Assembly (NCBI RefSeq): GCF_058153355.1
Contig: NZ_CM177019.1
DNA length: 64,000 bases
Direction: 5' to 3' (one strand)
Of the stretch, positions 1 to 64,000 are shown one piece after another. Positions within the stretch are counted from its first letter, which is position 1. The number at the start of each line of letters is the position of its first letter. A model generated the notes under the pieces. It did no database searches. It saw only the letters and a program-made list of their open reading frames with translations, and had not been told where the DNA came from. Both the position numbers and the translations under genes were made by a program.

Positions 1-830
1 CTGTTTTGCAGCAAATCGTAAAAGAGCAGAACACCATTATCGCGACCGATCGCCAGCTATATCAGAACGGGATTACTTCTTCAGTTGAAGGTGTGGAAAC
101 CGATATTAATGCTAGCAAGACCCGGCAGCAGCTCAACGATGCCGTGGGAAAAATGAAAATTATTGAGGCACGGTTAAGCGCACTTACAAATCACCAGATA
201 AAGTCATTGAAGCTTAAACCGGTTGAGTTGCCGAAAGTGGCAAGTCAGCTTCCTGATGAACTGGGGTATTCATTGCTGGCACGGCGGGCAGATTTGCAGG
301 CAGCGCATTGGTACGTTGAGTCATCGTTAAGCACCATTGATGCGGCAAAAGCGGCATTTTATCCTGACATCAACCTGATGGCCTTCCTGCAACAGGATGC
401 GTTGCACTTAAGCGATTTGTTCCGTCATTCCGCGCAGCAAATGGGCGTTACGGCAGGCCTGACGCTACCCATTTTCGATAGTGGTCGTCTTAACGCCAAC
501 CTCGATATTGCAAAAGCCGAAAGCAACTTGTCTATCGCCAGCTACAACAAAGCGGTGGTTGAAGCGGTGAATGACGTGGCGCGGGCAGCCAGTCAGGTTC
601 AGACGCTGGCGGAGAAAAACCAGCATCAGGCGCAAATTGAGCGCGATGCCTTGCGTGTGGTAGGTCTTGCGCAGGCCCGCTTTAACGCGGGTATCATTGC
701 TGGTTCCCGCGTCAGCGAAGCCAGAATCCCGGCGCTGCGTGAGCGGGCCAATGGCCTGTTATTGCAAGGGCAGTGGCTGGATGCCTCCATTCAACTCACT
801 GGTGCGTTGGGCGGGGGTTACAAACGCTGA
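1..830 (+). CDS. mdtQ: Outer-membrane efflux factor (NodT/TolC-like), C-terminal part; 5' end lies outside the window
   Basis: Reading frame is open from the window edge to the stop at 828-830; the translation (…GLTLPIFDSGRLNANLDIAKAE…) looks like the C-terminal repeat of outer-membrane factor proteins. Whether the gene is intact cannot be judged from this fragment. Confidence 0.65.
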   Translation, partial: VLQQIVKEQNTIIATDRQLYQNGITSSVEGVETDINASKTRQQLNDAVGKMKIIEARLSALTNHQIKSLKLKPVELPKVASQLPDELGYSLLARRADLQAAHWYVESSLSTIDAAKAAFYPDINLMAFLQQDALHLSDLFRHSAQQMGVTAGLTLPIFDSGRLNANLDIAKAESNLSIASYNKAVVEAVNDVARAASQVQTLAEKNQHQAQIERDALRVVGLAQARFNAGIIAGSRVSEARIPALRERANGLLLQGQWLDASIQLTGALGGGYKR

Positions 831-882
831 TGATATACGCCTTCTATACTTAACGTTTATTCAGCGTTAAGTGGAGAACTCG

Positions 883-1644
883 ATGGCACAGGTCGCGATT
901 ATTACCGCTTCCGATTCGGGGATCGGCAAAGAGTGCGCGTTATTACTGGCGCAGCAGGGTTTTGATATTGGTATTACCTGGCACTCAGATGAAGAAGGGG
1001 CAAAAGATACCGCGCGTGAGGTGGTTAGCCACGGCGTACGTGCGGAGATGGTGCAGTTGGATCTCGGTAAACTGCCAGAGGGGGCACTGGCGCTGGAGAA
1101 ACTTATTCAACGGCTGGGGCGCATCGATGTGCTCGTGAATAATGCGGGCACAATGACCAAAGCGCCGTTTCTTGATATGGCTTTCGATGAGTGGCGCAAG
1201 ATTTTTACCGTTGATGTTGATGGTGCATTTTTATGCTCGCAAATTGCGGCCCGCCAGATGGTGAAACAAGGGCAGGGCGGTCGCATCATCAACATTACGT
1301 CGGTACATGAGCATACGCCGCTGCCGGATGCCAGCGCCTATACAGCCGCTAAACATGCACTCGGTGGGCTAACCAAAGCGATGGCGCTTGAGCTGGTCAG
1401 GCATAAGATTTTGGTGAATGCAGTCGCGCCTGGGGCTATCGCCACGCCAATGAATGGCATGGATGACGGCGACGTGAAGCCCGACGCGGAGCCTTCGATT
1501 CCCCTGCGGCGTTTCGGCGCAACGCATGAGATTGCCAGCCTGGTGGCGTGGTTATGCTCTGAAGGCGCAAATTACACCACCGGGCAGTCGTTAATTGTCG
1601 ATGGTGGCTTTATGCTGGCGAATCCGCAGTTCAACCCAGAATAG
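883..1644 (+). CDS. yohF: Short-chain dehydrogenase/reductase family oxidoreductase
   Basis: N-terminal Rossmann glycine motif (TASDSGIGKE) and SDR catalytic YxxxK (YTAAK). Start chosen at the ATG preceded by GGAG (MAQVAIITA…) rather than the upstream ATG at 871. Confidence 0.85.
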   Translation: MAQVAIITASDSGIGKECALLLAQQGFDIGITWHSDEEGAKDTAREVVSHGVRAEMVQLDLGKLPEGALALEKLIQRLGRIDVLVNNAGTMTKAPFLDMAFDEWRKIFTVDVDGAFLCSQIAARQMVKQGQGGRIINITSVHEHTPLPDASAYTAAKHALGGLTKAMALELVRHKILVNAVAPGAIATPMNGMDDGDVKPDAEPSIPLRRFGATHEIASLVAWLCSEGANYTTGQSLIVDGGFMLANPQFNPE

Positions 1645-1654
1645 CACTGTGAGG

Positions 1655-1770
1655 TGCGTGGTTATTTCAATGGGTAATCTTTGGTAGGTATGATAAGACG
1701 CATAAGCGTCGCATCAGGCATGGTGCGACGGATGTCGGATGCGGCGCAAACCGCCTTATCCGAGGCAATG
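1655..1770. repeat. REP/BIME-like palindromic repeat cluster between convergent yohF and yohD
   Basis: Several imperfect GC-rich palindromes of the gcatc(a/c)ggc…gccttatcc type characteristic of E. coli REP elements. Confidence 0.45.
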
Positions 1771-1773
1771 GTT

Positions 1774-2352
1774 TTACGCCTGATCATCCGGCTTTTTCTT
1801 CCCGCGCCGTTTCAGCCACCAGCGCACGCCAACCACCAGAACCACGACCAGAATCAACCAGACCCAGTGCTTCAAATGCTGGTCGAGATTGTGCAACCAC
1901 GGCGCAATCACCTGACCACCAGCATAACCGATAGTGGTAAAAATCAACGCCCAGGCAAATGCGCCGAGAATATTCAGCGGCAGAAAGATTTTCGGCGGCA
2001 GCTGGCTGGCACCAATCAGCGTCGGGCCAATCACCCTAAAGCCATACATAAAACGCGTACCAATGACAAACAGATACGGATGGCGTTGGATAAGTTTCTG
2101 CGCCCGCTCAATTTTATCCTGATGTTTCGAGAAACGGCGTAATAGCTTGCCGCCAAAGCGCCGCCCGCACAGATAAAGCACCTGGTCGCCAATCATGCCG
2201 CCAAGCGCCACAGAAAGTACCACCAGCGGGAACTTTAATAGTCCCTGATGTGCCGCAACGCCTCCCAGCAAAGTCACGGTTTCACCTTCCGCCAGGCTAC
2301 CGATCACCAGCGCGGCATAACCATATTGTGAGATGAGTGTATTGAGATCCAT
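1774..2352 (-). CDS. yohD: DedA-family inner membrane protein
   Basis: 192-aa hydrophobic ORF with DedA-like core (…GDQVLYLCGRRFG…). Confidence 0.8.
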   Translation of the reverse strand: MDLNTLISQYGYAALVIGSLAEGETVTLLGGVAAHQGLLKFPLVVLSVALGGMIGDQVLYLCGRRFGGKLLRRFSKHQDKIERAQKLIQRHPYLFVIGTRFMYGFRVIGPTLIGASQLPPKIFLPLNILGAFAWALIFTTIGYAGGQVIAPWLHNLDQHLKHWVWLILVVVLVVGVRWWLKRRGKKKPDDQA

Positions 2353-2521
2353 AGGCCAGTCTGTCTCCCTTTAGTTGCCTGTAAGCATACACCCTGTGAA
2401 TAGTTAACGCTGAAAAAGGACATACATCAGACGGTGCAAATTACATGAGCGAACAAAAAATAATCACAAGCTGACTTATACTTGAACTGTCAGGTTCATG
2501 AACTCACAACAAGGGGGCGGT

Positions 2522-3109
2522 ATGAGCCATGTCTGGGGACTGTTTTCCCATCCCGATCGTGAAATGCAGGTGATTAATCGCGAAAACGAAACGATTTCTC
2601 ATCACTACACCCACCACGTTTTGCTGATGGCGGCAATTCCGGTGATTTGCGCCTTCATTGGCACCACACAAATTGGCTGGAATTTTGGCGATGGCACCAT
2701 CCTGAAGTTATCCTGGTTTACCGGACTGGCGCTGGCTGTCTTGTTTTATGGCGTTATGCTGGCTGGGGTCGCGGTGATGGGGCGGGTCATCTGGTGGATG
2801 GCGCGCAATTATCCGCAGCGTCCGTCACTTGCGCACTGCATGGTCTTTGCGGGCTACGTTGCAACTCCGCTGTTTTTAAGCGGTCTGGTGGCGCTTTATC
2901 CGCTGGTCTGGTTGTGTGCGCTGGTCGGCACGGTGGCGCTGTTTTACACCGGCTACCTGCTTTATCTCGGTATTCCGAGCTTCCTGAATATCAACAAAGA
3001 GGAAGGCCTTAGCTTCTCCAGTTCGACGCTGGCGATTGGCGTGCTGGTACTGGAAGTGCTGCTCGCCCTTACCGTTATACTATGGGGTTACGGTTATCGT
3101 TTGTTCTAG
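2522..3109 (+). CDS. yohC: Yip1-family inner membrane protein
   Basis: Multi-TM ORF; start placed at MSHVWGLFSHPDRE… (ninth codon of the track ORF). Confidence 0.8.
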   Translation: MSHVWGLFSHPDREMQVINRENETISHHYTHHVLLMAAIPVICAFIGTTQIGWNFGDGTILKLSWFTGLALAVLFYGVMLAGVAVMGRVIWWMARNYPQRPSLAHCMVFAGYVATPLFLSGLVALYPLVWLCALVGTVALFYTGYLLYLGIPSFLNINKEEGLSFSSSTLAIGVLVLEVLLALTVILWGYGYRLF

Positions 3110-3282
3110 CAAGTTCTTTTGTGTTGCATTGCTGGCGTAAATGTCAGCAATGCAGCATTTCCTCACGATTCTCCTTTGACGATCGCACTTTTTGCTCGTT
3201 ATGATGGCGTCGCTAGCCTCAGTAAATCCTTACTCCGGCGGTGCGCAACCTGTGCGCGTGAACCACTATCTGAATGCTCATC

Positions 3283-4215
3283 ATGCCGAAATTTCGAGTT
3301 TCTTTATTTAGCCTGGCCCTGATGCTGGCTGTGCCTTTTGCGCCGCAGGCCGTTGCGAAAACGGCAGCCGCTACCACCGCTTCACAACCGGAAATTGCTT
3401 CCGGTAGCGCGATGATTGTTGATCTGAATACCAACAAAGTGATCTATTCGAACCACCCGGATCTGGTGCGTCCGATTGCGTCTATCAGTAAATTAATGAC
3501 CGCGATGGTCGTGCTGGATGCGCGACTGCCGCTGGATGAAAAACTAAAAGTGGATATCAGCCAGACGCCGGAGATGAAAGGGGTCTATTCGCGCGTACGA
3601 CTGAACAGCGAAATCAGCCGTAAAGATATGCTGTTGCTGGCGCTGATGTCTTCAGAAAACCGCGCGGCGGCAAGCCTTGCGCACCATTATCCCGGTGGCT
3701 ACAAAGCCTTTATTAAGGCGATGAATGCGAAAGCGAAATCGCTCGGAATGAACAACACGCGCTTTGTTGAACCGACCGGATTGTCGGTGCATAACGTTTC
3801 AACTGCCCGTGACTTAACCAAACTGCTTATTGCCAGCAAACAATATCCATTGATCGGGCAGTTAAGTACTACCCGGGAAGATATGGCAACCTTCTCTAAC
3901 CCGACGTATACGCTGCCGTTCCGCAATACTAACCATCTGGTGTATCGCGATAACTGGAATATTCAGTTAACCAAAACCGGTTTTACCAATGCGGCGGGCC
4001 ATTGTCTGGTGATGCGCACGGTTATCAATAATAAACCGGTGGCGCTGGTAGTGATGGATGCGTTTGGCAAATATACCCATTTTGCCGATGCCAGCCGCCT
4101 GCGTACCTGGATTGAAACCGGTAAAGTGATGCCAGTTCCGGCAGCAGCGTTGAGCTATAAAAAACAAAAAGCCGCCCAGATGGCGGCGGCGGGGCAGACG
4201 GCGCAGAACGATTAA
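3283..4215 (+). CDS. pbpG: D-alanyl-D-alanine endopeptidase (PBP7, class C low-molecular-weight PBP)
   Basis: Signal peptide ([25 protein letters not shown]) followed by the active-site SxxK motif (ASISKLMTA) and an SxN motif (SSEN). Confidence 0.9.
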
Positions 4216-4224
4216 GGGTAGGCA

Positions 4225-4300
4225 GAATAAGGCGTTTACGCCGCATCCGGCATTCGGAGCACAATGCCTGATGCGATGCTTCTATTTGCATCAGGCATCC
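4225..4300. repeat. REP element between convergent pbpG and dld
   Basis: ggcgtttacgccgcatccggca … tgcctgatgcg palindromic units typical of REP. Confidence 0.55.
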
Positions 4301-4308
4301 AGCCGTAT

Positions 4309-6024
4309 TTACTCCACTTCCTGCCAGTTTTTCCGCTTACTGGTTTTACCGATCCCCGGATTCATGCTGTTGGTCGGATCGTTCTCGCGATAGAACTTCT
4401 GCAACGTCTCCGGTGCTTTATACAAATGACCGACGTTATGCTCGGCAGGGTATTGCGCGCCGCGCTGCTGTAGCAGTTCCAGCATCTGTTCTTTCAACGC
4501 ATGCACATCCACGCCTTTTTTAACGATGTAATCCTGATGGAAGACATAGCACATAAAATGGCCGTAATAGAGCTTGTGCACCAGCTGGCAGTCGATCTCC
4601 GGCGGTAAATGCTCATACCACTCGGTGTCGTTACGCCGCAGAGCGATATCCAGCGCCAGAATGTCTTCGACTTCATCGGAATGCACGGCCTGATAACGAA
4701 TTGCTGCGCCCGCAGCGGCGAAACGGTGTAAAAACGCTTTGCTGCCTTCCTCCGGCGTACAGACAAAGAAATCGCCCTCGGCCTGTTTGAAATAATCCAC
4801 CAGCCACGATTTAGCTTCGCCGACGCCATCGCCCGCCATTTTTAACAGCAGATGATGTTCATATTTATCGCGCCAGCTTTTCATGCGCGGTGGTAAATGG
4901 CTGGGGAACAAGTGACCGAATTTTTGCATCGCACGGTCGGTAAAATGCGGACGGAAGAATTTCACTTTCTCCAGCATCGCATCGGTGCGTCCCTTGAGAT
5001 TAAAGAAGAACGGCATCTTGTCGGTGCCTAACTTATCAATCATCAGGAAGGTATCTTTGCCGTATTTTTCCGCAATATCGTAGATATCCCGGTGCATATA
5101 TTCCCCGGCAACTGGCAGATTTTCGAAATTAGCCAGAATATGACGGCGGATTTCGGTCAGTACTTCCGGCTGGTTGGTGCCGATATAAAACACCTGCTGG
5201 TTTTTTTCCGCTTCGAAGGTATCAAGACGTACCGCAAAGACGGCCAGTTTACCGGCGCAACCGGAGGATTCAAACAGGCGATCCGGGTCGGCGTTATAAC
5301 GTGCGGGTGTGTCGGCTTCAATATCACGAACGCGGTGGACATAGTCATAATCGTGGGCGTGACGACCATCGTGGCGAATATCATCTTCTTTGATGCGATC
5401 GTCATCCAGCTTGCTAAGGATCTGCTCCGGCGTTTCGCCCAGATCAATCCCCAGATGATTCACCAGCGTCAGTTTGCCTTCTTCATTTATACGCGCGAAT
5501 AACGACATTTCGGTATACGCCGGGCCACGCTGCACCAGCGAGCCGCCGGAGTTGTTACAAATACCGCCGATGACCGATGCGCCTATACACGATGATCCAA
5601 TCACTGAGTGCGGTTCGCGTCCCAGCGGTTTGAGGGCTTTTTCCAGCGAATAGAGTGTGGTGCCCGGATAGGCCAGCACCTGTTCGCCCTTACCGAGTAC
5701 GTGCAGCTTGTCGAGACGCAGGGTGCTGATGATCACGATATCGCGATCATAATCGTTACCGTTTGGCGTCGATCCTTCGGTCAGACCTGTATTGGCGGCC
5801 TGCATCAGAATAATTTTGTCGGCGGTGACGCAGGCTTTCAGCACCCGCCACAATTCCAGTAGTGAGCCAGGGAAAACGACAGCCAGCGCGTCGCCCTGAC
5901 CAGAACGGAAGCCCTTGCGATAGCGGGCCGTTTTTGCGGGATCGGTGAGCAGGTGTGAATGACCGACCAGACGGGCAAGTTCATTCAAAAAGGCTTTATT
6001 ATCAGTTGTTGTCATGGAAGACAT
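4309..6024 (-). CDS. dld: FAD-dependent membrane-associated D-lactate dehydrogenase
   Basis: 571-aa ORF recognised as Dld; start set at MSSMTTTDNK, which has an AAGGAG ribosome-binding site 6 nt upstream (the track ORF begins 11 codons earlier). Confidence 0.9.
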   Translation of the reverse strand: MSSMTTTDNKAFLNELARLVGHSHLLTDPAKTARYRKGFRSGQGDALAVVFPGSLLELWRVLKACVTADKIILMQAANTGLTEGSTPNGNDYDRDIVIISTLRLDKLHVLGKGEQVLAYPGTTLYSLEKALKPLGREPHSVIGSSCIGASVIGGICNNSGGSLVQRGPAYTEMSLFARINEEGKLTLVNHLGIDLGETPEQILSKLDDDRIKEDDIRHDGRHAHDYDYVHRVRDIEADTPARYNADPDRLFESSGCAGKLAVFAVRLDTFEAEKNQQVFYIGTNQPEVLTEIRRHILANFENLPVAGEYMHRDIYDIAEKYGKDTFLMIDKLGTDKMPFFFNLKGRTDAMLEKVKFFRPHFTDRAMQKFGHLFPSHLPPRMKSWRDKYEHHLLLKMAGDGVGEAKSWLVDYFKQAEGDFFVCTPEEGSKAFLHRFAAAGAAIRYQAVHSDEVEDILALDIALRRNDTEWYEHLPPEIDCQLVHKLYYGHFMCYVFHQDYIVKKGVDVHALKEQMLELLQQRGAQYPAEHNVGHLYKAPETLQKFYRENDPTNSMNPGIGKTSKRKNWQEVE

Positions 6025-6219
6025 TTTCCACTCCTTGTGGTGGCGAAAAAATATCACAAACTAGAATAGCGCCTTGTATGACAATTCAGCGAGTGAATAT
6101 TTTGAAAATTCAGACAATAAACTGAGCATTCTTTTTCTCTCTCTATCATGCTTATGGCAAACTACGGTTTTTGCACCATTTTCGCTGCCTCGTCGGGCAA
6201 CAGAGGAAGAAAAATCCAT

Positions 6220-8517
6220 ATGAAATGGCTATGTTCAGTAGGAATCGCGGTGAGTCTGGCCCTGCAGCCAGCACTGGCGGATGATTTATTCGGCAACCAT
6301 CCATTAACGCCCGAAGCGCGGGATGCGTTCGTCACCGAACTGCTTAAGAAAATGACAGTTGATGAGAAAATTGGTCAGCTGCGCTTAATCAGCGTCGGCC
6401 CGGATAATCCGAAAGAGGCGATCCGCGAGATGATCAAAGACGGGCAGGTTGGGGCGATTTTCAACACCGTAACCCGTCAGGATATCCGCGCCATGCAGGA
6501 TCAGGTGATGGAATTAAGCCGCCTGAAAATCCCTCTTTTCTTTGCTTACGACGTGCTGCACGGTCAACGCACGGTTTTCCCGATTAGCCTCGGTCTGGCC
6601 TCTTCTTTTAATCTTGATGCGGTGAAAACGGTCGGGCGTGTCTCTGCTTATGAAGCCGCAGATGATGGCCTGAACATGACCTGGGCACCGATGGTCGATG
6701 TCTCGCGCGATCCGCGCTGGGGACGTGCTTCCGAAGGTTTTGGCGAAGATACGTATCTCACTTCGATTATGGGTAAAACCATGGTGGAAGCGATGCAGGG
6801 TAAAAGCCCGGCAGATCGCTACTCGGTGATGACCAGCGTCAAACACTTTGCCGCTTACGGCGCGGTAGAAGGTGGTAAAGAGTACAACACCGTCGATATG
6901 AGTCCGCAGCGCCTGTTTAATGATTATATGCCGCCGTACAAAGCGGGGCTGGACGCAGGCAGCGGCGCGGTGATGGTGGCGCTGAACTCGCTGAACGGCA
7001 CGCCAGCCACCTCCGACTCCTGGCTGCTGAAAGATGTTCTGCGCGACCAGTGGGGCTTTAAAGGCATCACCGTTTCCGATCACGGCGCAATCAAAGAGCT
7101 GATTAAACATGGCACGGCGGCAGACCCGGAAGATGCGGTGCGCGTGGCACTGAAATCGGGCATCAACATGAGTATGAGCGACGAGTATTACTCGAAGTAT
7201 CTGCCTGGGTTGATCAAATCCGGCAAAGTGACGATGGAAGAGCTGGATGACGCTGCCCGTCATGTACTGAACGTGAAATATGATATGGGGTTGTTTAACG
7301 ACCCGTACAGCCATCTCGGTCCGAAAGAGTCTGACCCGGTGGATACCAATGCCGAAAGCCGCCTGCACCGCAAAGAAGCGCGTGAAGTGGCACGCGAAAG
7401 CCTGGTGTTGCTGAAAAACCGTCTCGAAACGTTACCGCTGAAAAAATCAGCCACCATTGCGGTGGTTGGGCCACTGGCGGACAGCAAACGTGACGTGATG
7501 GGCAGCTGGTCCGCAGCCGGTGTTGCCGATCAATCCGTGACCGTACTGACCGGGATTAAAAATGCCGTCGGTGAAAACGGTAAAGTGCTGTACGCCAAAG
7601 GGGCGAACGTTACCAGTGACAAAGGCATTATCGATTTCCTGAATCAGTATGAAGAGGCGGTCAAAGTCGATCCGCGTTCGCCCCAAGAGATGATTGATGA
7701 AGCGGTGCAAACCGCGAAACAATCTGATGTGGTGGTGGTTGTGGTCGGTGAAGCTCAGGGGATGGCGCACGAGGCTTCCAGCCGTACCGATATTACTATT
7801 CCGCAAAGCCAACGTGACTTGATTGCGGCGCTGAAAGCCACCGGTAAACCGCTGGTGCTGGTGCTGATGAACGGACGTCCACTGGCGCTGGTGAAAGAAG
7901 ATCAGCAGGCTGATGCGATTCTGGAAACCTGGTTTGCGGGGACTGAAGGCGGTAATGCGATTGCCGATGTGTTGTTTGGCGATTACAACCCGTCGGGCAA
8001 GCTGCCGATGTCCTTCCCGCGTTCTGTCGGGCAGATCCCGGTGTACTACAGCCATCTGAATACCGGTCGGCCGTATAATGCCGACAAGCCGAACAAATAC
8101 ACTTCGCGTTATTTTGATGAAGCTAACGGGGCGCTGTATCCGTTCGGCTATGGTCTGAGCTATACCACCTTCACCGTCTCTGATGTGAAACTTTCTGCGC
8201 CGACCATGAAGCGTGACGGCAAAGTGACCGCCAGTGTGCAGGTGACGAACACCGGTAAGCGCGAAGGGGCGACGGTAGTGCAGATGTACTTGCAGGATGT
8301 GACGGCTTCCATGAGTCGCCCGGTGAAGCAGCTGAAAGGCTTTGAGAAAATCACCCTGAAACCGGGCGAAACTCAGACCGTCAGCTTCCCGATTGATATC
8401 GAGGCGCTGAAGTTCTGGAATCAACAGATGAAATATGACGTCGAGCCTGGCAAGTTCAATGTCTTTATCGGCACTGATTCCGCACGCGTTAAGAAAGGCG
8501 AGTTTGAGTTGCTGTAA
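6220..8517 (+). CDS. bglX: Periplasmic beta-glucosidase (glycoside hydrolase family 3)
   Basis: Signal peptide (MKWLCSVGIAVSLALQPALA) and GH3 motifs; start at the ATG after AGAGGAAGA (25th codon of the track ORF). Confidence 0.9.
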   Translation: MKWLCSVGIAVSLALQPALADDLFGNHPLTPEARDAFVTELLKKMTVDEKIGQLRLISVGPDNPKEAIREMIKDGQVGAIFNTVTRQDIRAMQDQVMELSRLKIPLFFAYDVLHGQRTVFPISLGLASSFNLDAVKTVGRVSAYEAADDGLNMTWAPMVDVSRDPRWGRASEGFGEDTYLTSIMGKTMVEAMQGKSPADRYSVMTSVKHFAAYGAVEGGKEYNTVDMSPQRLFNDYMPPYKAGLDAGSGAVMVALNSLNGTPATSDSWLLKDVLRDQWGFKGITVSDHGAIKELIKHGTAADPEDAVRVALKSGINMSMSDEYYSKYLPGLIKSGKVTMEELDDAARHVLNVKYDMGLFNDPYSHLGPKESDPVDTNAESRLHRKEAREVARESLVLLKNRLETLPLKKSATIAVVGPLADSKRDVMGSWSAAGVADQSVTVLTGIKNAVGENGKVLYAKGANVTSDKGIIDFLNQYEEAVKVDPRSPQEMIDEAVQTAKQSDVVVVVVGEAQGMAHEASSRTDITIPQSQRDLIAALKATGKPLVLVLMNGRPLALVKEDQQADAILETWFAGTEGGNAIADVLFGDYNPSGKLPMSFPRSVGQIPVYYSHLNTGRPYNADKPNKYTSRYFDEANGALYPFGYGLSYTTFTVSDVKLSAPTMKRDGKVTASVQVTNTGKREGATVVQMYLQDVTASMSRPVKQLKGFEKITLKPGETQTVSFPIDIEALKFWNQQMKYDVEPGKFNVFIGTDSARVKKGEFELL

Positions 8518-8526
8518 TGCTTTAGT

Positions 8527-8550
8527 AAGGGCGCGACGTCTGCGCCCTTT

Positions 8551-8552
<2 letters not shown>
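8527..8552 (+). terminator. Hairpin downstream of bglX
   Basis: aagggcgc-gacgtct-gcgccctt stem-loop followed by a short T run. Confidence 0.4.
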
Positions 8553-8650
<98 letters not shown>

Positions 8651-8789
8651 AACGCCGGGCAAAATATGCCCTTTAAGTATTTATCTGATTCTGCAACTGA
8701 ATCCTTCCGCTCAGGCTAACCCCGCCATTATCAACTATGCTTTTCTCTTAATTCGCTGAAAACAACAGTAAAAGAATGAGGAAAGCATC

Positions 8790-9707
8790 ATGCCACTCTC
8801 AAAGCTCTGGGCAGGTTCACTGGTTTTGTTGGCAGCCGTGAGCCTGCCGCTACAGGCGGCTTCCCCCGTTAAAGTCGGTTCGAAAATCGATACCGAAGGC
8901 GCGCTACTCGGCAACATTATTTTGCAAGTGCTGGAAAGCCACGGCGTACCGACGGTGAATAAAGTCCAGTTGGGAACCACGCCGGTGGTGCGCGGGGCGA
9001 TTACTTCCGGTGAACTGGATATCTATCCGGAATATACCGGCAATGGCGCGTTTTTCTTTAAAGATGAAAACGATGCGGCGTGGAAAAATGCCGGGCAAGG
9101 CTACGAGAAAGTCAAAAAGCTCGATGCAGAACAAAACAAGTTAATCTGGCTGACGCCTGCGCCTGCAAATAACACCTGGACCATCGCCGTGCGTCAGGAT
9201 GTTGCAGAGAAAAACAAACTCACTTCGCTTGCCGACCTGAGTCGTTATCTGAAAGACGGTGGCACCTTCAAACTGGCGGCCTCAGCAGAGTTTATCGAAC
9301 GCGCCGATGCCTTACCCGCTTTTGAAAAAGCCTATGGCTTTAAGCTCAGTCAGGATCAGTTGCTGTCACTGGCCGGTGGCGACACTGCGGTGACAATCAA
9401 AGCTGCTGCCCAGCAAACATCCGGCGTTAATGCGGCGATGGCTTACGGCACCGACGGCCCGGTCGCGGCGCTGGGGCTGCAAACCTTAAGCGATCCGCAA
9501 GGCGTGCAACCTATCTACGCGCCTGCACCAGTGGTGCGTGAATCGGTGTTGAAGGAGTATCCGCAAATGGCACAGTGGCTACAGCCAGTCTTCGCCAGCC
9601 TCGATGCAAAAACATTGCAGCAACTGAATGCCAGCATTGCTGTGGAAGGACTGGATGCCAAAAAAGTGGCTGCCGACTACCTGAAACAAAAAGGGTGGAC
9701 GAAGTAA
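8790..9707 (+). CDS. osmF: Periplasmic glycine betaine/osmoprotectant-binding protein of an ABC transporter
   Basis: Signal peptide plus substrate-binding protein fold; first gene of a binding-protein/permease/ATPase/permease operon. Confidence 0.9.
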   Translation: MPLSKLWAGSLVLLAAVSLPLQAASPVKVGSKIDTEGALLGNIILQVLESHGVPTVNKVQLGTTPVVRGAITSGELDIYPEYTGNGAFFFKDENDAAWKNAGQGYEKVKKLDAEQNKLIWLTPAPANNTWTIAVRQDVAEKNKLTSLADLSRYLKDGGTFKLAASAEFIERADALPAFEKAYGFKLSQDQLLSLAGGDTAVTIKAAAQQTSGVNAAMAYGTDGPVAALGLQTLSDPQGVQPIYAPAPVVRESVLKEYPQMAQWLQPVFASLDAKTLQQLNASIAVEGLDAKKVAADYLKQKGWTK

Positions 9708-9713
9708 TTTCCC

Positions 9714-10871
9714 GTGACTTATTTCCGTATTAATCCTGTTCTGGCGCTGCTGCTGTTGCTGACGGCAATCGCAGCGGCGCTGCCGTTTATCAGTTACGCG
9801 CCTAATCGTTTAGTCTCGGGTGAGGGGCGTCATCTCTGGCAGCTGTGGCCGCAAACGATCTGGATGCTGGTGGGCGTTGGTTGCGCCTGGCTGACCGCCT
9901 GTTTTATTCCCGGTAAAAAAGGCAGCATTTTTGCACTCATTCTGGCGCAATTCGTCTTCATATTGCTGGTGTGGGGCGCGGGAAAGGCGGCGACACAACT
10001 GGCGCAAAATGGCAGTGCGCTGGCGCGTACCAGCCTCGGCAGTGGTTTCTGGCTGGCTGCGGCGCTGGCATTGCTGGCCTGTAGCGATGCCATCCGCCGA
10101 ATCTCCACGCATCCGCTGTGGCGCTGGTTGTTGCATATGCAGATTGCCATTATTCCGCTGTGGTTGCTGTACTCCGGTACGCTTAACGATCTTTCGCTAA
10201 TGAAAGAATACGCCAACCGTCAGGATGTGTTTAATGACGCGCTGGCGCAACATCTGACGTTGCTGTTTGGTGCGGTGCTGCCTGCGTTAGTGATTGGTGT
10301 GCCGCTGGGCGTCTGGTGCTACTTTTCCACTGCGCGGCAGGGGGCGATTTTTTCTCTGCTGAATGTCATTCAGACCGTGCCTTCGGTGGCGCTCTTTGGC
10401 CTGTTGATTGCGCCGCTTGCCGCGCTGGTTACGGCCTTTCCGTGGCTGGGTAAGCTCGGCATAGCAGGAACCGGAATGACACCCGCACTGATTGCGCTGG
10501 TGCTCTATGCCTTGCTGCCGCTGGTGCGCGGTGTGGTAGTCGGCTTGAACCAGATCCCGCACGATGTGCTGGAGAGCGCCACAGCGATGGGCTTGAACGG
10601 AGCACAGCGATTCCTGCATGTGCAGCTACCGCTGGCGTTACCGGTATTTCTGCGCAGCCTGCGGGTGGTGATGGTGCAAACCGTCGGCATGGCGGTGATT
10701 GCGGCATTAATCGGCGCAGGTGGTTTTGGTGCGCTGGTTTTCCAGGGGCTGCTAAGCAGTGCCATTGATTTAGTGTTGCTGGGGGTGATCCCGGTAATCG
10801 TACTGGCGGTGCTGATCGACGCACTGTTCGATCTGGTTATCGCACTGCTGAAGGTGAAACGTAATGATTGA
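9714..10871 (+). CDS. yehY: ABC transporter permease (osmoprotectant uptake)
   Basis: GTG start; polytopic membrane ORF in the osmF operon. Confidence 0.85.
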
Positions 10872-11790
10872 ATTTAGCCATGTCAGCAAACTGTTCGGCA
10901 CACAAAAAGCCGTTAACGATCTCAATCTCAATTTTCAGGAAGGGAGTTTTTCGGTGCTGATTGGTACATCAGGCTCCGGTAAATCCACCACATTGAAAAT
11001 GATCAACCGTCTGGTAGAGCATGACAGCGGAGTGATCCGCTTTGCCGGAGAAGAAATTCGCTCGCTGCCAGTGCTGGAGTTACGCCGCCGGATGGGCTAT
11101 GCCATTCAATCTATTGGCCTGTTTCCCCACTGGAGCGTGGCGCAAAACATTGCTACTGTGCCGCAATTACAAAAATGGTCGCGGGCGCGGATCGACGACC
11201 GTATCGACGAATTAATGGCGCTACTGGGGCTGGAGCCGAATTTGCGTGAGCGTTATCCGCATCAGCTTTCCGGCGGTCAGCAGCAACGTGTGGGAGTGGC
11301 CCGCGCACTGGCTGCCGATCCGCAAGTCTTACTGATGGATGAACCCTTTGGCGCACTGGACCCGGTAACGCGCGGCGCGTTGCAACAAGAGATGACGCGT
11401 ATTCACCGTTTGTTAGGGCGCACCATTGTGCTGGTCACTCATGATATTGATGAGGCGCTACGGCTGGCAGAACATCTGGTATTGATGGATCACGGTGAAG
11501 TGGTGCAGCAGGGCAATCCGCTGACGATGCTGACTCGTCCGGCGAATGAATTTGTCCGCCAGTTTTTTGGCCGTAGTGAACTGGGTGTGCGCCTGCTTTC
11601 GTTACGTAGCGTGGCGGATTATGTGCGCCGCGAAGAGCGGGCTGAAGGTGAGGCGCTGGCAGAAGAAATGACGCTACGCGATGCGCTCTCCCTGTTTGTC
11701 GCGCGGGGATGCGAAGTGCTGCCGGTGGTGAACACGCAGGGCCAGCCTTGCGGTACGCTGCATTTTCAGGATCTGCTGGTGGAGGCGTAA
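10864..11790 (+). CDS. yehX: ABC transporter ATP-binding protein
   Basis: Walker A (GTSGSGKST), ABC signature (LSGGQQQR), Walker B (LLMDEP); overlaps the yehY stop by 8 nt. Confidence 0.9.
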
Positions 11791-11794
11791 GCGT

Positions 11795-12526
11795 ATGAAG
11801 ATGTTGCGCGATCCGCTGTTCTGGCTCATTGCTCTGTTTGTGGCGCTGATTTTCTGGCTGCCTTACAGCCAGCCGCTGTTTTCTGCCTTGTTCCCACAAC
11901 TGCCACGACCCGTTTATCAGCAAGAAAGTTTTGCCGTCCTGGCGCTGGCCCATTTCTGGCTGGTGGGAATTTCGAGTTTGTTTGCTGTGATCATTGGCGT
12001 TGGTGCCGGAATTGCCGTCACTCGACCGTGGGGTGCGGAATTTCGCCCACTGGTAGAAACTATCGCTGCCGTTGGGCAGACTTTTCCGCCCGTCGCGGTG
12101 CTGGCGATTGCTGTTCCGGTGATGGGGTTTGGTCTGCAACCGGCGATTATCGCCTTGATCCTGTACGGTGTGCTGCCCGTCCTGCAGGCGACACTTGCCG
12201 GGCTGGGATCGATTGATGCCAGCGTGACAGAAGTTGCTAAAGGTATGGGAATGAGCCGTGGTCAGCAACTGCGTAAGGTCGAGCTACCGCTGGCGGCTCC
12301 GGTGATTCTGGCGGGCGTGCGAACTTCGGTGATTATCAACATTGGTACGGCGACGATCGCCTCAACGGTAGGGGCCAGCACGCTGGGTACGCCCATCATC
12401 ATCGGGCTTAGCGGATTTAATACCGCGTATGTGATCCAGGGGGCGTTACTGGTGGCACTGGCGGCGATCATCGCAGACCGCCTGTTTGAAAGGCTGGTGC
12501 AGGCGCTTAGCCAGCACGCAAAATAA
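11795..12526 (+). CDS. yehW: ABC transporter permease
   Basis: Multi-TM permease ORF immediately after yehX. Confidence 0.85.
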
Positions 12527-12614
12527 AGGTATAACCTGCGAGCATGACGCCACCAATTCCGCCTAACGCCATAAACAGGAACAGGGCGATGACCCCAATT
12601 TTAGCTATGCGCAT
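12507..12614 (-). CDS. yohO: 35-aa small membrane protein convergent with, and overlapping, the 3' end of yehW
   Basis: Minus-strand [38 protein letters not shown] with one predicted TM helix; absent from the supplied ORF track because it is below the size cutoff. The gene name is from memory. Confidence 0.5.
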
Positions 12615-12673
12615 AATGCACTCCTTATGTTAACGAAAGGATTGTACAGTAAAGCGCATTTGTTAACGAATCA

Positions 12674-13405
12674 TTAAATGCCGAGTGGGAAAATATCATG
12701 GCCTTGTTCCTGCCAACTGGTAAGTTGCTGCTGTTGGGCAGAGGTTCGATTTTCACCGCACCACACCAGCAATGTACGGCCTTCGAACAGTTCAGGGCGT
12801 AGTTGATTGAGCGAGTGGGCGAGGACATCAATGCGCCAGCCCTGTTGACTGGCAATCCAGCCCTCTAGCCACAGACGGGTGGTATCCTGAATATTCCAGC
12901 CAACCACCAGCGCATCTTTACCCTGTTTTTTACGTGCCGAAGCCAGACAAATGGCGATGTAGTTGATCAGTACGCCGTCGAGGATCGCCAGCAGCGCCTG
13001 GAGAGTCGGTTGTTGGCACTGAAGTCGTCGGCGCAGAGGAATAAACAGGTGCGTGGTGAGTGTCTGGGCGGGGTAATCCTGACCGCGCTCTTTGATCCAC
13101 GTTCGCAGGCTATGCAGATTGCCGCTTTGCAGGTAAGTCAGTAATGTTTCTTGCTGATCGCGCCAGCCGTTCTGCACATCAACATTTTCATTACTGAGCA
13201 GCATTTTAACTTTGCTGACCTGCACGCCGTTGTCGATCCAGCGTTTGATCTCGCGGATCCGGTCAATATCGGCATCATTGAACAGCCGATGACCGCCGTC
13301 TGTCCGTTGCGGTTTCAGCAATCCGTAACGCCTCTGCCACGCGCGTAACGTGACAGGGTTAATATCACAAAGCAACGCCACTTCACCAATTGTGTAAAGC
13401 GCCAT
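12674..13405 (-). CDS. mlrA: MerR-family transcriptional regulator (activator of csgD)
   Basis: N-terminal MerR-type HTH (YTIGEVALLCDINPVTLRAWQRRYGLL). Confidence 0.85.
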   Translation of the reverse strand: MALYTIGEVALLCDINPVTLRAWQRRYGLLKPQRTDGGHRLFNDADIDRIREIKRWIDNGVQVSKVKMLLSNENVDVQNGWRDQQETLLTYLQSGNLHSLRTWIKERGQDYPAQTLTTHLFIPLRRRLQCQQPTLQALLAILDGVLINYIAICLASARKKQGKDALVVGWNIQDTTRLWLEGWIASQQGWRIDVLAHSLNQLRPELFEGRTLLVWCGENRTSAQQQQLTSWQEQGHDIFPLGI

Positions 13406-13626
13406 CGTCTCACCCTTGCTCGCGAGGTCCCAGTTTAACTTTAGACGCAGTTTTGCGAACCAGGTAGTTTTGCCCGTTTTTTGTTCATCTATAGGGTGAT
13501 TTTATTTTTGCCAGGCGATTTTGAGTGATCGTACTCACGAATTCTCATTTTTTTGCAAGAGTTCAAAGAAAGTTAAACGCAGGCAATGTATGTTACGCGT
13601 TTTAAAGGGAAGTGTGGTTTGCGGGT

Positions 13627-15312
13627 ATGTACGATTTTAATCTGGTGTTGCTGCTGCTTCAGCAGATGTGCGTTTTTTTAGTCATTGCGTGGTTAATGAG
13701 TAAAACGCCATTATTCATACCGTTAATGCAGGTCACGGTTCGTCTGCCGCATAAATTTCTCTGCTACATCGTCTTTTCCATCTTCTGCATCATGGGCACT
13801 TGGTTTGGGCTGCACATTGACGATTCTATTGCCAATACCCGTGCGATTGGTGCGGTAATGGGCGGCTTACTCGGCGGTCCGGTCGTCGGTGGGCTGGTTG
13901 GTCTGACCGGCGGGTTACATCGATATTCGATGGGGGGCATGACCGCGCTAAGTTGCATGATCTCGACCATCGTTGAAGGATTGCTCGGCGGCCTGGTACA
14001 CAGCATCCTGATCCGTCGCGGGCGCACTGATAAAGTCTTTAACCCCATTACCGCCGGTGCCGTCACGTTCGTCGCTGAAATGGTGCAAATGTTGATCATC
14101 CTGGCGATCGCCCGACCTTATGAAGATGCGGTGCGTCTGGTGAGTAATATTGCTGCGCCAATGATGGTCACCAATACCGTCGGCGCGGCGCTGTTTATGC
14201 GTATATTGCTCGATAAACGCGCGATGTTTGAAAAATACACTTCGGCTTTTTCTGCTACTGCGCTGAAAGTGGCTGCCTCGACGGAAGGCATTTTGCGCCA
14301 GGGGTTTAACGAAGTGAACAGCATGAAAGTGGCACAGGTGCTGTATCAGGAGCTGGATATTGGTGCAGTCGCGATTACCGATCGAGAGAAATTGCTGGCC
14401 TTTACCGGAATTGGTGACGACCACCATTTACCTGGTAAACCGATTTCTTCGACTTACACCTTAAAAGCGATTGAAACCGGTGAAGTGGTCTACGCCGATG
14501 GCAACGAAGTGCCTTACCGTTGCTCGTTGCATCCGCAATGCAAACTGGGTTCGACGCTGGTGATTCCGTTGCGTGGTGAAAATCAGCGGGTGATGGGCAC
14601 CATCAAATTGTATGAAGCCAAAAACCGTTTGTTCAGTTCAATCAATCGCACGCTGGGCGAGGGGATTGCGCAACTGCTTTCGGCGCAGATCCTCGCCGGG
14701 CAATATGAGCGGCAAAAAGCGATGCTCACCCAGTCAGAGATCAAACTGCTTCACGCTCAGGTGAACCCCCATTTTTTGTTTAATGCGCTTAACACCATTA
14801 AAGCGGTGATCCGCCGCGACAGCGAACAGGCCAGCCAGCTGGTGCAGTATCTTTCCACTTTTTTCCGCAAAAACTTAAAGCGGCCTTCGGAGTTTGTTAC
14901 TCTCGCCGACGAAATTGAACATGTGAACGCTTATCTGCAAATTGAAAAGGCGCGCTTCCAGTCGCGGTTGCAGGTCAGCATTGCTATTCCGCAAGAATTA
15001 TCCCAGCAGCAATTGCCCGCGTTTACCCTGCAACCGATTGTGGAAAACGCCATTAAACATGGGACATCACAACTGCTGGATACAGGGCGAGTAGCAATCA
15101 GCGCCCGACGTGAGGGGCAACATTTGATGCTGGAGATCGAAGACAATGCTGGCTTGTATCAACCGGTAACCAATGCCAGCGGGCTGGGGATGAATCTGGT
15201 GGATAAGCGTTTACGTGAACGGTTTGGCGATGACTATGGGATAAGCGTCGCCTGTGAACCTGATAATTACACCCGAATAACGTTACGACTGCCATGGAGG
15301 GACGAGGCATGA
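13627..15312 (+). CDS. btsS: LytS-type sensor histidine kinase
   Basis: N-terminal multi-TM 5TMR-LYT-like region followed by a histidine-kinase core; start at [12 protein letters not shown]… (ATG downstream of the GTG that opens the track ORF). Confidence 0.9.
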
Positions 15313-16028
15313 TTAAAGTCTTAATTGTCGATGACGAACCGTTAGCACGGGAGAACCTGCGCGTATTTTTGCAGGAGCAGAGTGATATTGAAATTGTCGG
15401 CGAGTGTTCAAACGCTGTAGAAGGGATCGGCGCGGTGCATAAACTGCGCCCGGACGTGCTGTTCCTCGATATCCAGATGCCGCGCATCAGTGGTCTGGAA
15501 ATGGTGGGAATGCTCGACCCGGAACATCGTCCGTATATCGTTTTTCTCACCGCGTTTGACGAATACGCCATTAAAGCCTTTGAAGAACATGCATTTGATT
15601 ATCTCCTGAAGCCAATTGATGAAGCGCGGCTGGAGAAAACGCTGGCGCGTTTGCGTCAGGAGCGCAGCAAGCAGGATGTTTCGCTGTTACCGGAAAATCA
15701 ACAGGCGCTGAAATTTATCCCTTGTACGGGGCATAGTCGGATTTATTTGCTGCAAATGAGAGATGTAGCATTTGTCAGCAGTCGGATGAGCGGTGTCTAC
15801 GTTACCAGCCACGAAGGGAAAGAAGGTTTTACCGAACTGACTTTGCGCACCCTGGAGAGCCGTACACCACTACTGCGCTGCCATCGTCAGTACCTGGTTA
15901 ACCTCGCGCATTTACAGGAGATTCGTCTGGAAGATAACGGCCAGGCCGAGTTGATTTTACGTAATGGCTTAACTGTTCCGGTCAGCCGCCGCTATCTGAA
16001 AAGTTTAAAAGAGGCGATTGGCCTGTAA
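15309..16028 (+). CDS. btsR: LytTR-family response regulator
   Basis: Receiver domain ([15 protein letters not shown]…DIQMP) plus C-terminal LytTR DNA-binding domain; overlaps the btsS stop by 4 nt. Confidence 0.9.
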
Positions 16029-16074
16029 AAGACTGCTAAAATGGTTTTTTGCCTCATCAACACCTGAAGGCCTC

Positions 16075-16545
16075 ATGCTAAGTAACGATATTCTGCGCAG
16101 CGTGCGCTACATTTTGAAAGCCAATAATAACGACTTGGTGCGCATTCTGGCGCTGGGTAATGTCGAAGCCACTGCGGAACAGATCGCCGTCTGGCTACGC
16201 AAAGAAGACGAAGAAGGGTTTCAGCGTTGTCCGGACATTGTTCTGTCTTCATTCCTGAATGGCCTGATTTATGAAAAACGTGGCAAGGATGAGTCAGCTC
16301 CGGCACTGGAGCCGGAACGTCGCATTAATAACAACATCGTGCTGAAAAAATTACGTATCGCGTTTTCGCTGAAAACTGATGATATTCTGGCGATCCTTAC
16401 CGAACAGCAGTTCCGCGTTTCGATGCCGGAAATTACGGCGATGATGCGTGCACCGGATCATAAAAACTTTCGTGAATGCGGCGATCAATTCATGCGTTAT
16501 TTTCTGCGTGGGCTGGCAGCGCGCCAGCATGTGAAGAAAAGCTAA
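16075..16545 (+). CDS. yehS: DUF1456-family protein
   Basis: 156-aa ORF; start at MLSNDILRSV… with GAAGG upstream. Confidence 0.8.
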   Translation: MLSNDILRSVRYILKANNNDLVRILALGNVEATAEQIAVWLRKEDEEGFQRCPDIVLSSFLNGLIYEKRGKDESAPALEPERRINNNIVLKKLRIAFSLKTDDILAILTEQQFRVSMPEITAMMRAPDHKNFRECGDQFMRYFLRGLAARQHVKKS

Positions 16546-16555
16546 GACGGGTATG

Positions 16556-16582
16556 GCGGCCATGCGAAGAACATGGCCGCCG
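16556..16582. terminator. Perfect 10-bp GC-rich hairpin between convergent yehS and yehR
   Basis: ggcggccatg-cgaagaa-catggccgcc. Confidence 0.4.
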
Positions 16583-16587
16583 ACAGA

Positions 16588-17049
16588 TTATTTCACTTCT
16601 TTAAAACCAGCGGCTTTCATCACCAGTTCCATTTGCGCCATAGTGATACCTTTTTTGGCATCTTCAGCAGAAACGTTGATACCTGAAATACCCTGCAGGG
16701 CTTTAAAATCAACTTTTTCCATATCGATAGTCACGTTTTCCTGAGCATAAGTATCGGTAAAGGTTAATTTTTCTTCAACGCCAGGGATGTTTTTATATTT
16801 GGCACTTAACGGCTCAAGTGTCTTGGCAGCATCTTCTTTGGTGGTTGCACCAATGGAAGCAAATTGAATTTTGGTTTCAGAAGATTGCTTAAGAACCTTG
16901 TCACCTTTGTAGACATAGGTAATAGCAATTTCAGTACCGTTCAGATTAGCGCTAAATTTCTTCGATTCTTCTTTGTCACCGCAGCCAGCAAGAGAGAAAA
17001 CCAGAACAGATGCAACAACAAGGGAAAACAGCTTATTGAAAGCCTTCAT
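16588..17049 (-). CDS. yehR: Lipoprotein (DUF1307 family)
   Basis: Lipoprotein signal peptide with lipobox (…VFSLAGCGDKEESKK). Confidence 0.8.
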   Translation of the reverse strand: MKAFNKLFSLVVASVLVFSLAGCGDKEESKKFSANLNGTEIAITYVYKGDKVLKQSSETKIQFASIGATTKEDAAKTLEPLSAKYKNIPGVEEKLTFTDTYAQENVTIDMEKVDFKALQGISGINVSAEDAKKGITMAQMELVMKAAGFKEVK

Positions 17050-17180
17050 GTAAAACTCCATTTTATTTAATCAAGGAACTGGTGACCACACCAGGGGCCA
17101 TATAGGATATGCCTAATACCTTGGCGTGAGCAGTCCGGAACTGGAGTAGAACTCTTTGTAAAAAGCACTATTTGTCCTTG

Positions 17181-19172
17181 TTACTCAAGCAAGGTTAATA
17201 ATTGTTCGCAAAGCAAAACGCAGTTATTCATTGCTTCTCCCCGTGCCTCGCCTTCTGTATTACGAAATTGTCCCAACACATGTGCCAGCCGATAAAAACC
17301 CATCGCGGTGAGTTCATTGACCAGCAACTCTGACTGACTAATGGCACTCTGTTCCTGATAGCGCCAGCCATTATGGAGCAGTTGAATAAGCAACGCCTGA
17401 CAGCGCATCAGTAACTGATGAGTGGTAGACGGTACAGGCAGAACGCTGGCAGAAGGTAGCGGTGCCACAGGCGCAGTTTCTGCGTCCAGCGCCCAGGCGC
17501 GGGTTTTTGTCATCATCACCCGTGGTTCCAGTGTCAATTGCCCCTCTACAAAACTGACAAAGCCAGAAACCAGACTCACGGGGTCGTCTGTTTGTTGTAA
17601 CAGAGCTGCCATGCGTTCAACGGCAAAAGGAGAACAGGCAGATGCCGGAAGGGATAACGTCAGCACATTATCGTCACCTTCGCCACTGATTACCTGCGCA
17701 TCCAGTGTCTGCCGACTGCTGTCCCAACCGAGTGAAATGCACTCTTCTACTGGCAGAATAAATAAGTTATCGACCTGGTTAAGCTGTCGTATGGCGGCTG
17801 GCGGACGTTGGCGTAAATATTCCCGCAAAGCCACAATGCCCGGCTGGCGCAGTGGTGCGCTCAACATTTGCCAGGCATCAGGCGACAGCGGAACAACACT
17901 GCTTAAGCGGTTGCGGGTAGCTAATAGCAACTCGCCATCAGCACTGCGTTTTGCTGCTTGTGAAACAATTTGCCCACCCGCCAGCGCGCCAGCCTGAAAA
18001 CTAAACAGCCGCCGTTTTGCCGCTGGAGAGTTATCCTGTTCACTTCTCGGCCAACTGCGCGAAAGATGCAAAATACTGCCGGTGTCGGGATCGGTGAACC
18101 AGATGCGTAAACCATACCGCTCATTATCCTGCCAGCAACGCATACCTAGTGACACCAGCCGCAAATGATCAAGCTTTGCTTCGCCAGCAATGCCTGCGCC
18201 AATGACCGTGCGCCACGGTATGGGCGGTACTTCACCGACACTGTCACGTCGCGCCATCTCTTGTGCACTGTTCAAGCGACTGGTTAACGCCGCAAGCTGG
18301 CACAAGCATTTTCCGGCATGATAGTAGCTGGCGCGGGCGTGGAAGGCATCAACGCTTGCCCGTAGCTGTCGTAGTGATTCACTTACCCAACGCCAGTTGC
18401 AGCGTTCCGCCGCTTGCTGCGCGCGGCTGAAAGCGGCCTCGTAGTGGATTGACGGTTGGCTGATGCCTCCCAGCCATAATGCCTGACTTAATTGCTGAAC
18501 ATATTGACGACATGCTTTACCTTCGTCGCTGGAAAACGGATCGTCAGATGATGTGACGTGTTCACTGTGCATCTGCCAGATCAAATGAGTAAATTCTGCT
18601 TGTTGATTTTTGGCCTCGACGAAGGCCTGCACAGCCAGTGCTACGTGTTCACACAGCGTTCCTTCAATACAATCACAACGGGCGAAACGAATGCTGCTGC
18701 GGGAATAAAAACGCACATCGCTCATCGGTAAGCGGGCAGAGGGAATTTCGCCCGGCGTGCAGAACAACTCAATGGTGATGCCTTTAGCGACCAGCGCCTG
18801 CGCGCGTTTGCGCGTGGTATTGGGCAGGGTAGCCAGTTCTTCCTGCCAGATTGCCGGATCCCACTCTTCTTCTTTTTCCGTAGGCTGGGCGGTGGCACAA
18901 AGTCGTTGATAACTTAACACCAGCATCACGCGATGACGGCACATGCCGCTGGCCCCGCAGCTGCATTGAGCCTCTTTCAGTGCCTGACTGTTCGCCAGCC
19001 GGGTACGGACACCGTCACTGAACGTGGCGATTAAAGCGCCGTTCTCATGGCAGATTTCCGGGACATTGCCATTTTCCAGTTCCTTAAGGCTGCGCTTCAC
19101 AAAACCAGCATTGCTTAACGCCGTCAGGGCCTGCGGTGTCAGTTCTAATAATTCCGGACGTAGTGAATTCAT
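17181..19172 (-). CDS. yehQ: SWIM zinc-finger protein with two CxC-x(n)-CxH motifs; last gene of the yehLMPQ operon
   Basis: Motifs CSCGASGMCRH and CDCIEGTLCEH. The start ATG overlaps the yehP stop as ATGA, so start is set at MNSLRPELL… (36th codon of the track ORF). Confidence 0.8.
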   Translation of the reverse strand: MNSLRPELLELTPQALTALSNAGFVKRSLKELENGNVPEICHENGALIATFSDGVRTRLANSQALKEAQCSCGASGMCRHRVMLVLSYQRLCATAQPTEKEEEWDPAIWQEELATLPNTTRKRAQALVAKGITIELFCTPGEIPSARLPMSDVRFYSRSSIRFARCDCIEGTLCEHVALAVQAFVEAKNQQAEFTHLIWQMHSEHVTSSDDPFSSDEGKACRQYVQQLSQALWLGGISQPSIHYEAAFSRAQQAAERCNWRWVSESLRQLRASVDAFHARASYYHAGKCLCQLAALTSRLNSAQEMARRDSVGEVPPIPWRTVIGAGIAGEAKLDHLRLVSLGMRCWQDNERYGLRIWFTDPDTGSILHLSRSWPRSEQDNSPAAKRRLFSFQAGALAGGQIVSQAAKRSADGELLLATRNRLSSVVPLSPDAWQMLSAPLRQPGIVALREYLRQRPPAAIRQLNQVDNLFILPVEECISLGWDSSRQTLDAQVISGEGDDNVLTLSLPASACSPFAVERMAALLQQTDDPVSLVSGFVSFVEGQLTLEPRVMMTKTRAWALDAETAPVAPLPSASVLPVPSTTHQLLMRCQALLIQLLHNGWRYQEQSAISQSELLVNELTAMGFYRLAHVLGQFRNTEGEARGEAMNNCVLLCEQLLTLLE

Positions 19173-20305
19173 GACTGAAGATTCTCCGCAAGCCAGGTAG
19201 CCAGTTCGCCCGGCGTCATTGCGGCTATTTGTGCGCCGACATTTACCAGCGCCTGGGCTGTATCGCGGTCGTAGCAAGGTGTTGCGGTGCTATCGAGCGC
19301 TGCCAGTCCCAGCACTTTGATGCCGCTCTGGACACACTTTTTCACCTGATGCGTCAGCAATGATGATGAACCCCCTTCATAAAAATCGCTCACGAGGATG
19401 ATGACGCTTTTCGCTGGTTGTTCAATAAGTTGCCGACCATATTCCACGGCGCTGGCGATATTGGTCCCGCCATCCAGCTGTACTTTCATTAATAACTCTA
19501 CCGGATCGGCAACGTCTGCCGTGAGATCGACGACGCTTGTGTCAAAAGCGACCAGATGGGTGCGGATACCGGGTAACTGCCATAAACAGGCCGCCATCAC
19601 CGCTGAGTGGATCACCGAATCGACCATTGAGCCGCTTTGATCAACCAGTAACACCAGCTGCCATTGTTCGCTATGGCGTTTAATTCGGCTGTTAAAGCGG
19701 GGGGATTCGATATACAACTTGCCGTGTTGCGGGTGCCAGTGTTGCAGGTTGGCGCGCAGAGTACTTTTGAAATCGAAATTACGTGCCAGTGGAATAAATG
19801 AGCGGCGACGGCGATCGCGGACACCTGAAAAAGCCTGACGAACTTCCTTTGCCAGTCGCGCCATAATTTCTTCAACAACCTGGCGCACTATCCGGCGGGC
19901 GGCAGCCAGCACTTCGGGATTCATCAGATGTTTGGTGTGCAAAACGGCGCGTAGCAGGCTTTCAGAAGGCTGCATACGCTCCAGCACGTCGAGATTCGTC
20001 ACCACATCTTCAATGCCGTAGCGCAGTACGGCATCGCTTTCCAGCCGCTCAATCACCCGTTGCGGAAATAGTGTGTGAATACTGTTGATCCACTCAGGGG
20101 TGGTGAGATTTGAGTCACCTAATCCACCGGAGCGTTCACCACGCTGGAGCCGTTCAGGATCGCGCCCATACAGCCACTCCAGCGCGTGGTCTATCTGCCG
20201 GGCATTGTCATCCAGCCCACAAAGCGTCGTTTCTGCCGCTTCGCCAAGAATTAATCGCCAGCGTTGTAGCTCACGAGTGGTCAGAAGATCGTTCAGTTCA
20301 GACAT
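19169..20305 (-). CDS. yehP: von Willebrand factor A domain protein with MIDAS motif
   Basis: DxSxS MIDAS motif (LLVDQSGSM); start at MSELNDLL…, 2 nt after the yehM stop. Confidence 0.8.
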   Translation of the reverse strand: MSELNDLLTTRELQRWRLILGEAAETTLCGLDDNARQIDHALEWLYGRDPERLQRGERSGGLGDSNLTTPEWINSIHTLFPQRVIERLESDAVLRYGIEDVVTNLDVLERMQPSESLLRAVLHTKHLMNPEVLAAARRIVRQVVEEIMARLAKEVRQAFSGVRDRRRRSFIPLARNFDFKSTLRANLQHWHPQHGKLYIESPRFNSRIKRHSEQWQLVLLVDQSGSMVDSVIHSAVMAACLWQLPGIRTHLVAFDTSVVDLTADVADPVELLMKVQLDGGTNIASAVEYGRQLIEQPAKSVIILVSDFYEGGSSSLLTHQVKKCVQSGIKVLGLAALDSTATPCYDRDTAQALVNVGAQIAAMTPGELATWLAENLQS

Positions 20306-22577
20306 GGAAAACTCCCCAGTGTTGCAGTGATGCCAGTGCCTGCTGTTCGAGTTGTTGATGATGTGCAATGGCTTGCGGTGGACAATGCAACGGCATTTGC
20401 AGCGCTGAAACGGGAAGCTGTGCGAGCTGGTAATGCTCAAGCACCTGATGCGCCAGCGTCCCGCGTTCTCGTGGTGGTAGCCAGGCCATCGCCGCGCGTA
20501 AATCGGGCAGGGCGTTAATAAAATCGTCGTCACTCAGTTGATTTAAATGACTACTGAAACCGGCGATAAATGCCGGCTGACAGGCCAGTTGATGGCGGGC
20601 CAGCGCCAGCAAACCGTGCAGCGCCTCGCCAGATTGTGCCGGGGATAATTGTGCCAGCATCGTCAGCGCCGCTTCGGCACTGGCGTTGGGATGTTCCAGA
20701 CGCATCAGCGCGCCAAGGGCCGCACCGCGATCCAGCGCTGGGGCATGAATCGCCTGACTGCGACGTTCCAGTAAGGCTACCGCCGCAGAAAGCGAAACGC
20801 CGGGTAAATTAACGCCGCTATTTAGATCGCGCAGGATATGGCAAAGCGCCTGCCAGCTATGCAGGTGAGCGTGAAACTCCTTCTCATCCGGCCTGCCGTT
20901 GGATTCACATAGCCACAGTGTGCGATCGATAGCCGCGTATAACGTCGTCTGTAATATCTGCGCGCCTTGCATACCGCTGATTTCATCGAGCTGCCACAAG
21001 GCGTAAAGCACTTCCAGCGCCTGGCCCATTTCGGCAAACTGATTTTCCTTGGCGATTAATAATGTGAGTTGTTCCAGTAATTGCTGACTGAAGGACGCCA
21101 GACCCGCTAACGCGGCCTGGCTAAGACATGTGGTGATGCCGCTGATTCCACCCGCGTCCAGCATATCGGCTTCTAATTTATTGCGTGCGGCCTCCTGGAG
21201 TGTGGCACCAAAGCAGGCGGCTTCAATCAATGCCGCATGTTGGCTAAGTGGCTGGGTTAATGTCCAGCGTTCTTCACCGTTGCCCGCCAGCGTCAGTGTA
21301 CTTCCTTGCTCGCGCACAATGCCGGGAATCTCCAGTATTACCAACTGATGTAGCACCTGACTTTGCGCCAGTCCATCGGGGGTAAAGCGATTTAAGGTAA
21401 GCTCCGCCGGAAGAGAGATTCCGGTACGTTCCAGTTCGTAGGTGACATCTTTTGGCAGAGGTGGCTGTGGCGTCGAGGGGGCAAGTTTACCGAATCCGTC
21501 ACCTGCTAATGTGTCTATCAACGTTACCAGTATCGGATCGGTATCGGGATGAATAACGTCGCGATAGCTCCACGGCAACGGCGCATTCAAGGCTTCTTTA
21601 ATCAGCGAGCCTGCTATGGCATCCAGCCAGTCAGTGCGTAACGGTAGTGTATGACCGCGCAACTGTGCCAGCGCCATCGCATGTAAATGAGCGGCAGCCA
21701 TATCCGCGGTTGAAGCAGGCAATTTGTGCTGGCGCAAACGGGTAAGAACCGTTTTTAGTAGTTGTTCACCTGCCTGCTGCAAGCCCCACCGCCAGCACCA
21801 GTTTTGCCAGACCGGGGCAGGCATTCCTGAAAGGTATCCTGCCAGCACATCAAGGCGCTTTTCACTGTATGGCGTGAGATAGCAACCTGTAACGGCATCA
21901 TCCTGTGAGAGCAATTCTGGCTTGTTAATTTCTTGCGGGCATTCGCGCCACATTTTTGCCAGTGCCGGAGCGTGCCAGCCTCCGCAGACGACTAATACGT
22001 CGCCATTATTTTGCTGCATCGCCCATGCAATCCAGCGGGCCATAAAGGCTTCGCGCTGACGATTGAGTGCATCGCCGGAGGCGTCGCCCCGCAGTTGTGC
22101 AAAATAGTGCGCCAGTGCAGAGGGTAATATAGTTTGCTGGCTTTCATCTTCGAACAAGTGATCCCACAAGGTGTCGCTGTTATCCATGCGGGTGGCACGC
22201 AGCAGAAAGGCCTGGCTTTCCTCTTGCATATCAGGCGAATCATCCTCTTCTTCACTTTGTGCCCAGCAAGGCAAATCGATGAAGTAAGTTTGTGCCTGAA
22301 TACGACGTGCGGCTTGTAGCGCCTGCCACTCCGGCGAAAATTCAGCAAATGGCGTCCAGGCACCACGCCCGGGGGCCGCACCGTCCTGATACTGGCAATA
22401 ACTGTAAATAGCTACCGGAAGCTGGTGGGCTAACAACAGTTCGTCTACCCGGTCATTAAAATCAGCCGGGCCTTCAATCAACACGTATCGTGGCCGCTGG
22501 CTTTCGATTAACGATTTCACCAGCCGGGCGCAGGCCGGACTATGATGCCGGATGCCGACAATTAACGGCTCGCTCAT
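20298..22577 (-). CDS. yehM: Large uncharacterised protein (759 aa) encoded between the MoxR ATPase and the vWA protein
   Basis: Start at MSEPLIVGIRHHSP…, 10 nt downstream of the yehL stop with GGAAAG upstream. I recognise no catalytic motif. Confidence 0.75.
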   Translation of the reverse strand: MSEPLIVGIRHHSPACARLVKSLIESQRPRYVLIEGPADFNDRVDELLLAHQLPVAIYSYCQYQDGAAPGRGAWTPFAEFSPEWQALQAARRIQAQTYFIDLPCWAQSEEEDDSPDMQEESQAFLLRATRMDNSDTLWDHLFEDESQQTILPSALAHYFAQLRGDASGDALNRQREAFMARWIAWAMQQNNGDVLVVCGGWHAPALAKMWRECPQEINKPELLSQDDAVTGCYLTPYSEKRLDVLAGYLSGMPAPVWQNWCWRWGLQQAGEQLLKTVLTRLRQHKLPASTADMAAAHLHAMALAQLRGHTLPLRTDWLDAIAGSLIKEALNAPLPWSYRDVIHPDTDPILVTLIDTLAGDGFGKLAPSTPQPPLPKDVTYELERTGISLPAELTLNRFTPDGLAQSQVLHQLVILEIPGIVREQGSTLTLAGNGEERWTLTQPLSQHAALIEAACFGATLQEAARNKLEADMLDAGGISGITTCLSQAALAGLASFSQQLLEQLTLLIAKENQFAEMGQALEVLYALWQLDEISGMQGAQILQTTLYAAIDRTLWLCESNGRPDEKEFHAHLHSWQALCHILRDLNSGVNLPGVSLSAAVALLERRSQAIHAPALDRGAALGALMRLEHPNASAEAALTMLAQLSPAQSGEALHGLLALARHQLACQPAFIAGFSSHLNQLSDDDFINALPDLRAAMAWLPPRERGTLAHQVLEHYQLAQLPVSALQMPLHCPPQAIAHHQQLEQQALASLQHWGVFHV

Positions 22578-22587
22578 GCATCTTTCC

Positions 22588-23676
22588 TCACGGCAGGCGG
22601 TGGCGAGCTTGATAATAAGCCTGCCAGTGAGCTTCTTTATGTGTAGCGACACGTTGTTCGAAGTAACGGCGCAGACGTGCGCGATCTTCTTCGTTATCTT
22701 TGACGATGGTTCCGGCAATACAGTCCACCAGGTCGGCTGGCTCCCCCGCGCGATTCGCTAAAAACCAGGCGCGGACGCCCACGGCGTGGGCCACGTTAAC
22801 GGCTTCAGCGGTGGACATAATCGCTGTAAGGGTATCCATTGACGTTTTCTTTTCGCCGTTGGCACGCAGATCGCGGAAGGTGCGTACCAGTAACTCAAGT
22901 ACCGCGTCAGGCACTTTATGCGGAATACCGCTATGGGCCAACAAACGCGCCGAAGCACTGGCGACCAGTTCCAGCTCCTGGGCGAAATCCATAATCGGAA
23001 AAACCGTTTCAAAATCGAATCGGCGTTTTAGTGCCGCGCTCATTTCATTAACGCCGCGATCGCGGGTATTGGCGGTGACAATAATATTAAAGCCTTCCCG
23101 CGCATAGAGCTGACTGGCTTCACCAGTGAGTTCCGGCACCGTCATAACCCTGTCAGAAAGCATACCTAACAGACAGTCTTGTACTTCCAGTGGTGTACGC
23201 GTTATCTCTTCAAAACGGACAATTTTGCCGTCGCGCATTCCCTGGTAGAGCGGGGCAGGGACCAGCGCTTCCGTTGACGGACCATGATTAATAAGCAGGG
23301 CGTAGTTCCAGCCGTACTTGATTTGATCTTCGGTGGTAGATGCGCCGCCCTGGATAGTTAACCCAGCATCGCCGCTAATAGCGGTTGCCAGTAATTCAGA
23401 CAGGAGAGATTTTGCGGTGCCAGGTTCCCCCACCAACATCAAACCGCGCCCGGTAGCAAGAGTGACTAACATGCGTTCGACAGCGGAGGGACTAATCACG
23501 ACTTTACGGCTGATATTTTGCGCGCTATCGCCAAGAATAAAAGAACGGGCCGCAGGCAAACTTAACTGCCAACCGGGCGGGCAAGGTGCGTTATCATTTT
23601 GCTTTAATTTTGCCAGTTCATCGGCGTATAACACAGCGGCAGGCGGACGCTGCAGATGATTATTCTGCGGTGACAT
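22588..23676 (-). CDS. yehL: MoxR-like AAA+ ATPase
   Basis: Walker A GEPGTAKS (codons at about 23407..23430); size and layout typical of MoxR/RavA-type ATPases that partner with vWA proteins. Confidence 0.85.
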   Translation of the reverse strand: MSPQNNHLQRPPAAVLYADELAKLKQNDNAPCPPGWQLSLPAARSFILGDSAQNISRKVVISPSAVERMLVTLATGRGLMLVGEPGTAKSLLSELLATAISGDAGLTIQGGASTTEDQIKYGWNYALLINHGPSTEALVPAPLYQGMRDGKIVRFEEITRTPLEVQDCLLGMLSDRVMTVPELTGEASQLYAREGFNIIVTANTRDRGVNEMSAALKRRFDFETVFPIMDFAQELELVASASARLLAHSGIPHKVPDAVLELLVRTFRDLRANGEKKTSMDTLTAIMSTAEAVNVAHAVGVRAWFLANRAGEPADLVDCIAGTIVKDNEEDRARLRRYFEQRVATHKEAHWQAYYQARHRLP

Positions 23677-23785
23677 ATATTCATCCCTGAAATGTATTAA
23701 TCAAATAAACGATATTTTACGCGCAATAAATGTTTGGCGCATTAGTTGTTTGAGCGGAAAATATCTGGAAAGCAGATCACAGTAA

Positions 23786-23867
23786 ATAAAAAAACCTGCT
23801 GGTGAGGCAGGTTCTTTTATTTACTACTTTGACGATAACTTGCTGATTGTGCAACATTTCGTACCAA
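23786..23867 (-). ncRNA. orzO: Putative OrzO-like antisense sRNA (type I antitoxin), about 80 nt
   Basis: Minus-strand promoter (-35 TTGCAA, 17-bp spacer, perfect -10 TATAAT), an 18-nt 5' segment complementary to the zorO-like 5' UTR with one G-U wobble, and an intrinsic terminator. Transcript ends are inferred. Confidence 0.5.
23793..23813 (-). terminator. Rho-independent terminator (stronger on the minus strand)
   Basis: 7-bp stem aacctgc/gcaggtt with loop tggtgag, followed on the minus strand by TTTTTTTATTT. Confidence 0.6.
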
Positions 23868-23874
23868 CGAATGA

Positions 23875-23903
23875 ATTATAACCATATCCACATCCCGTTG
23901 CAA
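23875..23903 (-). promoter_or_regulatory. Sigma70-type promoter for the putative sRNA
   Basis: -35 TTGCAA at 23898-23903, 17-bp spacer, -10 TATAAT (reverse complement of 23875-23880). Confidence 0.5.
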
Positions 23904-23925
23904 TTCACTAAGCGAGATTTATAAT
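23898..23925 (+). promoter_or_regulatory. Sigma70-type promoter for the zorO-like mRNA, sharing the palindromic -35 with the divergent sRNA promoter
   Basis: -35 TTGCAA at 23898-23903, 16-bp spacer, -10 TATAAT at 23920-23925; this predicts a 5' UTR of about 175 nt. Confidence 0.45.
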
Positions 23926-24106
23926 CGTGCCCGTTGGGAGGTTGTGCCGGATTGAACCAATTTCAAGTCCTGGCTGCCGGACGGGGGGTGCCGCAGGTGG
24001 TGCCCTGATCCGGAGAGCAACGTTTCGTACCAACATACGTAAACCAGTATCGACAGGCAGTGTAAGGGTAAGGTGCTGGTGTTGCGCTCCTTAATAAGGA
24101 GAGCGG

Positions 24107-24196
24107 ATGGACACGCTGACACAAAAGTCAACCGTGCTCATTGCCGTACTGGAGTTATTAGTGGCTCTGTTGCGGTTGATTGATTTGTTGAAGTAA
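24107..24196 (+). CDS. zorO: 29-aa hydrophobic peptide, type I toxin-like (ZorO/DinQ/TisB class)
   Basis: AAGGAG 5 nt upstream of ATG; translation MDTLTQKSTVLIAVLELLVALLRLIDLLK is a single amphipathic/TM helix resembling known type I toxins. Not in the supplied ORF track (below cutoff). Confidence 0.55.
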   Translation: MDTLTQKSTVLIAVLELLVALLRLIDLLK

Positions 24197-24217
24197 CGGG
24201 CAAATTGAAACGCATCT

Positions 24218-24241
24218 AAGGGGGAATACCGTTTCCCCCTT
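24218..24241. terminator. GC-rich hairpin between the zorO-like ORF and the 3' end of yehK
   Basis: aagggggaa-taccg-ttccccctt 9-bp stem; flanking T tract is weak. Confidence 0.4.
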
Positions 24242-24249
24242 TAATAAAG

Positions 24250-24570
24250 CTATTTTTCTATTTGTTGGATGAATATATTTTGTAGTTCACGATTAAAAAT
24301 TGCTATTACAGTTTTAGGTGATTCACCTCGTAATTTACGCTCATCAATAAATTCATCTCTTATATAAATCAACGCATCATTTATTAGCGGGTCGACATCT
24401 TCTCGATCACGTTGATGAAATGTTGGATGTAGCCGGAATCGCTCCAACCGGTAGACGGAACCAGTAAATAATTCAGAGCATTTATGGATCTCAAGTCTGA
24501 AGGAAAACGGATCTTCAGGTACAGGGACTTCATAATCATAAGTAGCGACCAGCTCTTTTTGCACGATCAT
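24250..24570 (-). CDS. yehK: Small uncharacterised protein (106 aa)
   Basis: Intact ORF 60 bp downstream of yehI on the same strand. Confidence 0.75.
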   Translation of the reverse strand: MIVQKELVATYDYEVPVPEDPFSFRLEIHKCSELFTGSVYRLERFRLHPTFHQRDREDVDPLINDALIYIRDEFIDERKLRGESPKTVIAIFNRELQNIFIQQIEK

Positions 24571-24630
24571 CGCTTTTCCCGGTGGTAAGTCGTGTTGATA
24601 ACGGGCAGTCGCATCACTGCCCGCTGTGTT

Positions 24631-27600
24631 TTAATGGAAAATGACGTCAGGTGCGCTTAACGCTTCACTCAAATCAAACGTATCGAGTTCGGCAAAAGTG
24701 ACAGATTTATTGTCACGGTACACTCGAAGAGAACGGAAGCTCATTAGCGCTTTGCTATCAGCACTGTAGTGGTTAAAACCGGGTGAAAACTTAAGGACCA
24801 GCCGATACTCGCCCAGGTCATAGACACATGCGTCCTCAAAACCTGACTCCCAGCCTTTGTATCGCATTCCCATAAGTTGCCCAACGGTTGCGGATTTACC
24901 TTCCCAGCGAGTCAGGCTGTTACTGGCTGACTCGTCAGGTGTGAGCAGCACTGTGCGCCGCATCAACTGGCGAAAAGGCGGCATAATTTCGTAATCGGCA
25001 AAAACCTGTGCAAATTCACTGCGCATTTCTGCTGTCATTTCTAACGGGTGGGCAATGCCAATCAGAGCATCCGCAGGCAGGTCAATTGGCTCATCTTGTG
25101 CGTTGCAGAACTCCCCCTCAGCGGCCACGCGAAAGGCGTTGAGTAAACGACGCGGTTCATTTGCCGGATAAACCGCCCATATTAATCGCTGAGTAACCAG
25201 GCGAGTAAAGGGATGATTAACAAACAGAGAATGAAAATCTGCCAGCGACCAGCGTCGGGTGGTGCGTAGGGCAGTTTCAAGACGCGGGAGCAGGTTTTTG
25301 CTCACCTGAGTGGCATCTTTTTTTAGCCCTTTTAGTCGGGCCAGTGCCTCGGGTGCTTTCAGCTGATCGTCATCGGCGCGCAACCGGGGAACACTTTTCT
25401 GGCGAACGTTTTGCTGATCAAAGATAACCGGGTTGAGGTTTTCATCGAAGCGAACGGTAAACTGCCGGGGTCCAAAATCAAATATCAACGCCTGCGGATC
25501 ATCCAGGCCCAGTGTTGGGACTAATCTGTCCGCTAACTCTTCCTGGCTTAGTCCACGATTTTCTGCGACCACCTGAAGAAATTCCGCCGCGTTATCACGT
25601 AAGGGACGGGATTTCGCCCGTTGCGATATATGATGCAGCTGTATCAGCGCCATATCATTATTCATCAGGGTAAGTATGTTCAGGCCACTGACGGCGCGGG
25701 CAGATTTGCCTTCCTGTGGCCAGGCGAGGATCTGTGTTGTCAGATCCCGAGCCGTGCTTTCGTCACCAAAGAGACTTAACGCCAAAAAAGCCCAGTTGTC
25801 TTTTGCGGGGGCGCCAGCCTGTTGCCAGGCGGTGAAGAGATCCCAGGCAAAAGCGGCCAGCGTTTGTGGCTGGCAGAACGTTTTCAGTTGTTCCAGCCCA
25901 CAATAAAAACGTCCGCCCTGGGTAAAGCGCAGCATTTCGCCGATAATTTCCAGAGCATCATCAGTAACATGTTGATTATTCGTGATAATTCTCGGTCTGG
26001 ACCACATTGTCGGATGCCAGAAATCAGGGGCTTTGGGAATGCGTGCCGGGTAAATGTCCATTGGACCCTGTTTAAGTAATTGCTCCAGGGCAGGCCATAC
26101 ATCTGTATGCTGCCAGCGGTTTGCCACGGTTTGCAGTAATTCGCCATGCCCTTGTTCATACAGTAAACGCAGAGCGCTGAGTGCCGCTTCGCTGTTATCG
26201 CCAGACCTGGCAAAGATTAATGGGATCAGCGCCGTAGCCGTATGCTCCGGCCATTGTAAAATCCACTGGCGAGCCAGATTACGCTGGCCCGCAAAACGAT
26301 GCCAGACGCGGGCAACGGGCAGCGCCAGTTCTGTTGCGCCAAAATGAATCAGCAGCGGAAATATCTCTTTGGGATGTCGGGCAAAGGCGGTGATTAATCC
26401 GGGCAAAGCATCGGTACCCAGGACACTTAACAGATATTCTACCCCGGTGTAATGAAAATCAGCCGCGACAATTTGTTGCCAGCACGATACCGCCATTTCG
26501 CGCGGCATTTGCGCGATAAGATACAGGTTCCATACTCCCCAACGCTTTTCATCAGTGTAATTAAATTTGCGTTGGAAAGTTCGCCACCCCTCCATCAACG
26601 CAACACTATCTTGTGCCAGTAATGCGCTGGCGGCCTCTTCCCGGTAGTGTTTATTTTCATTCTGTTTTGCCTGATAATTGAGCAATCTTCCTACTGAAGT
26701 ATGTGTCTCTAGTTGATCGGTATCCAGAGCATCCAATTGTCCTTTGAGAATAAACTCATTAAACTTCCACCTGTGATCTTCAAAACCTAATTCCCGCAAG
26801 AAGGTATCCGCCCCTCTGTTAGCAAGACGTTCGTCAAAAGACATGGCGCTAAAATGGTCAATTGCAGTTTGCTGTTCCGGCGTCCAGTGTTTATTCGGCG
26901 ACCTGTACGCTTGCGGTACAAGCGTAAGTTCAGGTAGCGAAAAGTGAGTTATGGAAGCCTTTTTCCTGCCACGCCACGGTGGTGAAACGAGGATTTCAGG
27001 CAGACTACTGTTATCGGTGCTATCAATAACCGGTTTTGGCGAAGCCGATAAATAACTATTCACCACTGCCCGGGCTTGAGTACTTAACGACGGGATCACC
27101 TCTTCTGCCAGTTGTGGCTGCGATGCCATCAGCGTTTGTAACAGCGTACGCCAGTATTCATCACGTGCTTTTTGCTGTGCAGGCAGCTTTTTGTCTTCGA
27201 TGATAGGATAACCAGGGCGCGTAGGGGGGGCTTTTAACGCCAGTAGTTCTGCCAGTGCGGCGAGCGTCGCATGGGGAAAGTTTTTACTGTATTTAGCCAC
27301 ACGCTGCAGGCTGGGTTTGTTTTTATCGGCAACTAACAGCAAGATGCGAATAACTTGCGGATGGTTAATTTGTACCAGCAGGCTACCGCAATCTTCTTTA
27401 TGGGCATACATCGCGAGGCGTGGAACGGCTGCAATTCCTTGTTCGCGCAAAAGGGCGGCGCAGGCCGCGTAGCCGAAGTGGTTTTCATGCGACATGTAGC
27501 TGGCTTCGCGATCGCTAAATATATCCTGGCTCCAGTAGCGTTCGAGTTTTCTCACCGCTCTGGGGTCATTAGCAACAACTTTTAACCACTCCTTAGAATG

Positions 27601-28287
27601 AAAATGAGTCCGCGGGCATTCAAGGCCTACCAACTCATTGGCGATTTCTGGTTTCTCCGGGAGGATGAGTGCAATAAAAGGACGGCGAACTTGGGGTAGT
27701 CCTGGCAGTGCGGCAATGAGTTTGTCGGCGCAACGCTGCCAGCAGCTTTCCTCTGCCAGAGAGAGAGGCTTACGCAGTCGGAGATCGAATTCGTTATAGG
27801 TTTCTGAGCGATAACCATAACCATAGCCATAGTCCTCCTTCTGATACTGCAATGTTACTACCAGAGGATCGTTCTCATAACACCGCGCAATAAACTGGCG
27901 TGCAATCACCACCTCAGTCGCATATTCCAGCCCCTCTTGTTGGACGATTTCGTCGAGCAACTGTTGGCTGTCATTTTGCGCGATACAGGCTAGCGCCGCC
28001 ATTGTCCGGGCCGGAATTGAGGGTTTGTGCTCGCCGATCAAGTTGATGGCTTGCGTAATGGCCGACTGCCACTCCAGTGAAAAATTTTCATAACGCCAGA
28101 CAATGTTTTTTTTCTTCTCAGCAATGTGTAGCAATTTATCACCCAGTGTCTGGATGAGGCTTTCAGTGATAACAGGCACCGGTTCGCCCGGCCAATTGCG
28201 ATGGCTGAGTGGTGTTTTGCCTTTTTTATATTTCAGTTCCAGTTGGGCGTTATCCGCCAGCCACGGTAATTCCTTGTCCATGCTCAT
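24631..28287 (-). CDS. yehI: Very large DUF4132-family protein, paralog of the two upstream MolR-like ORFs but lacking their N-terminal WGR-like domain
   Basis: 1218-aa ORF; central and C-terminal regions align visibly with the two upstream paralogs (for example …DFGPRQFTV.FDE.L.P… and …FADYE..PPF.QL…). Start lies 3 nt after the upstream gene's stop. Confidence 0.8.
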   Translation of the reverse strand: MSMDKELPWLADNAQLELKYKKGKTPLSHRNWPGEPVPVITESLIQTLGDKLLHIAEKKKNIVWRYENFSLEWQSAITQAINLIGEHKPSIPARTMAALACIAQNDSQQLLDEIVQQEGLEYATEVVIARQFIARCYENDPLVVTLQYQKEDYGYGYGYRSETYNEFDLRLRKPLSLAEESCWQRCADKLIAALPGLPQVRRPFIALILPEKPEIANELVGLECPRTHFHSKEWLKVVANDPRAVRKLERYWSQDIFSDREASYMSHENHFGYAACAALLREQGIAAVPRLAMYAHKEDCGSLLVQINHPQVIRILLLVADKNKPSLQRVAKYSKNFPHATLAALAELLALKAPPTRPGYPIIEDKKLPAQQKARDEYWRTLLQTLMASQPQLAEEVIPSLSTQARAVVNSYLSASPKPVIDSTDNSSLPEILVSPPWRGRKKASITHFSLPELTLVPQAYRSPNKHWTPEQQTAIDHFSAMSFDERLANRGADTFLRELGFEDHRWKFNEFILKGQLDALDTDQLETHTSVGRLLNYQAKQNENKHYREEAASALLAQDSVALMEGWRTFQRKFNYTDEKRWGVWNLYLIAQMPREMAVSCWQQIVAADFHYTGVEYLLSVLGTDALPGLITAFARHPKEIFPLLIHFGATELALPVARVWHRFAGQRNLARQWILQWPEHTATALIPLIFARSGDNSEAALSALRLLYEQGHGELLQTVANRWQHTDVWPALEQLLKQGPMDIYPARIPKAPDFWHPTMWSRPRIITNNQHVTDDALEIIGEMLRFTQGGRFYCGLEQLKTFCQPQTLAAFAWDLFTAWQQAGAPAKDNWAFLALSLFGDESTARDLTTQILAWPQEGKSARAVSGLNILTLMNNDMALIQLHHISQRAKSRPLRDNAAEFLQVVAENRGLSQEELADRLVPTLGLDDPQALIFDFGPRQFTVRFDENLNPVIFDQQNVRQKSVPRLRADDDQLKAPEALARLKGLKKDATQVSKNLLPRLETALRTTRRWSLADFHSLFVNHPFTRLVTQRLIWAVYPANEPRRLLNAFRVAAEGEFCNAQDEPIDLPADALIGIAHPLEMTAEMRSEFAQVFADYEIMPPFRQLMRRTVLLTPDESASNSLTRWEGKSATVGQLMGMRYKGWESGFEDACVYDLGEYRLVLKFSPGFNHYSADSKALMSFRSLRVYRDNKSVTFAELDTFDLSEALSAPDVIFH

Positions 28288-28290
28288 TCC

Positions 28291-31200
28291 TTATTCAAAC
28301 AGGGCTTCGATGTCGTTAATTAACTCGCTAGCGGTGATGTCATCGAGTGCGGAGAACTGCGCTTCCTGTGTTGAATTAATCCCCCAGCCATAGCTTTCTG
28401 CTTTGCCTTCCCATAGCCACAGCTTGCTTAAGAGTTGCTCGGCACTGAGTTCGGCTGGCGACATACCAACTGCAAATCCTTCATCGATTTCCATGATTAA
28501 TGACCAGCGGCCCAGAGGTTTGATCATCCAGCCGATCCAGCCACCGTCCTGCGGTTCACCACGCATCCAGCCTTTATTCGCCAGCCCCATTACCCGACCG
28601 CTCGGGCATTTTCTGCCTGCCCAGCGGGTCAATTCGCTGGCATTGCGCTCGGTTTCTGTCAGGGCGTAACTGTTACGGTCGAGCTGGCGGAACGGCGGTA
28701 GCAGTTCGTAGTCGGCAAAAAGCTGACCAAAGGCGGCAGCATCCGTGGGTGATATTTCCAGAACGTGAGGAATGCCAACAGAGATATCGCCTTCCGGCAG
28801 GGTGAAAAGATCATCGTCAGCGGTGCTGTAGCTGTTATCTTCCGCCACACGGAAGCACGCCAGTAACTGGTTGTCTGCGCTATAAATGCCCCAAATCAGA
28901 CGGCGGGTTAAGTGGCAGACCAGCGGATGCTCAACCAGAAAGAGCTGAAAGTTTTCTGGCGACCAGCGGCGGCGCAGGCACATGGCGGATTCCAGCCTTG
29001 CCACCTGCTGGGCGGCAACGGTACGCGCATCTTTTTTCAGCAGTTTGTAGCGGTTAACTGCATCGTTCGCTTGAGTTTCATCATCGCTTTTGTTCGGTTT
29101 AGGCAAGTCTTTCAGGCGGCTGCCGGAAGCATCACGCACAAACGGTTTTAAGGTTTCATCAAAGCTGACGGTGAACTGCCGTGGCCCGAAATCCAGCAGC
29201 AGCGAACCGTTATCATCCAGACCGAGATCCGGTGCTAACCGGTCTTCAAGCTCCGCCACCGTGAGTTCGCGGCTCTCGGCAATGTCGGCAATTTTTTCTT
29301 TTGCCCGCTCCTGTAATGCTTTGAATTTCAGTTTCTGGGCGATGCCGTTAAGCTGCATCAGGGCGATATCACTACCGATAGCAGCGAGAATATCCAGCCC
29401 GACGGTGGCGCGTTTATGCTGGGATTCACCAGGCCAGGCGCGAATCAAAGGCGTCAGTTTGCGGGCGGTATCATCGTTGCCGAGAACACCTAACGCAGTG
29501 AACGCCCAGCTTTCTTTCGACGGTGCGCCAGCGGTCTGCCAGGCGGTAAACAGATCCCAGGCAAATTCAGCCAGTGAGTCGGCGGTACAGGCATCTTTCA
29601 CCTGCAATAACCCCGCATACAGAGCCTCTTCCTGAGGGAAGCGGAGCATTTCACCGAGGTGGAGGAGGGCGTTATCTGGCAGTGATTGGGCGTTTGCTTT
29701 TAATACCGGGCGTGTCCAGAGCGATGGCTGATAAAAGGCCGGAAGTGTCGGGATTTTAGTCGGGTGATTATCTAAGGGATCGAGCGCAAGTAGAGCGTTC
29801 ACCGCATCGGTTACTTCCGGCTGGTTATAACGCTGGGCGATTTCTTGCAGTAATGACGGATAACCACTTTCAATCAACATACGTAAGGCGGCGCGGGCGT
29901 TATCCTGGGCTTCACCAGCTTTGCCGAGTGCCGCAGGCAACAGGCCGATAATGGCATGTTCCGGATATTTCAGCAGCCAGGTGCGGGCGTCTTGTCGTAG
30001 AGTTTTGAGTTTGTTAAAGGCGCGGGCGACGGCAGGAGCCAGTTCCGTTGCGGCAAAATAATTAGCAACCGCAAAACCTTCTTGAGGGTAGCGTGAAAAC
30101 GAGTGTAGAAAACCACTCATACCTGCCAGTCGCAAATAAAGCATGACAGGTTTTACCGCGGTATGCGGCTCTTTGCTGAGAAACTCCCATAGTTTAATCG
30201 CTGTTTGCATAGGTAAAAAGGGAAGTGAGTTGAGATGCCACTCCCCCTGATACGGTGCATGGTGGGCTTTAAACATTTGGATGAGTGTAGCGAAGTCCTC
30301 ACGTTCCCATGCGTCAATTGCCGAGTCAGAAGCGCCGATATATTTATATGTGTCAAAATCCCAGCGGCGATACCCCAGCGAGTAAAGGAAATCTTTAGCA
30401 CCTTCACCTGGCTTATGCGATTCCCAGTCCCAATGAGTTTGAAACTCTTTTGCTTCTGTGTCGGTTATTGTGCATATGGATTTGAGTTTGAGCGGTGCTA
30501 AATCCAACACCGGAATCGTCGATTTTTTCTTTTTCGAAAGCCAGGGAGGTAAGACTAATACGGCTGGCAGTAGAGCGGCGCAGGCATGGTTTGACGGTTG
30601 TATCAGTTGTTGCTGGCATGATTTCAGCACTTCAACTGCGGCTGTCGAGAGCCAGGGAGTGACCTGTTCTGCCAGTGCCGGTTGCGAGATAAGCATCGTC
30701 ATTAGCATAATGCGCCAAGTATTCTCTTCTTTTTGCGCAAGAAGTTCCGCCAGTGCCGCCAGTGCTGCGTGTGGGAACGCAGCGCAAGCTTTCGTCATCC
30801 GATCGTGACAGCGTTTAGTTTGCCCGGCTACACGTATGAGCAGTGTTAATGCGAACGGATGATTGATATGACGCAATACATCTGCGCAGTAGTCACTTGC
30901 GGCATAGGGAGCAAATCTGGGCAGGGCTGCAACACCTTGCTCCTGTAATACGGTGGCTGACAATATCGCACCACAATAGTAATCATCAAAAATGGCATAT
31001 GGCTCGTGATATTTTTCTAATGAGGCAAGAATGTGCTCATCAGTCGCCACTATTTTTAGCCACTCAAGCGAGGGTAATTTTTTTTTCCCCAGTAGACGCT
31101 GGGCAATTTCATGTGCAATTTCTGGTTTTTCGGGTAATAACAAAGCAATTAATGGTTGCCGCCATTCTGGAATATGTGGAATTGCGGCAATAAGTTTTTG

Positions 31201-32079
31201 TGCACATTTTTGCCAGAGAGACTCTTCCGCCAGTGATAAATGTTTCCGTAGGCGTAATTCAAAACTGGAATATTGCTGCAGGTTATCAGGTGCAATACCA
31301 GACGGCAGAATAATAATGGTATTATTCGCATAATCCCATTCAATATCAATCTGTTGAAGATGTATTACTACATCAGTAGCATATTCCAGGCCACCTTCCT
31401 GAACGAGCTGATCCATAACATCCTCACGCTCTTTATATCTCGTGCACTTCAGTTCAAGTGCCGTGAGTACAGCCATTACTGGTGATGGTAACTGTGTTGT
31501 TTTCAGGCAGTCGATCTGACTGAGCGCCTGGGAGATGGCGTTTTGCCATTCTAAAGAACAGGCGCTGAAGTCAAATGTGGCTGTTTTATTATCCCGTTGC
31601 AACACGCTACAGGCTAAGCGGCGTAACTGGGTCAATTCGTCTGCTTGCTGAACAGGAACTCCGGGAAAGCGGCGATGGCTTAACGTGGTGTGTACAACTT
31701 CGGGCGGAAAAACGACAGCAATATCTTTCGCCAGCCACGGTAAAACATCATCTGTATTTTTGTCAGCCACACGGGCTTCTGCTACGCAAAAGGGTTGTTC
31801 CTGAATAATGGTGGATAAGGCCGCTACCTTGAGAGAATCCGTTACCGTTTGGGAAGGTTGCAAAGAATTATCCTTCGCTTGCCCCACATACCCCTTCTTC
31901 ACCTTCTCCGCAATCAGCCTCAGTTCCGCTTTTTCCGCCGCCGCAGCATCAGCAAAGCTTTTTACCTGGCTTTGCCCGTTGGTACTGACTTTGCCCCAAC
32001 TAATATGCAGCTCGTTTCCCTGTTGCTCCACTGCCCAGAATTTATGTGATTTTTCGTCCTGATAAATATAGGTTTTCAT
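28291..32079 (-). CDS. MolR/YehH-family protein: N-terminal WGR-like domain plus DUF4132-type body (paralog A)
   Basis: 1262-aa ORF starting MKTYIYQDEKSHKFWAVEQQGNELHISWGKV…; ends …SVLDDITASELINDIEALFE. Its ribosome-binding site (AAGGAA) overlaps the stop of paralog B. Confidence 0.8.
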   Translation of the reverse strand: MKTYIYQDEKSHKFWAVEQQGNELHISWGKVSTNGQSQVKSFADAAAAEKAELRLIAEKVKKGYVGQAKDNSLQPSQTVTDSLKVAALSTIIQEQPFCVAEARVADKNTDDVLPWLAKDIAVVFPPEVVHTTLSHRRFPGVPVQQADELTQLRRLACSVLQRDNKTATFDFSACSLEWQNAISQALSQIDCLKTTQLPSPVMAVLTALELKCTRYKEREDVMDQLVQEGGLEYATDVVIHLQQIDIEWDYANNTIIILPSGIAPDNLQQYSSFELRLRKHLSLAEESLWQKCAQKLIAAIPHIPEWRQPLIALLLPEKPEIAHEIAQRLLGKKKLPSLEWLKIVATDEHILASLEKYHEPYAIFDDYYCGAILSATVLQEQGVAALPRFAPYAASDYCADVLRHINHPFALTLLIRVAGQTKRCHDRMTKACAAFPHAALAALAELLAQKEENTWRIMLMTMLISQPALAEQVTPWLSTAAVEVLKSCQQQLIQPSNHACAALLPAVLVLPPWLSKKKKSTIPVLDLAPLKLKSICTITDTEAKEFQTHWDWESHKPGEGAKDFLYSLGYRRWDFDTYKYIGASDSAIDAWEREDFATLIQMFKAHHAPYQGEWHLNSLPFLPMQTAIKLWEFLSKEPHTAVKPVMLYLRLAGMSGFLHSFSRYPQEGFAVANYFAATELAPAVARAFNKLKTLRQDARTWLLKYPEHAIIGLLPAALGKAGEAQDNARAALRMLIESGYPSLLQEIAQRYNQPEVTDAVNALLALDPLDNHPTKIPTLPAFYQPSLWTRPVLKANAQSLPDNALLHLGEMLRFPQEEALYAGLLQVKDACTADSLAEFAWDLFTAWQTAGAPSKESWAFTALGVLGNDDTARKLTPLIRAWPGESQHKRATVGLDILAAIGSDIALMQLNGIAQKLKFKALQERAKEKIADIAESRELTVAELEDRLAPDLGLDDNGSLLLDFGPRQFTVSFDETLKPFVRDASGSRLKDLPKPNKSDDETQANDAVNRYKLLKKDARTVAAQQVARLESAMCLRRRWSPENFQLFLVEHPLVCHLTRRLIWGIYSADNQLLACFRVAEDNSYSTADDDLFTLPEGDISVGIPHVLEISPTDAAAFGQLFADYELLPPFRQLDRNSYALTETERNASELTRWAGRKCPSGRVMGLANKGWMRGEPQDGGWIGWMIKPLGRWSLIMEIDEGFAVGMSPAELSAEQLLSKLWLWEGKAESYGWGINSTQEAQFSALDDITASELINDIEALFE

Positions 32080-32091
32080 TGCTAATTCCTT

Positions 32092-35000
32092 TTAATTAAA
32101 CAGTGATTCAATGTCGTTAATCAGCTCGCTGGCGGTGATGTCGTCGAGTACGGAGAAAGTGGGTGAGGATTGCTTACCATAGCGATCATAAGGGGCGATG
32201 ATTTTTACGCTTTCGACAGGCAGCAGGTCGCTATACCCCGTTTCGCCATAAATTAATGAAAAAGGTTCTGTTTCAAGTTCGAGAGCGCCATAAGGGGTAG
32301 ATTTGCGCATCGCATAGACGCTGCCGCTTTCTTCCAGACGTTGCCAGCCTCTGCGTTCCAGCCCGACAATGCGTCCGGCCTGGCAGAGACGTCCGTTCCA
32401 GCGTGACAATTCATGGACATTACGTTCGTTATCAGCAAGGTGGTAACTACCACGTTCGAGCTGTTGGAAGGGGGGAAGCAGTTCGTAATCAGCGTAAATT
32501 TGCCTGAATGCAGCGACAGATTCAGGGGGGATTTCCAGCATATGCGGAATACCGATGTTTCCTGCTGGTAGCGTGAATAGCTCATCCTGCATATCGCTGT
32601 AAGTGCTGTCTTCTGCGACCCGGAAGCAGGCAATCAGCGTGTTTTCCTCAGTATATACTCCCCATAACAGCCGTCGGGTTAAGTGACGTACCAGCGGATG
32701 CTCCACCAGAAACAGGCGGAACTGTTCTGCCGTCCAGCGTCTGCGCTGGCACATAGCCTGCTCCAGACGATCAATCTGCTGACTGGCAATGGCGCGCACA
32801 TCTTTCTTCAATTGTTTGAAGAGGTTAACGGCGTCAGTTGCCAGTGTTTTATCATCGCTCTGATTTGGTTTGGGTAAATCTTTCAGGACTTTGCCGTTTG
32901 CATCGCGCACTACAGGTTTTAAGGTTTCGTCAAAACCAACGGTGAATTGACGTGGGCCGAAATCCAGTATCAGCGAGCCACTGCTATCAAGCCCTAAATC
33001 TGGAGCCAGGCGGTCTTCCAGTTCAGCCATTGTCAGTCCGCGATTTTCGGCGACCATATTGATTTTGTCGCGGGCGTGTTCCTGCAATGCTTTGAATTTA
33101 ATTTTTTGTGCAATGCCATTAAGCAGCATCAGCGCAATATCGCTACCGATACTGGCTAACACATCCAGCCCAGAAACCGCACGTTTATGCTGGGATTCAC
33201 CCGGCCAGACCCGGATAAGCGGGGTTAGTTTACGCGCGGTGTCGTCATTGCCTAAAATCCCCAGCGAGGTAAATGCCCAGTTTTCTTTTGCGGGCGCGCC
33301 AGATTCCATCCATGCCGTGTAGAGATCCCAGCCAAAGTCAGCCAGTGATTCCCGGGTGAAGGTCTCTTTGATGATCGCCAGCCCAGCGTAGGAGGTAATG
33401 TCGCGTGGAAAGCTCAATATTGTGCCCAGGTGGCGCATAGCGTCATCGGGCAGAGGCAGGTTGTTACTTTTAAGCCGTGGTCTGCGCCATAAGGTGAACT
33501 GATAAAAGCCGGGCAGTGGGGCGATTTTTGCAGGATATTCTTCCAGTGGATCGCTATCGAACAATGTTGCCAGCGCAGCTAAAACATCAGGTTGATTATA
33601 TCCCCGGGCGATTTCCTCAATCGTTTCTCGCTGGTTTAAATTCACCAGCAGGCGAAGCGCCTGGCGGGCACAATCACGATCTTTTCCTTTTTTGCCCAGG
33701 GCCACAGGAAGTAGCCCGGCGGCGGCATGGTGTGGGAAGTTAGCCAGCCATTTTCGGGCATCTTCATAAGACATTTTTTTCTGTAATCGCTGCGCCATCG
33801 GTAATGCTAATTCGCTGACGCCCAGGAAAAGGGTGAATATCCACAACTGTTGTGGCTTACGTTGCAGACATTTCATAAACGCAGGAATGGCCGCATCACC
33901 AAAAATCGCCAGAATTTCTCTCTCGCCGGAGAATTGCTCTTCATTAATTATTTGATTGAGAAAAGAAATAGCATGCTGAGTGGGTAGGAAGCAGAGCGCG
34001 TACAACTGCCAGTGTCTGCTTCCTTTATTATGGTATTGCGCAAACTCTGCTTTCAGCGCGGGGAAATCGAAACGTAACAGGGCCTCAACTGCGCTTTGTG
34101 GCATTATTTTTTTTTCGTATTGTTCTTCTCCGGTTCTGCTCCATTCCTTAAACCCCAGTCGCCAAAGGATTTGCTGTTCTGGCGTTAAAGGGATGAAAGA
34201 CGTTTCCCAGCTTTCCTTTTCAATTAGTGGCAGATCGGTAAATAAGGTTTGCTGTGATGCCTGATATTTCGCGATTTCACTGAATCTGGATATGTCAGTG
34301 TGACTGATTAACTCTGTAATTCCAGGTGTGATGTCAGTGACGGAAGGGATGGGAAGTACCGGTAAATCAAATACGGGTATTACATTCTTTTTCTTATTTA
34401 TTGCCCACGGTGGAGCGACAAGCAGTTCTGGCAACATATTCGCAGTGGCATACTCACATTCTTTAGCTACTGACTGAGGACGACATTCAGATAAGATGCC
34501 TGCCGCTTTAGCATTAACCCAGGGAATGACGTCGCGTACTAACTCTGGCGTGACGGTAACCAGTTTGACAAGCGCGTTGCGCCACTGTGCATCTTCATGT
34601 ATTGCCAGCAAAGTAGCATAAGCGGCAATAGCCGCAGCGGGATGTTTTTGGCAGGCTTTGCTTAAGTATTCCAGGTGCTTTTTCTTGCCATTTACACCGA
34701 GGATCAGAATTTGAATCGCATCCGGGTGATTCGTTTTCCATAGCCATTTGACAAGATCTTCAGTCTCGCTGATGCGCTCGAAGAGATAAGTGGGATTGTC
34801 AGAATGCTCTTCCGTAAACTCAGTAAGTATCCGGCTTACACCGCGCCCCCCATTATTTGCCAGCAACATTGCCAGATAAGCGCGAAAATCACGATACAAC
34901 GGTGGGAAGTCGTATTTTTCTGCTGTAGTCAGAGCTATATCATCGGTTACTACCACTCTTAACCAGGTTATCGCCGGAACGTTTTGGTCTGCATAGCGTA

Positions 35001-35889
35001 GAGCCATAGCATTGGCAATATCCGGGCGTTCAGGGAGCAGTAACGCGGCAAAAGGTTGCCGTGCTGGGGATAGCGTCGGAATAGCAGTAAGCACTTTATC
35101 CACACAGCGTTGCCACTCATCTTCTGAAGCGAGTGAAAGATGATGACATAGACGTTGATGCCAACTCGGTAGCGATTCTGCTTCGTGATTAGGTGGAATG
35201 ATGGTGGTTACTGCGCCTTTTACTGGTTTATATTTGAGTTGAAGAGCGAGAAGGGCGATTTCAACGGCACTTTCCAGACCACAGCGAATGACTAAGTCAT
35301 CGACCAGTTCATCTTGAGAGTAAGAGTTCCAAAAGCCCCAGAGCAATGCCGCATCAGATTGCGCACTCCCTGTCTGTTTATTACCCAGAATTCGCATTTG
35401 TACCTCAGCAAAAGCCTGCTGCCAGTTTTCTGGATAAGAACGGTAATTGTTGTCGGGGTCATATGCCCTGGTGTTATTCGCGATGCGCTTCCATATTTGA
35501 CCATCTTTGTGCAGATAATTGATATCTCTGGGGCGAGAGCGATGTGGAAAAGCAAATCGGTTAATATCGTCGGTTAGCGGAATGACTGCATCATCAGCCA
35601 GCCATGGGCGTTTGTTTTTACTCTCGGGTGAAGTTTTAACGTCAGGAGTGACTTTGGTGACGGGGGATATATGCACGTTTGCCGAAGCGTCTTCCACATA
35701 GCCTTTTTTCGTTTTCTCTGCGATAAGCTTCAGTTCCGCTTTTTCCGCTGCTGCAGCATCAGCAAAATTTTTTACCTGGCTTTGCCCTTGGGTACCAACT
35801 TTTCCCCAACTGATATGCAAATCGTTACCTTGCTGCTCCACCGCCCAGAATTTATGCGATTTTTCGTCCTGAAAGATAAAGTGTCTCAT
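32092..35889 (-). CDS. MolR/YehH-family protein: N-terminal WGR-like domain plus DUF4132-type body (paralog B)
   Basis: 1265-aa ORF starting MRHFIFQDEKSHKFWAVEQQGNDLHISWGKV…; same architecture as paralog A, with a diverged middle and near-identical termini. Confidence 0.8.
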   Translation of the reverse strand: MRHFIFQDEKSHKFWAVEQQGNDLHISWGKVGTQGQSQVKNFADAAAAEKAELKLIAEKTKKGYVEDASANVHISPVTKVTPDVKTSPESKNKRPWLADDAVIPLTDDINRFAFPHRSRPRDINYLHKDGQIWKRIANNTRAYDPDNNYRSYPENWQQAFAEVQMRILGNKQTGSAQSDAALLWGFWNSYSQDELVDDLVIRCGLESAVEIALLALQLKYKPVKGAVTTIIPPNHEAESLPSWHQRLCHHLSLASEDEWQRCVDKVLTAIPTLSPARQPFAALLLPERPDIANAMALRYADQNVPAITWLRVVVTDDIALTTAEKYDFPPLYRDFRAYLAMLLANNGGRGVSRILTEFTEEHSDNPTYLFERISETEDLVKWLWKTNHPDAIQILILGVNGKKKHLEYLSKACQKHPAAAIAAYATLLAIHEDAQWRNALVKLVTVTPELVRDVIPWVNAKAAGILSECRPQSVAKECEYATANMLPELLVAPPWAINKKKNVIPVFDLPVLPIPSVTDITPGITELISHTDISRFSEIAKYQASQQTLFTDLPLIEKESWETSFIPLTPEQQILWRLGFKEWSRTGEEQYEKKIMPQSAVEALLRFDFPALKAEFAQYHNKGSRHWQLYALCFLPTQHAISFLNQIINEEQFSGEREILAIFGDAAIPAFMKCLQRKPQQLWIFTLFLGVSELALPMAQRLQKKMSYEDARKWLANFPHHAAAGLLPVALGKKGKDRDCARQALRLLVNLNQRETIEEIARGYNQPDVLAALATLFDSDPLEEYPAKIAPLPGFYQFTLWRRPRLKSNNLPLPDDAMRHLGTILSFPRDITSYAGLAIIKETFTRESLADFGWDLYTAWMESGAPAKENWAFTSLGILGNDDTARKLTPLIRVWPGESQHKRAVSGLDVLASIGSDIALMLLNGIAQKIKFKALQEHARDKINMVAENRGLTMAELEDRLAPDLGLDSSGSLILDFGPRQFTVGFDETLKPVVRDANGKVLKDLPKPNQSDDKTLATDAVNLFKQLKKDVRAIASQQIDRLEQAMCQRRRWTAEQFRLFLVEHPLVRHLTRRLLWGVYTEENTLIACFRVAEDSTYSDMQDELFTLPAGNIGIPHMLEIPPESVAAFRQIYADYELLPPFQQLERGSYHLADNERNVHELSRWNGRLCQAGRIVGLERRGWQRLEESGSVYAMRKSTPYGALELETEPFSLIYGETGYSDLLPVESVKIIAPYDRYGKQSSPTFSVLDDITASELINDIESLFN

Positions 35890-35996
35890 TCTGCATCCCT
35901 GTAATTTTATCCAGTTGAATGCAGATGCTACCAGTATTTATGCGGGTTAGAGAGAGACAAAATCGCAAGAAAACAACTTTAGGAATTTATAAAGAA

Positions 35997-36020
35997 AAGG
36001 CGCTGTCGATACAGCGCCTT
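35997..36020 (-). terminator. Rho-independent terminator downstream of metG
   Basis: aaggcgctg-tcgata-cagcgcctt hairpin followed on the minus strand by TTCTTTATAAATT. Confidence 0.55.
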
Positions 36021-36029
36021 GAAAGGAGA

Positions 36030-38063
36030 TTATTTCACCTGATGACCCGGTTTAGCACCGGCATCCGGGCTTAGCAGGAAAATATCTTTCCCGCCAGGAC
36101 CGGCAGCCATCACCATGCCTTCAGAGATACCGAAGCGCATTTTACGTGGTGCCAGGTTAGCCACCATAATGGTGTGACGACCAATCAGTGCCTGCGGATC
36201 CGGGTAGGCAGAACGAATGCCGGAGAAGACATTGCGTTTTTCACCGCCGAGATCCAGCGTCAGGCGCAGCAGTTTGTCAGAACCTTCAACAAACTCTGCG
36301 TTTTCGATCAACGCCACGCGCAGGTCAACTTTGGCGAAGTCGTCAAAGGTGATGGTTTCCTGAATCGGATCATCTGCCAGCGGGCCAGTAACTGGTGCGG
36401 CAGTGGCTTTCACTTCTTCTTTAGATGCTTCCACCAGTGCTTCAACCTGCTTCATGTCAATACGGTTATACAGTGCTTTGAACGGATTCACTTTATGGCC
36501 CAGCAGCGGTTGCTGGATACCATCCCAGGTCAGTTCCGTATTCAGGAATGCTTCCGCTCGTTCAGTCAGTTTCGGCAGTACCGGTTTCAGGTAGGTCATC
36601 AGCACGCGGAACAGGTTAATGCCCATCGAGCAAATCGCCTGCAGATCGGCATCGCGACCTTCCTGCTTCGCCACCACCCACGGAGCCTGTTCATCGACAT
36701 AGCGGTTAGCCAGATCAGCCAGCGCCATAATTTCGCGCACTGCTTTACCAAATTCGCGGCTTTCCCATGCTTCACCAATCACTTCAGCGGCATCCGTGAA
36801 GGTTTTGTACAACTGCGGGTCAGCCAGTTCGCTTGCCAACACGCCGTCAAAACGCTTGTTGATAAAGCCCGCGTTACGGGATGCCAGGTTTACAACCTTA
36901 TTAACGATATCGGCATTCACGCGCTGGACGAAATCCTCGAGATTGAGATCGATATCATCAATGCGCGAAGAGAGTTTCGCAGTGTAGTAGTAACGCAGGC
37001 TGTCAGCGTCAAAATGATTCAGCCAGGTGCTGGCTTTAATAAAGGTGCCGCGAGACTTGGACATCTTCGCGCCGTTCACCGTTACATAGCCGTGAACAAA
37101 CAGGTTGGTCGGCTTGCGGAAGTTGCTACCTTCCAACATGGCAGGCCAGAACAGGCTGTGGAAGTAAACAATATCTTTACCGATGAAGTGGTACAGCTCG
37201 GCGGTGGAGTCTTTCTTCCAGTATTCATCGAAGCTTACGCTGTCGCCGCGCTTGTCACACAGATTCTTGAAAGAACCCATGTAGCCAATCGGTGCGTCCA
37301 GCCAGACGTAGAAATATTTGCCCGGCGCGTTCGGAATTTCAAAACCGAAGTACGGTGCATCGCGGGAGATATCCCATTGTTGCAGGCCAGATTCAAACCA
37401 CTCCTGCATTTTGTTTGCCACCTGCTCCTGCAACGCACCGCTGCGGGTCCATGCCTGCAGCATTTCGCTGAAAGAGGGCAGATCAAAGAAGAAGTGTTCA
37501 GAATCACGCATTACCGGGGTAGCGCCAGAAACCACCGATTTCGGCTCGATCAATTCAGTCGGGCTATATGTTGCGCCGCAGACTTCACAGTTATCGCCGT
37601 ATTGATCCGGTGATTTACATTTCGGGCAGGTGCCTTTCACAAAACGGTCCGGCAGGAACATGCCTTTTTCCGGATCGTACAGTTGAGAGATGGTGCGGTT
37701 TTTAATAAAACCGTTTTCCTTCAGGCGAGTATAGATAAGTTCTGACAACTGGCGGTTCTCTTCGCTGTGCGTCGAGTGATAGTTGTCATAGCTGATGTTA
37801 AAGCCTGCAAAATCAGTCTGATGTTCCTGACTCATTTCGCCAATCATCTGCTCCGGAGTGATACCAAGCTGCTGAGCTTTCAGCATGATCGGTGTACCGT
37901 GGGCATCGTCGGCGCAGATGAAGTTGACCTCGTGGCCGCGCATTCGCTGGTAACGGACCCAGACATCAGCCTGGATGTGCTCCAGCATATGGCCGAGGTG
38001 GATTGAGCCGTTAGCGTACGGCAGTGCGCACGTCACCAGAATTTTCTTCGCGACTTGAGTCAT
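36030..38063 (-). CDS. metG: Methionyl-tRNA synthetase
   Basis: Class I aaRS HIGH motif (…NGSIHLGHM…), KMSKS motif, zinc-binding CPKC…CEVC knuckle; start at [10 protein letters not shown]…. Confidence 0.95.
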
Positions 38064-38194
38064 AGTAGGCATTACTTCTTAATAGTGAAAAGGGGTTAGA
38101 TAGTACCAAATGGGAAAATGTTAAGTAAGTACTTCTCTATATTCTTCAGGTAAACTATCAGCTGATGGTTTATCTATACAAAAAAGGAGTCGGG

Positions 38195-39304
38195 ATGAAC
38201 GAACAATCCCAGGCCAAATCACCAGAAGCCTTGCGCGCAATGGTCGCCGGGACACTGGCCAATTTTCAGCACCCAACCCTGAAGCATAACCTCACCACGC
38301 TGAAAGCGTTGCACCATGTCGCCTGGATGGACGACACGTTGCATGTGGAACTGGTTATGCCGTTTGTCTGGCATAGCGCGTTCGAAGAGTTAAAAGAGCA
38401 ATGTAGCGCCGAACTGCTGCGCATCACCGGGGCGAAAGCTATCGACTGGAAACTGTCGCACAATATCGCCACCTTAAAACGCGTGAAGAATCAGCCGGGA
38501 ATTAACGGCGTGAAGAACATCATTGCGGTCAGCTCCGGTAAAGGCGGCGTGGGTAAATCCTCCACGGCGGTAAATCTGGCGCTGGCACTGGCGGCGGAAG
38601 GGGCGAAAGTCGGCATTCTGGACGCCGATATCTACGGCCCATCAATACCCACCATGCTGGGCGCAGAAAATCAGCGTCCAACTTCGCCGGACGGTACCCA
38701 TATGGCACCGATTATGTCTCATGGACTGGCAACCAATTCAATTGGTTATCTGGTCACTGACGACAATGCGATGGTGTGGCGTGGTCCGATGGCGAGCAAG
38801 GCGTTAATGCAGATGTTGCAGGAAACCTTGTGGCCGGATCTCGACTATCTGGTGCTTGATATGCCGCCAGGCACCGGTGACATTCAATTGACACTGGCAC
38901 AAAATATTCCAGTAACTGGCGCGGTAGTGGTCACCACCCCGCAGGACATTGCGTTGATCGATGCGAAAAAAGGCATTGTGATGTTCGAGAAAGTCGAGGT
39001 TCCGGTGCTCGGTATTGTCGAGAACATGAGTGTGCATATTTGCAGTAACTGTGGTCACCATGAACCGATTTTCGGTACCGGTGGTGCAGAGAAACTGGCC
39101 GAGAAATACCACACGCAGTTGCTGGGGCAGATGCCGTTACACATTTCCTTACGTGAAGATCTCGATAAAGGCACGCCAACAGTTATCAGCCGTCCGGAGA
39201 GCGAATTTACTGCTATCTACCGCCAGCTGGCTGACCGCGTTGCAGCCCAGCTTTATTGGCAGGGAGAAGTCATTCCTGGCGAGATTTCCTTCCGCGCGGT
39301 CTGA
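38195..39304 (+). CDS. apbC: Mrp/ApbC-family P-loop ATPase (iron-sulfur cluster carrier)
   Basis: Deviant Walker A (SGKGGVGKSS) and CxxC (CSNCGH); start at MNEQSQAK… with AGGAG upstream. Confidence 0.9.
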   Translation: MNEQSQAKSPEALRAMVAGTLANFQHPTLKHNLTTLKALHHVAWMDDTLHVELVMPFVWHSAFEELKEQCSAELLRITGAKAIDWKLSHNIATLKRVKNQPGINGVKNIIAVSSGKGGVGKSSTAVNLALALAAEGAKVGILDADIYGPSIPTMLGAENQRPTSPDGTHMAPIMSHGLATNSIGYLVTDDNAMVWRGPMASKALMQMLQETLWPDLDYLVLDMPPGTGDIQLTLAQNIPVTGAVVVTTPQDIALIDAKKGIVMFEKVEVPVLGIVENMSVHICSNCGHHEPIFGTGGAEKLAEKYHTQLLGQMPLHISLREDLDKGTPTVISRPESEFTAIYRQLADRVAAQLYWQGEVIPGEISFRAV

Positions 39305-39334
39305 CGCGCATTAACCTTTTTGGTTGTTTTTCAT

Positions 39335-39376
39335 ACACCGCAGAGATGTTACATTGATGCGGTGTATTTGTTTTTG
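39335..39376 (+). terminator. Terminator downstream of apbC
   Basis: acaccgca…tgcggtgt stem followed by ATTTGTTTTTG. Confidence 0.5.
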
Positions 39377-39566
39377 CCGCATTAATGAACACTTATTTAA
39401 TGCTGCGAATATTCTGCGGACCTTCGTCCGAAACTCTATAAAGTCGATTGATCGTACAGGCAATGCTTCATTATCATCCTTCGTGGCTGTGTAGTGGATG
39501 TACAGCTATAGTTTGTTATGCACTCATTCTATCCAGGCATAACCTTTACTACAGGGATAACGTTCA

Positions 39567-39848
39567 ATGAATAAGTACTGGCTGTCAGGAATTATTTTTC
39601 TTGCCTATGGAATGGCTTCTCCCGCGTTCTCTTCACAGACTGCCACATTAACGATTAATGGCAGGATCAGTCCCCCAACATGCAGTATGGCTATGGTTAA
39701 TGGTCAACCTCAACAGCATTGTGGTCAGTTAACGTATGATGTTGATACCCGTCATCAGGTTTCTTCGCCAGTCAAAGGTGTGACGACAGAAGTGGTTGTT
39801 GCAGGTAGTGATAGCAAACGTCGAATCGTGTTAAATCGCTACGATTAA
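39567..39848 (+). CDS. yehE: Small exported protein preceding the fimbrial operon
   Basis: 93-aa ORF with signal peptide (…LAYGMASPAFSSQTA). Confidence 0.7.
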   Translation: MNKYWLSGIIFLAYGMASPAFSSQTATLTINGRISPPTCSMAMVNGQPQQHCGQLTYDVDTRHQVSSPVKGVTTEVVVAGSDSKRRIVLNRYD

Positions 39849-39879
39849 TTTGCCACCCTGGTTTTTTAAGCGGATTTAG

Positions 39880-39925
39880 AAAGCTGAAATCATTCGTGTG
39901 AATGATTTCAGCTTTTTTATTGATA
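39880..39925 (+). terminator. Strong Rho-independent terminator after yehE
   Basis: aagctgaaatcattc/gaatgatttcagctt long stem followed by TTTTTTATTG. Confidence 0.6.
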
Positions 39926-40143
39926 TTAATAATACCATTTAAAAAAATCTGCATTAATTAATAGATGTGATAAATATTTAATATGCTTAAGTATTTGTTG
40001 TATTTATATTGCAATAGTTAATTTGTTTTAAATCAATAAAACAATATGTTTACATTGCGGCAACTTTTTTGATGTGAGAAATTTGTTTCCAAGAGATACA
40101 GACTCTTAACAACCAAAAAATAAATTTTATTAAGGAACATATT

Positions 40144-40686
40144 ATGAAACGTTCAATTATTGCTGCCGCTGTCTTTTCTTCTTTTTTTATGAGCGCTGGG
40201 GTATTTGCCGCAGACGTTGATACCGGAACATTAACCATTAAAGGGAATATTGCAGAATCTCCGTGTAAATTCGAAGCGGGTGGCGATTCAGTAAGTATTA
40301 ATATGCCAACTGTACCAACCACTGTCTTTGAAGGTAAAGCTAAATACTCGACCTATGATGATGCAGTCGGTGTAACCAGCAGCATGTTAAAAATTAGCTG
40401 TCCGAAAGAAGTTGCTGGTGTAAAACTCTCGTTGATTACCAACGATAAAATAACCGGAAACGATAAGGCGATAGCCAGTAGCAACGATACCGTGGGGTAC
40501 TATCTCTATTTAGGTGATAACAGCGATGTCCTGGATGTTTCTGCGCCTTTTAACATTGAAAGTTATAAAACAGCGGAAGGTCAATATGCCATTCCGTTTA
40601 AAGCGAAATATCTGAAACTGACAGATAACTCAGTGCAATCAGGTGATGTGTTATCTTCTCTGGTTATGCGTGTGGCGCAGGATTAA
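40144..40686 (+). CDS. yehD: Fimbrial major subunit (chaperone-usher pathway)
   Basis: Signal peptide and fimbrial-subunit-like size and composition; AAGGAA ribosome-binding site. Confidence 0.8.
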   Translation: MKRSIIAAAVFSSFFMSAGVFAADVDTGTLTIKGNIAESPCKFEAGGDSVSINMPTVPTTVFEGKAKYSTYDDAVGVTSSMLKISCPKEVAGVKLSLITNDKITGNDKAIASSNDTVGYYLYLGDNSDVLDVSAPFNIESYKTAEGQYAIPFKAKYLKLTDNSVQSGDVLSSLVMRVAQD

Positions 40687-40720
40687 TAAATAAAATTTCA
40701 AATTTCTCCAGGTAATAAAC

Positions 40721-40750
40721 ATGGCCGCTATCCCCATGGCGGCCTTTTAA
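40721..40750 (+). terminator. Intra-operon hairpin/attenuator between the subunit and chaperone genes
   Basis: ggccgc-tatccccat-gcggcc stem followed by TTTTAATTT, between yehD and yehC. Confidence 0.4.
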
Positions 40751-40766
40751 TTTAAGAGGCATTAAG

Positions 40767-41441
40767 ATGAAAGGATTATTAGCTTTACTTATTTCTTCTA
40801 TGGTCCTTCCTGCGCATGCCGGAATTGTTATCTACGGGACGCGCATTATTTACCCGGCAGAAAATAAAGAAGTGATGGTGCAGTTGATGAACCAGGGAAA
40901 CCGTTCTTCGCTGCTGCAGGCGTGGATTGATGATGGCGATACGTCGTTACCACCAGAAAAAATTCAGGTTCCTTTCATGTTAACGCCACCAGTGGCAAAA
41001 ATAGGGGCAAATTCCGGGCAGCAAGTAAAAATCAAAATTATGTCGAATAAACTGCCCACTAATAAAGAGAGCATTTTTTATCTGAATGTTCTGGATATTC
41101 CACCAAATAGTCCAGAGCAAGAGGGCAAGAATGCACTGAAATTTGCAATGCAAAACAGAATCAAATTGTTTTACCGGCCTGCGGGTATTGCACCGGTAAA
41201 TAAAGCGACATTTAAAAAGTTACTGGTAAATCGCAGTGGCAATGGATTGGTGATAAAAAATGACTCAGCAAATTGGGTAACGATTTCGGATGTCAAAGCT
41301 AATAATGTTAAAGTCAATTATGAAATTATCATGATTGCACCATTGGAAAGTCAGAGTGTTAATGTCAAAACTAATAATGCGAATAGCTGGCATCTGACCA
41401 TTATCGATGACCATGGCAACTATATTAGTGACAAAATTTAA
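40767..41441 (+). CDS. yehC: Periplasmic fimbrial chaperone (PapD-like)
   Basis: Signal peptide (…VLPAHA) and PapD-like N-terminal sequence (GIVIYGTRIIYPAE…). Confidence 0.85.
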   Translation: MKGLLALLISSMVLPAHAGIVIYGTRIIYPAENKEVMVQLMNQGNRSSLLQAWIDDGDTSLPPEKIQVPFMLTPPVAKIGANSGQQVKIKIMSNKLPTNKESIFYLNVLDIPPNSPEQEGKNALKFAMQNRIKLFYRPAGIAPVNKATFKKLLVNRSGNGLVIKNDSANWVTISDVKANNVKVNYEIIMIAPLESQSVNVKTNNANSWHLTIIDDHGNYISDKI

Positions 41442-41456
41442 TTGCAGGAGCTACCT

Positions 41457-43937
41457 ATGTTGAGAATGACCCCACTTGCATCAGCAATCGTAGCGTTATT
41501 GCTTGGCATTGAAGCTTATGCGGCTGAAGAAACTTTTGATACTCATTTTATGATAGGTGGAATGAAAGACCAGCAGGTTGCAAATATTCGTCTTGATGAT
41601 AATCAACCCTTGCCAGGGCAGTATGAAATCGATATTTATGTCAATAAGCAATGGCGAGGGAAATACGAGGTTATCGTTAAAGATAATCACGAAGAAACAT
41701 GCCTGGAAAGGGAAATTATAAAGCGATTGGGTTTTAATACCGATAACTTTGCCAGCGGTAAGCAATGTTTAACATTTGAGCAACTTGTTCACGGTGGGAG
41801 CTATACCTGGGATATCGGAGTTTTTCGTCTCGATTTCAGTGTACCGCAGGCGTGGGTGGAAGAACTGGAAAGTGGCTATGTTCCACCGGAAAACTGGGAG
41901 CGGGGTATTAATGCGTTTTATACCTCTTATTATGTGAGTCAGTATTACAGCGACTATAAAGCGTCGGGTAATAGCAAGAGTACATATGTACGTTTTAACA
42001 GCGGGTTAAACTTACTGGGGTGGCAACTGCATTCTGATGCCAGTTTAAGTAAAACAAATAGCAATCCAGGGGTGTGGAAAAGCAATACCCTGTATCTGGA
42101 ACGTGGATTTGCCCAACTTCTCGGCACGCTTCGCGTGGGTGATATGTACACATCAAGCGATATTTTTGATTCTGTTCGCTTCAGCGGTGTGCGGTTGTTT
42201 CGTGATATGCAGATGTTGCCTAACTCGAAACAAAATTTTACTCCACGGGTGCAGGGGATTGCTCAGAGTAACGCGCTGGTAACTATTGAACAGAACGGTT
42301 TTGTGGTTTATCAGAAAGAGGTTCCTCCTGGCCCGTTTGCGATTACAGATTTGCAGTTGGCCGGTGGTGGAGCAGATCTTGATGTCAGCGTGAAAGAGGC
42401 GGACGGTTCGGTAACCACCTATCTGGTGCCTTATGCAGCAGTGCCGAATATGCTGCAACCCGGCGTGTCGAAATATGATTTTGCGGCAGGTCGTAGCCAT
42501 ATTGAAGGGGCGAGCAAACAAAGTGATTTTGTTCAGGCGGGTTATCAGTATGGTTTTAATAACTTATTGACGCTGTATGGCGGATCGATGGTCGCGAATA
42601 ATTATTACGCGTTCACTTTGGGGACTGGCTGGAATACACGCATTGGTGCCATTTCCGTCGATGCCACGAAGTCGCATAGTAAACAAGACAACGGCGATGT
42701 GTTTGACGGGCAAAGTTATCAAATTGCCTACAACAAATTTGTGAGCCAAACGTCGACGCGTTTTGGTCTGGCGGCCTGGCGTTATTCGTCGCGTGATTAC
42801 CGGACATTTAACGATCACGTTTGGGCAAACAATAAAGATAATTATCGCCGTGATGAAAACGATATCTATGACATTGCCGATTATTACCAGAACGATTTTG
42901 GCCGTAAAAATAGCTTTTCTGCCAATATGAGCCAGTCATTGCCAGAAGGCTGGGGTTCTGTGTCTTTAAGTACGTTATGGCGAGATTACTGGGGGCGTAG
43001 CGGCAGCAGTAAGGATTATCAGTTGAGTTATTCCAACAACCTGCGACGGATAAGCTATACCCTCGCGGCAAGCCAGGCTTATGACGAGAATCATCATGAA
43101 GAGAAACGTTTTAATATTTTTATATCGATTCCCTTTGATTGGGGTGATGACGTTACGACGCCTCGTCGGCAAATATATATGTCTAACTCAACGACGTTTG
43201 ATGATCAGGGTTTTGCCTCAAATAATACGGGATTATCGGGAACCTTTGGAAGCCGGGATCAATTTAACTATGGGGTCAACCTGAGTCATCAGCATCAGGG
43301 AAATGAAACGACAGCTGGAGCGAATTTAACCTGGAACGCGCCGGTTGCGACAGTGAATGGCAGTTATAGTCAGTCGAGTGCTTATCGACAAGCTGGAGCC
43401 AGTATTTCAGGGGGCATTGTCGCCTGGTCGGGTGGCGTTAATCTGGCGAACCGTCTTTCCGAAACGTTTGCTGTAATGAACGCACCTGGAATTAAAGATG
43501 CTTATGTCAATGGGCAAAAATATCGTACAACAAATCGTAATGGAGTGGTGGTATACGACGGAATGACACCTTATCGGGAAAATCACCTGATGCTGGATGT
43601 GTCGCAAAGCGATAGTGAAACAGAATTACGTGGTAACCGGAAAATTGCCGCACCTTATCGCGGCGCGGTCGTACTGGTTAATTTTGATACCGATCAGCGC
43701 AAGCCCTGGTTTATAAAAGCGTTAAGAGCGGATGGGCAACCATTAACGTTTGGTTATGAAGTCAATGATATCCACGGTCACAATATTGGTGTTGTCGGTC
43801 AGGGAAGCCAGTTATTTATTCGCACTAATGATGTACCGCCATCGGTTAATGTGGCAATTGATAAACAACAAGGGCTCTCATGCACAATCACCTTCGGTAA
43901 AGAGATTGATGAAAATAGGAACTATATTTGCCAGTAA
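41457..43937 (+). CDS. yehB: Fimbrial outer-membrane usher
   Basis: 826-aa beta-barrel usher; start at MLRMTPLASA… with GCAGGAG upstream. Confidence 0.85.
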   Translation: MLRMTPLASAIVALLLGIEAYAAEETFDTHFMIGGMKDQQVANIRLDDNQPLPGQYEIDIYVNKQWRGKYEVIVKDNHEETCLEREIIKRLGFNTDNFASGKQCLTFEQLVHGGSYTWDIGVFRLDFSVPQAWVEELESGYVPPENWERGINAFYTSYYVSQYYSDYKASGNSKSTYVRFNSGLNLLGWQLHSDASLSKTNSNPGVWKSNTLYLERGFAQLLGTLRVGDMYTSSDIFDSVRFSGVRLFRDMQMLPNSKQNFTPRVQGIAQSNALVTIEQNGFVVYQKEVPPGPFAITDLQLAGGGADLDVSVKEADGSVTTYLVPYAAVPNMLQPGVSKYDFAAGRSHIEGASKQSDFVQAGYQYGFNNLLTLYGGSMVANNYYAFTLGTGWNTRIGAISVDATKSHSKQDNGDVFDGQSYQIAYNKFVSQTSTRFGLAAWRYSSRDYRTFNDHVWANNKDNYRRDENDIYDIADYYQNDFGRKNSFSANMSQSLPEGWGSVSLSTLWRDYWGRSGSSKDYQLSYSNNLRRISYTLAASQAYDENHHEEKRFNIFISIPFDWGDDVTTPRRQIYMSNSTTFDDQGFASNNTGLSGTFGSRDQFNYGVNLSHQHQGNETTAGANLTWNAPVATVNGSYSQSSAYRQAGASISGGIVAWSGGVNLANRLSETFAVMNAPGIKDAYVNGQKYRTTNRNGVVVYDGMTPYRENHLMLDVSQSDSETELRGNRKIAAPYRGAVVLVNFDTDQRKPWFIKALRADGQPLTFGYEVNDIHGHNIGVVGQGSQLFIRTNDVPPSVNVAIDKQQGLSCTITFGKEIDENRNYICQ

Positions 43938-43952
43938 TAATCGGGTGGCTCT

Positions 43953-44987
43953 ATGAAAATTCGCATAATGTTATTTATATTAATTATGATGGTAATGCCT
44001 GTGAGTTATGCAGCATGTTATGGAGAGTTATCTGCCCAGCATAATTTTGCTGTTCAGGGGGATTTTGCACTTACTCAAACACAAATGGCAACATATGAGC
44101 ATAATTTTAATGATTCGTCATGCGTGAGTACAAATACTATCACCCCTATGAGCCCGTCGGATATTATTGTTGGACTTTATAACGATACCATTAAATTAAA
44201 TTTACATTTTGAATGGATCAATAAAAACAACATCACGTTGTCAAATAATCAGACCAGTTTCACCAATGGTTATTCGGTAACGGTGACACCTGCGGCCAGT
44301 AATGCAAAAGTGAATGTTTCTGCGGGGGGCGGCGGTTCAGTGATGATTAATGGTGTTGCGACATTATCCAGTGCTTCATCATCGACACGCGGGAGTGCTG
44401 CAGTACAATTTTTACTGTGTTTATTCGGTGGCAAGTCATGGGATGCATGTGTAAATAGCTACAGAAATGCATTGGCACAAAATGCAGGTGTCTATTCCTT
44501 TAATCTGACATTGTCATACAACCCGATAACCACAACCTGCAAACCGGACGATTTATTAATTACTTTAGAGAGTATTCCCGTTTCACAATTACCAGCTACA
44601 GGTAACAAAGCAACAATAAATAGTAACAAAGGGGATATTGTTCTGCGTTGTAAAAACTTATTAGGTCAACAAAATCAAACATCACGGAAAATGCAGGTGT
44701 ATTTATCAAGTTCTGACTTGTTAACCAACAGCAACACAATACTGAAAGGTGCGGAAGATAATGGCGTAGGATTTATTCTTGAAAGTAATGGTTCTCCAGT
44801 CACACTTTTAAATATCACTAACAGCAGTAAAGAATACACAAATTTAAAAGAAATTGCGGCAAAGTCAAAACTTACAGATACAACGGTTTCAATTCCGATA
44901 ACTGCCAGTTACTACGTCTACGATACAAATAAAATTAAATCTGGCGCACTGGAGGCAACCGCATTAATCAACGTGAAATACGACTAA
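43953..44987 (+). CDS. yehA: Fimbrial protein, adhesin-like
   Basis: 344-aa exported ORF, last gene of the chaperone-usher operon. Confidence 0.75.
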   Translation: MKIRIMLFILIMMVMPVSYAACYGELSAQHNFAVQGDFALTQTQMATYEHNFNDSSCVSTNTITPMSPSDIIVGLYNDTIKLNLHFEWINKNNITLSNNQTSFTNGYSVTVTPAASNAKVNVSAGGGGSVMINGVATLSSASSSTRGSAAVQFLLCLFGGKSWDACVNSYRNALAQNAGVYSFNLTLSYNPITTTCKPDDLLITLESIPVSQLPATGNKATINSNKGDIVLRCKNLLGQQNQTSRKMQVYLSSSDLLTNSNTILKGAEDNGVGFILESNGSPVTLLNITNSSKEYTNLKEIAAKSKLTDTTVSIPITASYYVYDTNKIKSGALEATALINVKYD

Positions 44988-45043
44988 TAACAAGCAAGAC
45001 GAGCAAGTGGCTAATAATAAAAAATAACAAGGTGTCTGCATTT

Positions 45044-45070
45044 CCCCCTCATGATGAGGGGGCTTTTTTT
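45044..45070 (+). terminator. Rho-independent terminator after yehA
   Basis: ccccctc-atgat-gaggggg stem followed by CTTTTTTT. Confidence 0.6.
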
Positions 45071-45407
45071 AGCGATGATAAAAAATCTCACCATCGTAGG
45101 CTTTAATGATTTTACCGTCGGTGTCGCTGATCAACACGTACGCGCCACCCATATAGGTCCAGTGCGTCCCGGCATCAGGCGCGGGCAGGTTACGTAACTG
45201 CCACTGCTTAATGTTGTACTCATCGGTGCGGTACATCTCTGGGACGGTATCGCCTGGTTTGAAATGCTTAAAGTCAGCAATGAAACTGCTTAACTCATAC
45301 TTAGAAATTCCCGAGGTATTGGTCGAACCCGCGGTGGCTGGTGCGGCCCAGGCGGCACTGGTAACCAGCAAAAGCACACCCAGCAACATCTTATTTTTAA
45401 TGGTCAT
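45069..45407 (-). CDS. rcnB: Periplasmic protein modulating Ni/Co efflux
   Basis: 112-aa product with signal peptide, MTIKNKMLLGVLLLVTSAAWA…; the track ORF extends 60 codons upstream of this start. Confidence 0.8.
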   Translation of the reverse strand: MTIKNKMLLGVLLLVTSAAWAAPATAGSTNTSGISKYELSSFIADFKHFKPGDTVPEMYRTDEYNIKQWQLRNLPAPDAGTHWTYMGGAYVLISDTDGKIIKAYDGEIFYHR

Positions 45408-45625
45408 AAACTCTCCACTTTGGGGATCTGTAATATCAGTCGCATATCTTTCCTGCCATACAATATAACTGACAAGCGATATTTTGTTAGTGATCCCATG
45501 ATTTCGTAAAAAGTGTAAATGAAAGGATGCCCTAAAAGCATCCTTAGCGAGCAGAGAGCCAGCGGAAATAGCTGATTTAAGAATCATCCTGGGCTGAAGA
45601 TAACATGCAAGCCTAAAGGATTGAG

Positions 45626-46447
45626 TTATCGCATTATGCCCATAAAGCCATGTACGCCCATATACACACCAACTAAGCCAATCAACAGACTGGAAAAATA
45701 GGGGGCGCGTTTAGCGAGAGTGTTAAATCCGCTCCAGCGTTTTGCGACCTGCTGAACGCTGATTGCTGCGCCAATGCCTACGGTGACCAGCGTTAACGCA
45801 AGGCCAATGCTGAAACTGACGACCAGTGTTGCGCCCAGTGTCAGGGCTTTCAACTGAATGCAAATCAACAGCACGGTAATTGCTGCCGGGCAGGGGATAA
45901 GGCCACCGGTTAAGCCAAATAACAAAATTTGCCAGTTGGTGACCTCTCTACCATCGAAGCGTCGTTTAATGTCATTGGCATGGGCTCGTGCATGAGCATC
46001 CTGATACTCCCCATGTTCGTGATGGTGATGATGTCCATGGTCGTGGTGATCTTCGTGATCGTGATGATACTCATGATCATGCCCGTGCATATTCTCCAGC
46101 CAGTTGCGTTCGCCGCGCCAGGTACGCCAGAACATCCAGAACGCGGTGCCAATAATGATCACCGCGGAAATCAACTGGAGCCACGGTTCTGCAGATTGAG
46201 CAGTAAAACGTTTGCTGATCACCATCCCGCCAAAGGCAATCAACCAGACCACCGCGGTATGCGAAATGGTTGCTGCCAGTCCGAGCATCACCGCCTGTTT
46301 AATGGTGCCTTTGATGGCGATGATAAACGCCGCCATCATCGTTTTTGAGTGCCCTGGTTCCAGGCCATGAAGCGCACCAAGTAAGATGGCGCTGGGGATG
46401 AAGAACCAGGCATTTCCTTGCTGAAGAAGAGTGGTAAATTCGGTCAT
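45626..46447 (-). CDS. rcnA: Nickel/cobalt efflux membrane protein
   Basis: Polytopic ORF with an extremely His-rich loop (HGHDHEYHHDHEDHHDHGHHHHHEHG). Confidence 0.9.
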   Translation of the reverse strand: MTEFTTLLQQGNAWFFIPSAILLGALHGLEPGHSKTMMAAFIIAIKGTIKQAVMLGLAATISHTAVVWLIAFGGMVISKRFTAQSAEPWLQLISAVIIIGTAFWMFWRTWRGERNWLENMHGHDHEYHHDHEDHHDHGHHHHHEHGEYQDAHARAHANDIKRRFDGREVTNWQILLFGLTGGLIPCPAAITVLLICIQLKALTLGATLVVSFSIGLALTLVTVGIGAAISVQQVAKRWSGFNTLAKRAPYFSSLLIGLVGVYMGVHGFMGIMR

Positions 46448-46484
46448 GATAATAATTCTTAGTATTAATTCGGCAATCCGATTC

Positions 46485-46518
46485 TACTCCCCCCCAGTAC
46501 CTGATACTACCCCCAGTA
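46485..46518. promoter_or_regulatory. Tandem RcnR operator sites in the rcnA-rcnR divergent promoter
   Basis: TACT-C7-AGTA at 46485-46499 and TACT-AC5-AGTA at 46505-46518, the G/C-tract inverted repeats described for RcnR/CsoR-family binding. Confidence 0.6.
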
Positions 46519-46566
46519 GAATAATAGTGCTATGATTTTTCATGTTCTTGTTAACCAGGTGTTGCC

Positions 46567-46839
46567 ATGTCTCATACAATCCGTGATAAACAGAAACTGA
46601 AAGCGCGTGCCAGTAAGATTCAGGGCCAGGTCGTGGCGCTCAAGAAAATGCTCGACGAGCCGCACGAATGCGCAGCTGTTCTACAACAGATTGCTGCTAT
46701 CCGTGGCGCGGTAAACGGCCTGATGCGCGAAGTGATTAAGGGGCATCTGACGGAACACATCGTTCACCAGGGGGATGAGCTAAAACGTGAAGAAGATCTG
46801 GATGTCGTTCTGAAGGTGCTGGATTCTTATATCAAATGA
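46567..46839 (+). CDS. rcnR: Ni/Co-responsive repressor (CsoR/RcnR family)
   Basis: 90-aa ORF recognised as RcnR. Confidence 0.9.
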
Positions 46840-46908
46840 AAGTGCCTAATATGGCCGTAGTTGAGGCAATAAATAGAGGGACAAGTGACGTTAAGCTGAA
46901 TTAGAGTA

Positions 46909-46932
46909 AATGGCGTGAGGACACACGCCATT
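46909..46932. terminator. Hairpin between rcnR and the convergent small-protein gene
   Basis: aatggcgtg-aggaca-cacgccatt. Confidence 0.4.
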
Positions 46933-46948
46933 CGAGGATATAGTTTGA

Positions 46949-47263
46949 TTAATTTTCGAAAAATTGCTTCACAGCCCAGCCACCATGACCACCTGGAGTT
47001 ATGAATGAAACAAAACCTTTGTCATCGACGCTCTGGATTTCTACTGTCATTGATTCATCTAACACGCGACATTTATTGGATGTAATGAGACTCAGCATAG
47101 CCTGTTGGTCATTGTCCTGGATGTAACTGATCATCTCGTAAAAGTCAGTTAACTTTTTACAGTTAAATGTACCTTCTTTAAGTGTTGCGCTGTCTCCGTG
47201 ACTTAGTGCGAATGCATTTGGCATCATTGCCACAAAGATGACGGTAACGAGTAGTTTTTTCAT
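46949..47263 (-). CDS. Small secreted hypothetical protein (104 aa)
   Basis: Signal peptide (MKKLLVTVIFVAMMPNAFA); lies in a visibly AT-rich segment. Confidence 0.55.
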   Translation of the reverse strand: MKKLLVTVIFVAMMPNAFALSHGDSATLKEGTFNCKKLTDFYEMISYIQDNDQQAMLSLITSNKCRVLDESMTVEIQSVDDKGFVSFITPGGHGGWAVKQFFEN

Positions 47264-47272
47264 TGTAGCCTC

Positions 47273-47620
47273 TTATAATTCAGAACATTCACTGATGTTG
47301 TAAGTGCCTTTTCTACCATCATCGTTTACGAGATGTAGCACGAAGATGATGGGATTGGCATCAATGAAAGATACAGAGACGTTCCCGCTTTCGGTGCTAT
47401 ACATCTTTGCAATCTGTTTTTCACCAATATATGAAAGATCCCAACTCACTCCGTTCAAGCTAAAATGCATCTGTTTGCCGTCAATATCGATGGAGGATTG
47501 TGCCGTAACGGTTTTCCCATTGCTGCCAATTTGACCCTGCTGAAGAGCATCACATTTATAGGAGCTTGCATAAGTAAATAGAGGTAGTAGCAGAAGTGCA
47601 GCAAAAATTTTACTCTTCAT
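47273..47620 (-). CDS. Small secreted hypothetical protein (115 aa)
   Basis: Signal peptide (MKSKIFAALLLLPLFTYASS), two Cys residues; 9 nt upstream of the 104-aa ORF, so probably a bicistron. Confidence 0.55.
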   Translation of the reverse strand: MKSKIFAALLLLPLFTYASSYKCDALQQGQIGSNGKTVTAQSSIDIDGKQMHFSLNGVSWDLSYIGEKQIAKMYSTESGNVSVSFIDANPIIFVLHLVNDDGRKGTYNISECSEL

Positions 47621-48258
47621 ATTTTCCCTTTGCTTGGATTTGAGTTACCTATTTTGGGGTAGTCATTATAAAACTATTAATTAGTAAAATGAACAAGTTT
47701 TCATTTGTTTAGTAATGGTATTGTTTAGGTTTGAAATTATTACGTACTTTCATAGCAATAGGTTGGATAAACAGCAGTTCAGAGAACAAGTTGCACTATC
47801 TACATACTTTCCCGCTTTCCATTGTATGTTAGGTAATAGATAGCCTTTGCCCGTAAGACTAAAAATATTAGAAATGACTCATTCGAATACCTTCTATTCA
47901 CCTTAATATAGGTTTGATTATTGTAATCGTTTAATGTGTCTTATGGATTTTTTCCTACTTTTCATTTGCATAATATAGGGGGCACAGCATGCTCTTGAAA
48001 TTAATTATTAAGATATTTAAATTTTACAGCACACAACTACTTTTCGTTGTCTTATGTGTTGAACGTACTTCGAGTATAGGTAGGGTTGTATATATATTGC
48101 GTGGGTAGAGTTAGAATAGAGGAGGCATCATTTATAGAATATTCAAGAACGTTAACCTGTGATCAATAAATAAAAATATCAAATGGTGTTCAAACATATT
48201 TTTCTATGAAAAATCCAGCCATCTATGATGAATTTTTAGATCCATTTTAATTAAAGTA

Positions 48259-48537
48259 TGATTATGAACCAATATTTAGCCAAGAATGGTGGTATAGCGC
48301 GTATCCAATGACACCGGAAAACGCATCTATGAAGTCCTTGTTTATCTCTATAAGAGGAAATCAACACTAATAAAATATAGTGATGTAACACATCGAGCAG
48401 GTTGCTCTGATGCTGGTCTTCAACTGTGGCTTAAACAGCTATCAAACTTCGGTGTTATTGAGATGAAAGAATTATCTTTCTCAACTTTCAATCTCAAAAA
48501 GCTAGAGGAAATAGACCTTAATTATTCCACTCTCTAA
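48259..48537 (+). pseudogene. Possible frameshifted gene remnant
   Basis: ATG-initiated frame MIMNQYLAKNGGIARIQ* continues after a +1 shift as …VSNDTGKRIYEVLVYLYKRKSTLIKYSDVTHRAGCSDAGLQLWLKQLSNFGVIEMKELSFSTFNLKKLEEIDLNYSTL*; no clean start or RBS for the long frame. Confidence 0.2.
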
Positions 48538-48673
48538 ACTTATCTCTTTATTTAAAGTAAAAATGAAAATATTATGGTATCAGCTACGTGGTGGTAACTG
48601 GTGTTTATGATCATAGGTACACATATACAGGGAACCCTGGAAAACAAAAGTAATATATTGATGATTTCGTTTG

Positions 48674-48913
48674 TTATAACTTCGTGGTATCAAGTCCGGC
48701 GGCTTTGAGTCGCTCGGTAAGATTTCTCATTTTGCTGAACTCTGTACCAAAGCTGGCTTTAAGTCCTACACCTTCGCAAAACTCTTTTGCCGTGACGTTT
48801 TTAAGATGGTCAGCGTATTTGATCATCTGGAGGTGCATTTCCATCGTTTGGCTATTTCGTGGTGCGCTGCTAATGGCTTGCTTAATGTTCTCGTAGATCT
48901 GGGTTTCTGTCAT
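48674..48913 (-). CDS. Hypothetical 79-aa protein
   Basis: Intact ORF (MTETQIYENIKQAISSAPRNSQ…) with AT-rich upstream region containing tandem direct repeats. Confidence 0.5.
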   Translation of the reverse strand: MTETQIYENIKQAISSAPRNSQTMEMHLQMIKYADHLKNVTAKEFCEGVGLKASFGTEFSKMRNLTERLKAAGLDTTKL

Positions 48914-48934
48914 TTTTTATCTCACCTATCAAAT

Positions 48935-48964
48935 TTAGATAAATAATATAAATTAGATAAATAA
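48935..48964. promoter_or_regulatory. Two direct repeats TTAGATAAATAA (18-bp register) just upstream of the 79-aa ORF
   Basis: Exact 12-nt repeats at 48935-48946 and 48953-48964. Confidence 0.3.
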
Positions 48965-49129
48965 GATAATCAATAGTTTTTACCATATGAATAATGGATG
49001 TGGATTGTTTCTTTTTCATTTCTGATATGGAGTACAAAATGGGGTCACAATGAAGAAGCGATGAATGGAGGCGAGCTTGCATCTGCAAGCCTCTTCCCCT
49101 AATCTGGCACAAAATATAGAGATTCAACC

Positions 49130-49258
49130 AAACGACTCGGGGTGCCCTTCTGCGTGAAGGCTGAGAAATACCCGTATCACCTGATCTGGATAATGCCAGC
49201 GTAGGGAAGTCACGGACCACCAGGTCATTGCTTCTTCACGTTATGGCAGGAGCAAACT
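49130..49258 (+). ncRNA. TPP (THI-box) riboswitch in the thiM leader
   Basis: cggggtgcccttctgcgtgaaggctgagaaatacccgtatcacctgatctggataatgccagcgtagggaa matches the canonical thiM aptamer; the expression platform runs into the thiM ribosome-binding site. Confidence 0.8.
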
Positions 49259-50047
49259 ATGCAAGTCGACCTGCTGAGTTCCGCGCAATCTGCGCACGCG
49301 TTACACCTTTTTCACCAACATTCCCCTCTTGTGCATTGCATGACCAATGATGTGGTGCAAACCTTTACTGCCAATACCTTGCTGGCGCTCGGTGCATCGC
49401 CAGCGATGGTTATCGAAACCGAAGAAGCCAGTCAGTTTGCGGCTATCGCCAGTGCCTTGCTAATTAACGTCGGCACGCAGACGCAGCCACGCGCACAGGC
49501 GATGCGTGCTGCCGTTGAACAGGCAACACACTCTCAAACCCCCTGGACGCTTGATCCGGTCGCGGTTGGCGCACTCGATTATCGTCGCCGTTTTTGTCAT
49601 GAACTTTTATCTTTTAAACCGGCAGCGATACGTGGTAATGCTTCGGAAATCATGGCATTAGCTGGCGTTGCTAATGGTGGACGGGGAGTGGACACCACTG
49701 ACGCCGCAGCTAATGCGATACCCGCTGCACAAACACTGGCACGGGAAACTGGCGCAATCGTCGTGGTCACAGGCGAGGTGGATTATGTTACCGATGGTCG
49801 TCGCACCGTTGGCATTCACGGCGGCAATCCGTTAATGACCAAAGTGGTAGGAACTGGCTGTGCATTATCGGCAGTTGTCACTGCCTGTTGCGCATTACCA
49901 GGCGATATGCTGGAAAATATCGCATCTGCCTGTCACTGGATGAAACAAGCCGGAGAACGCGCCGTCGCCAGAAGTGAAGGGCCTGGCAGTTTTGTTCCCC
50001 ATTTTCTTGATGCGCTCTGGCAATTGACGAAGGAGGTGCAGGCATGA
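49259..50047 (+). CDS. thiM: Hydroxyethylthiazole kinase
   Basis: 262-aa ORF recognised as ThiM, directly downstream of the riboswitch. Confidence 0.9.
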
Positions 50048-50844
50048 AACGGATTAACGCTCTGACAATTGCAGGCACTGATCCCAGTGGTGGTGCGGGG
50101 ATTCAGGCAGATCTCAAAACGTTCTCGGCACTTGGTGCTTATGGTTGCTCAGTGATTACTGCACTGGTGGCGCAAAATACCCGTGGCGTACAGTCGGTGT
50201 ATCGCATTGAGCCTGATTTTGTCGCCGCCCAGCTCGATTCGGTGTTCAGCGATGTGCGAATCGACACCACTAAAATCGGTATGTTGGCGGAAACCGATAT
50301 TGTTGAAGCGGTGGCAGAACGGTTGCAACATTATCAGATCCAAAACGTGGTACTCGACACCGTTATGCTGGCAAAAAGCGGCGACCCTCTGCTTTCACCT
50401 TCGGCGGTTGCCACGCTGCGCAGTCGATTATTGCCACAGGTTTCATTAATAACGCCAAACTTGCCCGAAGCAGCTGCCTTGCTCGACGTGCCACACGCGC
50501 GCAACGAACAGGAAATGCTGGAACAAGGACGAGCGCTGTTAGCGATGGGCTGTGGCGCAGTGCTGATGAAAGGCGGTCATCTGGATGATGAGCAAAGCCC
50601 GGACTGGCTGTTTACCCGAGAGGGGGAACAACGGTTTACTGCACCGCGCATTATGACCAAAAACACCCACGGCACTGGTTGTACGATCTCTGCGGCGTTG
50701 GCTGTACTACGCCCGCGCCATACAAACTGGGCTGACACCGTTCAGGAGGCAAAAAGCTGGCTTTCATCGGCGTTAGCCCAGGCCGACACGCTGGAAGTTG
50801 GTCACGGTATTGGTCCGGTTCACCACTTCCACGCGTGGTGGTGA
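50044..50844 (+). CDS. thiD: Hydroxymethylpyrimidine/phosphomethylpyrimidine kinase
   Basis: 266-aa ORF; ATGA overlap with thiM. Confidence 0.9.
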
Positions 50845-50899
50845 GCACCTTACTATAGCTGCTTTGGTTATTGTCAGTATTTGGCGCTGACATTCAGGG

Positions 50900-51727
50900 A
50901 TGAAACCAATGCAGCTGAGAATCACCAGTCGAAAAAAATTCACCGCTTTATTATGCGCTCTTGGGCTAATTTCCATCGTTGCAATTTATCCGCGTCAGAC
51001 GGTGAATTTTTTCTATTCGACAGCTATTCAGATTAAAGACTACATCCACTTCTACGGTTATCGCCCGGTTAAATCTTTCGCTATTCGCATTCCTGCCAGT
51101 TACACCATTCACGGAATAGATGTTTCGCGCTGGCAGGAGCGGATCGACTGGCAGCGGGTGGCTAAAATGCGCGATAACGGTATTCGCTTGCAATTTGCCT
51201 TTATCAAGGCGACGGAAGGCGAAAAGCTGGTGGACCCGTATTTTTCGCGTAACTGGCAACTAAGCCGCGAAAATGGCCTGTTGCGTGGGGCGTATCATTA
51301 TTTTTCCCCGTCGGTATCCGCCTCAGTTCAGGCGCGATTATTTCTGCAAACGGTGGATTTCTCACAAGGCGATCTCCCTGCCGTGCTGGACGTAGAAGAA
51401 CGGGGAAAATTATCGGCAAAAGAATTACGCAAGCGGGTAAGTCAGTGGCTAAAAATGGTCGAAAAACGCACGGGAAAAAAGCCGATTATTTACTCAGGAG
51501 CCGTTTTTTATCACACCAATCTGGCGGGCTATTTCAATGAATATCCGTGGTGGGTGGCTCACTATTATCAACGTCGTCCGGACAATGACGGCATGGCCTG
51601 GCGCTTCTGGCAGCATTCCGACCGTGGACAGGTAGATGGCATTAATGGTCCGGTGGATTTTAATGTGTTTAATGGCACGGTGGAGGAGTTGCAGGCATTC
51701 GTTGGTGGGATTAAAGAAACGCCTTAA
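50900..51727 (+). CDS. yegX: Glycoside hydrolase family 25-like (lysozyme-type) exported protein
   Basis: N-terminal hydrophobic segment followed by a GH25-like sequence (…HGIDVSRWQERIDWQRV…); start codon is uncertain by 3 codons. Confidence 0.75.
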   Translation: MKPMQLRITSRKKFTALLCALGLISIVAIYPRQTVNFFYSTAIQIKDYIHFYGYRPVKSFAIRIPASYTIHGIDVSRWQERIDWQRVAKMRDNGIRLQFAFIKATEGEKLVDPYFSRNWQLSRENGLLRGAYHYFSPSVSASVQARLFLQTVDFSQGDLPAVLDVEERGKLSAKELRKRVSQWLKMVEKRTGKKPIIYSGAVFYHTNLAGYFNEYPWWVAHYYQRRPDNDGMAWRFWQHSDRGQVDGINGPVDFNVFNGTVEELQAFVGGIKETP

Positions 51728-51778
51728 ATAAGAAGCAGTGATATACTCCCACCAGACTCCCTGGCAGGAAAAAGACAA

Positions 51779-52525
51779 ATGGAACAAGCGCATACCCAGC
51801 TGATTGCCCAACTGAACGAACGTATTTTAGCGGCGGATAACACGCCGCTTTATATTAAGTTTGCCGAAACGGTGAAAAATGCCGTGCGCAGCGGGGTGCT
51901 GGAACATGGCAATATTTTACCCGGCGAGCGCGATTTAAGTCAGTTAACCGGCGTTTCGCGTATTACGGTGCGCAAGGCGATGCAGGCGCTGGAAGAAGAG
52001 GGCGTGGTGACACGTTCGCGCGGCTACGGCACGCAGATTAATAACATCTTTGAATACTCGTTAAAAGAAGCGCGAGGATTTTCTCAGCAGGTGGTGTTGC
52101 GCGGGAAAAAGCCCGATACGCTATGGGTTAACAAGCGAATGGTTAAATGCCCTGAAGAGGTGGCGCAGCAATTGGCGGTCGAAGCGGGTAGTGATGTCTT
52201 TTTGCTTAAGCGTATTCGCTATGTTGATGAAGAAGCGGTCTCTATTGAGGAGTCGTGGGTTCCGGCGCATTTAATTCATGATGTTGATGCCATCGGAATC
52301 TCTCTTTATGACTACTTCCGCAGTCAGCATATTTTTCCAAAGCGTACCCGTTCCCGCGTTAGCGCCCGGATGCCGGATGCCGAGTTTCAGTCACATATTC
52401 AATTAGATAGTAAAATACCGGTGCTGGTGATCAAGCAAGTGGCGCTTGACCAACAGCAACGGCCTATTGAGTACAGCATCAGCCACTGTCGCAGTGATCT
52501 ATACGTTTTTGTGTGTGAGGAGTAG
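51779..52525 (+). CDS. yegW: GntR/HutC-family transcriptional regulator
   Basis: N-terminal winged HTH (…SVRITVRKAMQALEEEG…) and UTRA-like C-terminal domain. Confidence 0.8.
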   Translation: MEQAHTQLIAQLNERILAADNTPLYIKFAETVKNAVRSGVLEHGNILPGERDLSQLTGVSRITVRKAMQALEEEGVVTRSRGYGTQINNIFEYSLKEARGFSQQVVLRGKKPDTLWVNKRMVKCPEEVAQQLAVEAGSDVFLLKRIRYVDEEAVSIEESWVPAHLIHDVDAIGISLYDYFRSQHIFPKRTRSRVSARMPDAEFQSHIQLDSKIPVLVIKQVALDQQQRPIEYSISHCRSDLYVFVCEE

Positions 52526-53464
52526 TTCCTCGCGGGTTGGCGCGCAATCACCGCCGCGATGCCCGACAACCCACGACGCCACTGCATTGCCCAGCAATAC
52601 GGCATCCGCCAGTGGCAAACCAGAGGCCAGTCCAGCTAATACGCCACCTGCATGACTGTCGCCCGCCCCAATGGTGTCTACAACTTGCGTTGGAAATGCC
52701 GGGATGCAGCCAGAAGCGTTATTGCTGAAATACCATGCGCCTTCTTTATCCAGACGGACGATCAACGACGCGGCAAATTTCTCCTGCCATTGTTTGCCAA
52801 GTGTTGTTATCTCTGCGGATAAAGCAAAACGTTCGGCGGCAATCTCAGCCTCTTGACGATTGAGTGACACTAAAGGTCGACAGGCCATGATCCGCGCCAG
52901 TAATGCATCCGGGATATCGCCAATACGTGGGCCAAAATCGATGAACGGCGTCACGTCTTGCAGACTCTCCAGCCATTCCACTAATAATTCACCGCAGGGC
53001 GAGGCCAGTTGATAACCGGAAAAATAGAGCAGGCTGCCAGGCGCAACGGTTAATCGCGCCAACCATTCGCGATTCCACTGATTTTCCACACCACTGAACG
53101 ACATAAACGTGCGTTCACCATCAGGCTCAACCAGCGCCAGACACCAGCCGTTATCGCCTTCGGCGTTATCGATGAGGCTGATTAATCCTTCTTTCGCCAT
53201 CCGGTTACGAATAATTTCCGCCCACACACCCTGGCCGAGCGGCAGGGCATTACCCGCTTCGATACCGAGGCGATTTAACGCCACGGCAATATTCAGTGCA
53301 CAGCCGCCAACGTTAACGCTCTGCTGTTTCAGTTCGATATCGCACCCACGCCAGGGTAGGGCATAAGCGTCGGCGATCACATCAATGACCGCCGCGCCGA
53401 CGACCATCACCGGCTGACGCGTGGTTAATTCAGGCAGCAGCGTGTGTAATCGAGCGCCGCTCAT
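52499..53464 (-). CDS. yegV: PfkB-family carbohydrate/nucleoside kinase
   Basis: PfkB-like motifs (DTIGAGDSHAGG); its 3' end overlaps the 3' end of convergent yegW by 27 bp. Confidence 0.8.
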   Translation of the reverse strand: MSGARLHTLLPELTTRQPVMVVGAAVIDVIADAYALPWRGCDIELKQQSVNVGGCALNIAVALNRLGIEAGNALPLGQGVWAEIIRNRMAKEGLISLIDNAEGDNGWCLALVEPDGERTFMSFSGVENQWNREWLARLTVAPGSLLYFSGYQLASPCGELLVEWLESLQDVTPFIDFGPRIGDIPDALLARIMACRPLVSLNRQEAEIAAERFALSAEITTLGKQWQEKFAASLIVRLDKEGAWYFSNNASGCIPAFPTQVVDTIGAGDSHAGGVLAGLASGLPLADAVLLGNAVASWVVGHRGGDCAPTREELLLTHKNV

Positions 53465-54465
53465 ACCGCCTCCCGTTGTTGGCGATACTTCGCCAGCGCC
53501 GTGGCGTAATGATTAAAATCAAGCTGATTTACCGCATCCAGCTCCGTCTTAAACGCAGGATCGATAGCGTTAACGCCATGCAATGCGCCGCAAATCGCCG
53601 TCGCCATAGCGCCGATGGTGTCTGTGTCGCCGCCAAGATTGGCGCACAGAATGGCGCAGCGATTCGGGTCGGTTTGTGCCAGTTCAACCAGCGCAATGGC
53701 GCACGGAACGGACTCAATAGTGCTGGTACCTGCGCCAATGACCTGGTAAAGCTGTTCGCTGGCGGATTCGGTGCCGTCGGCATTGCGCACAATTTTCAGC
53801 GCAATCTCCAGACGTGCTGCCAGTGAGGCGCTGAAGGTAGTGATGCGTTTTTGCTGTGCATGTCGCGCAATTGAAGGCAGTGAATCAACAATCGCTGACC
53901 AGCTTTCTCCGTCAATGGCACGAGAAACCGCCCATGCGATGACTACCGCGCCTGCCACCGCCAGATCGGATTTATGAGTCGGGCTGGACGCCAGCGCTAC
54001 ATCATCAATAAAGGAATCAACATCACGCGCCGGAAGCAAACAACCTAATGGCGAGACGCGCATCGCTGCGCCGTTAGTCACGCCATTGTTTTCCAGTTCA
54101 GCAACGGGTTTACCGTCGCGAATGGCGTTAAGCGCAATCTTCGAAGTTGGGCCAAGCACGTTTTTGTTAAAGGCGTTGAAACGCAGCGCCCAGTCGAGAA
54201 TATTACGCCCAATCAGATCCGGATCGATCTCGCCTTCACGTTCCAGTAACGCATCCGCCAGACACAGCGCCATTGAGGTATCGTCGGTGAATTCGGCGCG
54301 GTTAAAATAACAGGCCGCGTTATTCTCCTTTGGTCCAGGCAGAAAACGGTCAATCCAGCCAAAGTGTGCTTTAACGCGGCTGCGTGGCCAAAGCTCGGAG
54401 GGCATCCCCATCGCATCCCCTAACGCCTGCCCATAAAGAGCACCGAGAATACGTTCTGTTTTCAT
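53461..54465 (-). CDS. yegU: ADP-ribosylglycohydrolase-family protein
   Basis: 334-aa ORF with ADP-ribosylglycohydrolase-like N-terminus; ATGA overlap with yegV. Confidence 0.75.
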   Translation of the reverse strand: MKTERILGALYGQALGDAMGMPSELWPRSRVKAHFGWIDRFLPGPKENNAACYFNRAEFTDDTSMALCLADALLEREGEIDPDLIGRNILDWALRFNAFNKNVLGPTSKIALNAIRDGKPVAELENNGVTNGAAMRVSPLGCLLPARDVDSFIDDVALASSPTHKSDLAVAGAVVIAWAVSRAIDGESWSAIVDSLPSIARHAQQKRITTFSASLAARLEIALKIVRNADGTESASEQLYQVIGAGTSTIESVPCAIALVELAQTDPNRCAILCANLGGDTDTIGAMATAICGALHGVNAIDPAFKTELDAVNQLDFNHYATALAKYRQQREAV

Positions 54466-55739
54466 TTAACTTCCCCTTGTGTCAACGCAATATCGCGATC
54501 ATCGACCTTGATAGCCGTAATTTCGTTGTCGGATTCGCGGAAAAAAATCATGAACAGCACGGCGATAATGGCAATCATCACCGCGCCGAAAGTCCACATC
54601 CCGGACCAGTTGAAAGTCAGTCCGTTTACCGGTTCCGGATAAGCGAACATTTTCTCCATCATCACACCGCCAAGACGATAGCCGAGCAAACTGCCGAATC
54701 CCTGGCAGCAGAGCGTGATCAGCCCCTGCGCAGCGGTACGCATATGCACGGGGGCTTTTTTATCGACATAGATGTAAGCGGTAACGTAGTAAAAATCGTA
54801 ACTTACTCCATGCAGCAAAATGCCAAGGAACAGTAACGCGTAGGTGAAATATTCATCCGCACTACCGTAAATAAAGAAGCCATAGCGGATCGCAGCGGTG
54901 ACCAGACCAAGTAATAATACCTTTTTGATACCAAAGCGTTTGGTAAAAAACGGCAATGCCAGCATAAAGAAGATTTCAGAGAACTGGCCGAGCGTCATCC
55001 AGCCGGTGGCGTTTTTCATGCCGACTTCTGTCAGATAACCGTTGGCAAAGATGTAATAGAACGCCAGTGGCATCGCAAACAGGAATGAACAGAAGAAAAA
55101 GACGAGGAAGTTTTTATCGCGCAGCAGGATCAGCGCATCCAGGCCTAGCATGACTTTAATGTCCATTTTGCCGGTGCTTTTTGGCGGCGTGTCGGGCAGG
55201 AAAAACGCAAACACACCGAGTAATGCGGAGCTTCCGGCGGTAATTAATAGTGGAATATTGGTCGGTGAGATATCGTCATATCCCAGCATCTGAGGCAGGA
55301 ATCCGCAGACCAGGCCAGAGGCAATCCAGCCTATAGTCCCCAGTACGCGAATGCGCGGAAAATCGCGCTCCACATCCGGGACGTTAGCAAACGCGATGCT
55401 GTTAGTCAGCGCAATGGTCGGCATATAGGTCAATGAGTAGGCCAGCAGTAACGGGAAGAACCCGGCAAAAGTAGTCTGTTGCGCAGCGAAATACATCAGC
55501 ACCGCACCAGCGAACATCAATACCGCCAGCACTTTCTGCGCCGAGAAAAAGCGGTCAGTGATGGAGCCAACCAGAATTGGCGACAGGATCGCCGCAATGG
55601 CGGTACAGGCATACGACCAGCCAATTTCCCCGGCACTAAAACCGCTTTTACTTAACCACAACCACAATGGCACAAACCACGCGCCCCAGATAAACCATTC
55701 AACAAACATCATGAACGACAGCTTTGCTGTTGTTTTCAT
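54462..55739 (-). CDS. yegT: Nucleoside:H+ symporter-family transporter (MFS)
   Basis: 425-aa 12-TM ORF; ATGA overlap with yegU. Confidence 0.8.
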   Translation of the reverse strand: MKTTAKLSFMMFVEWFIWGAWFVPLWLWLSKSGFSAGEIGWSYACTAIAAILSPILVGSITDRFFSAQKVLAVLMFAGAVLMYFAAQQTTFAGFFPLLLAYSLTYMPTIALTNSIAFANVPDVERDFPRIRVLGTIGWIASGLVCGFLPQMLGYDDISPTNIPLLITAGSSALLGVFAFFLPDTPPKSTGKMDIKVMLGLDALILLRDKNFLVFFFCSFLFAMPLAFYYIFANGYLTEVGMKNATGWMTLGQFSEIFFMLALPFFTKRFGIKKVLLLGLVTAAIRYGFFIYGSADEYFTYALLFLGILLHGVSYDFYYVTAYIYVDKKAPVHMRTAAQGLITLCCQGFGSLLGYRLGGVMMEKMFAYPEPVNGLTFNWSGMWTFGAVMIAIIAVLFMIFFRESDNEITAIKVDDRDIALTQGEVK

Positions 55740-55995
55740 CTTTTAATTCCTTCATGACAGGTAATGTAAGGTACGCGATGACAATACCATTTAATAATAC
55801 CTTTTAAATACCTTTGCGGTGAAAACTTGACCGCGGTAACATTTTTTCTGATGAATCGAGCCAACAGAAAACGCTGAAAAAACATCCAAAAGATGGAAAA
55901 ACTCGCCTGTAACGACCAGGATTATGATTGCCCGCAAAAGGCGGGCCAGGACAATCCATAGCCGATATCCAATCGGAATTTACGGGAGCATAGTA

Positions 55996-57048
55996 ATGAC
56001 AGATATTGCGCAGTTGCTTGGCAAAGACGCCGACAACCTTTTACAGCACCGTTGTATGACTATTCCTTCTGACCAGCTTTATCTCCCCGGACATGACTAC
56101 GTAGACCGCGTGATGATTGACAATAATCGCCCGCCAGCGGTGTTACGTAATATGCAGACGTTGTACAACACCGGGCGCCTGGCTGGCACAGGATATCTTT
56201 CTATTCTGCCGGTTGACCAGGGCGTTGAGCACTCTGCCGGAGCTTCATTTGCCGCTAACCCGCTCTACTTTGACCCGAAAAACATTGTTGAACTGGCGAT
56301 CGAAGCGGGCTGTAACTGTGTGGCGTCAACCTACGGCGTGCTGGCATCGGTATCGCGGCGTTACGCGCATCGCATTCCATTCCTCGTCAAACTTAATCAC
56401 AACGAGACGCTAAGTTACCCGAATACCTACGATCAAACGCTGTATGCCAGCGTGGAGCAGGCGTTCAACATGGGCGCGGTGGCGGTTGGCGCGACCATCT
56501 ATTTTGGCTCGGAAGAGTCACGTCGCCAGATTGAAGAAATTTCTGCGGCCTTTGAACGTGCGCACGAACTGGGCATGGTGACCGTGCTGTGGGCCTATTT
56601 GCGTAACTCCGCCTTTAAGAAAGATGGCGTTGATTACCATGTTTCCGCCGACCTGACAGGTCAGGCGAACCATCTGGCGGCAACCATAGGTGCAGATATC
56701 GTCAAACAAAAAATGGCGGAAAATAACGGCGGTTATAAAGCGATTAATTACGGTTATACCGACGATCGCGTGTACAGCAAGTTGACCAGCGAAAACCCGA
56801 TTGATCTGGTGCGTTATCAGTTAGCTAACTGCTATATGGGCCGGGCAGGGTTGATAAACTCCGGCGGTGCTGCAGGCGGTGAAACTGACCTCAGCGATGC
56901 AGTGCGTACTGCGGTCATCAACAAACGCGCTGGCGGAATGGGGCTGATTCTTGGACGTAAGGCGTTCAAGAAATCGATGGCTGACGGCGTGAAACTGATT
57001 AACGCCGTGCAGGACGTTTATCTCGATAGCAAAATTACTATCGCCTGA
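55996..57048 (+). CDS. fbaB: Class I fructose-bisphosphate aldolase
   Basis: 350-aa ORF; start at [11 protein letters not shown]… with GGGAG upstream. Confidence 0.9.
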
Positions 57049-57064
57049 TACGCCTCATACGAAC

Positions 57065-57210
57065 AGCACTACCCCGTAGGGCGGATAAGGCGTTCACACC
57101 GCATCCGGCAACCTATGCCTGATGCGACGCTGAAGCGTCTTATCATGCCTACACAGCGCTGCCACGTATGCCGGATAAGGCGTTTACGTTGCATCTGGCA
57201 TAAAAACACG
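57065..57210. repeat. REP/BIME cluster (about three REP units) after fbaB
   Basis: Repeated ggataaggcgtt(c/t)ac(a/g)c(c/t)gcatc(c/t)ggca and tgcctgatgcgacgc units. Confidence 0.55.
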
Positions 57211-57217
57211 CGCACTT

Positions 57218-57248
57218 CGTTACGGCTTCCCCCGGGAGGCCGTTTTTT
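57218..57248 (+). terminator. Rho-independent terminator
   Basis: cggcttccc-cc-gggaggccg stem followed by eight T. Confidence 0.6.
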
Positions 57249-57298
57249 TTACCTGTCATTCTGATTAATTTTCATATTGTCGTTTTTGTGATCGTTAT

Positions 57299-58232
<934 letters not shown>

Positions 58233-58233
58233 A

Positions 58234-59510
<1,277 letters not shown>

Positions 59511-59519
59511 GGACGGTAT

Positions 59520-59969
59520 ATGACTAACCTGTTTGTTCGTAGCGGAATTTCTTTTGTCGATCGTAGCGAAGTTTTAACCCATATCGGTAATGAGATGATC
59601 GCGAAAGGTGTGGTTCATGAAACCTGGCCACAGGCATTAATTGCCAGAGAAGCAGAATTCCCCACCGGGATAATGCTTGAACAGCACGCCATTGCAATAC
59701 CGCATTGTGAGGCGATTCATGCTAAGTCGTCAGCTATTTATCTGTTAAGACCGGCGAATAAAATAAAGTTTCAGCAAGCTGATGATGATAACGACGTGGC
59801 GGTGTCGTTGATTATCGCGCTGATTGTCGAAAATCCGCAGCAGCAACTGAAGCTTTTGCGGTGCTTATTTGGCAAGTTGCAGCAACCAGATATCGTTGAA
59901 ACGCTAATCACCATTTCTGAATCGCAATTAAAGGAATATTTCACACAGCATATTTTAGATTCCGAATAA
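59520..59969 (+). CDS. gatA: Galactitol PTS enzyme IIA
   Basis: 149-aa ORF with PTS IIA-like sequence. Confidence 0.85.
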   Translation: MTNLFVRSGISFVDRSEVLTHIGNEMIAKGVVHETWPQALIAREAEFPTGIMLEQHAIAIPHCEAIHAKSSAIYLLRPANKIKFQQADDDNDVAVSLIIALIVENPQQQLKLLRCLFGKLQQPDIVETLITISESQLKEYFTQHILDSE

Positions 59970-60003
59970 CCAAAAACCTCTGTACCAATAAAAAGGATTG
60001 ATT

Positions 60004-60294
60004 ATGAAACGCAAGATAATTGTCGCTTGCGGAGGCGCGGTTGCGACCTCTACGATGGCGGCGGAAGAAATTAAAGAGTTGTGCCATAGCCATAATATCC
60101 CCGTTGAAGTAATCCAGTGTCGGGTTAATGATAATGAAATAGAAACCTATATGGATGGCGTACATCTTATTTGTACTACCGCCAGAGTTGACCGCAGTTT
60201 TGGCGATATTCCGTTAGTTCACGGCATGCCTTTTGTTTCTGGTGTCGGTATCGAAGCATTACAAAATAAAATTCTGACTATCTTACAGGGGTGA
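60004..60294 (+). CDS. gatB: Galactitol PTS enzyme IIB
   Basis: Small ORF with the active-site Cys near the N-terminus ([16 protein letters not shown]…). Confidence 0.85.
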
Positions 60295-60297
60295 CCT

Positions 60298-61653
60298 ATG
60301 TTTTCAGAAGTCATGCGTTATATTCTCGACCTCGGCCCTACGGTCATGTTGCCGATTGTCATCATTATTTTTTCTAAGATATTAGGCATGAAGGCAGGCG
60401 ATTGCTTTAAAGCGGGTCTGCATATCGGGATTGGCTTTGTTGGTATCGGCCTGGTGATTGGCTTAATGCTGGATTCCATTGGCCCGGCGGCGAAAGCAAT
60501 GGCGGAAAATTTCGACCTGAATCTGCATGTGGTCGATGTCGGCTGGCCGGGCTCTTCACCAATGACCTAGGCGTCGCAAATTGCGCTGGTGGCGATTCCG
60601 ATTGCGATTCTGGTTAACGTGGCGATGCTACTGACCCGTATGACGCGGGTGGTAAATGTTGATATATGGAATATCTGGCATATGACCTTCACCGGCGCAT
60701 TGCTGCATCTGGCAACCGGTTCATGGATGATAGGGATGGCGGGTGTGGTAATTCACGCGGCGTTTGTTTATAAGCTCGGCGACTGGTTTGCCCGCGATAC
60801 CCGAAATTTCTTTGAGCTGGAAGGCATTGCTATTCCGCACGGTACGTCGGCGTATCTGGGGCCAATTGCGGTGCTGGTCGATGTTATCATCGAGAAAATC
60901 CCAGGGGTTAACCGTATTAAATTTAGCGCCGACGATATTCAGCGCAAATTTGGCCCATTTGGCGAACCTGTCACCGTGGGCTTTGTGATGGGGCTGATTA
61001 TCGGCATCCTCGCGGGTTACGATGTCAAAGGTGTATTACAGCTGGCGGTAAAAACGGCGGCAGTTATGCTGCTGATGCCACGGGTGATTAAACCCATCAT
61101 GGATGGTTTAACGCCCATCGCTAAGCAGGCCCGTAGTCGTTTACAGGCGAAGTTCGGCGGTCAGGAGTTCCTGATTGGCCTTGATCCGGCGTTGCTGCTG
61201 GGGCATACGGCGGTGGTATCGGCAAGCCTGATTTTTATCCCGCTCACCATTTTAATTGCTGTTTGTGTTCCGGGTAATCAGGTACTGCCGTTTGGCGACC
61301 TTGCCACCATCGGCTTCTTTGTTGCGATGGCAGTTGCCGTGCATCGTGGAAATCTGTTCCGCACCTTAATCTCGGGTGTCATCATTATGAGCATCACCCT
61401 GTGGATCGCGACGCAAACTATTGGTTTGCACACCCAACTGGCGGCTAATGCTGGGGCGTTAAAAGCCGGGGGCATGGTGGCTTCAATGGATCAGGGCGGT
61501 TCTCCCATTACCTGGTTACTGATTCAGGTTTTCTCCCCGCAAAATATTCCCGGTTTCATTATTATCGGTGCCATTTATCTTACCGGTATTTTCATGACCT
61601 GGCGTAGAGCGCGCGGCTTTATTAAACAAGAGAAAGCCGTTCTCGCAGAATAA
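60298..61653 (+). pseudogene. gatC: Galactitol PTS enzyme IIC interrupted by an in-frame TAG at codon 91
   Basis: The two track ORFs 60298..60570 and 60589..61653 are in the same frame and separated only by TAG at 60568-60570 (…GWPGSSPMT*ASQIALVAIPIAILVN…). Confidence 0.8.
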
Positions 61654-61700
61654 TTTTTACCTGAGGGGGAGTTTATCCCCCTTAATAATCAGGAGTTTTT

Positions 61701-62205
61701 ATGAAATCAGTGGTGAATGATACTGATGGTATCGTACGCGTTGCCCAACGAGTCATTCCTGAAATTAAACATCAGGATGAGGTGCGGGTAAAAATTGCCA
61801 GCTCGGGATTATGTGGTTCCGATTTACCCAGAATTTTTAAAAATGGTGCACATTATTATCCAATAACGTTAGGCCATGAATTTAGCGGCTATATTGATGC
61901 TGTGGGATCCGGTGTTGATGATTTACATCCTGGCGATGCGGTTGCCTGTGTGCCGTTATTACCCTGTTTTACTTGTCCAGAGTGTCTGAAAGGGTTTTAT
62001 TCCCAGTGCGCAAAATATGATTTTATTGGCTCACGGCGTGATGGTGGGTTTGCCGAATATATTGTCGTTAAGCGGAAAAATGTCTTTGCTCTACCTGCGC
62101 ATATGCCTATTGAGGATGGGGCTTTTATTGAACCGATTACCGTTGGCCTGCATGCTTTCCATTTAGCGCAAGGTTGTGAGAATAAAAACGTTATTATTAT
62201 TGGTG
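61701..62205 (+). pseudogene. gatD: Galactitol-1-phosphate dehydrogenase, 5' fragment, truncated by IS4
   Basis: Zn-dependent alcohol dehydrogenase N-terminus (…GLCGSDLPR…HEFSGY…) ending …ENKNVIIIG at the IS junction. Confidence 0.85.
62193..62205. repeat. Target-site duplication, left copy (ATTATTATTGGTG)
   Basis: Identical 13-bp sequence recurs at 63632-63644, immediately flanking the IS. Confidence 0.8.
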
Positions 62206-63631
62206 TAATGCCAGTCAGTTAAGCAACTGACTGGCTCTTTTTCGGGGCTGTGGGGTATTTCCAGGGCCTCTCCTTTACCACTCTCGGGAAGGCCCTTTCC
62301 CTTCTTGTCGGTAATTTCACAAGTTGTCCCATACTTGCAAGATCGCGCATCAGCTCCGGTATACGTCCCGGTGAAGCGCCCTGCAATGTCATCAGCATTC
62401 TCATCACCATTCCGCATGATTCTGAGAAACTCAGTTGATTCGGCCAGTAACCTTTCAGATGTTCCGCCATTTTAATCATCTGATATCTCACCAGATTATA
62501 AGCCAGTAAGACACCCCACAGCTCTTGCTCCACAAGCTCCGGCTTTTTACTTCTCAGCGTCAGCCTGCTCAGTTGCATCGTCTGTTTTATCTCCCTGTAT
62601 CCCAGTTCGATTTCCCAGCGATGACTGTACAGATCCGCCATTTCTCCTCCGGGGAAGCGCATGGCGTCCGTCATCGACGTCAGCAGATGGCAGACTTTTC
62701 CTTTGCGCGTCACGGTCAGCAGGCGGGCTGTCACTTCATTTCCCAGTCCCGGCCACTTTTTTCGTGCCTGCGGGCTGGTTTTCAGCTTCACCAGATGATC
62801 GCCTTTACCCAGTTTTCTGATCTCTTCATATTGCGCTCCCTTTCTGAGAGGTATCATCCAGTGGCGGTGTTCTCCCGCCAGGCTCCAGGCATTTAACAGT
62901 CCCAGTGAGTAATAACCTTTATCCATTAACGTCAGAGTGTTATCGCCGGTTTGTTCTATAAGTTGCTCAGCAAGCTCATTTTCGCTGTTCTTCATCGTGC
63001 CGAAGGCTGCAGCCGTCAGCAGATGGCTGGTCAGTTCCATCTGGCAGACCATTTTGACCTGCGGGTAGAGCGCCGGGTTCCCGGCATGTGTCTGGCGGGG
63101 GAAGGCTGCATCGTTCTCTGGTGTATCCGGTGTGCGCCAGAACACACCATCGATGGCCAGCAGGGTCAGGCCGCACCAGTGCGGATGCGGCGTGGCGTTA
63201 TGCCAGAGCTGCGCTGTTTTCGTGAACACGCGGCGGACAGCCTCACTTCCCAGGCGCTGGCGGGCCTGAATAACGGCACTGGGGGCAACGAAGGGGCGAT
63301 TGCCCGGCAGCATGATGTCCAGGCGATTCACAATCTGGTGAAGAGGTTCTTTACGCTCAAGCGCCATGCCAACAATACACCAGACCATCATTTCGAGGGG
63401 AAGACGGCGCTTGCGTAGCGTTACAGTACCTGATTCGGCAAGGCAACGAGAGATGAGTTCGGGGTCGAGGTAATCCCCCAGAGAAGTCAGTGGGTTACGC
63501 AGAGAATCGTAACGGGATACCAGATCAAGAGCCTGTCCAATGTGCATAAAAAAATCCGGAAACAAGTGAGCGTTTCCGGATTCTTACACAGCCACTGGAT
63601 CGGTCAACTGATCCTTAACTGATCGGCATTA
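62206..63631 (-). mobile_element. IS4 insertion sequence (1426 bp)
   Basis: 18-bp imperfect terminal inverted repeats (taatgccagtcagttaag versus reverse complement taatgccgatcagttaag, 16/18), a single transposase ORF, 13-bp direct target duplication. Confidence 0.85.
62219..63547 (-). CDS. insG: IS4 DDE transposase
   Basis: 442-aa ORF from [15 protein letters not shown]…, recognised as the IS4 transposase. Confidence 0.85.
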
Positions 63632-63644
63632 ATTATTATTGGTG
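63632..63644. repeat. Target-site duplication, right copy (ATTATTATTGGTG)
   Basis: Exact repeat of 62193-62205. Confidence 0.8.
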
Positions 63645-64000
63645 CCGGAACCATTGGCCTGCTGGCCATTCAGTGCGCTGTCGCGCTGGGAGCAAAGAGT
63701 GTGACGGCTATCGACATTAGCTCAGAAAAACTGGCACTGGCAAAATCTTTCGGTGCGATGCAAACATTTAACAGCCTTGAAATGAGCGCGCCGCAAATGC
63801 AGCCCGTTTTACGCGAGCTGCGCTTTAATCAGCTTATCCTCGAGACGGCTGGCGTCCCGCAAACCGTCGAACTGGCGGTAGAGATTGCCGGGCCTCATGC
63901 CCAGCTGGCGCTGGTGGGCACGTTGCATCAGGATCTGCATTTAACATCGACAACGTTTGGCAAAATATTACGTAAAGAGCTGACGGTTATCGGCAGTTGG
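63632..64000 (+). pseudogene. gatD: Galactitol-1-phosphate dehydrogenase, 3' fragment (continues beyond the window)
   Basis: Reading frame resumes …IIIGAGTIGLLAIQCAVALGAKSVTAIDISSEKLALAKSFGA… (Rossmann GxGxxG). Confidence 0.85.

Follow-up and report, generated by a model that had tools for sequence, protein, structure and literature searches.

Results

Organization of the locus

The window, a stretch of 64,000 nucleotides, carries two neighbouring genes on its minus strand, paralog A (28291..32079, 1262 amino acids) and paralog B (32092..35889, 1265 amino acids), at the positions that a sequence-only reading had given for them. Both are open reading frames in which Pfam, run on the first 1200 amino acids of A and B, detected a WGR domain (residues 7–68 in A, E = 1e-14; residues 5–69 in B, E = 3.3e-18) and a DUF4132 domain (residues 986–1171 in A, E = 6.7e-51; residues 999–1182 in B, E = 1.1e-50). 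The N-terminal WGR (PF05406), the C-terminal DUF4132 (PF13569) and the locus position place both in the WGR-DUF4132 (MolR/YehH-like) family. B adjoins metG (36030..38072, minus strand), the conserved upstream neighbour that served as divergence baseline. A is followed by paralog C (24631..28287, minus strand), a YehI-like DUF4132 gene without the WGR head and with a diverged tail. A and B thus sit between metG and yehI-yehK-yehL(MPQ), an order that matches E. coli records and Klebsiella; in both K. oxytoca and K. spallanzanii, metG is followed by two WGR-DUF4132 genes and yehI. The junctions are tight: only 12 nt separate the end of the B tail from the A start codon that follows it, and 3 nt separate the end of the A tail from the start of C, so that ribosome-binding sites overlap the stop regions at both junctions.

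Each paralog can be divided into a head of codons 1–65 comprising the WGR domain (A, 31885..32079; B, 35695..35889), a variable middle (A, amino acids ~70–830, 29590..31872; B, amino acids ~70–843, 33361..35682), a conserved C-terminal module (A, amino acids ~845–1160, 28600..29547; B, approximately 32374..33318) and a tail of the last 20 codons plus stop (A, 28291..28353; B, 32092..32154), all on the minus strand. The module of A consists of helical repeats and DUF4132 (pLDDT 94 in the AF2 model), and the tail of A forms a terminal helix with an invariant Ser-Glu pair. A PDB sequence search matched the WGR head alone (2ra8, residues 3–70). The label "sensing module", which the sequence-only reading had given to the WGR domain, is not supported. 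None of the eight locus proteins matched any PADLOC model at E ≤ 0.01, and NCBIfam gave a WGR-level match to one Leptospira family only, far under its cut-off. "Molybdate metabolism regulator" is an old annotation name; literature searches brought up neither a functional nor an evolutionary study of the WGR-DUF4132 family, and no experimental work on a molybdate role. A transposon insertion in the "metG/DUF4132/yeh region" of ST131 has been noted (PMC9334617).

Both the window and the annotated loci of E. coli and Klebsiella show only metG, DUF4132 genes, yehK and yehL-Q, with no dedicated recombinase, reverse transcriptase or silent donor cassettes. The locus thus lacks the machinery or adjacent donor cassettes that mark a programmed diversity system (shufflon, diversity-generating retroelement [DGR] or silent-cassette antigenic variation).

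Identity between A and B and conservation in the family

The computed identity profile along the gene pair is strongly non-uniform, far beyond chance, and shows four alternations of conserved and variable sequence. The heads, estimated by eye as close to 90% identical at the DNA level, are 82.6% identical over 190 nt (31890–32079 vs 35700–35889), with 92, 89 and 67% at the three codon positions. The tails, described beforehand as nearly identical, are indeed similar, but at a lower level of 83% in DNA and 17 of 20 residues in protein over the last 20 codons (SALDD... in A, SVLDD... in B). The middle proved as poorly alignable as had been claimed, with 46% nucleotide identity (near random) and 35% amino acid identity. 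The mosaic is thus real, but the picture of two similar ends around a divergent middle missed a block of 330 codons (A amino acids ~845–1160), comprising the region before DUF4132 and DUF4132 itself, with 70% nucleotide and 71% amino acid identity. A second divergent stretch (amino acids ~1175–1240) lies between this block and the tail.

Synonymous divergence (pS) of the window pair is 0.53 in the head (CI 0.34–0.71) and 0.44 in the tail (0.13–0.80), compared with 0.68 in the C-terminal module (0.60–0.75) and 0.77 in the middle; the head and tail intervals overlap that of the module. With 33 differences in 195 nt, the heads of the window are the most diverged head pair sampled. No recent tract was found in them, the longest perfect A/B run being 19 nt, compared with up to 53 nt in other strains. 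The exchange tracts in this genome are old and none is recent.

Much of this profile is shared by the family. Among 8786 homologues found, nearly all distant matches reach the last residues and include a second stretch at the head, and across 147 homologues, conservation follows the identity between A and B (Spearman 0.79). Homologues of ~40% identity, as well as Erwinia, carry the tail motif LDxIxxSELxxDxExL, and none of 59 sequences deviates at S472 or E473. However, windows of like family conservation (~0.5) elsewhere in the genes reach an A-B identity of only 0.23–0.57, compared with 0.83 in the head. Over head and tail, A is closer to B (0.85) than to Erwinia (0.60–0.62), while in the body A is nearer to Erwinia than to B.

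Exchange between the heads

The comparison rested on a small sample of some 30 genes from Escherichia together with two Klebsiella species and one Erwinia, and all trees were built by neighbour joining (NJ); a contig search with a single protein yielded five loci, all from close relatives plus Erwinia. In the head tree, sequences group by genus with a bootstrap of 0.94 and by paralog type with 0.00. Amino acid sequences (0.82) and codon positions 1 and 2 (0.96) likewise grouped the heads by genus, which rules out codon usage as the driver of this grouping. In contrast, the middle groups by paralog type with 1.00/1.00, and the conserved C-terminal module by type with 0.83/0.42 and by genus with 0.02. 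In agreement with the head tree, paralogous heads within a genome are less diverged than orthologous heads of different genera, both in pS (0.34–0.53 vs 0.67–0.77) and in pN (0.05–0.08 vs 0.135–0.17).

The Escherichia heads (11 from A, 13 from B) have 24 polymorphisms in common and not a single fixed difference between A and B. At synonymous sites, shared polymorphism can partly come from recurrent mutation. Between nt 19 and 162 of the gene, the homogenised core of the head (31918–32061 in A, 35728–35871 in B), divergence is 0.111 between and 0.096 within paralogs, and edge markers specific to each paralog remain at nt 7, 11, 15 and 186. The conserved C-terminal module has a divergence of 0.27–0.36 between and 0.08–0.10 within paralogs, with 4–12 fixed A/B differences per 60 nt; thus, this module stays paralog-specific even though it is 71% identical in amino acids between A and B. 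A run-length permutation test gave p < 0.05 in 42 of 143 A-B pairs, which are not independent of each other. Some weak differentiation between A heads and B heads persists (Snn 0.83, p = 0.0015). Very recent conversion left no sign in most strains, since head distances between A and B within a genome were not consistently below those between genomes.

In the tail, A-B divergence within Escherichia is 0.14, compared with 0.20–0.26 between cross-genus orthologues, and the two tails of K. oxytoca are dissimilar (0.32). Only two fixed A/B differences were found, at codons −5 and −2, together with 8–9 shared polymorphisms. The tail tree, based on 20 codons, is too short to resolve any grouping. Conversion at the tail, which the sequence-only reading had assumed alongside that at the head, is therefore only suggested, by the tendency in Escherichia.

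Single-gene chimeras and body types

Some E. coli strains encode one gene where the window has two. All seven single-gene E. coli examined, including K-12 molR, combine a B-type 5' end with an A-type body. Three breakpoint windows (nt 110–152, 123–128 and 161–176) fall inside the WGR region; one chimeric head is identical to a B head over 110 nt and shows 14 mismatches to the best A head. The K-12 molR pseudogene (b2115–b2117) and yehI represent the same locus and family as the genes studied here: the molR body corresponds to the intact A of the window, with which the single gene of K-12 shares 92–98% identity from nt ~160 onwards, and C is YehI. As a recombinant, the gene of K-12 joins a B head to an A body at nt ~161–176, and it is also broken by frameshifts and stops. 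A full-length B copy is found in about 30% of complete E. coli genomes (1629 of 5426 with at least 80% coverage).

The A body has as its orthologues the body of the K-12 molR pseudogene, the second of the two K. oxytoca genes and the one gene present in Erwinia. The B-type orthologue of K. oxytoca lies at 9001–12738 of locus L025. Escherichia and K. oxytoca agree in the order of A-type and B-type bodies, and these bodies share 56–61% amino acid identity, compared with 94% for metG. Within this framework the bodies are highly polymorphic. The A position in E. coli holds at least two very different allelic types (A1 vs A2, ~57% nucleotide identity), strain wlxctx60 has a third type at the B position that matches in the tail only (95.5%), and K. 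spallanzanii has an A-type body in the first position together with a fourth type. Alleles part abruptly at nt ~175–195, and B alleles are mosaics of 60–100% identity between strains with nearly identical A genes.

Discussion

Our data give good support to recombination between the two paralogs at the head. The heads group by genus, A and B have no fixed differences there in Escherichia, and the chimera junctions lie within the head, so that the proposal of concerted evolution holds for the WGR domain. As the cause of the whole mosaic it holds only in part, because much of the mosaic at the protein level reflects constraint that the whole family shares, in the WGR domain, in the C-terminal module and in the terminal helix. 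As had been argued beforehand, the genes are not the product of a recent whole-gene duplication, since A-type and B-type bodies each have an orthologue in K. oxytoca (bootstrap 1.00). Judged from these trees, the A/B duplication most likely predates the split of Escherichia and Klebsiella.

We consider it likely that A and B are ancient tandem paralogs whose mosaic is made by family-wide selection together with recombination at the head and, by inference, at the tail. Purifying selection throughout the family acts on the WGR head, the terminal helix and the ~500 C-terminal residues including DUF4132, as the homologues document, while the middle is free to diverge and is hypervariable. The two copies, direct repeats 3.8 kb apart, undergo non-allelic homologous recombination, which the data show for the head and suggest for the tail. 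Non-crossover events (gene conversion) would exchange sequence between A and B inside the head block of ~190 nt, so that paralog-specific sites survive only at a few positions along the margins of the block; such conversion would explain why heads within a genus are more alike than true orthologues. Crossovers in the same block would delete the B body and the A head and leave a B-head/A-body chimera as in K-12 and the other single-gene E. coli. The events are presumably RecA-dependent and limited by mismatches, and would therefore be infrequent, which could account for the lack of a recent tract in this genome.

Purifying selection on head and tail as the most constrained parts, with no DNA moved between the paralogs, is a very improbable explanation of the whole pattern. 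It does predict the A-B profile from family conservation, the retention of head and tail motif in homologues of ~40% identity and the substantial synonymous divergence of the window pair. However, constraint can neither group heads by genus and bodies by type nor bring both pS and pN down to half of what cross-genus orthologues show, nor can it erase all fixed differences or build B-head/A-body chimeras; for the head, constraint alone is therefore insufficient. The far lower A-B identity of equally conserved windows elsewhere points in the same direction. A second alternative, in which heads (and tails) are resident and vertically inherited while the middles are old alleles or modules swapped in between strains or species through breakpoints in the conserved blocks, is unlikely; it is compatible with the preferred explanation and does not exclude it. 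It would fit the several unrelated body types at one position, the arrangement in K. spallanzanii, the abrupt parting of alleles and the mosaic B alleles beside nearly identical A genes. Nevertheless, the order of bodies is the same in Escherichia and K. oxytoca, and their divergence, much greater than that of metG, is expected from fast vertical evolution and not from recent transfer. Moreover, the shared polymorphisms of the head and the deletion chimeras need pairing of A and B anyway.

It is highly improbable that the duplication arose recently in Escherichia and that the B middle then diverged very fast, with head and tail showing the true young age. The greater closeness of the A body to Erwinia than to B could be mimicked by a long B branch, but the B-type gene of K. 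oxytoca groups with Escherichia B in the middle tree (1.00) and the A types also group across genera. It is hardly conceivable that an element acting on the nucleotide level (mRNA structure, translational coupling or an internal promoter at the junction of B tail and A head) conserves the DNA. The short junctions with their overlapping ribosome-binding sites and stops would suit it; however, synonymous sites of the head are near saturation across genera, which implies no lasting constraint on the DNA, and a coupling signal would span only ~15 nt.

Beyond the preferred explanation, one may speculate that the yeh locus is a sensor system of the biological-conflict type, in which head and C-terminal module serve as recombination handles through which variable middles are shuffled, lost and regained among paralogs and strains, with the concerted evolution of the head as a footprint. 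We regard this as quite unlikely. The parts on which such a reading draws are WGR-DUF4132 paralogs with a hypervariable helical middle, the MoxR-type ATPase YehL, DUF5682, a VWA protein and YehQ.

Our findings account for how an E. coli locus that is highly polymorphic and poorly understood is built. The "molR" pseudogene of K-12 is a recombinant of two ancient paralogs, and the copy number of one or two genes is set by crossovers within a domain-coding block of 190 nt. Annotation and pangenome pipelines based on the N-terminus will mis-assign orthology at the metG-yehI locus. The locus further provides a clean example from nature of conversion tracts being limited by the edges of a homology block: paralog-specific markers survive only at head nt 7–15 and 186 and within the final five tail codons.

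The head of A and B clearly shows domain-limited concerted evolution, but as a case it is fairly ordinary and adds a further instance to a known process. The tufA/tufB genes of Salmonella and E. coli and the rRNA operons evolve in concert via RecA-dependent gene conversion. As here, paralogs within a lineage are closer to each other than orthologues between lineages, and no dedicated machinery is needed. In contrast to tufA/tufB, exchange between A and B is limited to a domain block of ~190 nt, and perhaps a tail of ~45 nt, in genes of 3.8 kb that are otherwise paralog-specific; the copies are tandem direct repeats, and homogenisation is loose (83–90%) instead of near-perfect. In Rhs and other polymorphic-toxin loci and in clusters of NLR immune receptors, conserved and hypervariable modules recombine into chimeras. 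The A/B locus seems to resemble these in that conserved blocks flank a hypervariable segment, unequal crossing-over may generate chimeras and copy-number variation, and a species can hold many divergent alleles. Unlike Rhs and NLR loci, however, A and B have no toxin/immunity pair, no NTPase domain and no PADLOC hits, and their variable segment is internal.

Results

The window comes from a genome resembling Escherichia coli (flanks at most 97.9% identical to that species) and contains the yeh locus next to metG. On the minus strand, metG (36030-38072), the conserved upstream neighbour, is followed by the WGR-DUF4132 paralogs B (32092-35889, 1265 aa) and A (28291-32079, 1262 aa), the YehI-like paralog C (24631-28287, 1218 aa, no WGR), and yehK and yehL-Q. 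The gap is 12 nt from B to A and 3 nt from A to C, and A and B each have two Pfam domains, WGR at aa ~5-69 and DUF4132 at aa ~986-1182. The G+C content is 0.378 at 39500-39999 (500 nt) compared with about 0.5 around it.

The mosaic of A and B proposed in the sequence-only reading is real, but its identities were set too high and its picture was too simple. The head (codons 1-65), judged by eye to be ~90% identical, showed 82.6% nucleotide identity over two 190-nt segments (85% aa, pS 0.53) and just 67% at third codon positions. The last ~16 codons had been called nearly identical; over the last 20 codons, the tail, we found 83% nucleotide identity, 17/20 identical residues and a pS of 0.44. 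The region after WGR is indeed barely alignable (aa ~70-830; 46% nt, 35% aa, pS 0.77). However, the contrast of two ends with a middle omits a conserved C-terminal block of 330 codons (aa ~845-1160; 70% nt, 71% aa, pS 0.68) and a second divergent stretch behind it (aa ~1175-1240; 47% nt, 30% aa, pS 0.62). At identical amino acids, identical codons were used more often than expected from codon usage in the head (0.63 vs 0.44), the tail (0.78 vs 0.40) and the conserved C-terminal block (0.50 vs 0.38). The bootstrap intervals of pS overlap between head (0.34-0.71) and conserved C-terminal block (0.60-0.75), which makes pS a weak test when taken alone.

In two Klebsiella species, K. oxytoca (L025, L027) and K. 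spallanzanii (L028), metG is likewise followed by two WGR-DUF4132 genes, then by a yehI-like gene and yehL onward. Orthology of the bodies across the genera is type-specific: that of window A shares 61-62% identity with the second gene of K. oxytoca and the first of K. spallanzanii, and that of window B 56% with the first gene of K. oxytoca, compared with 45% between A and B. Neighbour-joining bootstraps on the codon alignment grouped the middle by paralog type (1.00 / 1.00; by genus 0.00), as they did, less firmly, the conserved C-terminal block (0.83 / 0.42; by genus 0.02). The head grouped by genus, with all Escherichia A and B together (0.94 with all codon positions, 0.96 with positions 1+2, 0.82 with amino acids; by type 0.00 throughout), and the 20-codon tail by neither. 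Head pS and pN between same-genome paralogs (0.34-0.53 and 0.05-0.08) are about half of those between cross-genus orthologues (0.67-0.77 and 0.135-0.17). Thus, the duplication took place before Escherichia and Klebsiella separated, and homogenisation of the heads within each lineage came afterwards. In K. spallanzanii (L028 5248-12630), the first gene of the pair has an A-type body, with 82% amino-acid identity to the second gene of K. oxytoca, and the other gene is of a fourth type that shares 48-50% identity with all the rest; within Klebsiella, therefore, the pair varies in both order and content.

We compared 11 distinct A, 13 B and 6 single-gene heads from E. coli, E. whittamii, Escherichia sp. 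E1V33 and E. albertii. In the head (195 nt), divergence between paralogs (0.111) is close to that within them (0.096; both nt 19-162), with no fixed difference and 24 shared polymorphisms; near-fixed sites occur only at nt 7, 11, 15 and 186, all at block edges. Within the head, 42 of 143 A-B pairs reached p<0.05 in a Sawyer-type run test; these pairs are non-independent. The conserved C-terminal block differs by 0.27-0.36 between and 0.08-0.10 within paralogs, with 4-12 fixed differences per 60 nt in most windows and some shared polymorphisms. In the tail (0.142 between, 0.079 within), two differences are fixed (codons -5 and -2) and 8-9 polymorphisms are shared, including a linked GAA-CTC haplotype and an Asp/Ala polymorphism common to A and B. 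As a background, mean metG divergence among these E. coli strains is 3.5%, with a maximum of 5% (36030-38063 against 15 loci). This seemed high to us for a housekeeping gene, an impression with no comparison gene behind it, and may reflect linkage to a hypervariable neighbour or deliberately diverse sampling.

The single-gene E. coli examined, K-12 and six others, carry between metG and yehI one gene that combines a B-type 5' end with an A-type body. Two-parent fitting gave three breakpoint windows (nt 161-176, 123-128 and 110-152) and three different B-head donors. In TUM14697, nt 1-110 are identical to a B head and differ at 14 positions from the closest A head, and beyond nt 127 there are 10 mismatches to A vs 95 to B. 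Such genes are the products expected of crossovers between two heads, and they originated more than once or were reshuffled since. Of 5426 complete E. coli genomes, just 1629 have a full-length B of the window type.

The locus is hypervariable inside one species. At least two allelic body classes of A (window 29590-31872 against L009, L010, L017 and L024) exist in E. coli, with ~57% nucleotide identity over gene nt ~150-1200, and another divergent segment lies near nt 1500-2000 in K-12, O104 and CUVET16-394. In E. coli wlxctx60 (L024 8001-11741), the metG-adjacent gene has a third, unrelated middle; megablast matched the gene to window B (32092-35889) only over the 66-nt tail (95.5%), and a segment within its C-terminal module (gene nt ~2659-2957) resembles A, with 7-8% divergence. 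EC42405 has an A 98-100% identical to window A and a B (L001 9802-13611) that is a 60-100% mosaic against 32092-35889 in 150-nt windows, indicating allelic recombination inside B. The A of Escherichia sp. E1V33 (L004 13814-16846) is shortened to 1010 aa by an in-frame internal deletion and retains head, DUF4132 and tail. A 2847-nt contig labelled as a Collinsella sp. MAG (L005) codes for a B-type protein with 88% identity to window B; mis-binning of Escherichia DNA into an actinobacterial MAG is the most likely explanation. Comparison of alleles gave a pN/pS of 0.28-0.38 in the middle and lower values, 0.06-0.17, in the conserved C-terminal block, all below 1. A PADLOC search of the locus proteins gave no match, a solved-structure search nothing informative, and a literature search on WGR-DUF4132 function no study.

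Discussion

At the protein level the mosaic is mostly ordinary constraint. With 8786 representatives at E<=1e-3, the WGR-DUF4132 family is a very large one, and almost all distant members match best over the C-terminal ~500 residues to the very last ones, commonly with a second matched stretch. The WGR head and the tail motif LDxIxxSELxxDxExL are kept in the retrieved ~40%-identity homologues and in the single Erwinia rhapontici gene; the tail Ser-Glu is invariant in 59 sequences, and a confident AF2 model (pLDDT 94) shows the tail as the helix that ends the C-terminal module. Over 30-residue windows, A-B identity follows family conservation (Spearman 0.79, p=5e-10). However, constraint is insufficient to account for head and tail, which lie above this trend with an A-B identity of 0.85 despite a family conservation of ~0.5 and an A-Erwinia identity of 0.60-0.62; the body reverses this order, A being nearer to Erwinia than to B. 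The high pS between genera rules out a lasting constraint on the head at the DNA level.

The sequence-only reading had placed gene conversion at both ends. For the head, the genus-wise trees, the absence of fixed differences and the chimeras bear this out: head sequence has been exchanged between the paralogs, with crossovers located in the head. The tail is suggestive only. In Escherichia, A-B tail divergence is 0.14 vs 0.26 and 0.20 to the respective Klebsiella orthologues, which hints at occasional conversion of a ~45-nt interior, although 20 codons cannot prove it. The last five codons track paralog type in both genera (B Ser-Leu-Phe-Asp, A Ala/Gly-Leu-Phe-Glu), and the K. oxytoca tails differ from each other by 0.32. 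The view that this is not a recent whole-gene duplication holds, since body types are orthologous across Escherichia and Klebsiella. These results are limited mainly by a small sample, by trees built with NJ alone and by the extreme shortness of the tail.

Exchange of the heads probably relies on ordinary homologous recombination, with the two genes acting as direct repeats at a distance of 3.8 kb. Tracts would be bounded by the edges of the homology block, which may be why paralog-specific markers survive only there, and sequence divergence probably keeps events rare. The longest perfect A/B head match is 19 nt in the window genome and up to 53 nt in other strains, so the pair in the window shows no recent event. 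The several unrelated body types per position and the K. spallanzanii arrangement suggest a complementary process, in which whole middle modules are replaced with breakpoints in conserved blocks and which is not cleanly separable from conversion in this sample. In conclusion, the head adds a new and well-supported case of domain-limited concerted evolution.

Follow-up and report, generated by a model that had tools for sequence, protein, structure and literature searches.

The closest described counterpart of the element analyzed here belongs to the pap operon, where a partial terminator between papA and papH lowers the level of the downstream transcripts (Baga 1985, as far as its summary in PMC6524683 goes). 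Comparable elements act in malEFG, cfaAB, and puf, in which 3' stem-loops stabilize the upstream cistron (PMC5927463; PMC4423207). The Yeh fimbria is a gamma4-type, core-associated fimbria of E. coli and the counterpart of Salmonella Stc (PMC3559732; PMC7098969). Its operon, yehDCBA, is cryptic, was found bound by H-NS in two ChIP studies, is repressed by H-NS, and is de-repressed 3.6-fold by SlyA (PMC5797941); moreover, it is silenced within a static extended protein-occupancy domain (EPOD; bioRxiv 2024.06.20.599902), and CsrA binds the yehD 5' UTR in EHEC (PMC11287998).

The window, that is, the whole 64-kb stretch of DNA under analysis, is colinear with E. coli chromosomes (99.6% to strain MFDS1022581 and about 95% to K-12), and 5,334 of the 5,426 complete E. 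coli genomes compared carry the yeh locus. Pfam matches identify yehDCBA as a chaperone-usher operon consisting of a subunit, a chaperone, an usher, and YehA with its Fimbrial domain (Table 1). The stop codon of yehD is a TAA directly adjoined by a second TAA. Residues 1-44 of YehD (40144-40275) give a weak match to DUF2574, the YehE family, with E = 8e-4 and below the Pfam cut-off, which hints that YehE and YehD may share a signal peptide or an N-terminal segment.

Table 1. Features of the yeh locus and of its neighbors, numbered from the first letter of the window
Feature	Coordinates	Strand	Evidence
metG	36030-38063	-	
apbC	38195-39304	+	
yehE, DUF2574 family, 93 aa	39567-39848	+	Pfam PF10836, 172.7 bits; RefSeq annotation of colinear genome
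yehE hairpin, terminator-like, 18 pairs leading into a T run	39878-39917	+	Scan match; sequence
yehD promoter and 5' UTR region, AT-rich, 20.8% GC, probable H-NS target	39918-40143	+	Composition; literature
yehD, fimbrial subunit, 180 aa, first gene of the operon	40144-40686	+	Pfam Fimbrial PF00419, 31.2 bits (above cut-off); annotation
Conserved core hairpin GGCCGCUAU-CCCC-AUGGCGGCC, 9 bp, 4-nt loop	40723-40744	+	Fold, scan, covariation
Interrupted T-tract TTTTAATTT, U-tail of the terminator-like element, lineage-variable	40745-40753	+	Sequence
yehC ribosome-binding site AAGAGG, 7-nt spacer, and ATG	40754-40769	+	Escherichia alignments: invariant across alleles
yehC, periplasmic chaperone, 224 aa	40767-41441	+	Pfam PapD_N/PapD_C
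yehB, outer-membrane usher, 826 aa	41457-43937	+	Pfam Usher, PapC_N, PapC_C
yehA, putative tip adhesin or second subunit, 344 aa	43953-44987	+	Pfam Fimbrial, residues 184-344 (C-terminal half); annotation
Operon-end terminator CCCCCTCATGATGAGGGGG + CTTTTTTT, T run uninterrupted	45044-45070	+	Scan matches
rcnB	45069-45407	-	

The region upstream of yehD had been described in the initial annotation as some 300 bp of AT-rich DNA consistent with an H-NS-silenced cryptic fimbrial promoter. The silencing is supported by the published work on H-NS and on the EPOD cited above, and the composition holds as well, since 39849-40143 has 24.4% GC against 49.9% for the window; what had been missed is that the first ~70 nt of this region end in the terminator-like hairpin of yehE. 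Because yehE has a terminator-like hairpin of its own, yehD needs its own promoter in the remaining part, which is even poorer in GC. In CFT073, an IS200C transposase gene lies between yehE and yehD (290-748 of the extracted locus), in or adjoining the yehD promoter region.

The GC-rich hairpin followed by a T run that the initial annotation had placed between yehD and yehC is real, as the sequence, the fold, and the Pfam assignments of the flanking genes agree. The coordinates 40721-40750 given for it designate the right object but start 2 nt early and stop three Ts short. Positions 40720-40769 read c at GGCCGCTAT CCCC ATGGCGGCC TTTTAATTT AAGAGG cattaag ATG, with the 5' arm of the hairpin at 40723-40731, the CCCC loop at 40732-40735, and the 3' arm at 40736-40744. 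The nine pairs (6 G-C, 1 U.G, and 2 A-U) give the hairpin about -14.5 kcal/mol when it is folded by itself and -15.7 kcal/mol within a context of 46 nt; when the 84-nt spacer is folded, the MFE and the centroid structures both contain it. A GC-rich stem of 9 bp with a loop of 4 nt and this stability is what is expected of a Rho-independent terminator, for which stems of about 5-14 bp, loops of 3-8 nt, and a U-tract of about 7-9 nt directly behind the stem are usual, and the place of the element, between the subunit and the assembly genes and within one transcript, is that of the pap element. The subsequent tail is TTTT AA TTT, with 4 contiguous Us, an AA break, and 6 U in the first 8 nt; the resulting RNA tract, UUUUAAUUU, is an interrupted U run that, judged by its make-up, would be acceptable for a weak or moderate terminator and not for a strong one. 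The spacer between the two genes measures 80 nt, and the hairpin within it ends 10 nt 5' of the yehC Shine-Dalgarno. A scan for promoter-like sites returned none in the spacer, including the 22 nt that separate yehC from the hairpin. The footprint of a ribosome terminating at the yehD stop codon should not melt the hairpin, because the latter starts 36 nt 3' of that codon.

A loose terminator pattern finds 7 sites in the 8-kb region against 8.0 +/- 3.4 in shuffled sequences, without enrichment, and the fold of the whole spacer, which is AU-rich, is unexceptional (z-score -1.19); therefore, the loose pattern alone proves nothing, even if the yehD-yehC hairpin is the top terminator-like match of the 8-kb scan. 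Stricter measures give a different picture. Of 300 dinucleotide shuffles of the spacer, a single one produces a perfect-stem hairpin as stable as that observed. When a site is required to have at least 6 bp, an energy of -12 kcal/mol or lower, and T in 5 or more of 8 nt, the 64-kb window holds 8 such sites where shuffled sequences hold about 1. Among the remaining strict sites are those at the ends of dld, metG, and yehA, and the anatomy of the yehD-yehC element places it in the same class as these. Compared with the operon-end terminators of yehA (45044-45070) and metG (36020-35997), the yeh element shares the GC-rich stem of 8-10 bp, the loop of 3-4 nt, the T-rich tail, and a similar hairpin energy, between -14 and -16 kcal/mol. 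In contrast, it is internal to the operon, 10 nt from the next Shine-Dalgarno, and its T run is broken after four residues (TTTTAATTT), unlike the CTTTTTTT and TTCTTTAT of the operon-end terminators; the broken run, set against the CTTTTTTT that follows yehA, agrees better with leaky termination than with a complete stop.

The comparison of Escherichia alleles separates the parts of the element that are held constant from those that vary. About 390 E. coli genomes, including O157:H7 and B379, carry a junction allele that is only ~76% identical to the majority type (B379 and ERL06-2497 were the genomes of this divergent type compared), and E. albertii, E. whittamii, and cryptic-clade Escherichia have the same O157-type allele, which suggests an old allelic split or recombination at the yehD surface-antigen gene. 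Between the window-type and the O157-type alleles, the stem arms are identical at 17 of 18 positions, the sole change turning the U.G pair into C-G, and the ribosome-binding block of yehC at 27 of 28, whereas identity falls to 1 of 4 positions in the loop, 4 of 10 in the tail, and 21 of 41 in the spacer upstream of the stem. Across an alignment of 11 Escherichia sequences, 95.9% of the cells are paired, against 15-63% in slid controls, and three pairs show double, compensatory changes, such as the A-U pairs that replace G-C in E. whittamii and E. albertii, and also in Escherichia sp. MOD1-EC7003. The RNAalifold consensus of these sequences is the hairpin alone, with no competing structure. The one-sided changes are wobbles that are valid on the + strand only, namely a U.G as the seventh pair and, in ETEC-2264, a G.U as the base pair, and the + strand folds are the more stable ones (-15.7 against -13.1 kcal/mol for the - strand in the window; -13.3 against -9.3 kcal/mol in ETEC2264); both observations point to a function in the sense RNA.

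The tail behaves differently from the stem. The proximal TTTT is invariant in all the window-type E. coli sequences compared (the window, K-12, CFT073, ETEC2264, FDAARGOS_144, and two further loci), and most E. coli, including the window, K-12, and CFT073, have the tail TTTTAATTT. This tail is replaced by AGCATAAATAT or a similar sequence in the O157-type, E. albertii, E. whittamii, and cryptic-clade alleles, in which the hairpin is kept with AGCAUAAAUAU in place of the U-tract; in the O157-type and E. albertii alleles, the stem is even kept or strengthened, to -19.4 kcal/mol.

The same division extends to the wider family. A scan with YehC, limited to one genome per species, yields 79 loci, and the ORF upstream of the chaperone gene matches the YehD-family profile in 71 of the 76 loci analyzed. 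Nearly all the enterobacterial subunit-to-chaperone spacers (38 of 39) contain a hairpin of -12 to -23 kcal/mol with p<=0.01 against dinucleotide shuffles; the stem sequences are wholly different between genera while their pairing is kept, and nothing is conserved in the loops across the loci that could bind a factor. In a second-clade alignment of Citrobacter, Salmonella diarizonae, Superficieibacter, and a paralogous Escherichia cluster, 94.9% of the cells are paired and five pairs have double changes, a result matched by 1 of 500 shuffles. Judged from these alignments, the stem is under purifying and compensatory selection, and a chance inverted repeat is excluded. For the yeh element, the data show its anatomy and its location, that its stem is selected, and that it acts as + strand RNA. 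In 30 of 38 loci, 19-29 nt separate the 3' end of the hairpin from the start codon of the chaperone gene, whereas the distance to the subunit stop ranges from 2 to 44 nt, so that the hairpin seems anchored to the downstream ribosome-binding site.

When T residues are counted in the 8 nt after the stem, starting from the outermost G-C pair, the 38 loci divide into 17 with at least 5 T, 8 with 4 T, and 13 with 3 T or fewer, and the hairpin is kept in all 13 of the latter. The T-rich tails are about five-fold enriched over the ~8% expected from composition, a figure that is our own rough estimate; since 17 of 38 is well above it, many of the family elements are probably real terminators. The U-tract is not kept together with the hairpin in the orthologues, hence termination cannot be the universally conserved function, and since the hairpin persists where the T-tract is absent, the conserved object is the stem-loop. 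On the evidence of these alignments, the terminator tail is a lineage-specific gain or loss on a conserved stem-loop. A stable and conserved structure is thus found at the 3' boundary of the favored cistron, as in 3' protective stem-loops, and by this comparison the conserved stem-loop fits a role in mRNA 3'-end protection at least as well as one in termination.

The reading that we hold to be moderately probable is that an operon-internal RNA stem-loop at the 3' end of yehD combines leaky termination with 3' protection, the two acting together so that yehD mRNA outnumbers yehCBA mRNA. RNA polymerase starting from the H-NS-silenced yehD promoter would transcribe the hairpin and the UUUUAAUUU tract, and a fraction of the complexes would stop at the hairpin by leaky Rho-independent termination, while the remaining ones would read through into yehCBA, whose ribosome-binding site lies 10 nt past the stem. 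The hairpin would then keep 3'-to-5' exonucleases from attacking the end of the short yehD transcript, and would likewise shield read-through transcripts cut in the downstream AU-rich stretch. The two roles are compatible, as a terminator hairpin is also an exonuclease barrier, and for the window allele both are favored because the stem is directly followed by UUUU, as in the bona fide terminators nearby. That termination takes place, with what efficiency, and that the hairpin stabilizes the upstream message, we infer from anatomy, conservation, and analogy. Read-through into yehCBA is expected because all four yeh genes respond together to SlyA overexpression in K-12 (PMC5797941), because promoters upstream of the operon yield fimbriae, whether constitutive (Korea 2010, in the terms in which PMC5797941 describes it) or in a Tet-on construct (PMC7098969), and because the EHEC locus gives one transcript by RT-PCR, an assay that was non-quantitative and concerns a T-less allele (PMC11287998). 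Among published data sets, the searchable supplements of the Term-seq study PMC7815308 (Adams 2021) have no yehD/yehC entry, which is expected because the operon is silent, and those of PMC9002310 contain nothing for yehD or yehC.

The main rival to combined termination and protection is a pure decay barrier, in which the hairpin would give no useful termination, RNase E would cut the full-length yehDCBA mRNA downstream of it, and the hairpin would block 3'-to-5' exonucleases so that yehD outlives yehCBA. The near-universal hairpin with its optional T-tract, the O157-type and E. albertii stems kept or reinforced to -19.4 kcal/mol without that tract, and the single EHEC transcript all speak for it, and both alleles continue past the stem with an AU-rich, single-stranded stretch, the AA|UUU of the window fitting the RN|WUU preference of RNase E (PMC5927463). 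Selective RNA processing and stabilization has precedents in malE-malF, cfaAB, and puf (PMC5927463, PMC4423207), and for the T-less alleles the pure barrier is a better description than termination with protection. Nevertheless, the UUUU directly after the stem, with U in 6 of 8 nt, gives the window element an anatomy indistinguishable from that of true terminators in its vicinity, the family has T-rich tails about five times as often as expected, and the barrier and terminator roles are not exclusive, so that we regard the barrier without termination as rather unlikely to be the full account. The opposite extreme, an efficient and complete terminator that leaves yehD monocistronic and yehCBA dependent on its own promoter, would agree with the strong stem and the UUUU directly behind it; it is very improbable in view of the lack of any promoter-like site in the spacer scan, including the 22 nt before yehC, of the co-response of the four genes to SlyA (PMC5797941), of the fimbriae obtained from promoters upstream of the operon (PMC7098969, and Korea 2010 within the account in PMC5797941), and of the interruption in the T-tract that the CTTTTTTT at the operon end does not have.

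Two further readings move the function away from the 3' end of yehD. The element could be linked to the translation of yehC, by insulating its ribosome-binding site, by setting the accessibility of this site, or by protecting the 5' end of a processed yehCBA mRNA, as 5' hairpins protect downstream segments in papBA-type processing (PMC5927463). The narrow spacing to the chaperone start, 19-29 nt for 30 of the 38 loci, next to a subunit-stop distance of 2 to 44 nt, would suit this reading, as would the ribosome-binding block being the other conserved island of the spacer (27 of 28) and the pairing, in the MFE fold of the window, of UCUC 5' of the hairpin with GAGG of the Shine-Dalgarno. However, a constant spacing also follows from a tail of 8-10 nt, a Shine-Dalgarno, and its spacer in a compact intergenic region, the loops offer no conserved candidate for factor binding, and the upstream pyrimidine run is not conserved; a translation-linked role is therefore improbable. 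Sequestration of the Shine-Dalgarno by the UCUC-GAGG helix was rejected as a conserved feature because the helix is absent from the RNAalifold consensus of the 11 sequences, which holds the hairpin only. Least credible of all is that the element works as a DNA palindrome (a site for a dimeric regulator or a REP-like repeat), as a 9-codon mini-ORF, or not at all, as a chance inverted repeat. The repeat is indeed near-perfect, but its stem sequences differ completely between genera with the pairing kept, its wobble substitutions fit the + strand RNA only, and conservation excludes chance. A REP/BIME repeat was rejected, with one match in 64 kb at <=3 mismatches; the hairpin is single copy in the window and has no Rfam family match, Rfam 15 giving over 39500-41500 only chance-level matches well below the gathering thresholds, and a 341-nt junction query finds a median of one place per E. 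coli genome. The mini-ORF at 40721-40750 runs from ATG to TAA (ATG GCC GCT ATC CCC ATG GCG GCC TTT TAA) and encodes MAAIPMAAF, but the frame of its ATG shifts with the length of the loop, and a separate 9-codon ORF exists only in the window. The ATG continues in the frame of yehC, adding 15 or 16 codons, both in K-12, whose loop is one base shorter, and in the O157-type allele; the mini-ORF was rejected on this account, as its frame is not conserved and coding is unlikely. A yehC with these extra N-terminal codons matches the older 239-aa annotation of the gene.

Combined termination and protection, the favored reading, draws on both groups of known systems and departs from each. As in pap, a stem-loop follows the major subunit gene directly and precedes the assembly genes of a chaperone-usher operon, and by analogy the yeh element is expected to lower the downstream transcripts and to leave a stable, hairpin-ended subunit mRNA. 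Unlike pap, yeh is a gamma4-type operon with the chaperone gene directly after the subunit gene, it has neither a papH-like gene nor a papB-papA processing site, and its U-tract is interrupted and often absent in orthologues; the pap anatomy is taken here from the literature alone. The initial annotation had called the yeh hairpin a partial terminator and had held that chaperone-usher operons often use such elements to set the ratio of subunit to assembly machinery. The former claim agrees with the anatomy, the position, the selection on the stem, and the pap precedent, and is narrowed by a T-tract that is interrupted here and missing in the O157-type, E. albertii, E. whittamii, and cryptic-clade alleles and in 13 of 38 loci. 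The latter has its example in papA-papH, within the extent of the PMC6524683 summary, but does not hold throughout: the fimA-fimI spacer of K-12 (16873-16936 of the extracted region) has a 5-bp hairpin, GGGCA-GGGA-TGCCC, without a T-tract, and a simple terminator scan of it gives no match, so that, by such a scan, not every chaperone-usher operon has a terminator of this kind.

With the malE-malF REP, cfaAB (CFA/I fimbriae), and puf elements, the yeh element shares a stable hairpin at the 3' boundary of the 5'-most and most-needed cistron and a structure that is conserved in related species. By analogy, a decay barrier of this type would explain the yeh alleles that have the hairpin without the T-tract. 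Differently from the malE-malF REP, the yeh hairpin is a unique sequence with no REP repeat, and differently from decay barriers, which need none, the window allele carries a U-tail.

It is possible, and we propose it only tentatively, that the stem-loop itself is the conserved unit in gamma4-type operons, standing ~22-25 nt before the chaperone start and acting mainly as a decay barrier, and that the T-tract is a gain-or-loss switch between attenuating transcription and processing and stabilizing the mRNA. If the T-tract is such a switch, the majority TTTTAATTT alleles and the O157:H7-type alleles of E. coli would differ heritably in the ratio of subunit to machinery. The E. coli alleles with and without the T-tract are a natural test of attenuation against stabilization. 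Should combined termination and protection be correct, it would explain how a four-gene operon with a single promoter makes a large excess of pilus subunit over chaperone, usher, and adhesin, and mutations in the stem or the T-tract would be a simple handle for expressing Yeh fimbriae. The yeh hairpin is an ordinary and familiar operon design, undescribed for yeh in the literature searched, and it changes no established view; its novelty is modest and lies in a T-tract that is naturally present or absent on a conserved hairpin, including between two allele types of E. coli. Because the hairpin is near-universal and the T-tract facultative, labeling such elements as terminators from sequence alone can mislead.

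Elsewhere in the window, three large tandem genes with DUF4132 domains occupy 24625-35889 on the - strand, and the one adjoining metG is annotated as a frameshifted pseudogene in K-12 HMS174. A strong hairpin-plus-T site on the + strand (24602-24623) lies between the - strand genes yehK and a DUF4132 gene, in an orientation that fits neither neighbor. According to the annotation of the colinear genome NZ_CP169399.1, a TPP riboswitch is located upstream of thiM at 46918-47014.

Follow-up and report, generated by a model that had tools for sequence, protein, structure and literature searches.

The window analysed here, i.e. the whole stretch of DNA of 64,000 nucleotides, carries genes for a nickel and cobalt efflux transporter (rcnA) and for a metal-responsive repressor (rcnR) in divergent orientation, together with an accessory gene (rcnB) that lies downstream of rcnA and points in the same direction:

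45069..45407, minus strand: rcnB (yohN), accessory periplasmic subunit, collinear with the annotated 339-bp rcnB of L086, the nearest E. coli genome
45626..46447, minus strand: rcnA, Ni/Co efflux transporter with a His-rich loop, 273 aa (NF007454, E 4e-167)
46567..46839, plus strand: rcnR, Ni(II)/Co(II)-responsive repressor, 90 aa (NF011613 equivalog, E 4e-59)

The match to NF007454 spans the full length of the rcnA ORF, and this gene bears the label rcnA in all E. coli matches. The rcnB ORF was taken from an internal start and gave no match in NCBIfam at E <= 1e-3. RcnR is intact and 100% identical to the E. coli protein, and it scores 197 bits against NF011613, for which the curated cutoff is 138; its second NCBIfam match is FrmR, its closest paralogue, at E 1.6e-21. 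RcnRs are defined by an H-C-H-H metal-ligand motif (PMC11672702), and His3, Cys35, His60 and His64 are all present in the translation.

Two short palindromes are found inside the 119-bp gap between rcnA and rcnR (46448-46566), which is a divergent intergenic region because it is bounded by the rcnA ORF on the minus strand and the rcnR ORF on the plus strand. The first-pass annotation had described TACT-C7-AGTA and TACT-AC5-AGTA as adjacent motifs in a divergent promoter region, and the sequence reads exactly so:

46481..46488, no strand assigned: left arm of an outer inverted repeat, ATTCTACT; its right arm, AGTAGAAT, lies at 46515-46522
46485..46499, no strand assigned: putative RcnR operator site 1, TACT-C7-AGTA, TACTCCCCCCCAGTA; identical in K-12 and at least 90% conserved in 79 loci
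46500..46504, no strand assigned: spacer CCTGA between the two putative operators, 5 bp; its length is conserved and its sequence is free
46505..46518, no strand assigned: putative RcnR operator site 2, TACT-A-C5-AGTA, TACTACCCCCAGTA, 14 bp; one C under the canonical TACT-A-C6-AGTA

Read on the minus strand, site 1 is TACT-G7-AGTA and fits the consensus TACT-G6-N-AGTA. Site 2 is TACT-G5-T-AGTA on that strand, with 6 bp between the half-sites, one base under the consensus. Both motifs had been said to match the RcnR palindromes: this held for site 1, while site 2 proved to be orthologous to an RcnR site but 14 rather than 15 bp long. An exact match to the published consensus, TACTGGGGGGNAGTA, occurs once in the 64-kb window, namely at site 1, against 0.00 expected (100 shuffles). 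Loosened to TACT-N7-AGTA, the motif occurs once against 0.37 expected, and TACT-N6-AGTA occurs twice against 0.30 expected, a count of at least two being reached in just 4 of 100 shuffles. The pair is enclosed by the perfect 8-nt outer inverted repeat, the arms of which are 100% complementary and 26 nt apart.

With the 311 bp that surround the site as query, 5363 of 5426 complete E. coli genomes gave a match, and every time the match lies between annotated rcnA and rcnR. Aligned to K-12 MG1655, the window shows no difference in site 1, in the spacer or in the half-sites of site 2, and in K-12 both sites fit TACT-G6-N-AGTA exactly. The K-12 operator thus shares with the window its locus, flanking genes and repressor protein, as well as site 1, the 5-bp CCTGA spacer and the -10 elements. 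The two differ in site 2, which in K-12 has C6, is 15 bp long and leaves a half-site gap of 7 bp (N7), whereas the window has C5 (N6); without the one C, site 2 is therefore 14 bp long, its half-sites are 6 bp apart and it departs from the published consensus. Centre to centre, the sites are 19.5 bp apart in the window and 20 bp apart in K-12. Three flanking SNPs also separate the two sequences, and it is to one of these that the outer inverted repeat of the window owes its perfect 8-nt match.

In the literature RcnR operators are given as TACT-G6-N-AGTA with one tetramer per site, and later papers trace the sites to Iwig & Chivers 2009 (J Mol Biol 393:514) and Blaha et al. 2011 (Biochimie 93:434); the footprint boundaries used here rest on the consensus as quoted by these later papers (PMC7055735, PMC3902906, PMC5146963, PMC7105576). 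At the TACT/AGTA half-sites RcnR contacts the minor groove, and the site has A-form character owing to its unbroken G/C tract (PMC3902906). The phasing of the tandem sites is taken from the literature (PMC5146963), and for sites of the type-1 family a half-site gap of 6-9 bp is quoted, a range within which site 2 falls (PMC3902906). Binding of apo-RcnR and its release by Ni(II) or Co(II) have been described on the orthologous DNA of E. coli and Salmonella, with a canonical site 2 (PMC7055735, PMC3902906, PMC5146963, PMC5016687). The rcnRAPro region of Salmonella enterica (Osman et al. 2016, PMC5016687) resembles the present locus in its tandem type-1 sites, its two RcnR tetramers and the release by nickel and cobalt: a 35-bp duplex with both sites is bound by two tetramers of Salmonella RcnR, with a K_DNA of 1.5e-7 M for apo-RcnR, no less than 5.9e-6 M in the presence of Ni(II) and no less than 1.5e-5 M in the presence of Co(II) (PMC5016687). 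Its spacer and flanks are unlike those of the window, and its RcnR is 93-94% identical. The type strain of S. enterica subsp. arizonae (L029) shares TACTACCCCCAGTA at site 2 with the window. More distant are the type-2 CsoR operators, for example that of Streptomyces lividans CsoR, which are likewise G/C-tract pseudopalindromes with GTA dyads that are partly recognised by shape, but which have an interrupted tract, repeats about 11 bp apart and two tetramers per site, in contrast to one tetramer per site in RcnR (PMC3902906).

Transcription start sites were taken from a genome-wide 5' RACE study of K-12 (Kim et al. 2012, PMC3415461 Table S1) and transferred to the window by aligning the 51-nt promoter sequences. 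That study reports a 23-nt 5' UTR for rcnR (11 reads), a 27-nt 5' UTR for the main start of rcnA (25 reads) and a 48-nt 5' UTR for a minor rcnA start (12 reads) (PMC3415461). In the window this gives:

46474, minus strand: main transcription start of rcnA, mapped from K-12
46481..46486, minus strand: -10 hexamer TAGAAT of the main rcnA promoter, predicted from the mapped K-12 start; 70-90% or more conserved
46495, minus strand: upstream minor transcription start of rcnA, inside site 1, mapped from K-12
46528..46536, plus strand: extended -10 element TGcTATGAT of rcnR, assigned by its position relative to the mapped start
46544, plus strand: transcription start of rcnR, mapped from K-12

The start base of rcnR is an A in K-12 and a G in the window (alignment column 118). 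With these starts, site 1 occupies -11 to -25 of the main rcnA promoter, and the rcnA -10 hexamer and the outer half-site of that operator have 2 bp in common; site 2 occupies -31 to -44 of PrcnA and -39 to -26 of PrcnR. Both sites therefore overlap core promoter elements of rcnA and rcnR (-10, spacer, -35) as placed by the transferred K-12 starts. Across 79 loci the TG, the TA and the final T of the extended -10 element of rcnR are at least 90% conserved. PrcnA has been reported to be weak, and its poor -35 match is consistent with that (PMC7105576). A consensus scan proposed one promoter on each strand. The minus-strand candidate, TTGCCG-16-TATTAT, ends 2 bp from the start codon (ATG) of rcnA, and the plus-strand candidate, TTAACC-18-TACAAT, extends into the coding sequence of rcnR; both conflict with the mapped starts and were rejected.

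Conservation of the region was followed by a protein scan for RcnR with one genome per species, which gave 80 loci in Escherichia, Citrobacter, Salmonella, Raoultella, Kosakonia, Rahnella, Hafnia, Erwinia, Edwardsiella, Morganella and one Vibrio. The conservation analysis covers 79 loci from about 78 species, namely the window and 78 of the 80. A tandem pair lies upstream of rcnR in 70 of the 79, which is a stronger case against chance than the shuffle counts. Among these 70 tandem loci the half-sites are 7 bp apart at both sites (N7/N7) in 66, the two sites start 20 bp apart, just as they do in the window, in 69, and the spacer has a length of 5 bp in 69, yet occurs in 26 different sequences. 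By alignment column (79 loci), positions 46481-46499 and 46504-46518 are mostly at least 90% conserved, against 10-40% in the spacer and low values in the flanks; this profile is a textbook phylogenetic footprint. Several lineages carry variants of the site-2 tract (ACCACCC, ACTGCCC, ACCTCCC, ATCCCCC) that retain the 7-bp spacing, and hence the length of the tract is constrained more than its sequence. What the comparison adds is that the half-site gap (7 bp) and the length of the spacer (5 bp) vary less than the bases of the spacer itself, and tight spacing with a free spacer sequence fits recognition by shape and phasing. A single TACT-C7-AGTA without a tandem partner was found in Morganella (L080-L084), Edwardsiella anguillarum (L077), Erwinia psidii (L076) and an Enterobacter sp. 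(L055).

Two observations concern individual lineages of this set. In Mangrovibacter and Kosakonia arachidis the site-2 tract is interrupted and the 7-bp spacing is retained. In Escherichia whittamii Sa2BVA5 (L012) a deletion of about 148 bp between AACCAGG direct repeats (about 46412-46552 of the window) takes out the two RcnR operators along with the promoters of both genes and the 5' end of rcnA, and the start of rcnR is fused to sequence from within rcnA.

Taken from sequence comparison, these data make it very probable that the two palindromes form a tandem operator of RcnR, of the CsoR/RcnR family, common to the divergent rcnA(-rcnB) and rcnR promoters. The identification as RcnR sites in the first-pass annotation is upheld by the base-for-base alignment to K-12, by the adjoining rcnA and rcnR genes and by a repressor that is 100% identical to that of E. 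coli, and its view that this is familiar biology is borne out by the orthology with the RcnR operators of the literature. As is established for RcnR of E. coli and of Salmonella, one RcnR tetramer without bound metal would occupy each TACT...AGTA site, touching the AT-rich half-sites and reading the shape of the G/C tract. Site 1 would then lie over the spacer of the rcnA promoter and touch its -10 element, and site 2 would lie over the -35 regions of both promoters; judging from the mapped start sites, the bound repressor would keep RNA polymerase off both. Since the operators cover core promoter elements, occlusion is the natural reading for the repression of both genes. Occlusion of both promoters would agree with the work of Blaha et al. 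2011, which according to its title reportedly found rcnA and rcnR to be repressed via a common operator. According to the literature, Ni(II) or Co(II) on RcnR weakens its DNA binding; the genes for the efflux pump and for the repressor would then be transcribed. The operator finding is already known biology, and the rcnA-rcnR intergenic region is explained by a well-characterised regulatory element with nothing unexplained left in it. The earlier statement that the operators account for this region is right as to its regulatory identity, but they are not its sole occupants: core promoters, 5' UTRs and ribosome-binding regions lie there as well.

Could the palindromes be bound by another regulator, or be fortuitous repeats or a hairpin with no role for RcnR? 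FrmR, the closest paralogue of RcnR, is one candidate, and its E. coli sites at Pfrm are tandem G/C-tract sites of type 1 too (PMC5146963). However, these FrmR sites carry ATAC/GTAT half-sites around 9-bp GC-rich tracts instead of TACT/AGTA, and they belong to another operon with formaldehyde as the effector (PMC5146963), while the present motif accompanies rcnR across about 78 species. A terminator-like site was looked for around the palindromes and none was found, and the chance expectation of the consensus in the window is zero. Cross-binding by FrmR was rejected because the half-sites differ and the motif goes with rcnR, and we consider this whole group of readings scarcely credible. Only slightly better placed, and still very improbable, is the idea that the C tracts constitute a phase-variable contingency locus, in which slippage switches rcnA and rcnR by way of promoter and operator geometry. 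Length variants do occur in both tracts: site 2 has a C5 form, and site 1 has forms with C6, C8 and C9. A hypermutable switch, however, predicts a broad spread of lengths, and a 42-mer that covers all of site 2 and the site-1 tract is identical to the K-12 allele in 5069 of 5352 E. coli genomes (about 95%); the exact N7/N7 arrangement is kept across genera as given above, and runs of C5-C7 are short for efficient slippage. Phase variation was rejected as largely refuted by the population data.

More weight has to be given to the possibility that the operator identity holds and the C missing from site 2 was lost through an error in sequencing or assembling the homopolymer, the true genome reading TACT-A-C6-AGTA. 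The C5 allele is very rare: apart from the window it occurs, as an exact 41-mer, in 18 of 5344 complete E. coli genomes and in one of 78 other species representatives, the type strain of S. enterica subsp. arizonae (L029), and N6 at site 2 is found in just 2 of the 70 tandem loci. In contigs of short-read metagenome assemblies it is absent, against 67 with the canonical form; with about 0.3% expected, this confirms its rarity at most. The E. coli carriers are unrelated strains that group by sequencing project, with five ET and three CDC 201xC strains among them, which suggests homopolymer errors in those assemblies as an effect of technology. O157:H7 ATCC 43889 has C5, while other O157:H7 genomes match the 311-base query over 312 bases, consistent with C6, and variants of the site-1 tract (C6, C8, C9) are sporadic in assemblies as well. 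On the other hand, about 39 kb compared with the nearest genome (about 98% identity) hold no other single-base homopolymer indel and no coding frameshift, and the window is not error-prone in appearance; moreover, the identical variant is present in the arizonae type-strain assembly. The error level of C5-bearing E. coli assemblies was looked at in the local annotation of ET82 and ATCC 43889, where a few pseudogenes and, in ET82, many strain-unique protein accessions were noted. Considering both sides, we lean somewhat towards a real slippage allele in the window, and an isolated sequencing error keeps a substantial chance that falls short of even.

The tandem RcnR operator stands under either reading of the short tract. 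If N6 at site 2 is real, it probably weakens RcnR binding there, since N7 is so strongly conserved; one bp off the half-site spacing corresponds to about 34 degrees of twist. As such, this rare spacing variant would be a natural test of the sensitivity of RcnR to tract length. A further-reaching scenario, in which the contraction of site 2 is genuine and recurrent, weaker binding at the -35 site partially derepresses rcnR and rcnA, and slippage of the tract reversibly resets the set-point of nickel and cobalt efflux, appears unlikely to us.

Several minor observations were made on the tracts and genes named above and on the rest of the window. The variants of the site-1 tract (equivalent to 46489-46495 of the window) are C6 in ETEC1702, C8 in strain A8 and C9 in strain 2824, and in A8 and ET82 the annotation gives rcnA as a pseudogene, interrupted by an internal stop. 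At 45610-45628, which covers the 3' end of rcnA and the rcnB-rcnA spacer, the window has an insertion of 13-14 bp relative to the nearest E. coli genome. The rcnA/rcnB region is 88-93% identical to E. coli species representatives and diverges more than the operator region; among the species representatives compared over the rcn region, none was close to the window. Two small ORFs on the minus strand between rcnR and thiM (46949-47263 and 47273-47620) begin with signal-peptide-like N-termini; they had no match in Pfam or NCBIfam and are labelled 'outer membrane protein' and 'hypothetical' in RefSeq. ET82 is without these two ORFs, and there a TPP riboswitch follows directly after rcnR.

The best complete E. 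coli genomes are 98.5% identical to the window over 43000-50000 and 97.5% identical over 52000-60000, and the former interval is covered to at least 80% in just 335 of 5424 E. coli genomes. By these identities the window would seem to belong to a lineage of Escherichia that the set of complete E. coli genomes does not include. At 62206-63631 an insertion of about 1.43 kb interrupts gatD in comparison with the nearest E. coli genome. It contains an ORF for an IS4-family transposase (62219-63565, minus strand; Pfam Nterm_IS4 and DDE_Tnp_1), and in the reference its two flanks share 13 bp, resembling a target-site duplication. A segment of about 16 kb (17702-34045) is absent from the nearest genome. 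It carries yehQ/P/M/L-like genes (SWIM, VWA_CoxE, DUF5682, AAA_5) and three large tandem DUF4132/WGR paralogues of 1218, 1262 and 1265 aa.

What the first reader, a model, noticed from the sequence alone, without database searches (positions are those of the whole stretch)
46840..49130. AT-rich islet between rcnR and the thiM riboswitch carrying two small secreted proteins, a 79-aa protein and about 1 kb of apparently non-coding DNA
The flanking genes are GC-typical for E. coli, but this roughly 2.3 kb stretch is visibly AT-rich. It contains a probable bicistron of two signal-peptide proteins (115 aa and 104 aa, 9 nt apart, minus strand), then about 1 kb (47640-48660) with no ORF above about 30 codons, then a 79-aa ORF. 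Composition and content suggest horizontally acquired, probably H-NS-silenced DNA. None of the three proteins has a function I can recognise. Whether the islet is strain-specific I cannot tell without a comparison.
Basis: partly seen in the sequence, partly recalled or inferred. Interest (0 to 1): 0.5.

Follow-up and report, generated by a model that had tools for sequence, protein, structure and literature searches.

The report
Decayed defence island at thiM riboswitch
The AT-rich 2.3 kb between rcnR and thiM is the worn-down, immobile remnant of a mobile anti-phage defence island that inserts into the thiM thiamine riboswitch; it still carries a known small repressor (RptR-type) and two exported proteins of unknown function.

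Summary
Window 46838-49124 (2287 bp, 36% GC against about 50%) replaces 90 bp of the K-12 rcnR-thiM spacer. The whole islet is present in 339 of 5426 complete E. coli genomes. The listed carriers are mainly O157:H7 or O55:H7, where the genes are ECs_2908-2910. 4728 genomes have the K-12-like empty site.

It is a decayed integrative element. Intact 8-14 kb relatives in E. coli, Klebsiella and Citrobacter sit at the same place. They are flanked by an 82-bp direct repeat, which is the first 82 nt of the thiM leader and TPP aptamer. They carry a tyrosine integrase, anti-phage cargo, a serine recombinase, iterons with a Rep gene, and the islet's own genes.

The window has lost attL. The "1 kb non-coding" stretch contains gene debris:
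- the integrase 3' end
- the Rep 3' end
- a frameshifted 81-codon gene

The 79-aa ORF is an RptR-family repressor, 70% identical to PDB 9R2Z, and its two-box operator is intact. The 104-aa and 115-aa proteins are exported small beta-barrels from orphan families under strong purifying selection. Their function is unknown.

The islet also supplies the sequence immediately upstream of the thiM riboswitch. H-NS silencing was not tested.

The parts
46838..49124 (.). The islet: 2287 bp, 36% GC, replacing 90 bp of the K-12 rcnR-thiM spacer
   Evidence: BLAST against K-12; GC; distribution among genomes
46910..46931 (.). 8-bp-stem hairpin (ATGGCGTG-AGGACA-CACGCCAT) downstream of the 104-aa gene and of rcnR. 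Possible terminator, weak T-run
   Evidence: Scan hit 46926-46913 on the minus strand; read from the sequence. 27 nt here match the same position in the Citrobacter islands
46949..47263 (-). 104-aa exported protein (ECs_2910 homologue, labelled 'outer membrane protein' in RefSeq). SH3/Tudor-like small barrel with two inserted helices; invariant Cys35 and Cys65
   Evidence: dN/dS 0.06-0.08 against the E. coli, Klebsiella and Citrobacter island copies
47273..47620 (-). 115-aa exported protein (ECs_2909 homologue). All-beta barrel of the MliC/PliC/lipocalin-like fold class; invariant Cys23 and Cys112. Present in all five island gene maps examined
   Evidence: dN/dS about 0.04
47624..47755 (-). 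Upstream region of the 115/104 bicistron, 66% identical to the same region of the intact EC17CM13 island. Contains a TATAAT on the minus strand near 47667-47672 (read by eye)
   Evidence: sequence
47794..47850 (+). Remnant of the last 19 or so codons of the island tyrosine integrase (...YLHTFPLS.VC)
   Evidence: tblastn E = 4.7e-6, 79% identity; blastn 77% over 53 nt, E = 2.6e-7
48039..48088 (+). Scrap similar to the sequence just downstream of the GmrSD cargo gene in the ETEC4069 island
   Evidence: blastn 76% over 50 nt, E = 4e-5
48107..48250 (+). Remnant of the last 47 or so codons of the island replication-initiator (wHTH, O/DnaD-like), with an internal stop codon
   Evidence: tblastn E = 7e-11 and 3e-9; translation; PHROG replication-initiation families for the intact protein
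48258..48540 (+). Pseudogene of an 81-aa island gene. The N-terminal 17 codons are in one frame and the rest in the +1 frame
   Evidence: tblastn 85% identity, E = 1e-36; frames shown
48674..48913 (-). rptR-like gene (79 aa, ECs_2908 homologue): small dimeric transcriptional repressor
   Evidence: Pfam HTH_73; PDB 9R2Z E = 2e-32; key residues E25, E58, S60, K61, L69, A72, L74 all present; described in PMC12255303
48936..48973 (-). rptR promoter and operator. Two RptR-type 6-bp boxes (TATCTA on the coding strand, at 48936-41 and 48954-59), 18 bp apart, flank a -10-like TATATT (48950-48945). The -35-like TTGATT is at 48973-48968
   Evidence: It is the only such box pair in the 64-kb window. The architecture matches that described for RptR promoters
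49029..49049 (+). GGAGTACAAAATGGGGTCACA: degenerate copies of the GGGGTACA-type repeats conserved in the right arm of all intact islands. Inferred integrase arm-type sites
   Evidence: Comparison of right arms from E. coli, Klebsiella and Citrobacter. The function is an inference
49115..49120 (+). Island-borne -10-like hexamer TATAGA, about 7 nt upstream of the start of the thiM leader. Inferred replacement promoter for thiMD
   Evidence: Conserved in every attR. The promoter role is inferred and was not detected by the consensus scan
49125..49206 (+). attR core: the 82 bp that are duplicated at attL in intact islands. This is the only copy in the window
49128..49224 (+). thiM TPP riboswitch aptamer, intact. 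In intact relatives the 5' 82 nt lie on the island side of the integration crossover
   Evidence: Rfam RF00059, 71.2 bits; alignment

Best explanation
The islet is the immobilised wreck of an integrative, probably replicative, anti-phage defence island that uses the thiM TPP riboswitch as its attachment site.

Shown in intact relatives:
- A tyrosine integrase recombines within the first 82 nt of the thiM leader.
- The island carries its own copy of those 82 nt plus upstream sequence, so thiM keeps a complete aptamer.
- The chromosomal copy ends up in front of the integrase gene.
- Defence genes sit behind the integrase and behind rptR.

Shown in the window:
- attL, the integrase (apart from about 19 codons), all cargo, the serine recombinase, the iterons and most of the Rep gene are gone.
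- An 81-codon gene is frameshifted.

Inferred:
- The gene order is 104, 115, integrase remnant, Rep remnant, pseudogene, rptR. This cannot come from a single deletion in one island. It is most simply the product of two tandem islands followed by deletions.
- The leftmost deletion ends exactly in the rcnR stop codon.

What still works (inferred from intact ORFs, purifying selection and family knowledge):
1. RptR dimers bind the two TATCTA boxes flanking the -10 of the rptR promoter and autorepress it. There is no cargo left downstream.
2. A bicistron exports two disulphide-bonded small beta-barrel proteins to the periplasm. The most likely role is a protective or inhibitor-type periplasmic function, such as inhibition of a peptidoglycan hydrolase or exclusion of incoming phage or DNA. 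This is a low-confidence guess.
3. The islet's right end supplies the promoter region for thiMD.
For: Site occupancy:
- Empty site in 4728 of 5426 genomes, full islet in 339.
- Island integrase in 147 genomes. In 37 of the 40 rows listed, the match also covers an annotated riboswitch.

Intact islands at the same site:
- E. coli, Klebsiella and Citrobacter. The latter two have different left-hand neighbours but always thiM on the right.
- An 82-bp direct repeat ends at ...GCGTAGGG in all of them.
- The hybrid attL still scores as a TPP aptamer, 61.3 bits.

Remnants in the window. There is no second aptamer copy and no other island gene anywhere in the window.

Cargo in relatives:
- Type IV mREase, GmrSD-domain endonuclease, TIR-STAND and SIR2 proteins behind the integrase.
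- mREase_II (DUF6998) behind rptR.

Replication module: iterons and a Rep gene.

RptR identity and operator.

Selection:
- dN/dS 0.03-0.08 for all three ORFs.
- Between this strain and O157 Sakai the two exported-protein ORFs differ at 0.6% of sites and rptR at 1.3%, while the debris region differs at 2.4%.

Protein folds.
Against: - Nothing has been tested experimentally: excision, RptR binding here, export of the two proteins, and the thiMD start site are all inferred.
- The tandem-island scenario is inferred from gene order alone. A mosaic formed by recombination or inversion cannot be excluded.
- The leftmost 65 bp (46838-46902) and 47851-48038 match nothing that was fetched.
- The consensus promoter scan did not call the proposed thiMD promoter.
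- dS for the 104/115 comparisons is saturated, so those ratios are only qualitative.
Confidence: 0.82

Rival explanations
1. Generic H-NS-silenced xenogeneic islet. The DNA is foreign, transcriptionally silent and functionally inert, and the three ORFs are on their way to decay.
For: - AT-rich.
- Decay is evident in the middle kilobase.
- No function is assignable to two of the three ORFs.
Against: - All three ORFs are intact in both lineages compared, and show dN/dS 0.03-0.08 across island variants.
- The rptR operator and promoter are preserved.
- The islet's right end sits where the thiMD promoter must be, so at least that part cannot be silent if thiMD is expressed. This last point is an inference.
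- H-NS occupancy was not testable here.
Confidence: 0.25
2. The roughly 1-kb ORF-free stretch (47621-48673) encodes a functional non-coding RNA or regulatory element rather than debris.
For: - It is retained in all 338 genomes that carry most of it.
- Two sigma-70-like matches lie on the + strand, at 47995 and 48235.
Against: - No Rfam family matched: the only sub-threshold hit is a miRNA model at E = 0.93.
- Promoter-like sites are fewer than in shuffles (3 against 9.6), and no terminator was found in the stretch.
- About 45% of the stretch is accounted for by recognisable gene remnants, with stops and a frameshift.
- It diverges about 4 times faster than the two exported-protein ORFs (2.4% against 0.6%) between this strain and Sakai.
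- There are no iterons or notable repeats.
Confidence: 0.07
3. The 104/115 pair is an adhesin or outer-membrane protein pair, as the database labels suggest ('outer membrane protein' in RefSeq, 'Adhesin' in UniProt for the 40%-identical homologue).
For: - The labels appear.
- The locus lies next to the yeh fimbrial operon.
Against: - The labels have no supporting model: there is no NCBIfam or Pfam hit.
- The mature 115-aa protein is about 97 residues, with 3-11-residue strands (mostly 4-7) and a conserved disulphide. The outer-membrane barrels that matched are 135-224 residues, and the soluble PliC, MliC and PhiA barrels score equally well.
- The 104-aa protein is an SH3/Tudor-like fold with helices, not a membrane barrel.
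- The genes travel with the mobile island in Klebsiella and Citrobacter, not with yeh.
Confidence: 0.08
4. The islet is ancestral at this locus and was deleted in K-12-like strains, rather than being an insertion remnant.
For: The K-12 spacer and the islet share no sequence between rcnR and the aptamer, so polarity cannot be read from one pairwise comparison.
Against: - Intact islands keep the K-12-type 90-bp spacer to the left of attL, so the K-12 spacer is the target-site state.
- The empty site is found in 87% of genomes.
- The same element sits next to thiM in other genera, with other left-hand neighbours.
- The composition is atypical.
- The islet's ORF-bearing left part is far less diverged between lineages (0.8%) than its flanks (3.7-8.9%).
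Confidence: 0.03

Closest known systems
RptR (RMS-proximal transcriptional regulator) of the EPEC RRDM defence island; PDB 9R2Z; Pfam HTH_73 (PF24718); Zhang et al., NAR 2025, PMC12255303
   Same: - Same 79-aa single-domain protein, 70% identical.
- All residues reported as DNA-binding or dimerising are kept.
This is the 'two sites separated by a non-binding repeat' layout the paper describes.
- It sits in a mobile defence island.
   Different: - No Type I restriction-modification system or any other gene lies downstream in the window.
- In the intact relatives the downstream gene, where present, is a methyl-directed type II restriction enzyme (DUF6998), not hsdMSR.
- The boxes are TATCTA rather than TAGCTA.
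tRNA- or tmRNA-targeting integrative islands and satellites (P4-like elements, PICIs, tRNA-linked genomic islands) that rebuild their target gene on integration
   Same: - Tyrosine integrase next to attL.
- A long att identity inside a structured RNA gene or element.
- The island brings a replacement copy, so the target stays functional.
- Variable defence cargo.
- Frequent decay into integrase-less remnants.
   Different: - The target is a cis-regulatory riboswitch aptamer in an mRNA leader, and it is the 5' part (plus the promoter region) that the island replaces.
- No capsid, packaging or primase genes typical of P4-like elements or PICIs were seen.
- The backbone has a serine recombinase, iterons and an O/DnaD-like Rep protein instead.
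- I found no description of this att site in the library searched. Hochhauser et al. 2023 list an rcnR-thiM locus with a type IV restriction system and MGE type 'None'.
MliC/PliC/PhiA periplasmic inhibitors of lysozyme-type peptidoglycan hydrolases
   Different: - Sequence identity is 5-13%.
- There is no Pfam MliC match even at E <= 10.
- The MliC/PliC signature motifs (recalled from memory) are not evident in the sequence.
- Many unrelated small barrels score equally well.
- This is a resemblance in fold class only.
O-islands / S-loops of E. coli O157:H7 (lineage-specific islets relative to K-12)
   Same: This is the same islet as ECs_2908-2910 of O157 Sakai: 97.3% identity, and the same junctions and debris.
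   Different: Here it lies in a different strain background. The flanks are 4-9% diverged from Sakai, and only 10 genomes are 99% or more identical across the islet. I found no paper that discusses these genes.

Membership tests
RptR / HTH_73 repressors | About 79-aa single-domain protein matching Pfam PF24718 and homologous to PDB 9R2Z | tested here: met
   PF24718 i-E = 7e-31, covering model positions 1-70 of 71. 9R2Z_A E = 2e-32, 54 of 77 residues identical
RptR / HTH_73 repressors | Conserved alpha-4 DNA-binding residues (Glu58, Lys61; Ser60) and dimer residues (Glu25, Leu69, Ala72, Leu74) | tested here: met
   All seven are present at the same positions. The residues are those named in PMC12255303
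RptR / HTH_73 repressors | At least two 6-bp boxes (TAGCTA, TAGATA, TATCTA or TATATA) in its own promoter, overlapping or flanking the -10 | tested here: met
   Boxes at 48936-41 and 48954-59, 23 and 41 bp upstream of the ATG, flanking TATATT. This is the only pair spaced 9 or 18 bp among 28 single sites in the window
RptR / HTH_73 repressors | First gene of a defence operon (Type I RMS in 54 of 117 cases in the paper) | tested here: not met
   Nothing is co-directional downstream in the window; the next feature is a convergent pseudogene. Relatives have mREase_II downstream. The paper describes this as an association, not a strict requirement
RptR / HTH_73 repressors | Binds the boxes and represses transcription | not testable with these tools
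   Requires EMSA or a reporter assay
Site-specific integrative island (tyrosine integrase type) | Intact integrase gene | tested here: not met
   Only the last 19 or so codons remain, at 47794-47850. There is no other integrase in the window. Intact in relatives
Site-specific integrative island (tyrosine integrase type) | Direct att repeats at both ends | tested here: not met
   There is a single copy of the 82-bp core in the window. Two copies flank the intact relatives. The islet is therefore a remnant, not a functional member
Site-specific integrative island (tyrosine integrase type) | Same target site in independent hosts | tested here: met
   The thiM leader in E. coli, Klebsiella and Citrobacter, with the crossover boundary always after GCGTAGGG
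Site-specific integrative island (tyrosine integrase type) | Excision or circularisation | not testable with these tools
   Requires PCR or read evidence for attP and attB junctions
TPP riboswitch (RF00059) | Covariance-model score above the gathering threshold, located in a thi gene leader | tested here: met
   71.2 bits against 54.3, 34 nt upstream of the thiM ATG
MliC/PliC lysozyme inhibitors | Match to the Pfam MliC family and its signature motifs | tested here: not met
   No Pfam hit even at E <= 10. By eye the sequence lacks the MliC/PliC signature motifs; the motifs themselves are recalled from memory, not taken from a tool
MliC/PliC lysozyme inhibitors | Exported small beta-barrel of about 100 residues with a disulphide | tested here: met
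   [not shown]
H-NS-silenced xenogeneic DNA | AT-rich relative to the genome | tested here: met
   36% against 50%
H-NS-silenced xenogeneic DNA | H-NS occupancy and derepression in an hns mutant | not testable with these tools
   The motif scan was uninformative. No paper naming these genes was found

The most novel reading that the evidence does not exclude
The islet may be the fossil of a so far undescribed family of mobile defence islands whose attachment site is a riboswitch aptamer.

Integration swaps in an island-borne promoter and 5' aptamer half for thiMD. The same event parks the integrase gene behind the chromosomal thiM promoter and a hybrid TPP aptamer. Thiamine status could therefore influence integrase expression and excision.

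In every carrier, including all O157:H7, thiamine-salvage expression would run from foreign DNA.

In addition, the conserved 115/104 exported pair could be a new periplasmic protection or exclusion module carried by these islands.
Probability: 0.15. Interest if true: 0.7.

Novelty: new variant of a known kind. Interest (0 to 1): 0.42.

Why it matters
The islet itself is an ordinary genomic scar, but the analysis resolves several open points:
- It explains a small O157:H7/O55:H7-specific locus (ECs_2908-2910) that is still annotated mostly as hypothetical.
- It assigns one of the genes to the recently characterised RptR repressor family.
- It shows that thiMD in these strains is read from island-derived upstream DNA.

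It also points to a family of defence islands that target a riboswitch and rebuild it, much as tRNA-targeting islands rebuild their tRNA gene. I could find no description of that target choice.

The orphan RptR could still act in trans on other RptR-box promoters. The two conserved exported proteins are candidates for a function that outlived the mobile element that brought them.

Tried and rejected
- **Esr41 sRNA.** I recalled that this O157 sRNA might lie here. The literature places it in OI-43/SpLE1, so the lead was wrong.
- **Rfam on the islet.** Only the TPP aptamer was found.
- **PADLOC, NCBIfam and Pfam for the 104- and 115-aa proteins.** Nothing matched.
- **PHROG matches.** There are full-length families for all three ORFs, but the islet has no match in 50,697 phage genomes. 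These families probably derive from prophage predictions and do not indicate a phage origin.
- **Plasmids.** One 439-kb 'plasmid' record at 99% identity, otherwise nothing.
- **Deep profile search for the 115-aa family.** Only 15 representatives in 1.84 billion proteins, mostly fragments.
- **H-NS motif scan.** The enrichment is explained by AT content.
- **TPP control of the integrase.** Folding shows a conserved hairpin sequestering the integrase Shine-Dalgarno sequence in both island types. No conserved link to the aptamer was found. A 7-nt pairing between the P1 5' strand and the integrase start region exists only in the SCU-102 type.
- **14-nt complementarity between 49051-64 and the thiM expression platform.** The island arm does not co-vary with the different platforms of Klebsiella and Citrobacter, so this is probably chance.
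- **Literature.** A search for thiM + integrase + riboswitch, and a search for ECs2908-2910, found nothing relevant.
Full report
**1. Observation**

The stretch 46838-49124 has 36.2% GC in a window of 50%. It is the lowest-GC 2.3-kb segment of the whole 64 kb (z = -3.9). GC3 of the two leftmost genes is about 0.40, against 0.48-0.57 in rcnA, rcnR, thiM and thiD.

The interval between the 115-aa and 79-aa genes has no ORF longer than 46 codons.

Alignment with K-12 MG1655 shows that homology stops at 46837, inside the rcnR stop codon (TAA in K-12, TGA here). It resumes at 49125, three bases before the TPP aptamer. K-12 has an unrelated 90 bp in place of these 2287 bp. The aptamer itself (49128-49224) scores 71.2 bits against a gathering score of 54.3.

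**2. Distribution**

Counts among 5426 complete E. coli genomes:

| State of the rcnR-thiM interval | Genomes |
|---|---|
| K-12-type uninterrupted junction | 4728 |
| At least 80% of the islet | 339 |
| ...of which about 97% identical to the window | 329 |
| ...of which 99% or more identical | 10 |
| Only the thiM-proximal end of the islet (part of the query, mostly 80-90% identity) | about 240 |

The rows sampled from the 97% group are mainly O157:H7 or O55:H7, including Sakai, where the genes are ECs_2910, 2909 and 2908. The islet is therefore strain-specific. No paper in the searched library names these genes.

**3. What occupies the site elsewhere**

In strains SCU-102, ETEC4069 and EC17CM13 the same interval holds an 8-11 kb element. 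Its gene order, from the rcnR side, is:
- a copy of the TPP aptamer
- a 435-aa tyrosine integrase
- a variable gene or genes: an HNH type IV methyl-directed restriction enzyme, a GmrSD-domain endonuclease, or a TIR-STAND protein (annotation, PADLOC hits)
- a homologue of the 115-aa protein, with or without the 104-aa protein
- an XRE-type regulator
- a 180-185-aa serine recombinase of the invertase/resolvase type
- an unannotated stretch that in SCU-102 contains five 22-23-bp iterons
- small ORFs
- a wHTH protein matching phage replication-initiator families
- sometimes DUF6998, which PADLOC scores as a methyl-directed type II restriction enzyme at E = 1e-96
- the 79-aa gene
- the thiM aptamer

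The integrase occurs in 147 genomes, always on the chromosome. In 37 of the 40 rows listed, the match also covers an annotated riboswitch.

Homologues of the 104/115 pair in Klebsiella pneumoniae and Citrobacter freundii lie in the same kind of element. There the cargo is TIR-STAND, or a SIR2 protein plus other genes. These elements are again immediately upstream of thiM-thiD but have different genes on the other side. The element therefore follows thiM, not rcnR.

Hochhauser et al. 2023 list one such 'rcnR-thiM' locus (7956 bp, type IV restriction) with the MGE type given as 'None'.

**4. The attachment site**

An alignment of K-12, three attL junctions and four attR junctions, together with the Klebsiella and Citrobacter junctions, gives a consistent picture:
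- There is an 82-bp direct repeat, CAACCAAACGACTCGGGG...GCCAGCGTAGGG. It runs from about the thiM transcription start to just before the 3' strand of helix P1.
- At attL the chromosomal promoter and these 82 nt are followed by island sequence and, about 85 nt later, by the integrase start codon. This hybrid still scores 61.3 bits as a TPP aptamer, but its P1 helix is damaged.
- At attR the island supplies new upstream sequence (...CTGGCACAAAATATAGAGATTCAA) and the 5' part of the aptamer.
- In EC17CM13 and Citrobacter, the island-borne half differs from the resident one in the P3 stem-loop but keeps it base-paired. That fits selection for a working riboswitch.
- The right arm is conserved across the three genera and carries GGGGTACA-type repeats, which I take to be integrase arm sites (inference).

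The logic is the same as for tRNA-targeting islands, here applied to a riboswitch. I found no description of this target site in the searched library.

**5. What is left in the window**

A translated comparison of the intact-island proteins against the islet, sensitive blastn and direct translation identify these pieces:

| Window coordinates | What it matches | Identity / state |
|---|---|---|
| 46949-47620 | the 104/115 pair of EC17CM13 | 82-83% amino-acid identity |
| 47273-47620 | the 115-aa protein of SCU-102 | 42% amino-acid identity |
| 47624-47755 | upstream region of the 104/115 pair | 66% nucleotide identity |
| 47794-47850 | last 19 or so codons of the integrase | 79% amino-acid identity, E = 4.7e-6 |
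| 48039-48088 | sequence just downstream of the ETEC4069 cargo gene | 76% over 50 nt |
| 48107-48250 | last 47 or so codons of the Rep protein | contains an internal stop codon |
| 48258-48540 | the 81-aa island gene | 85% identity, split by a frameshift |
| 48674 onwards | the right end of the island | 84-91% nucleotide identity |

There is a single aptamer copy in the window and no other island gene. The islet has no iterons.

So the 'non-coding kilobase' contains gene debris, which accounts for about 45% of it. Between this strain and Sakai it has diverged about four times faster than the two exported-protein ORFs (2.4% against 0.6%; rptR differs at 1.3%).

The gene order (104, 115, integrase remnant, Rep remnant, pseudogene, rptR) cannot be derived from one island by a single deletion. 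The simplest history is two islands integrated in tandem, followed by deletions. One of those deletions removed attL and the K-12-type spacer right up to the rcnR stop codon. This history is an inference.

**6. The 79-aa protein**

It matches Pfam HTH_73. It is 70% identical to the protein crystallised as PDB 9R2Z. [quoted passage not shown]

All residues that the paper reports as conserved for DNA binding and dimerisation are present.

Upstream of the gene, on its own strand, the sequence reads TTGATT-N17-TATATT. TTTATCTAA repeats lie on either side of the -10 element. The two TATCTA boxes are among the four variants the paper accepts. They lie 23 and 41 bp upstream of the ATG and are the only such pair in the 64 kb. 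Their layout, two sites separated by a non-binding repeat, is one the paper reports as sufficient for repression.

Homologues at 75% identity or more occur in Vibrio, Shewanella, Salmonella, Yersinia and other genera.

In the window there is nothing downstream for RptR to control. It is an orphan autoregulated repressor, and it could still act in trans.

**7. The two exported proteins**

Shared features:
- Both have typical Sec signal peptides, judged by eye, and no lipobox.
- Each has two invariant cysteines.
- Both show dN/dS of 0.04-0.08 against the copies in E. coli, Klebsiella and Citrobacter islands. dS is saturated, so these ratios are qualitative.

Both families are tiny. For the 115-aa family a profile search found 15 representatives in 1.84 billion proteins. 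For both, only enterobacterial relatives at about 70% identity or more were found.

- PhiA, PliC and MliC, which are inhibitors of peptidoglycan hydrolases
- the Cap15 barrel
- designed beta-barrels
- small outer-membrane barrels

AFDB matches tell the same story.

The 104-aa protein has a model with pLDDT 85.5. It forms an SH3/Tudor-like barrel with two inserted helices.

There are no Pfam, NCBIfam or PADLOC hits for either protein. The database labels 'outer membrane protein' and 'adhesin' have no support that I could find.

My best guess is a periplasmic protective or inhibitor role that benefits the host, which would explain why the pair survived the loss of the rest of the element. I hold this with about 25% confidence.

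**8. Consequence for thiMD**

Everything upstream of 49125 is island DNA, so the thiMD promoter in this strain and in O157 is not the K-12 one. A conserved TATAGA at 49115-49120 sits at the right distance from the start of the leader. The consensus promoter scan did not call it, so this remains an inference.

**9. Other points**

- Between this strain and Sakai the ORF-bearing left part of the islet is 0.8% diverged, while rcnA, rcnR, thiM and thiD are 3.7-8.9% diverged. The already-decayed islet is therefore younger than its flanking backgrounds, or it has moved between them.
- H-NS binding could not be tested. A motif scan showed only what the base composition predicts.
- Leads that failed are listed in the tried-and-rejected section.

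**10. Verdict**

The islet is specifically a decayed, immobile remnant of a riboswitch-targeting defence island.
- One ORF now has a known family, RptR.
- Two ORFs are conserved orphans.
- The islet itself is ordinary.
- The parent family's choice of a riboswitch as its attachment site is the unusual part. It deserves a proper survey and an excision test.

Noticed in passing
L006:17246-18768 (SCU-102 intact island): Five tandem 22-23-bp iterons (17584-17700, GGGGGTAGGTCACTGTGAACTAG) lie next to a 183-aa serine invertase-like recombinase. A perfect 17-nt inverted repeat (17246-17262 and 18752-18768) brackets this roughly 1.5-kb unannotated stretch. It may be the island's origin of replication, an invertible segment, or both.
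   Followed up: no
L006:13058-13235 and L008:5712-5890 (attL of intact islands): The integrase Shine-Dalgarno sequence (AAAAAGGG) pairs with a conserved CUCUUUUUG in both the MFE and centroid folds of two diverged island types. The integrase gene lies about 85 nt behind the chromosomal thiM promoter and a hybrid TPP aptamer (61.3 bits). No conserved structural link between the aptamer and this hairpin was found.
   Followed up: partly
L008:16708 region; minus-strand positions 5666 and 19706 of L012; minus-strand positions 6149 and 16601 of L009: The island-borne 5' halves of the TPP aptamer differ in P3 from the resident copy but keep the stem paired. Examples are CCCTTCTTAAATGAAGG in EC17CM13 and CCCCATCGCTGATGGG in Citrobacter. 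This suggests selection for a working riboswitch after integration.
   Followed up: partly
window 49051-49064 and 49225-49238: Island-arm sequence TGAAGAAGCGATGA is complementary (13 of 14) to the thiM expression platform TCATTGCTTCTTCA. The arm is conserved in Klebsiella and Citrobacter islands although their platforms differ, so this is probably chance. A similar complementarity exists inside rcnR in SCU-102 (L006:12907-12923 with 21052-21068).
   Followed up: partly
[not shown]
   Followed up: partly
L004 (BL21(DE3) 2079364-2087652): BL21(DE3) carries a different remnant of the same island family (Rep-like HTH gene, DUF6998/mREase_II, rptR) next to thiM. It is joined to an IS1, and no rcnR, rcnA, rcnB or yehA-yehD gene is annotated in the 8.3 kb fetched.
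   Followed up: no
window about 39500-41800: This is the second-lowest-GC stretch of the window (38.4% over 2.3 kb). By synteny with SCU-102 it should fall in the yehE-yehB part of the yeh fimbrial region, but I did not map it. yehA (43953-44987) is intact here, although it is annotated as frameshifted in the closest genome.
   Followed up: no
PHROGs families phrog_33226, phrog_35183 and phrog_30666: All three islet proteins have full-length PHROG families, yet the islet has no match in 50,697 deposited phage genomes. These PHROGs probably stem from prophage predictions that swept in this chromosomal islet.
   Followed up: partly

Follow-up and report, generated by a model that had tools for sequence, protein, structure and literature searches.

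Islands and satellites that target tRNA or tmRNA genes, among them P4 and the PICIs, are the classic example of insertion into the end of a structured-RNA gene, and capsid-forming PICIs carry their own capsid-assembly and packaging set of capsid, portal, protease and terminase. Whereas tRNA is the target of those islands, the parent element of the locus described here appears to have targeted a cis-regulatory TPP riboswitch aptamer, an unusual integration site. What is left of it is an AT-rich islet in a 64,000-nucleotide stretch of an E. coli chromosome (contig NZ_CM177019.1 of RefSeq assembly GCF_058153355.1; hereafter the window), where the local gene order is yehA, rcnB, rcnA, rcnR, the islet, the thiM TPP riboswitch, thiM, thiD, yegX and yegW. 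GC content is 0.31-0.39 in the islet versus ~0.5 in its flanks, and K-12 MG1655 has merely 222 bp between rcnR and thiM. Inside the islet, we assign 48264-48537 as a non-functional pseudogene of a 92-codon winged-helix gene, termed orf92 here, within the decayed remnant of an integrative element, and we put the probability of this reading at about 0.9 (Table 1).

Table 1. Features of the islet and its borders, in window coordinates
Feature	Coordinates	Strand	Basis or content
AT-rich islet, degraded mosaic remnant of an integrative element	46840-49124		empty-site, junction alignment, GC
Two intact small genes with signal-peptide-like N-termini	46949-47620	-	104 aa, 46949-47263; 115 aa, 47273-47620
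Tyrosine integrase 3'-end fragment	47794-47850	+	tblastn, WW2 integrase residues 414-432
Rep-like (HTH_36) 3'-terminal fragment	48107-48250	+	tblastn, SCU-102 Rep229 residues 183-229
Destroyed ribosome-binding site	48251-48263	+	TAAGGAGGnnT of intact alleles changed to TTAAAGTATGATT
Short frame	48258-48311	+	reads MIMNQYLAKNGGIARIQ, then stop; 17 codons, TGA at 48309-48311
Pseudogene proper, frameshifted copy of the 92-aa winged-helix gene (orf92)	48264-48537	+	alignment with six intact alleles, tblastn
+1 frame	48298-48537	+	79 sense codons (48298-48534), TAA at 48535-48537
Frameshifting lesion, junction of the inferred 5-nt deletion	48306-48307	+	alignment with six intact alleles
HTH_73 (HTH-like domain) gene, intact, 79 aa	48674-48913	-	Pfam PF24718, E 6.5e-31
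Tandem 18-nt repeat (AATTTAGATAAATAATAT x2)	48932-48967		just upstream of HTH_73 start
attR core	49125-49206	+	82 nt of TPP aptamer; 100% identical to the WW2 attL copy (blastn)

An earlier note on this DNA, made from its letters alone, had described an ATG-initiated frame beginning at 48259 and, after a single +1 shift, an 80-codon stop-free frame. The short frame in fact opens one base lower, at 48258 (ATG ATT ATG AAC ... CAA TGA), and the stop-free frame exists but comprises 79 sense codons. From 48264 onward, the codons of the short frame are homologous to residues 1-14 of an intact 92-aa protein, and 48307-48534 in the +1 frame corresponds to residues 16-92, comprising the helix-turn-helix, the wing and the C-terminal strand. 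The possibility raised in the note that neither frame has a homologue thus does not hold, as both match the 92-aa family. No ATG, GTG or TTG occurs in the +1 frame ahead of the ATG at 48463, which yields just 24 aa, so that this frame is not translatable alone except for the 24-aa tail.

Homology, rather than frame length, establishes real gene ancestry. A tblastn comparison of the intact 92-aa protein with the islet aligned residues 16-92 at 75% identity (E 4e-36), and over the same residues amino acid identity was 75-82% to WP_000617148.1 (92 aa) and to WP_000617145.1 and WP_000617153.1 (81 aa). Using the conceptually repaired window product as query, the family search returned 18 clusters, exclusively from E. 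coli; the commonest (P0002; 92 aa, 699 member sequences) ends in ...FIYSTL. The window C-terminus, ...EEIDLNYSTL, is thus how a full-length member of the family normally ends, and the 81-aa form of WW2 and SCU-102 is itself shortened by a TAG. Stop-codon loss or read-through as an explanation of the last 10 codons was ruled out because the 92-aa form is the common full-length one. When the islet was compared by megablast with 5,426 complete E. coli genomes, the matches included WW2 and SCU-102, in which an intact 81-aa gene is annotated beside thiM; the islet DNA is colinear with SCU-102 over 48171-49300 (~87% identity) and with WW2 over 48232-49300 (~88%). The earlier note had suggested looking for an intact homologue in related strains, and single-ORF homologues do occur at this same chromosomal site in WW2, SCU-102 and KOr019, as well as at other sites.

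The family is small and has few recognizable kin. An exhaustive HMM search found just 14 representatives among 1.84 billion proteins, and the 81/92-aa protein gave nothing below E 0.1 in Pfam, NCBIfam or PHROGs. Neither that search of 1.84 billion representatives nor the 5,426 complete genomes contained any closer window-type allele in intact form, and a collection of 5.8 billion proteins held no intact window-type protein, its best match being a 76-aa 'partial' entry. By tblastn, orf92 homologues were found in 0 of 50,697 phage records and in 1 of 72,556 plasmid records, and a phage or plasmid origin of orf92 was rejected on these counts. Six other alleles (P0009, P0011, P0012, P0016, P0017 and P0018 in alignment A4) carry differing in-frame internal deletions of 4 to 31 residues, all of which fall in the region spanning helices 1 and 2 and would disrupt the predicted winged-helix fold. 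The deleted alleles suggest that decay of orf92 is widespread outside the frameshifted clade too.

The lesions were defined by aligning the window copy with six intact alleles, two of them distant relatives of full length from the exhaustive profile search (P0020 and P0021; ~45-60% identity). The ancestral start codon corresponds to the second ATG of the window copy (48264) and the ancestral stop to 48535-48537. Between the start codon and the conserved Asn-Asp codons lie 48 nt in 6/6 intact alleles and 46 nt in both the window and O157:H7 Sakai. The two frames of the earlier note are confirmed, and its single +1 shift is refined to a net loss of 2 nt, most plausibly an in-frame gain of 3 nt (~48291-48293 by MAFFT) with a 5-nt loss at 48306/48307 a few codons farther downstream, the exact placement of both indels being alignment-dependent. 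Both lie outside homopolymer runs, and the TGA at 48309-48311 arose at the deletion junction. Furthermore, the Shine-Dalgarno sequence AGGAGG of the intact alleles reads AAGTATGA in the window, a mutation that also created the spurious upstream ATG at 48258. The single ORF of ~92 codons, with start codon and RBS, that marks a functional member is absent here; judged from its sequence, the window copy is a pseudogene of the family rather than a functional member.

These lesions are inherited. Sakai has the identical frameshift, Shine-Dalgarno loss and frame ends, and a sensitive blastn census located an orf92 copy in 710 of the 5,426 complete genomes. The window-type allele accounts for 339 of the 5,426, with 9 genomes at >=99% identity and 330 at 95-99%, the latter group including O157:H7 Sakai and EDL933 as well as O55:H7. 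The islet, left half included, is present in the same 339 genomes. All sampled full-length window-type rows (21/21) span exactly 280 nt, so none contains a frame-restoring indel, and no annotation lies beneath the match; PGAP likewise marks nothing at the pseudogene in the window. A copy at 60-90% identity is carried by about 371 genomes, and in nearly all sampled rows of this group an intact 'hypothetical protein' is annotated.

Substitution patterns, computed over 66 aligned codons, separate the two classes of allele. Among intact alleles dN/dS is 0.07-0.13, a sign of strong purifying selection that identifies orf92 as a genuinely protein-coding gene. The long frame of the window compared with intact alleles gives 0.08-0.16 at a dS of 0.7-1.1. 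Between the window and Sakai there are 4 nonsynonymous changes and 1 synonymous change (ratio 1.17), a pattern of five substitutions in all that fits neutral drift after inactivation. The long frame is still open in both frameshifted lineages, as expected by chance at a divergence of only 2.5%.

AlphaFold2 on the family alignment, with P0002 as the intact homologue, returned a pLDDT of 83 and a pTM of 0.75, and the model (helices 17-30, 39-46 and 50-63; strands 36-38, 66-70 and 75-81) has the winged-helix topology H1-S1-H2-H3-S2-wing-S3, with extra N-terminal and C-terminal strands around it. Foldseek searches of the PDB with this model returned winged-helix domains only (the CodY C-terminal domain, ArsR, MarR and Z-alpha), with TM-scores of ~0.5-0.6 over 60-70 residues and 11-24% identity; with a best E of only 6e-3, this is a generic fold match that assigns no family. 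The CodY C-terminal domain, ArsR/SmtB, MarR and Z-alpha share with intact orf92 the predicted H1-strand-H2-H3-hairpin wing, but have no sequence-level relationship to it and lack its extra terminal strands. The intact orf92 product is thus predicted to be a small winged-helix protein that presumably binds DNA.

In every context examined, orf92 directly follows, on the same strand, a gene for a Rep-like protein of 229-274 aa, and this order is kept in E. coli and in distant relatives. The spacing is 11-16 nt in the E. coli forms and ~20 nt in one distant relative, with a 4-nt overlap in the other. Where scanned, the Rep-like protein contains an HTH_36 domain and, in PHROGs, resembles phage replication initiators and DnaD-like loaders. 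Taken together, fold and gene order lead us to infer that the intact orf92 protein may be a DNA-binding partner in the replication or regulation module of the element. No origin-type repeats (iterons) were found inside orf92 in the window or in locus L007. In the E. coli elements, the Rep-like (HTH_36) proteins finish with DDFDIPF (L002 3301-4020; L003 3382-4071; L007 9241-9984). This tail resembles the tip of the E. coli SSB C-terminus, DFDDDIPF, which recruits SSB-interacting proteins. It was rejected as a trait of the Rep-like family as a whole, since it is absent in the distant relatives L012 and L013.

The same module has left a trace immediately upstream of the pseudogene. The Rep-like fragment aligns over 47 aa at 48107-48247 (45% identity, E 3e-9), contains an internal stop, and ends at the TAA at 48248-48250, 13 nt ahead of the ancestral orf92 ATG; its tail (48221-48250) has degenerated to IYDEFLDPF before the stop. 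Farther to the left, the integrase fragment retains 15/19 residues identical (E 4e-6), also with an internal stop, and provides moderate evidence because the match is short (19 aa). The two small genes on the opposite strand both have homologues within the PEC389 element (~76% DNA identity), and the 115-aa gene shows 42% amino acid identity to a gene of the WW2 element. They match PHROG families phrog_33226 and phrog_35183 full-length, the 104-aa one being annotated 'outer membrane protein', and are regular cargo of the thiM-site element family. The earlier note's picture of a degraded acquired element is borne out by these further gene fragments of one element family. In the islet, the 115-aa gene stands to the left of the integrase fragment, the reverse of the order in WW2 and PEC389, and derivation from a WW2-like or PEC389-like element through simple deletions was rejected for this reason. 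Not being collinear with any single intact element, the islet needs tandem insertion, inversion or recombination in its decay history. Outside the islet, yehA (43953-44987, + strand) is an intact 344-aa ORF in the window and is flagged by PGAP as frameshifted in Z0117EC0005, the closest complete genome (99.9% identical across the islet).

The parent elements can be recognized in WW2, KOr019 and PEC389, where 7.7-10.8 kb lie between two copies of the TPP riboswitch (L004 9166-16994; L010 13139-20967; L015 2756-13742). A tyrosine integrase gene begins 66 nt after the left copy. The left side of attL is host DNA, including a K-12-type segment upstream of the aptamer, and the left side of attR is element DNA. 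On this sequence arrangement, the elements appear to use the thiM TPP-riboswitch aptamer as their attachment site, duplicating >=82 nt; the integrase would sit behind the host thiM promoter and a copy of the aptamer, and its expression could be thiamine-responsive. Cargo is variable, with an HNH endonuclease in WW2 (L004 10764-11489) and an 871-aa TIR-domain protein in PEC389 (L015 5141-7756), both candidate anti-phage defence genes. A literature search found no description of integration at the thiM riboswitch, and one on the Sakai and EDL933 locus tags returned nothing relevant.

The window retains the right end of such an element. The right-end module, HTH_73 with attR joined to thiM, is present, and the full riboswitch at 49128-49224 scores 71.2 bits against Rfam RF00059. 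Positions 46500-49400 hold this one TPP copy only, with no attL after rcnR, and the window has no full-length integrase next to an attL, only the 19-aa C-terminal trace; a single copy without attL identifies a remnant rather than an intact element. The K-12-type segment upstream of the thiM riboswitch, which presumably holds the native thiM promoter, is absent from the whole window, so that islet-derived DNA is all that precedes thiMD here and in the O157:H7 clade. A consensus scan of the + strand from 48914 to 49127 detected no sigma-70-like site.

HTH_73 is the sole intact gene surviving from the right-hand module. Its product is 98.7% identical to the WW2 protein. The gene is still held by strong purifying selection (dN/dS 0.03-0.08), and its dS to WW2 of 0.16, versus ~1.0 for orf92, points to mosaic ancestry. 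The 18-nt tandem repeat overlaps the only promoter-like site on the HTH_73 strand (48973 to 48945) and could be a putative operator of HTH_73. Other loci also carry HTH_73 homologues, among them one in BL21(DE3) and one beside an integrase on a plasmid. Promoter-like sites were rarer than in shuffled sequence (3 vs 6.2), the same scan found no terminator-like sites, and Rfam recognized on the islet only the TPP riboswitch, plus a meaningless miRNA match at E 0.9.

Several other explanations for the two frames were weighed. A frame left open by chance in AT-rich DNA, without descent from any gene, would sit well with the absence of any match in curated protein families and with the frame statistics: in 2,000 dinucleotide-preserving shuffles of 47621-48673 (32% GC), read in six frames, the longest stop-free run averaged 69 codons and reached >=77 codons in 25% and >=80 codons in 20.6%. 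Since ~20% of shuffles thus match the observed 79-80 codons, length is no evidence for a gene, and the 'somewhat notable' open frame of the earlier note loses its force. Such an origin is nevertheless refuted by the tblastn match to a family under purifying selection, and is further opposed by the conserved position after the Rep-like gene and by DNA colinear with intact loci from 48171-48232 onward, which leaves it a negligible probability. That a gene really intact was misassembled or misread is likewise refuted: indels are a frequent assembly error, but Sakai and every sampled member of the 339 independent complete genomes share the frame structure, the indels avoid homopolymers, and the loss of the Shine-Dalgarno sequence goes with the frameshift.

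Two further alternatives grant the gene ancestry and suppose that the locus still works. Programmed +1 ribosomal frameshifting of the prfB type could join the frames and still yield the full-length protein, and the 0-frame stop does stand in a weak context (TGA followed by C, in CAA TGA C) with the +1 frame open as far as the ancestral stop. Homologues outside the window-type allele are plain single ORFs, however, making the frameshift derived rather than a family trait; at the site ATC CAA TGA C, the P-site CAA would not re-pair in the +1 frame (AAT), no internal Shine-Dalgarno lies upstream of the shift site, and the gene's own RBS is destroyed. The neutral-like substitutions between the window and Sakai, five changes in number, also speak against it, and we regard this mechanism as very improbable. 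Somewhat less remote, though still unlikely, is co-option of the remnant, whether as a small peptide (17-aa leader, or 24-aa ORF from 48463), an antisense transcript or part of a regulatory region of thiMD or HTH_73. The whole islet is fixed in a large clade, it must supply the transcription signals of thiMD in place of the absent native promoter segment, and a weak promoter-like site overlaps 48235-48262. Against this, promoter-like sites are below shuffle level, terminator-like sites and credible Rfam matches are lacking, the pseudogene lies >580 bp upstream of the riboswitch with the opposite-strand HTH_73 in between, and the same five substitutions look neutral. Nothing in the sequence suggests expression or a present function of the orf92 pseudogene.

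A decayed integrative element is the preferred setting. Its source lies among phage-satellite-like integrative elements of E. coli and close relatives, one of which entered the TPP aptamer ahead of thiM, duplicating ~82 nt. Decay probably followed in the common ancestor of the O157:H7/O55:H7 clade and the window strain. The element was stripped of attL, of its cargo and of the greater part of both the integrase and rep genes, and orf92 lost its Shine-Dalgarno sequence, acquired the net -2 nt frameshift and appears to have drifted neutrally afterwards. That the remnant persists most likely reflects neighbours that are still needed, namely HTH_73 and the islet-derived DNA that forms the sole upstream region of thiMD.

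The finding itself is real yet ordinary: an unannotated, anciently frameshifted pseudogene. It adds this pseudogene and two smaller gene fragments to the islet of ~339 complete E. coli genomes, and it recasts the islet as a decayed integrative element instead of a set of orphan genes, which aids annotation and the reading of O157-specific DNA. The context is more notable, as element DNA has replaced the presumed native thiMD promoter and the source family is uncharacterised, capsid-encoding and satellite-like.

The capsid-encoding relatives reside elsewhere in the genome. A conserved element of ~8-12 kb occurs in E. coli and relatives (L011 15118-27320; L012 8925-18965; L013 8805-16885), at thrW in strain 10153. 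Besides the Rep-like gene and intact orf92, it carries genes for an integrase, for a major capsid protein of the lambda E type and for a ~615-aa tape-measure-like protein, together with four to five small ORFs of no assigned family and, in 2/3 of the L011-L013 loci, a Dit-like tail protein. The capsid protein belongs to Phage_cap_E and is only ~25% identical to any deposited phage capsid. Pfam and PHROGs identified no terminase, portal or protease in this element, four of whose small ORFs are unassigned. A literature search found nothing on thrW satellites with capsids, and the element may represent an undescribed satellite type.

A wider joint reading, tentative and on balance doubtful, would treat the pseudogene as a scar of E. 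coli integrative elements that form an undescribed family. Such elements may use the thiM TPP aptamer as att site, with the integrase behind the thiM promoter and thiMD dependent on element DNA; they may carry variable candidate anti-phage cargo (the TIR-domain protein and the HNH nuclease); and they may have a Rep-like and winged-helix module in common with the undescribed ~12 kb capsid-encoding thrW element, the E. coli Rep-like initiators possibly ending in the SSB-tail-like DDFDIPF. The remnant in the O157:H7 clade may then persist by supplying the thiMD upstream region.

Set beside described systems, the thrW relatives (~12 kb) resemble PICIs and capsid-forming PICIs in being integrase-bounded and in having a rep module and their own major capsid protein. 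They differ from capsid-forming PICIs in encoding tape-measure-like and Dit-like proteins instead of terminase, portal and protease, and with no packaging set and a distant capsid, membership in that group is not established. The window copy, having lost attL and the integrase, is immobile, in contrast to the tRNA- and tmRNA-targeting islands. Its parent element has much in common with those islands of the P4 and PICI type: a tyrosine integrase beside one att site, a duplicated structured-RNA segment (82 nt or more), a replication module and variable cargo.
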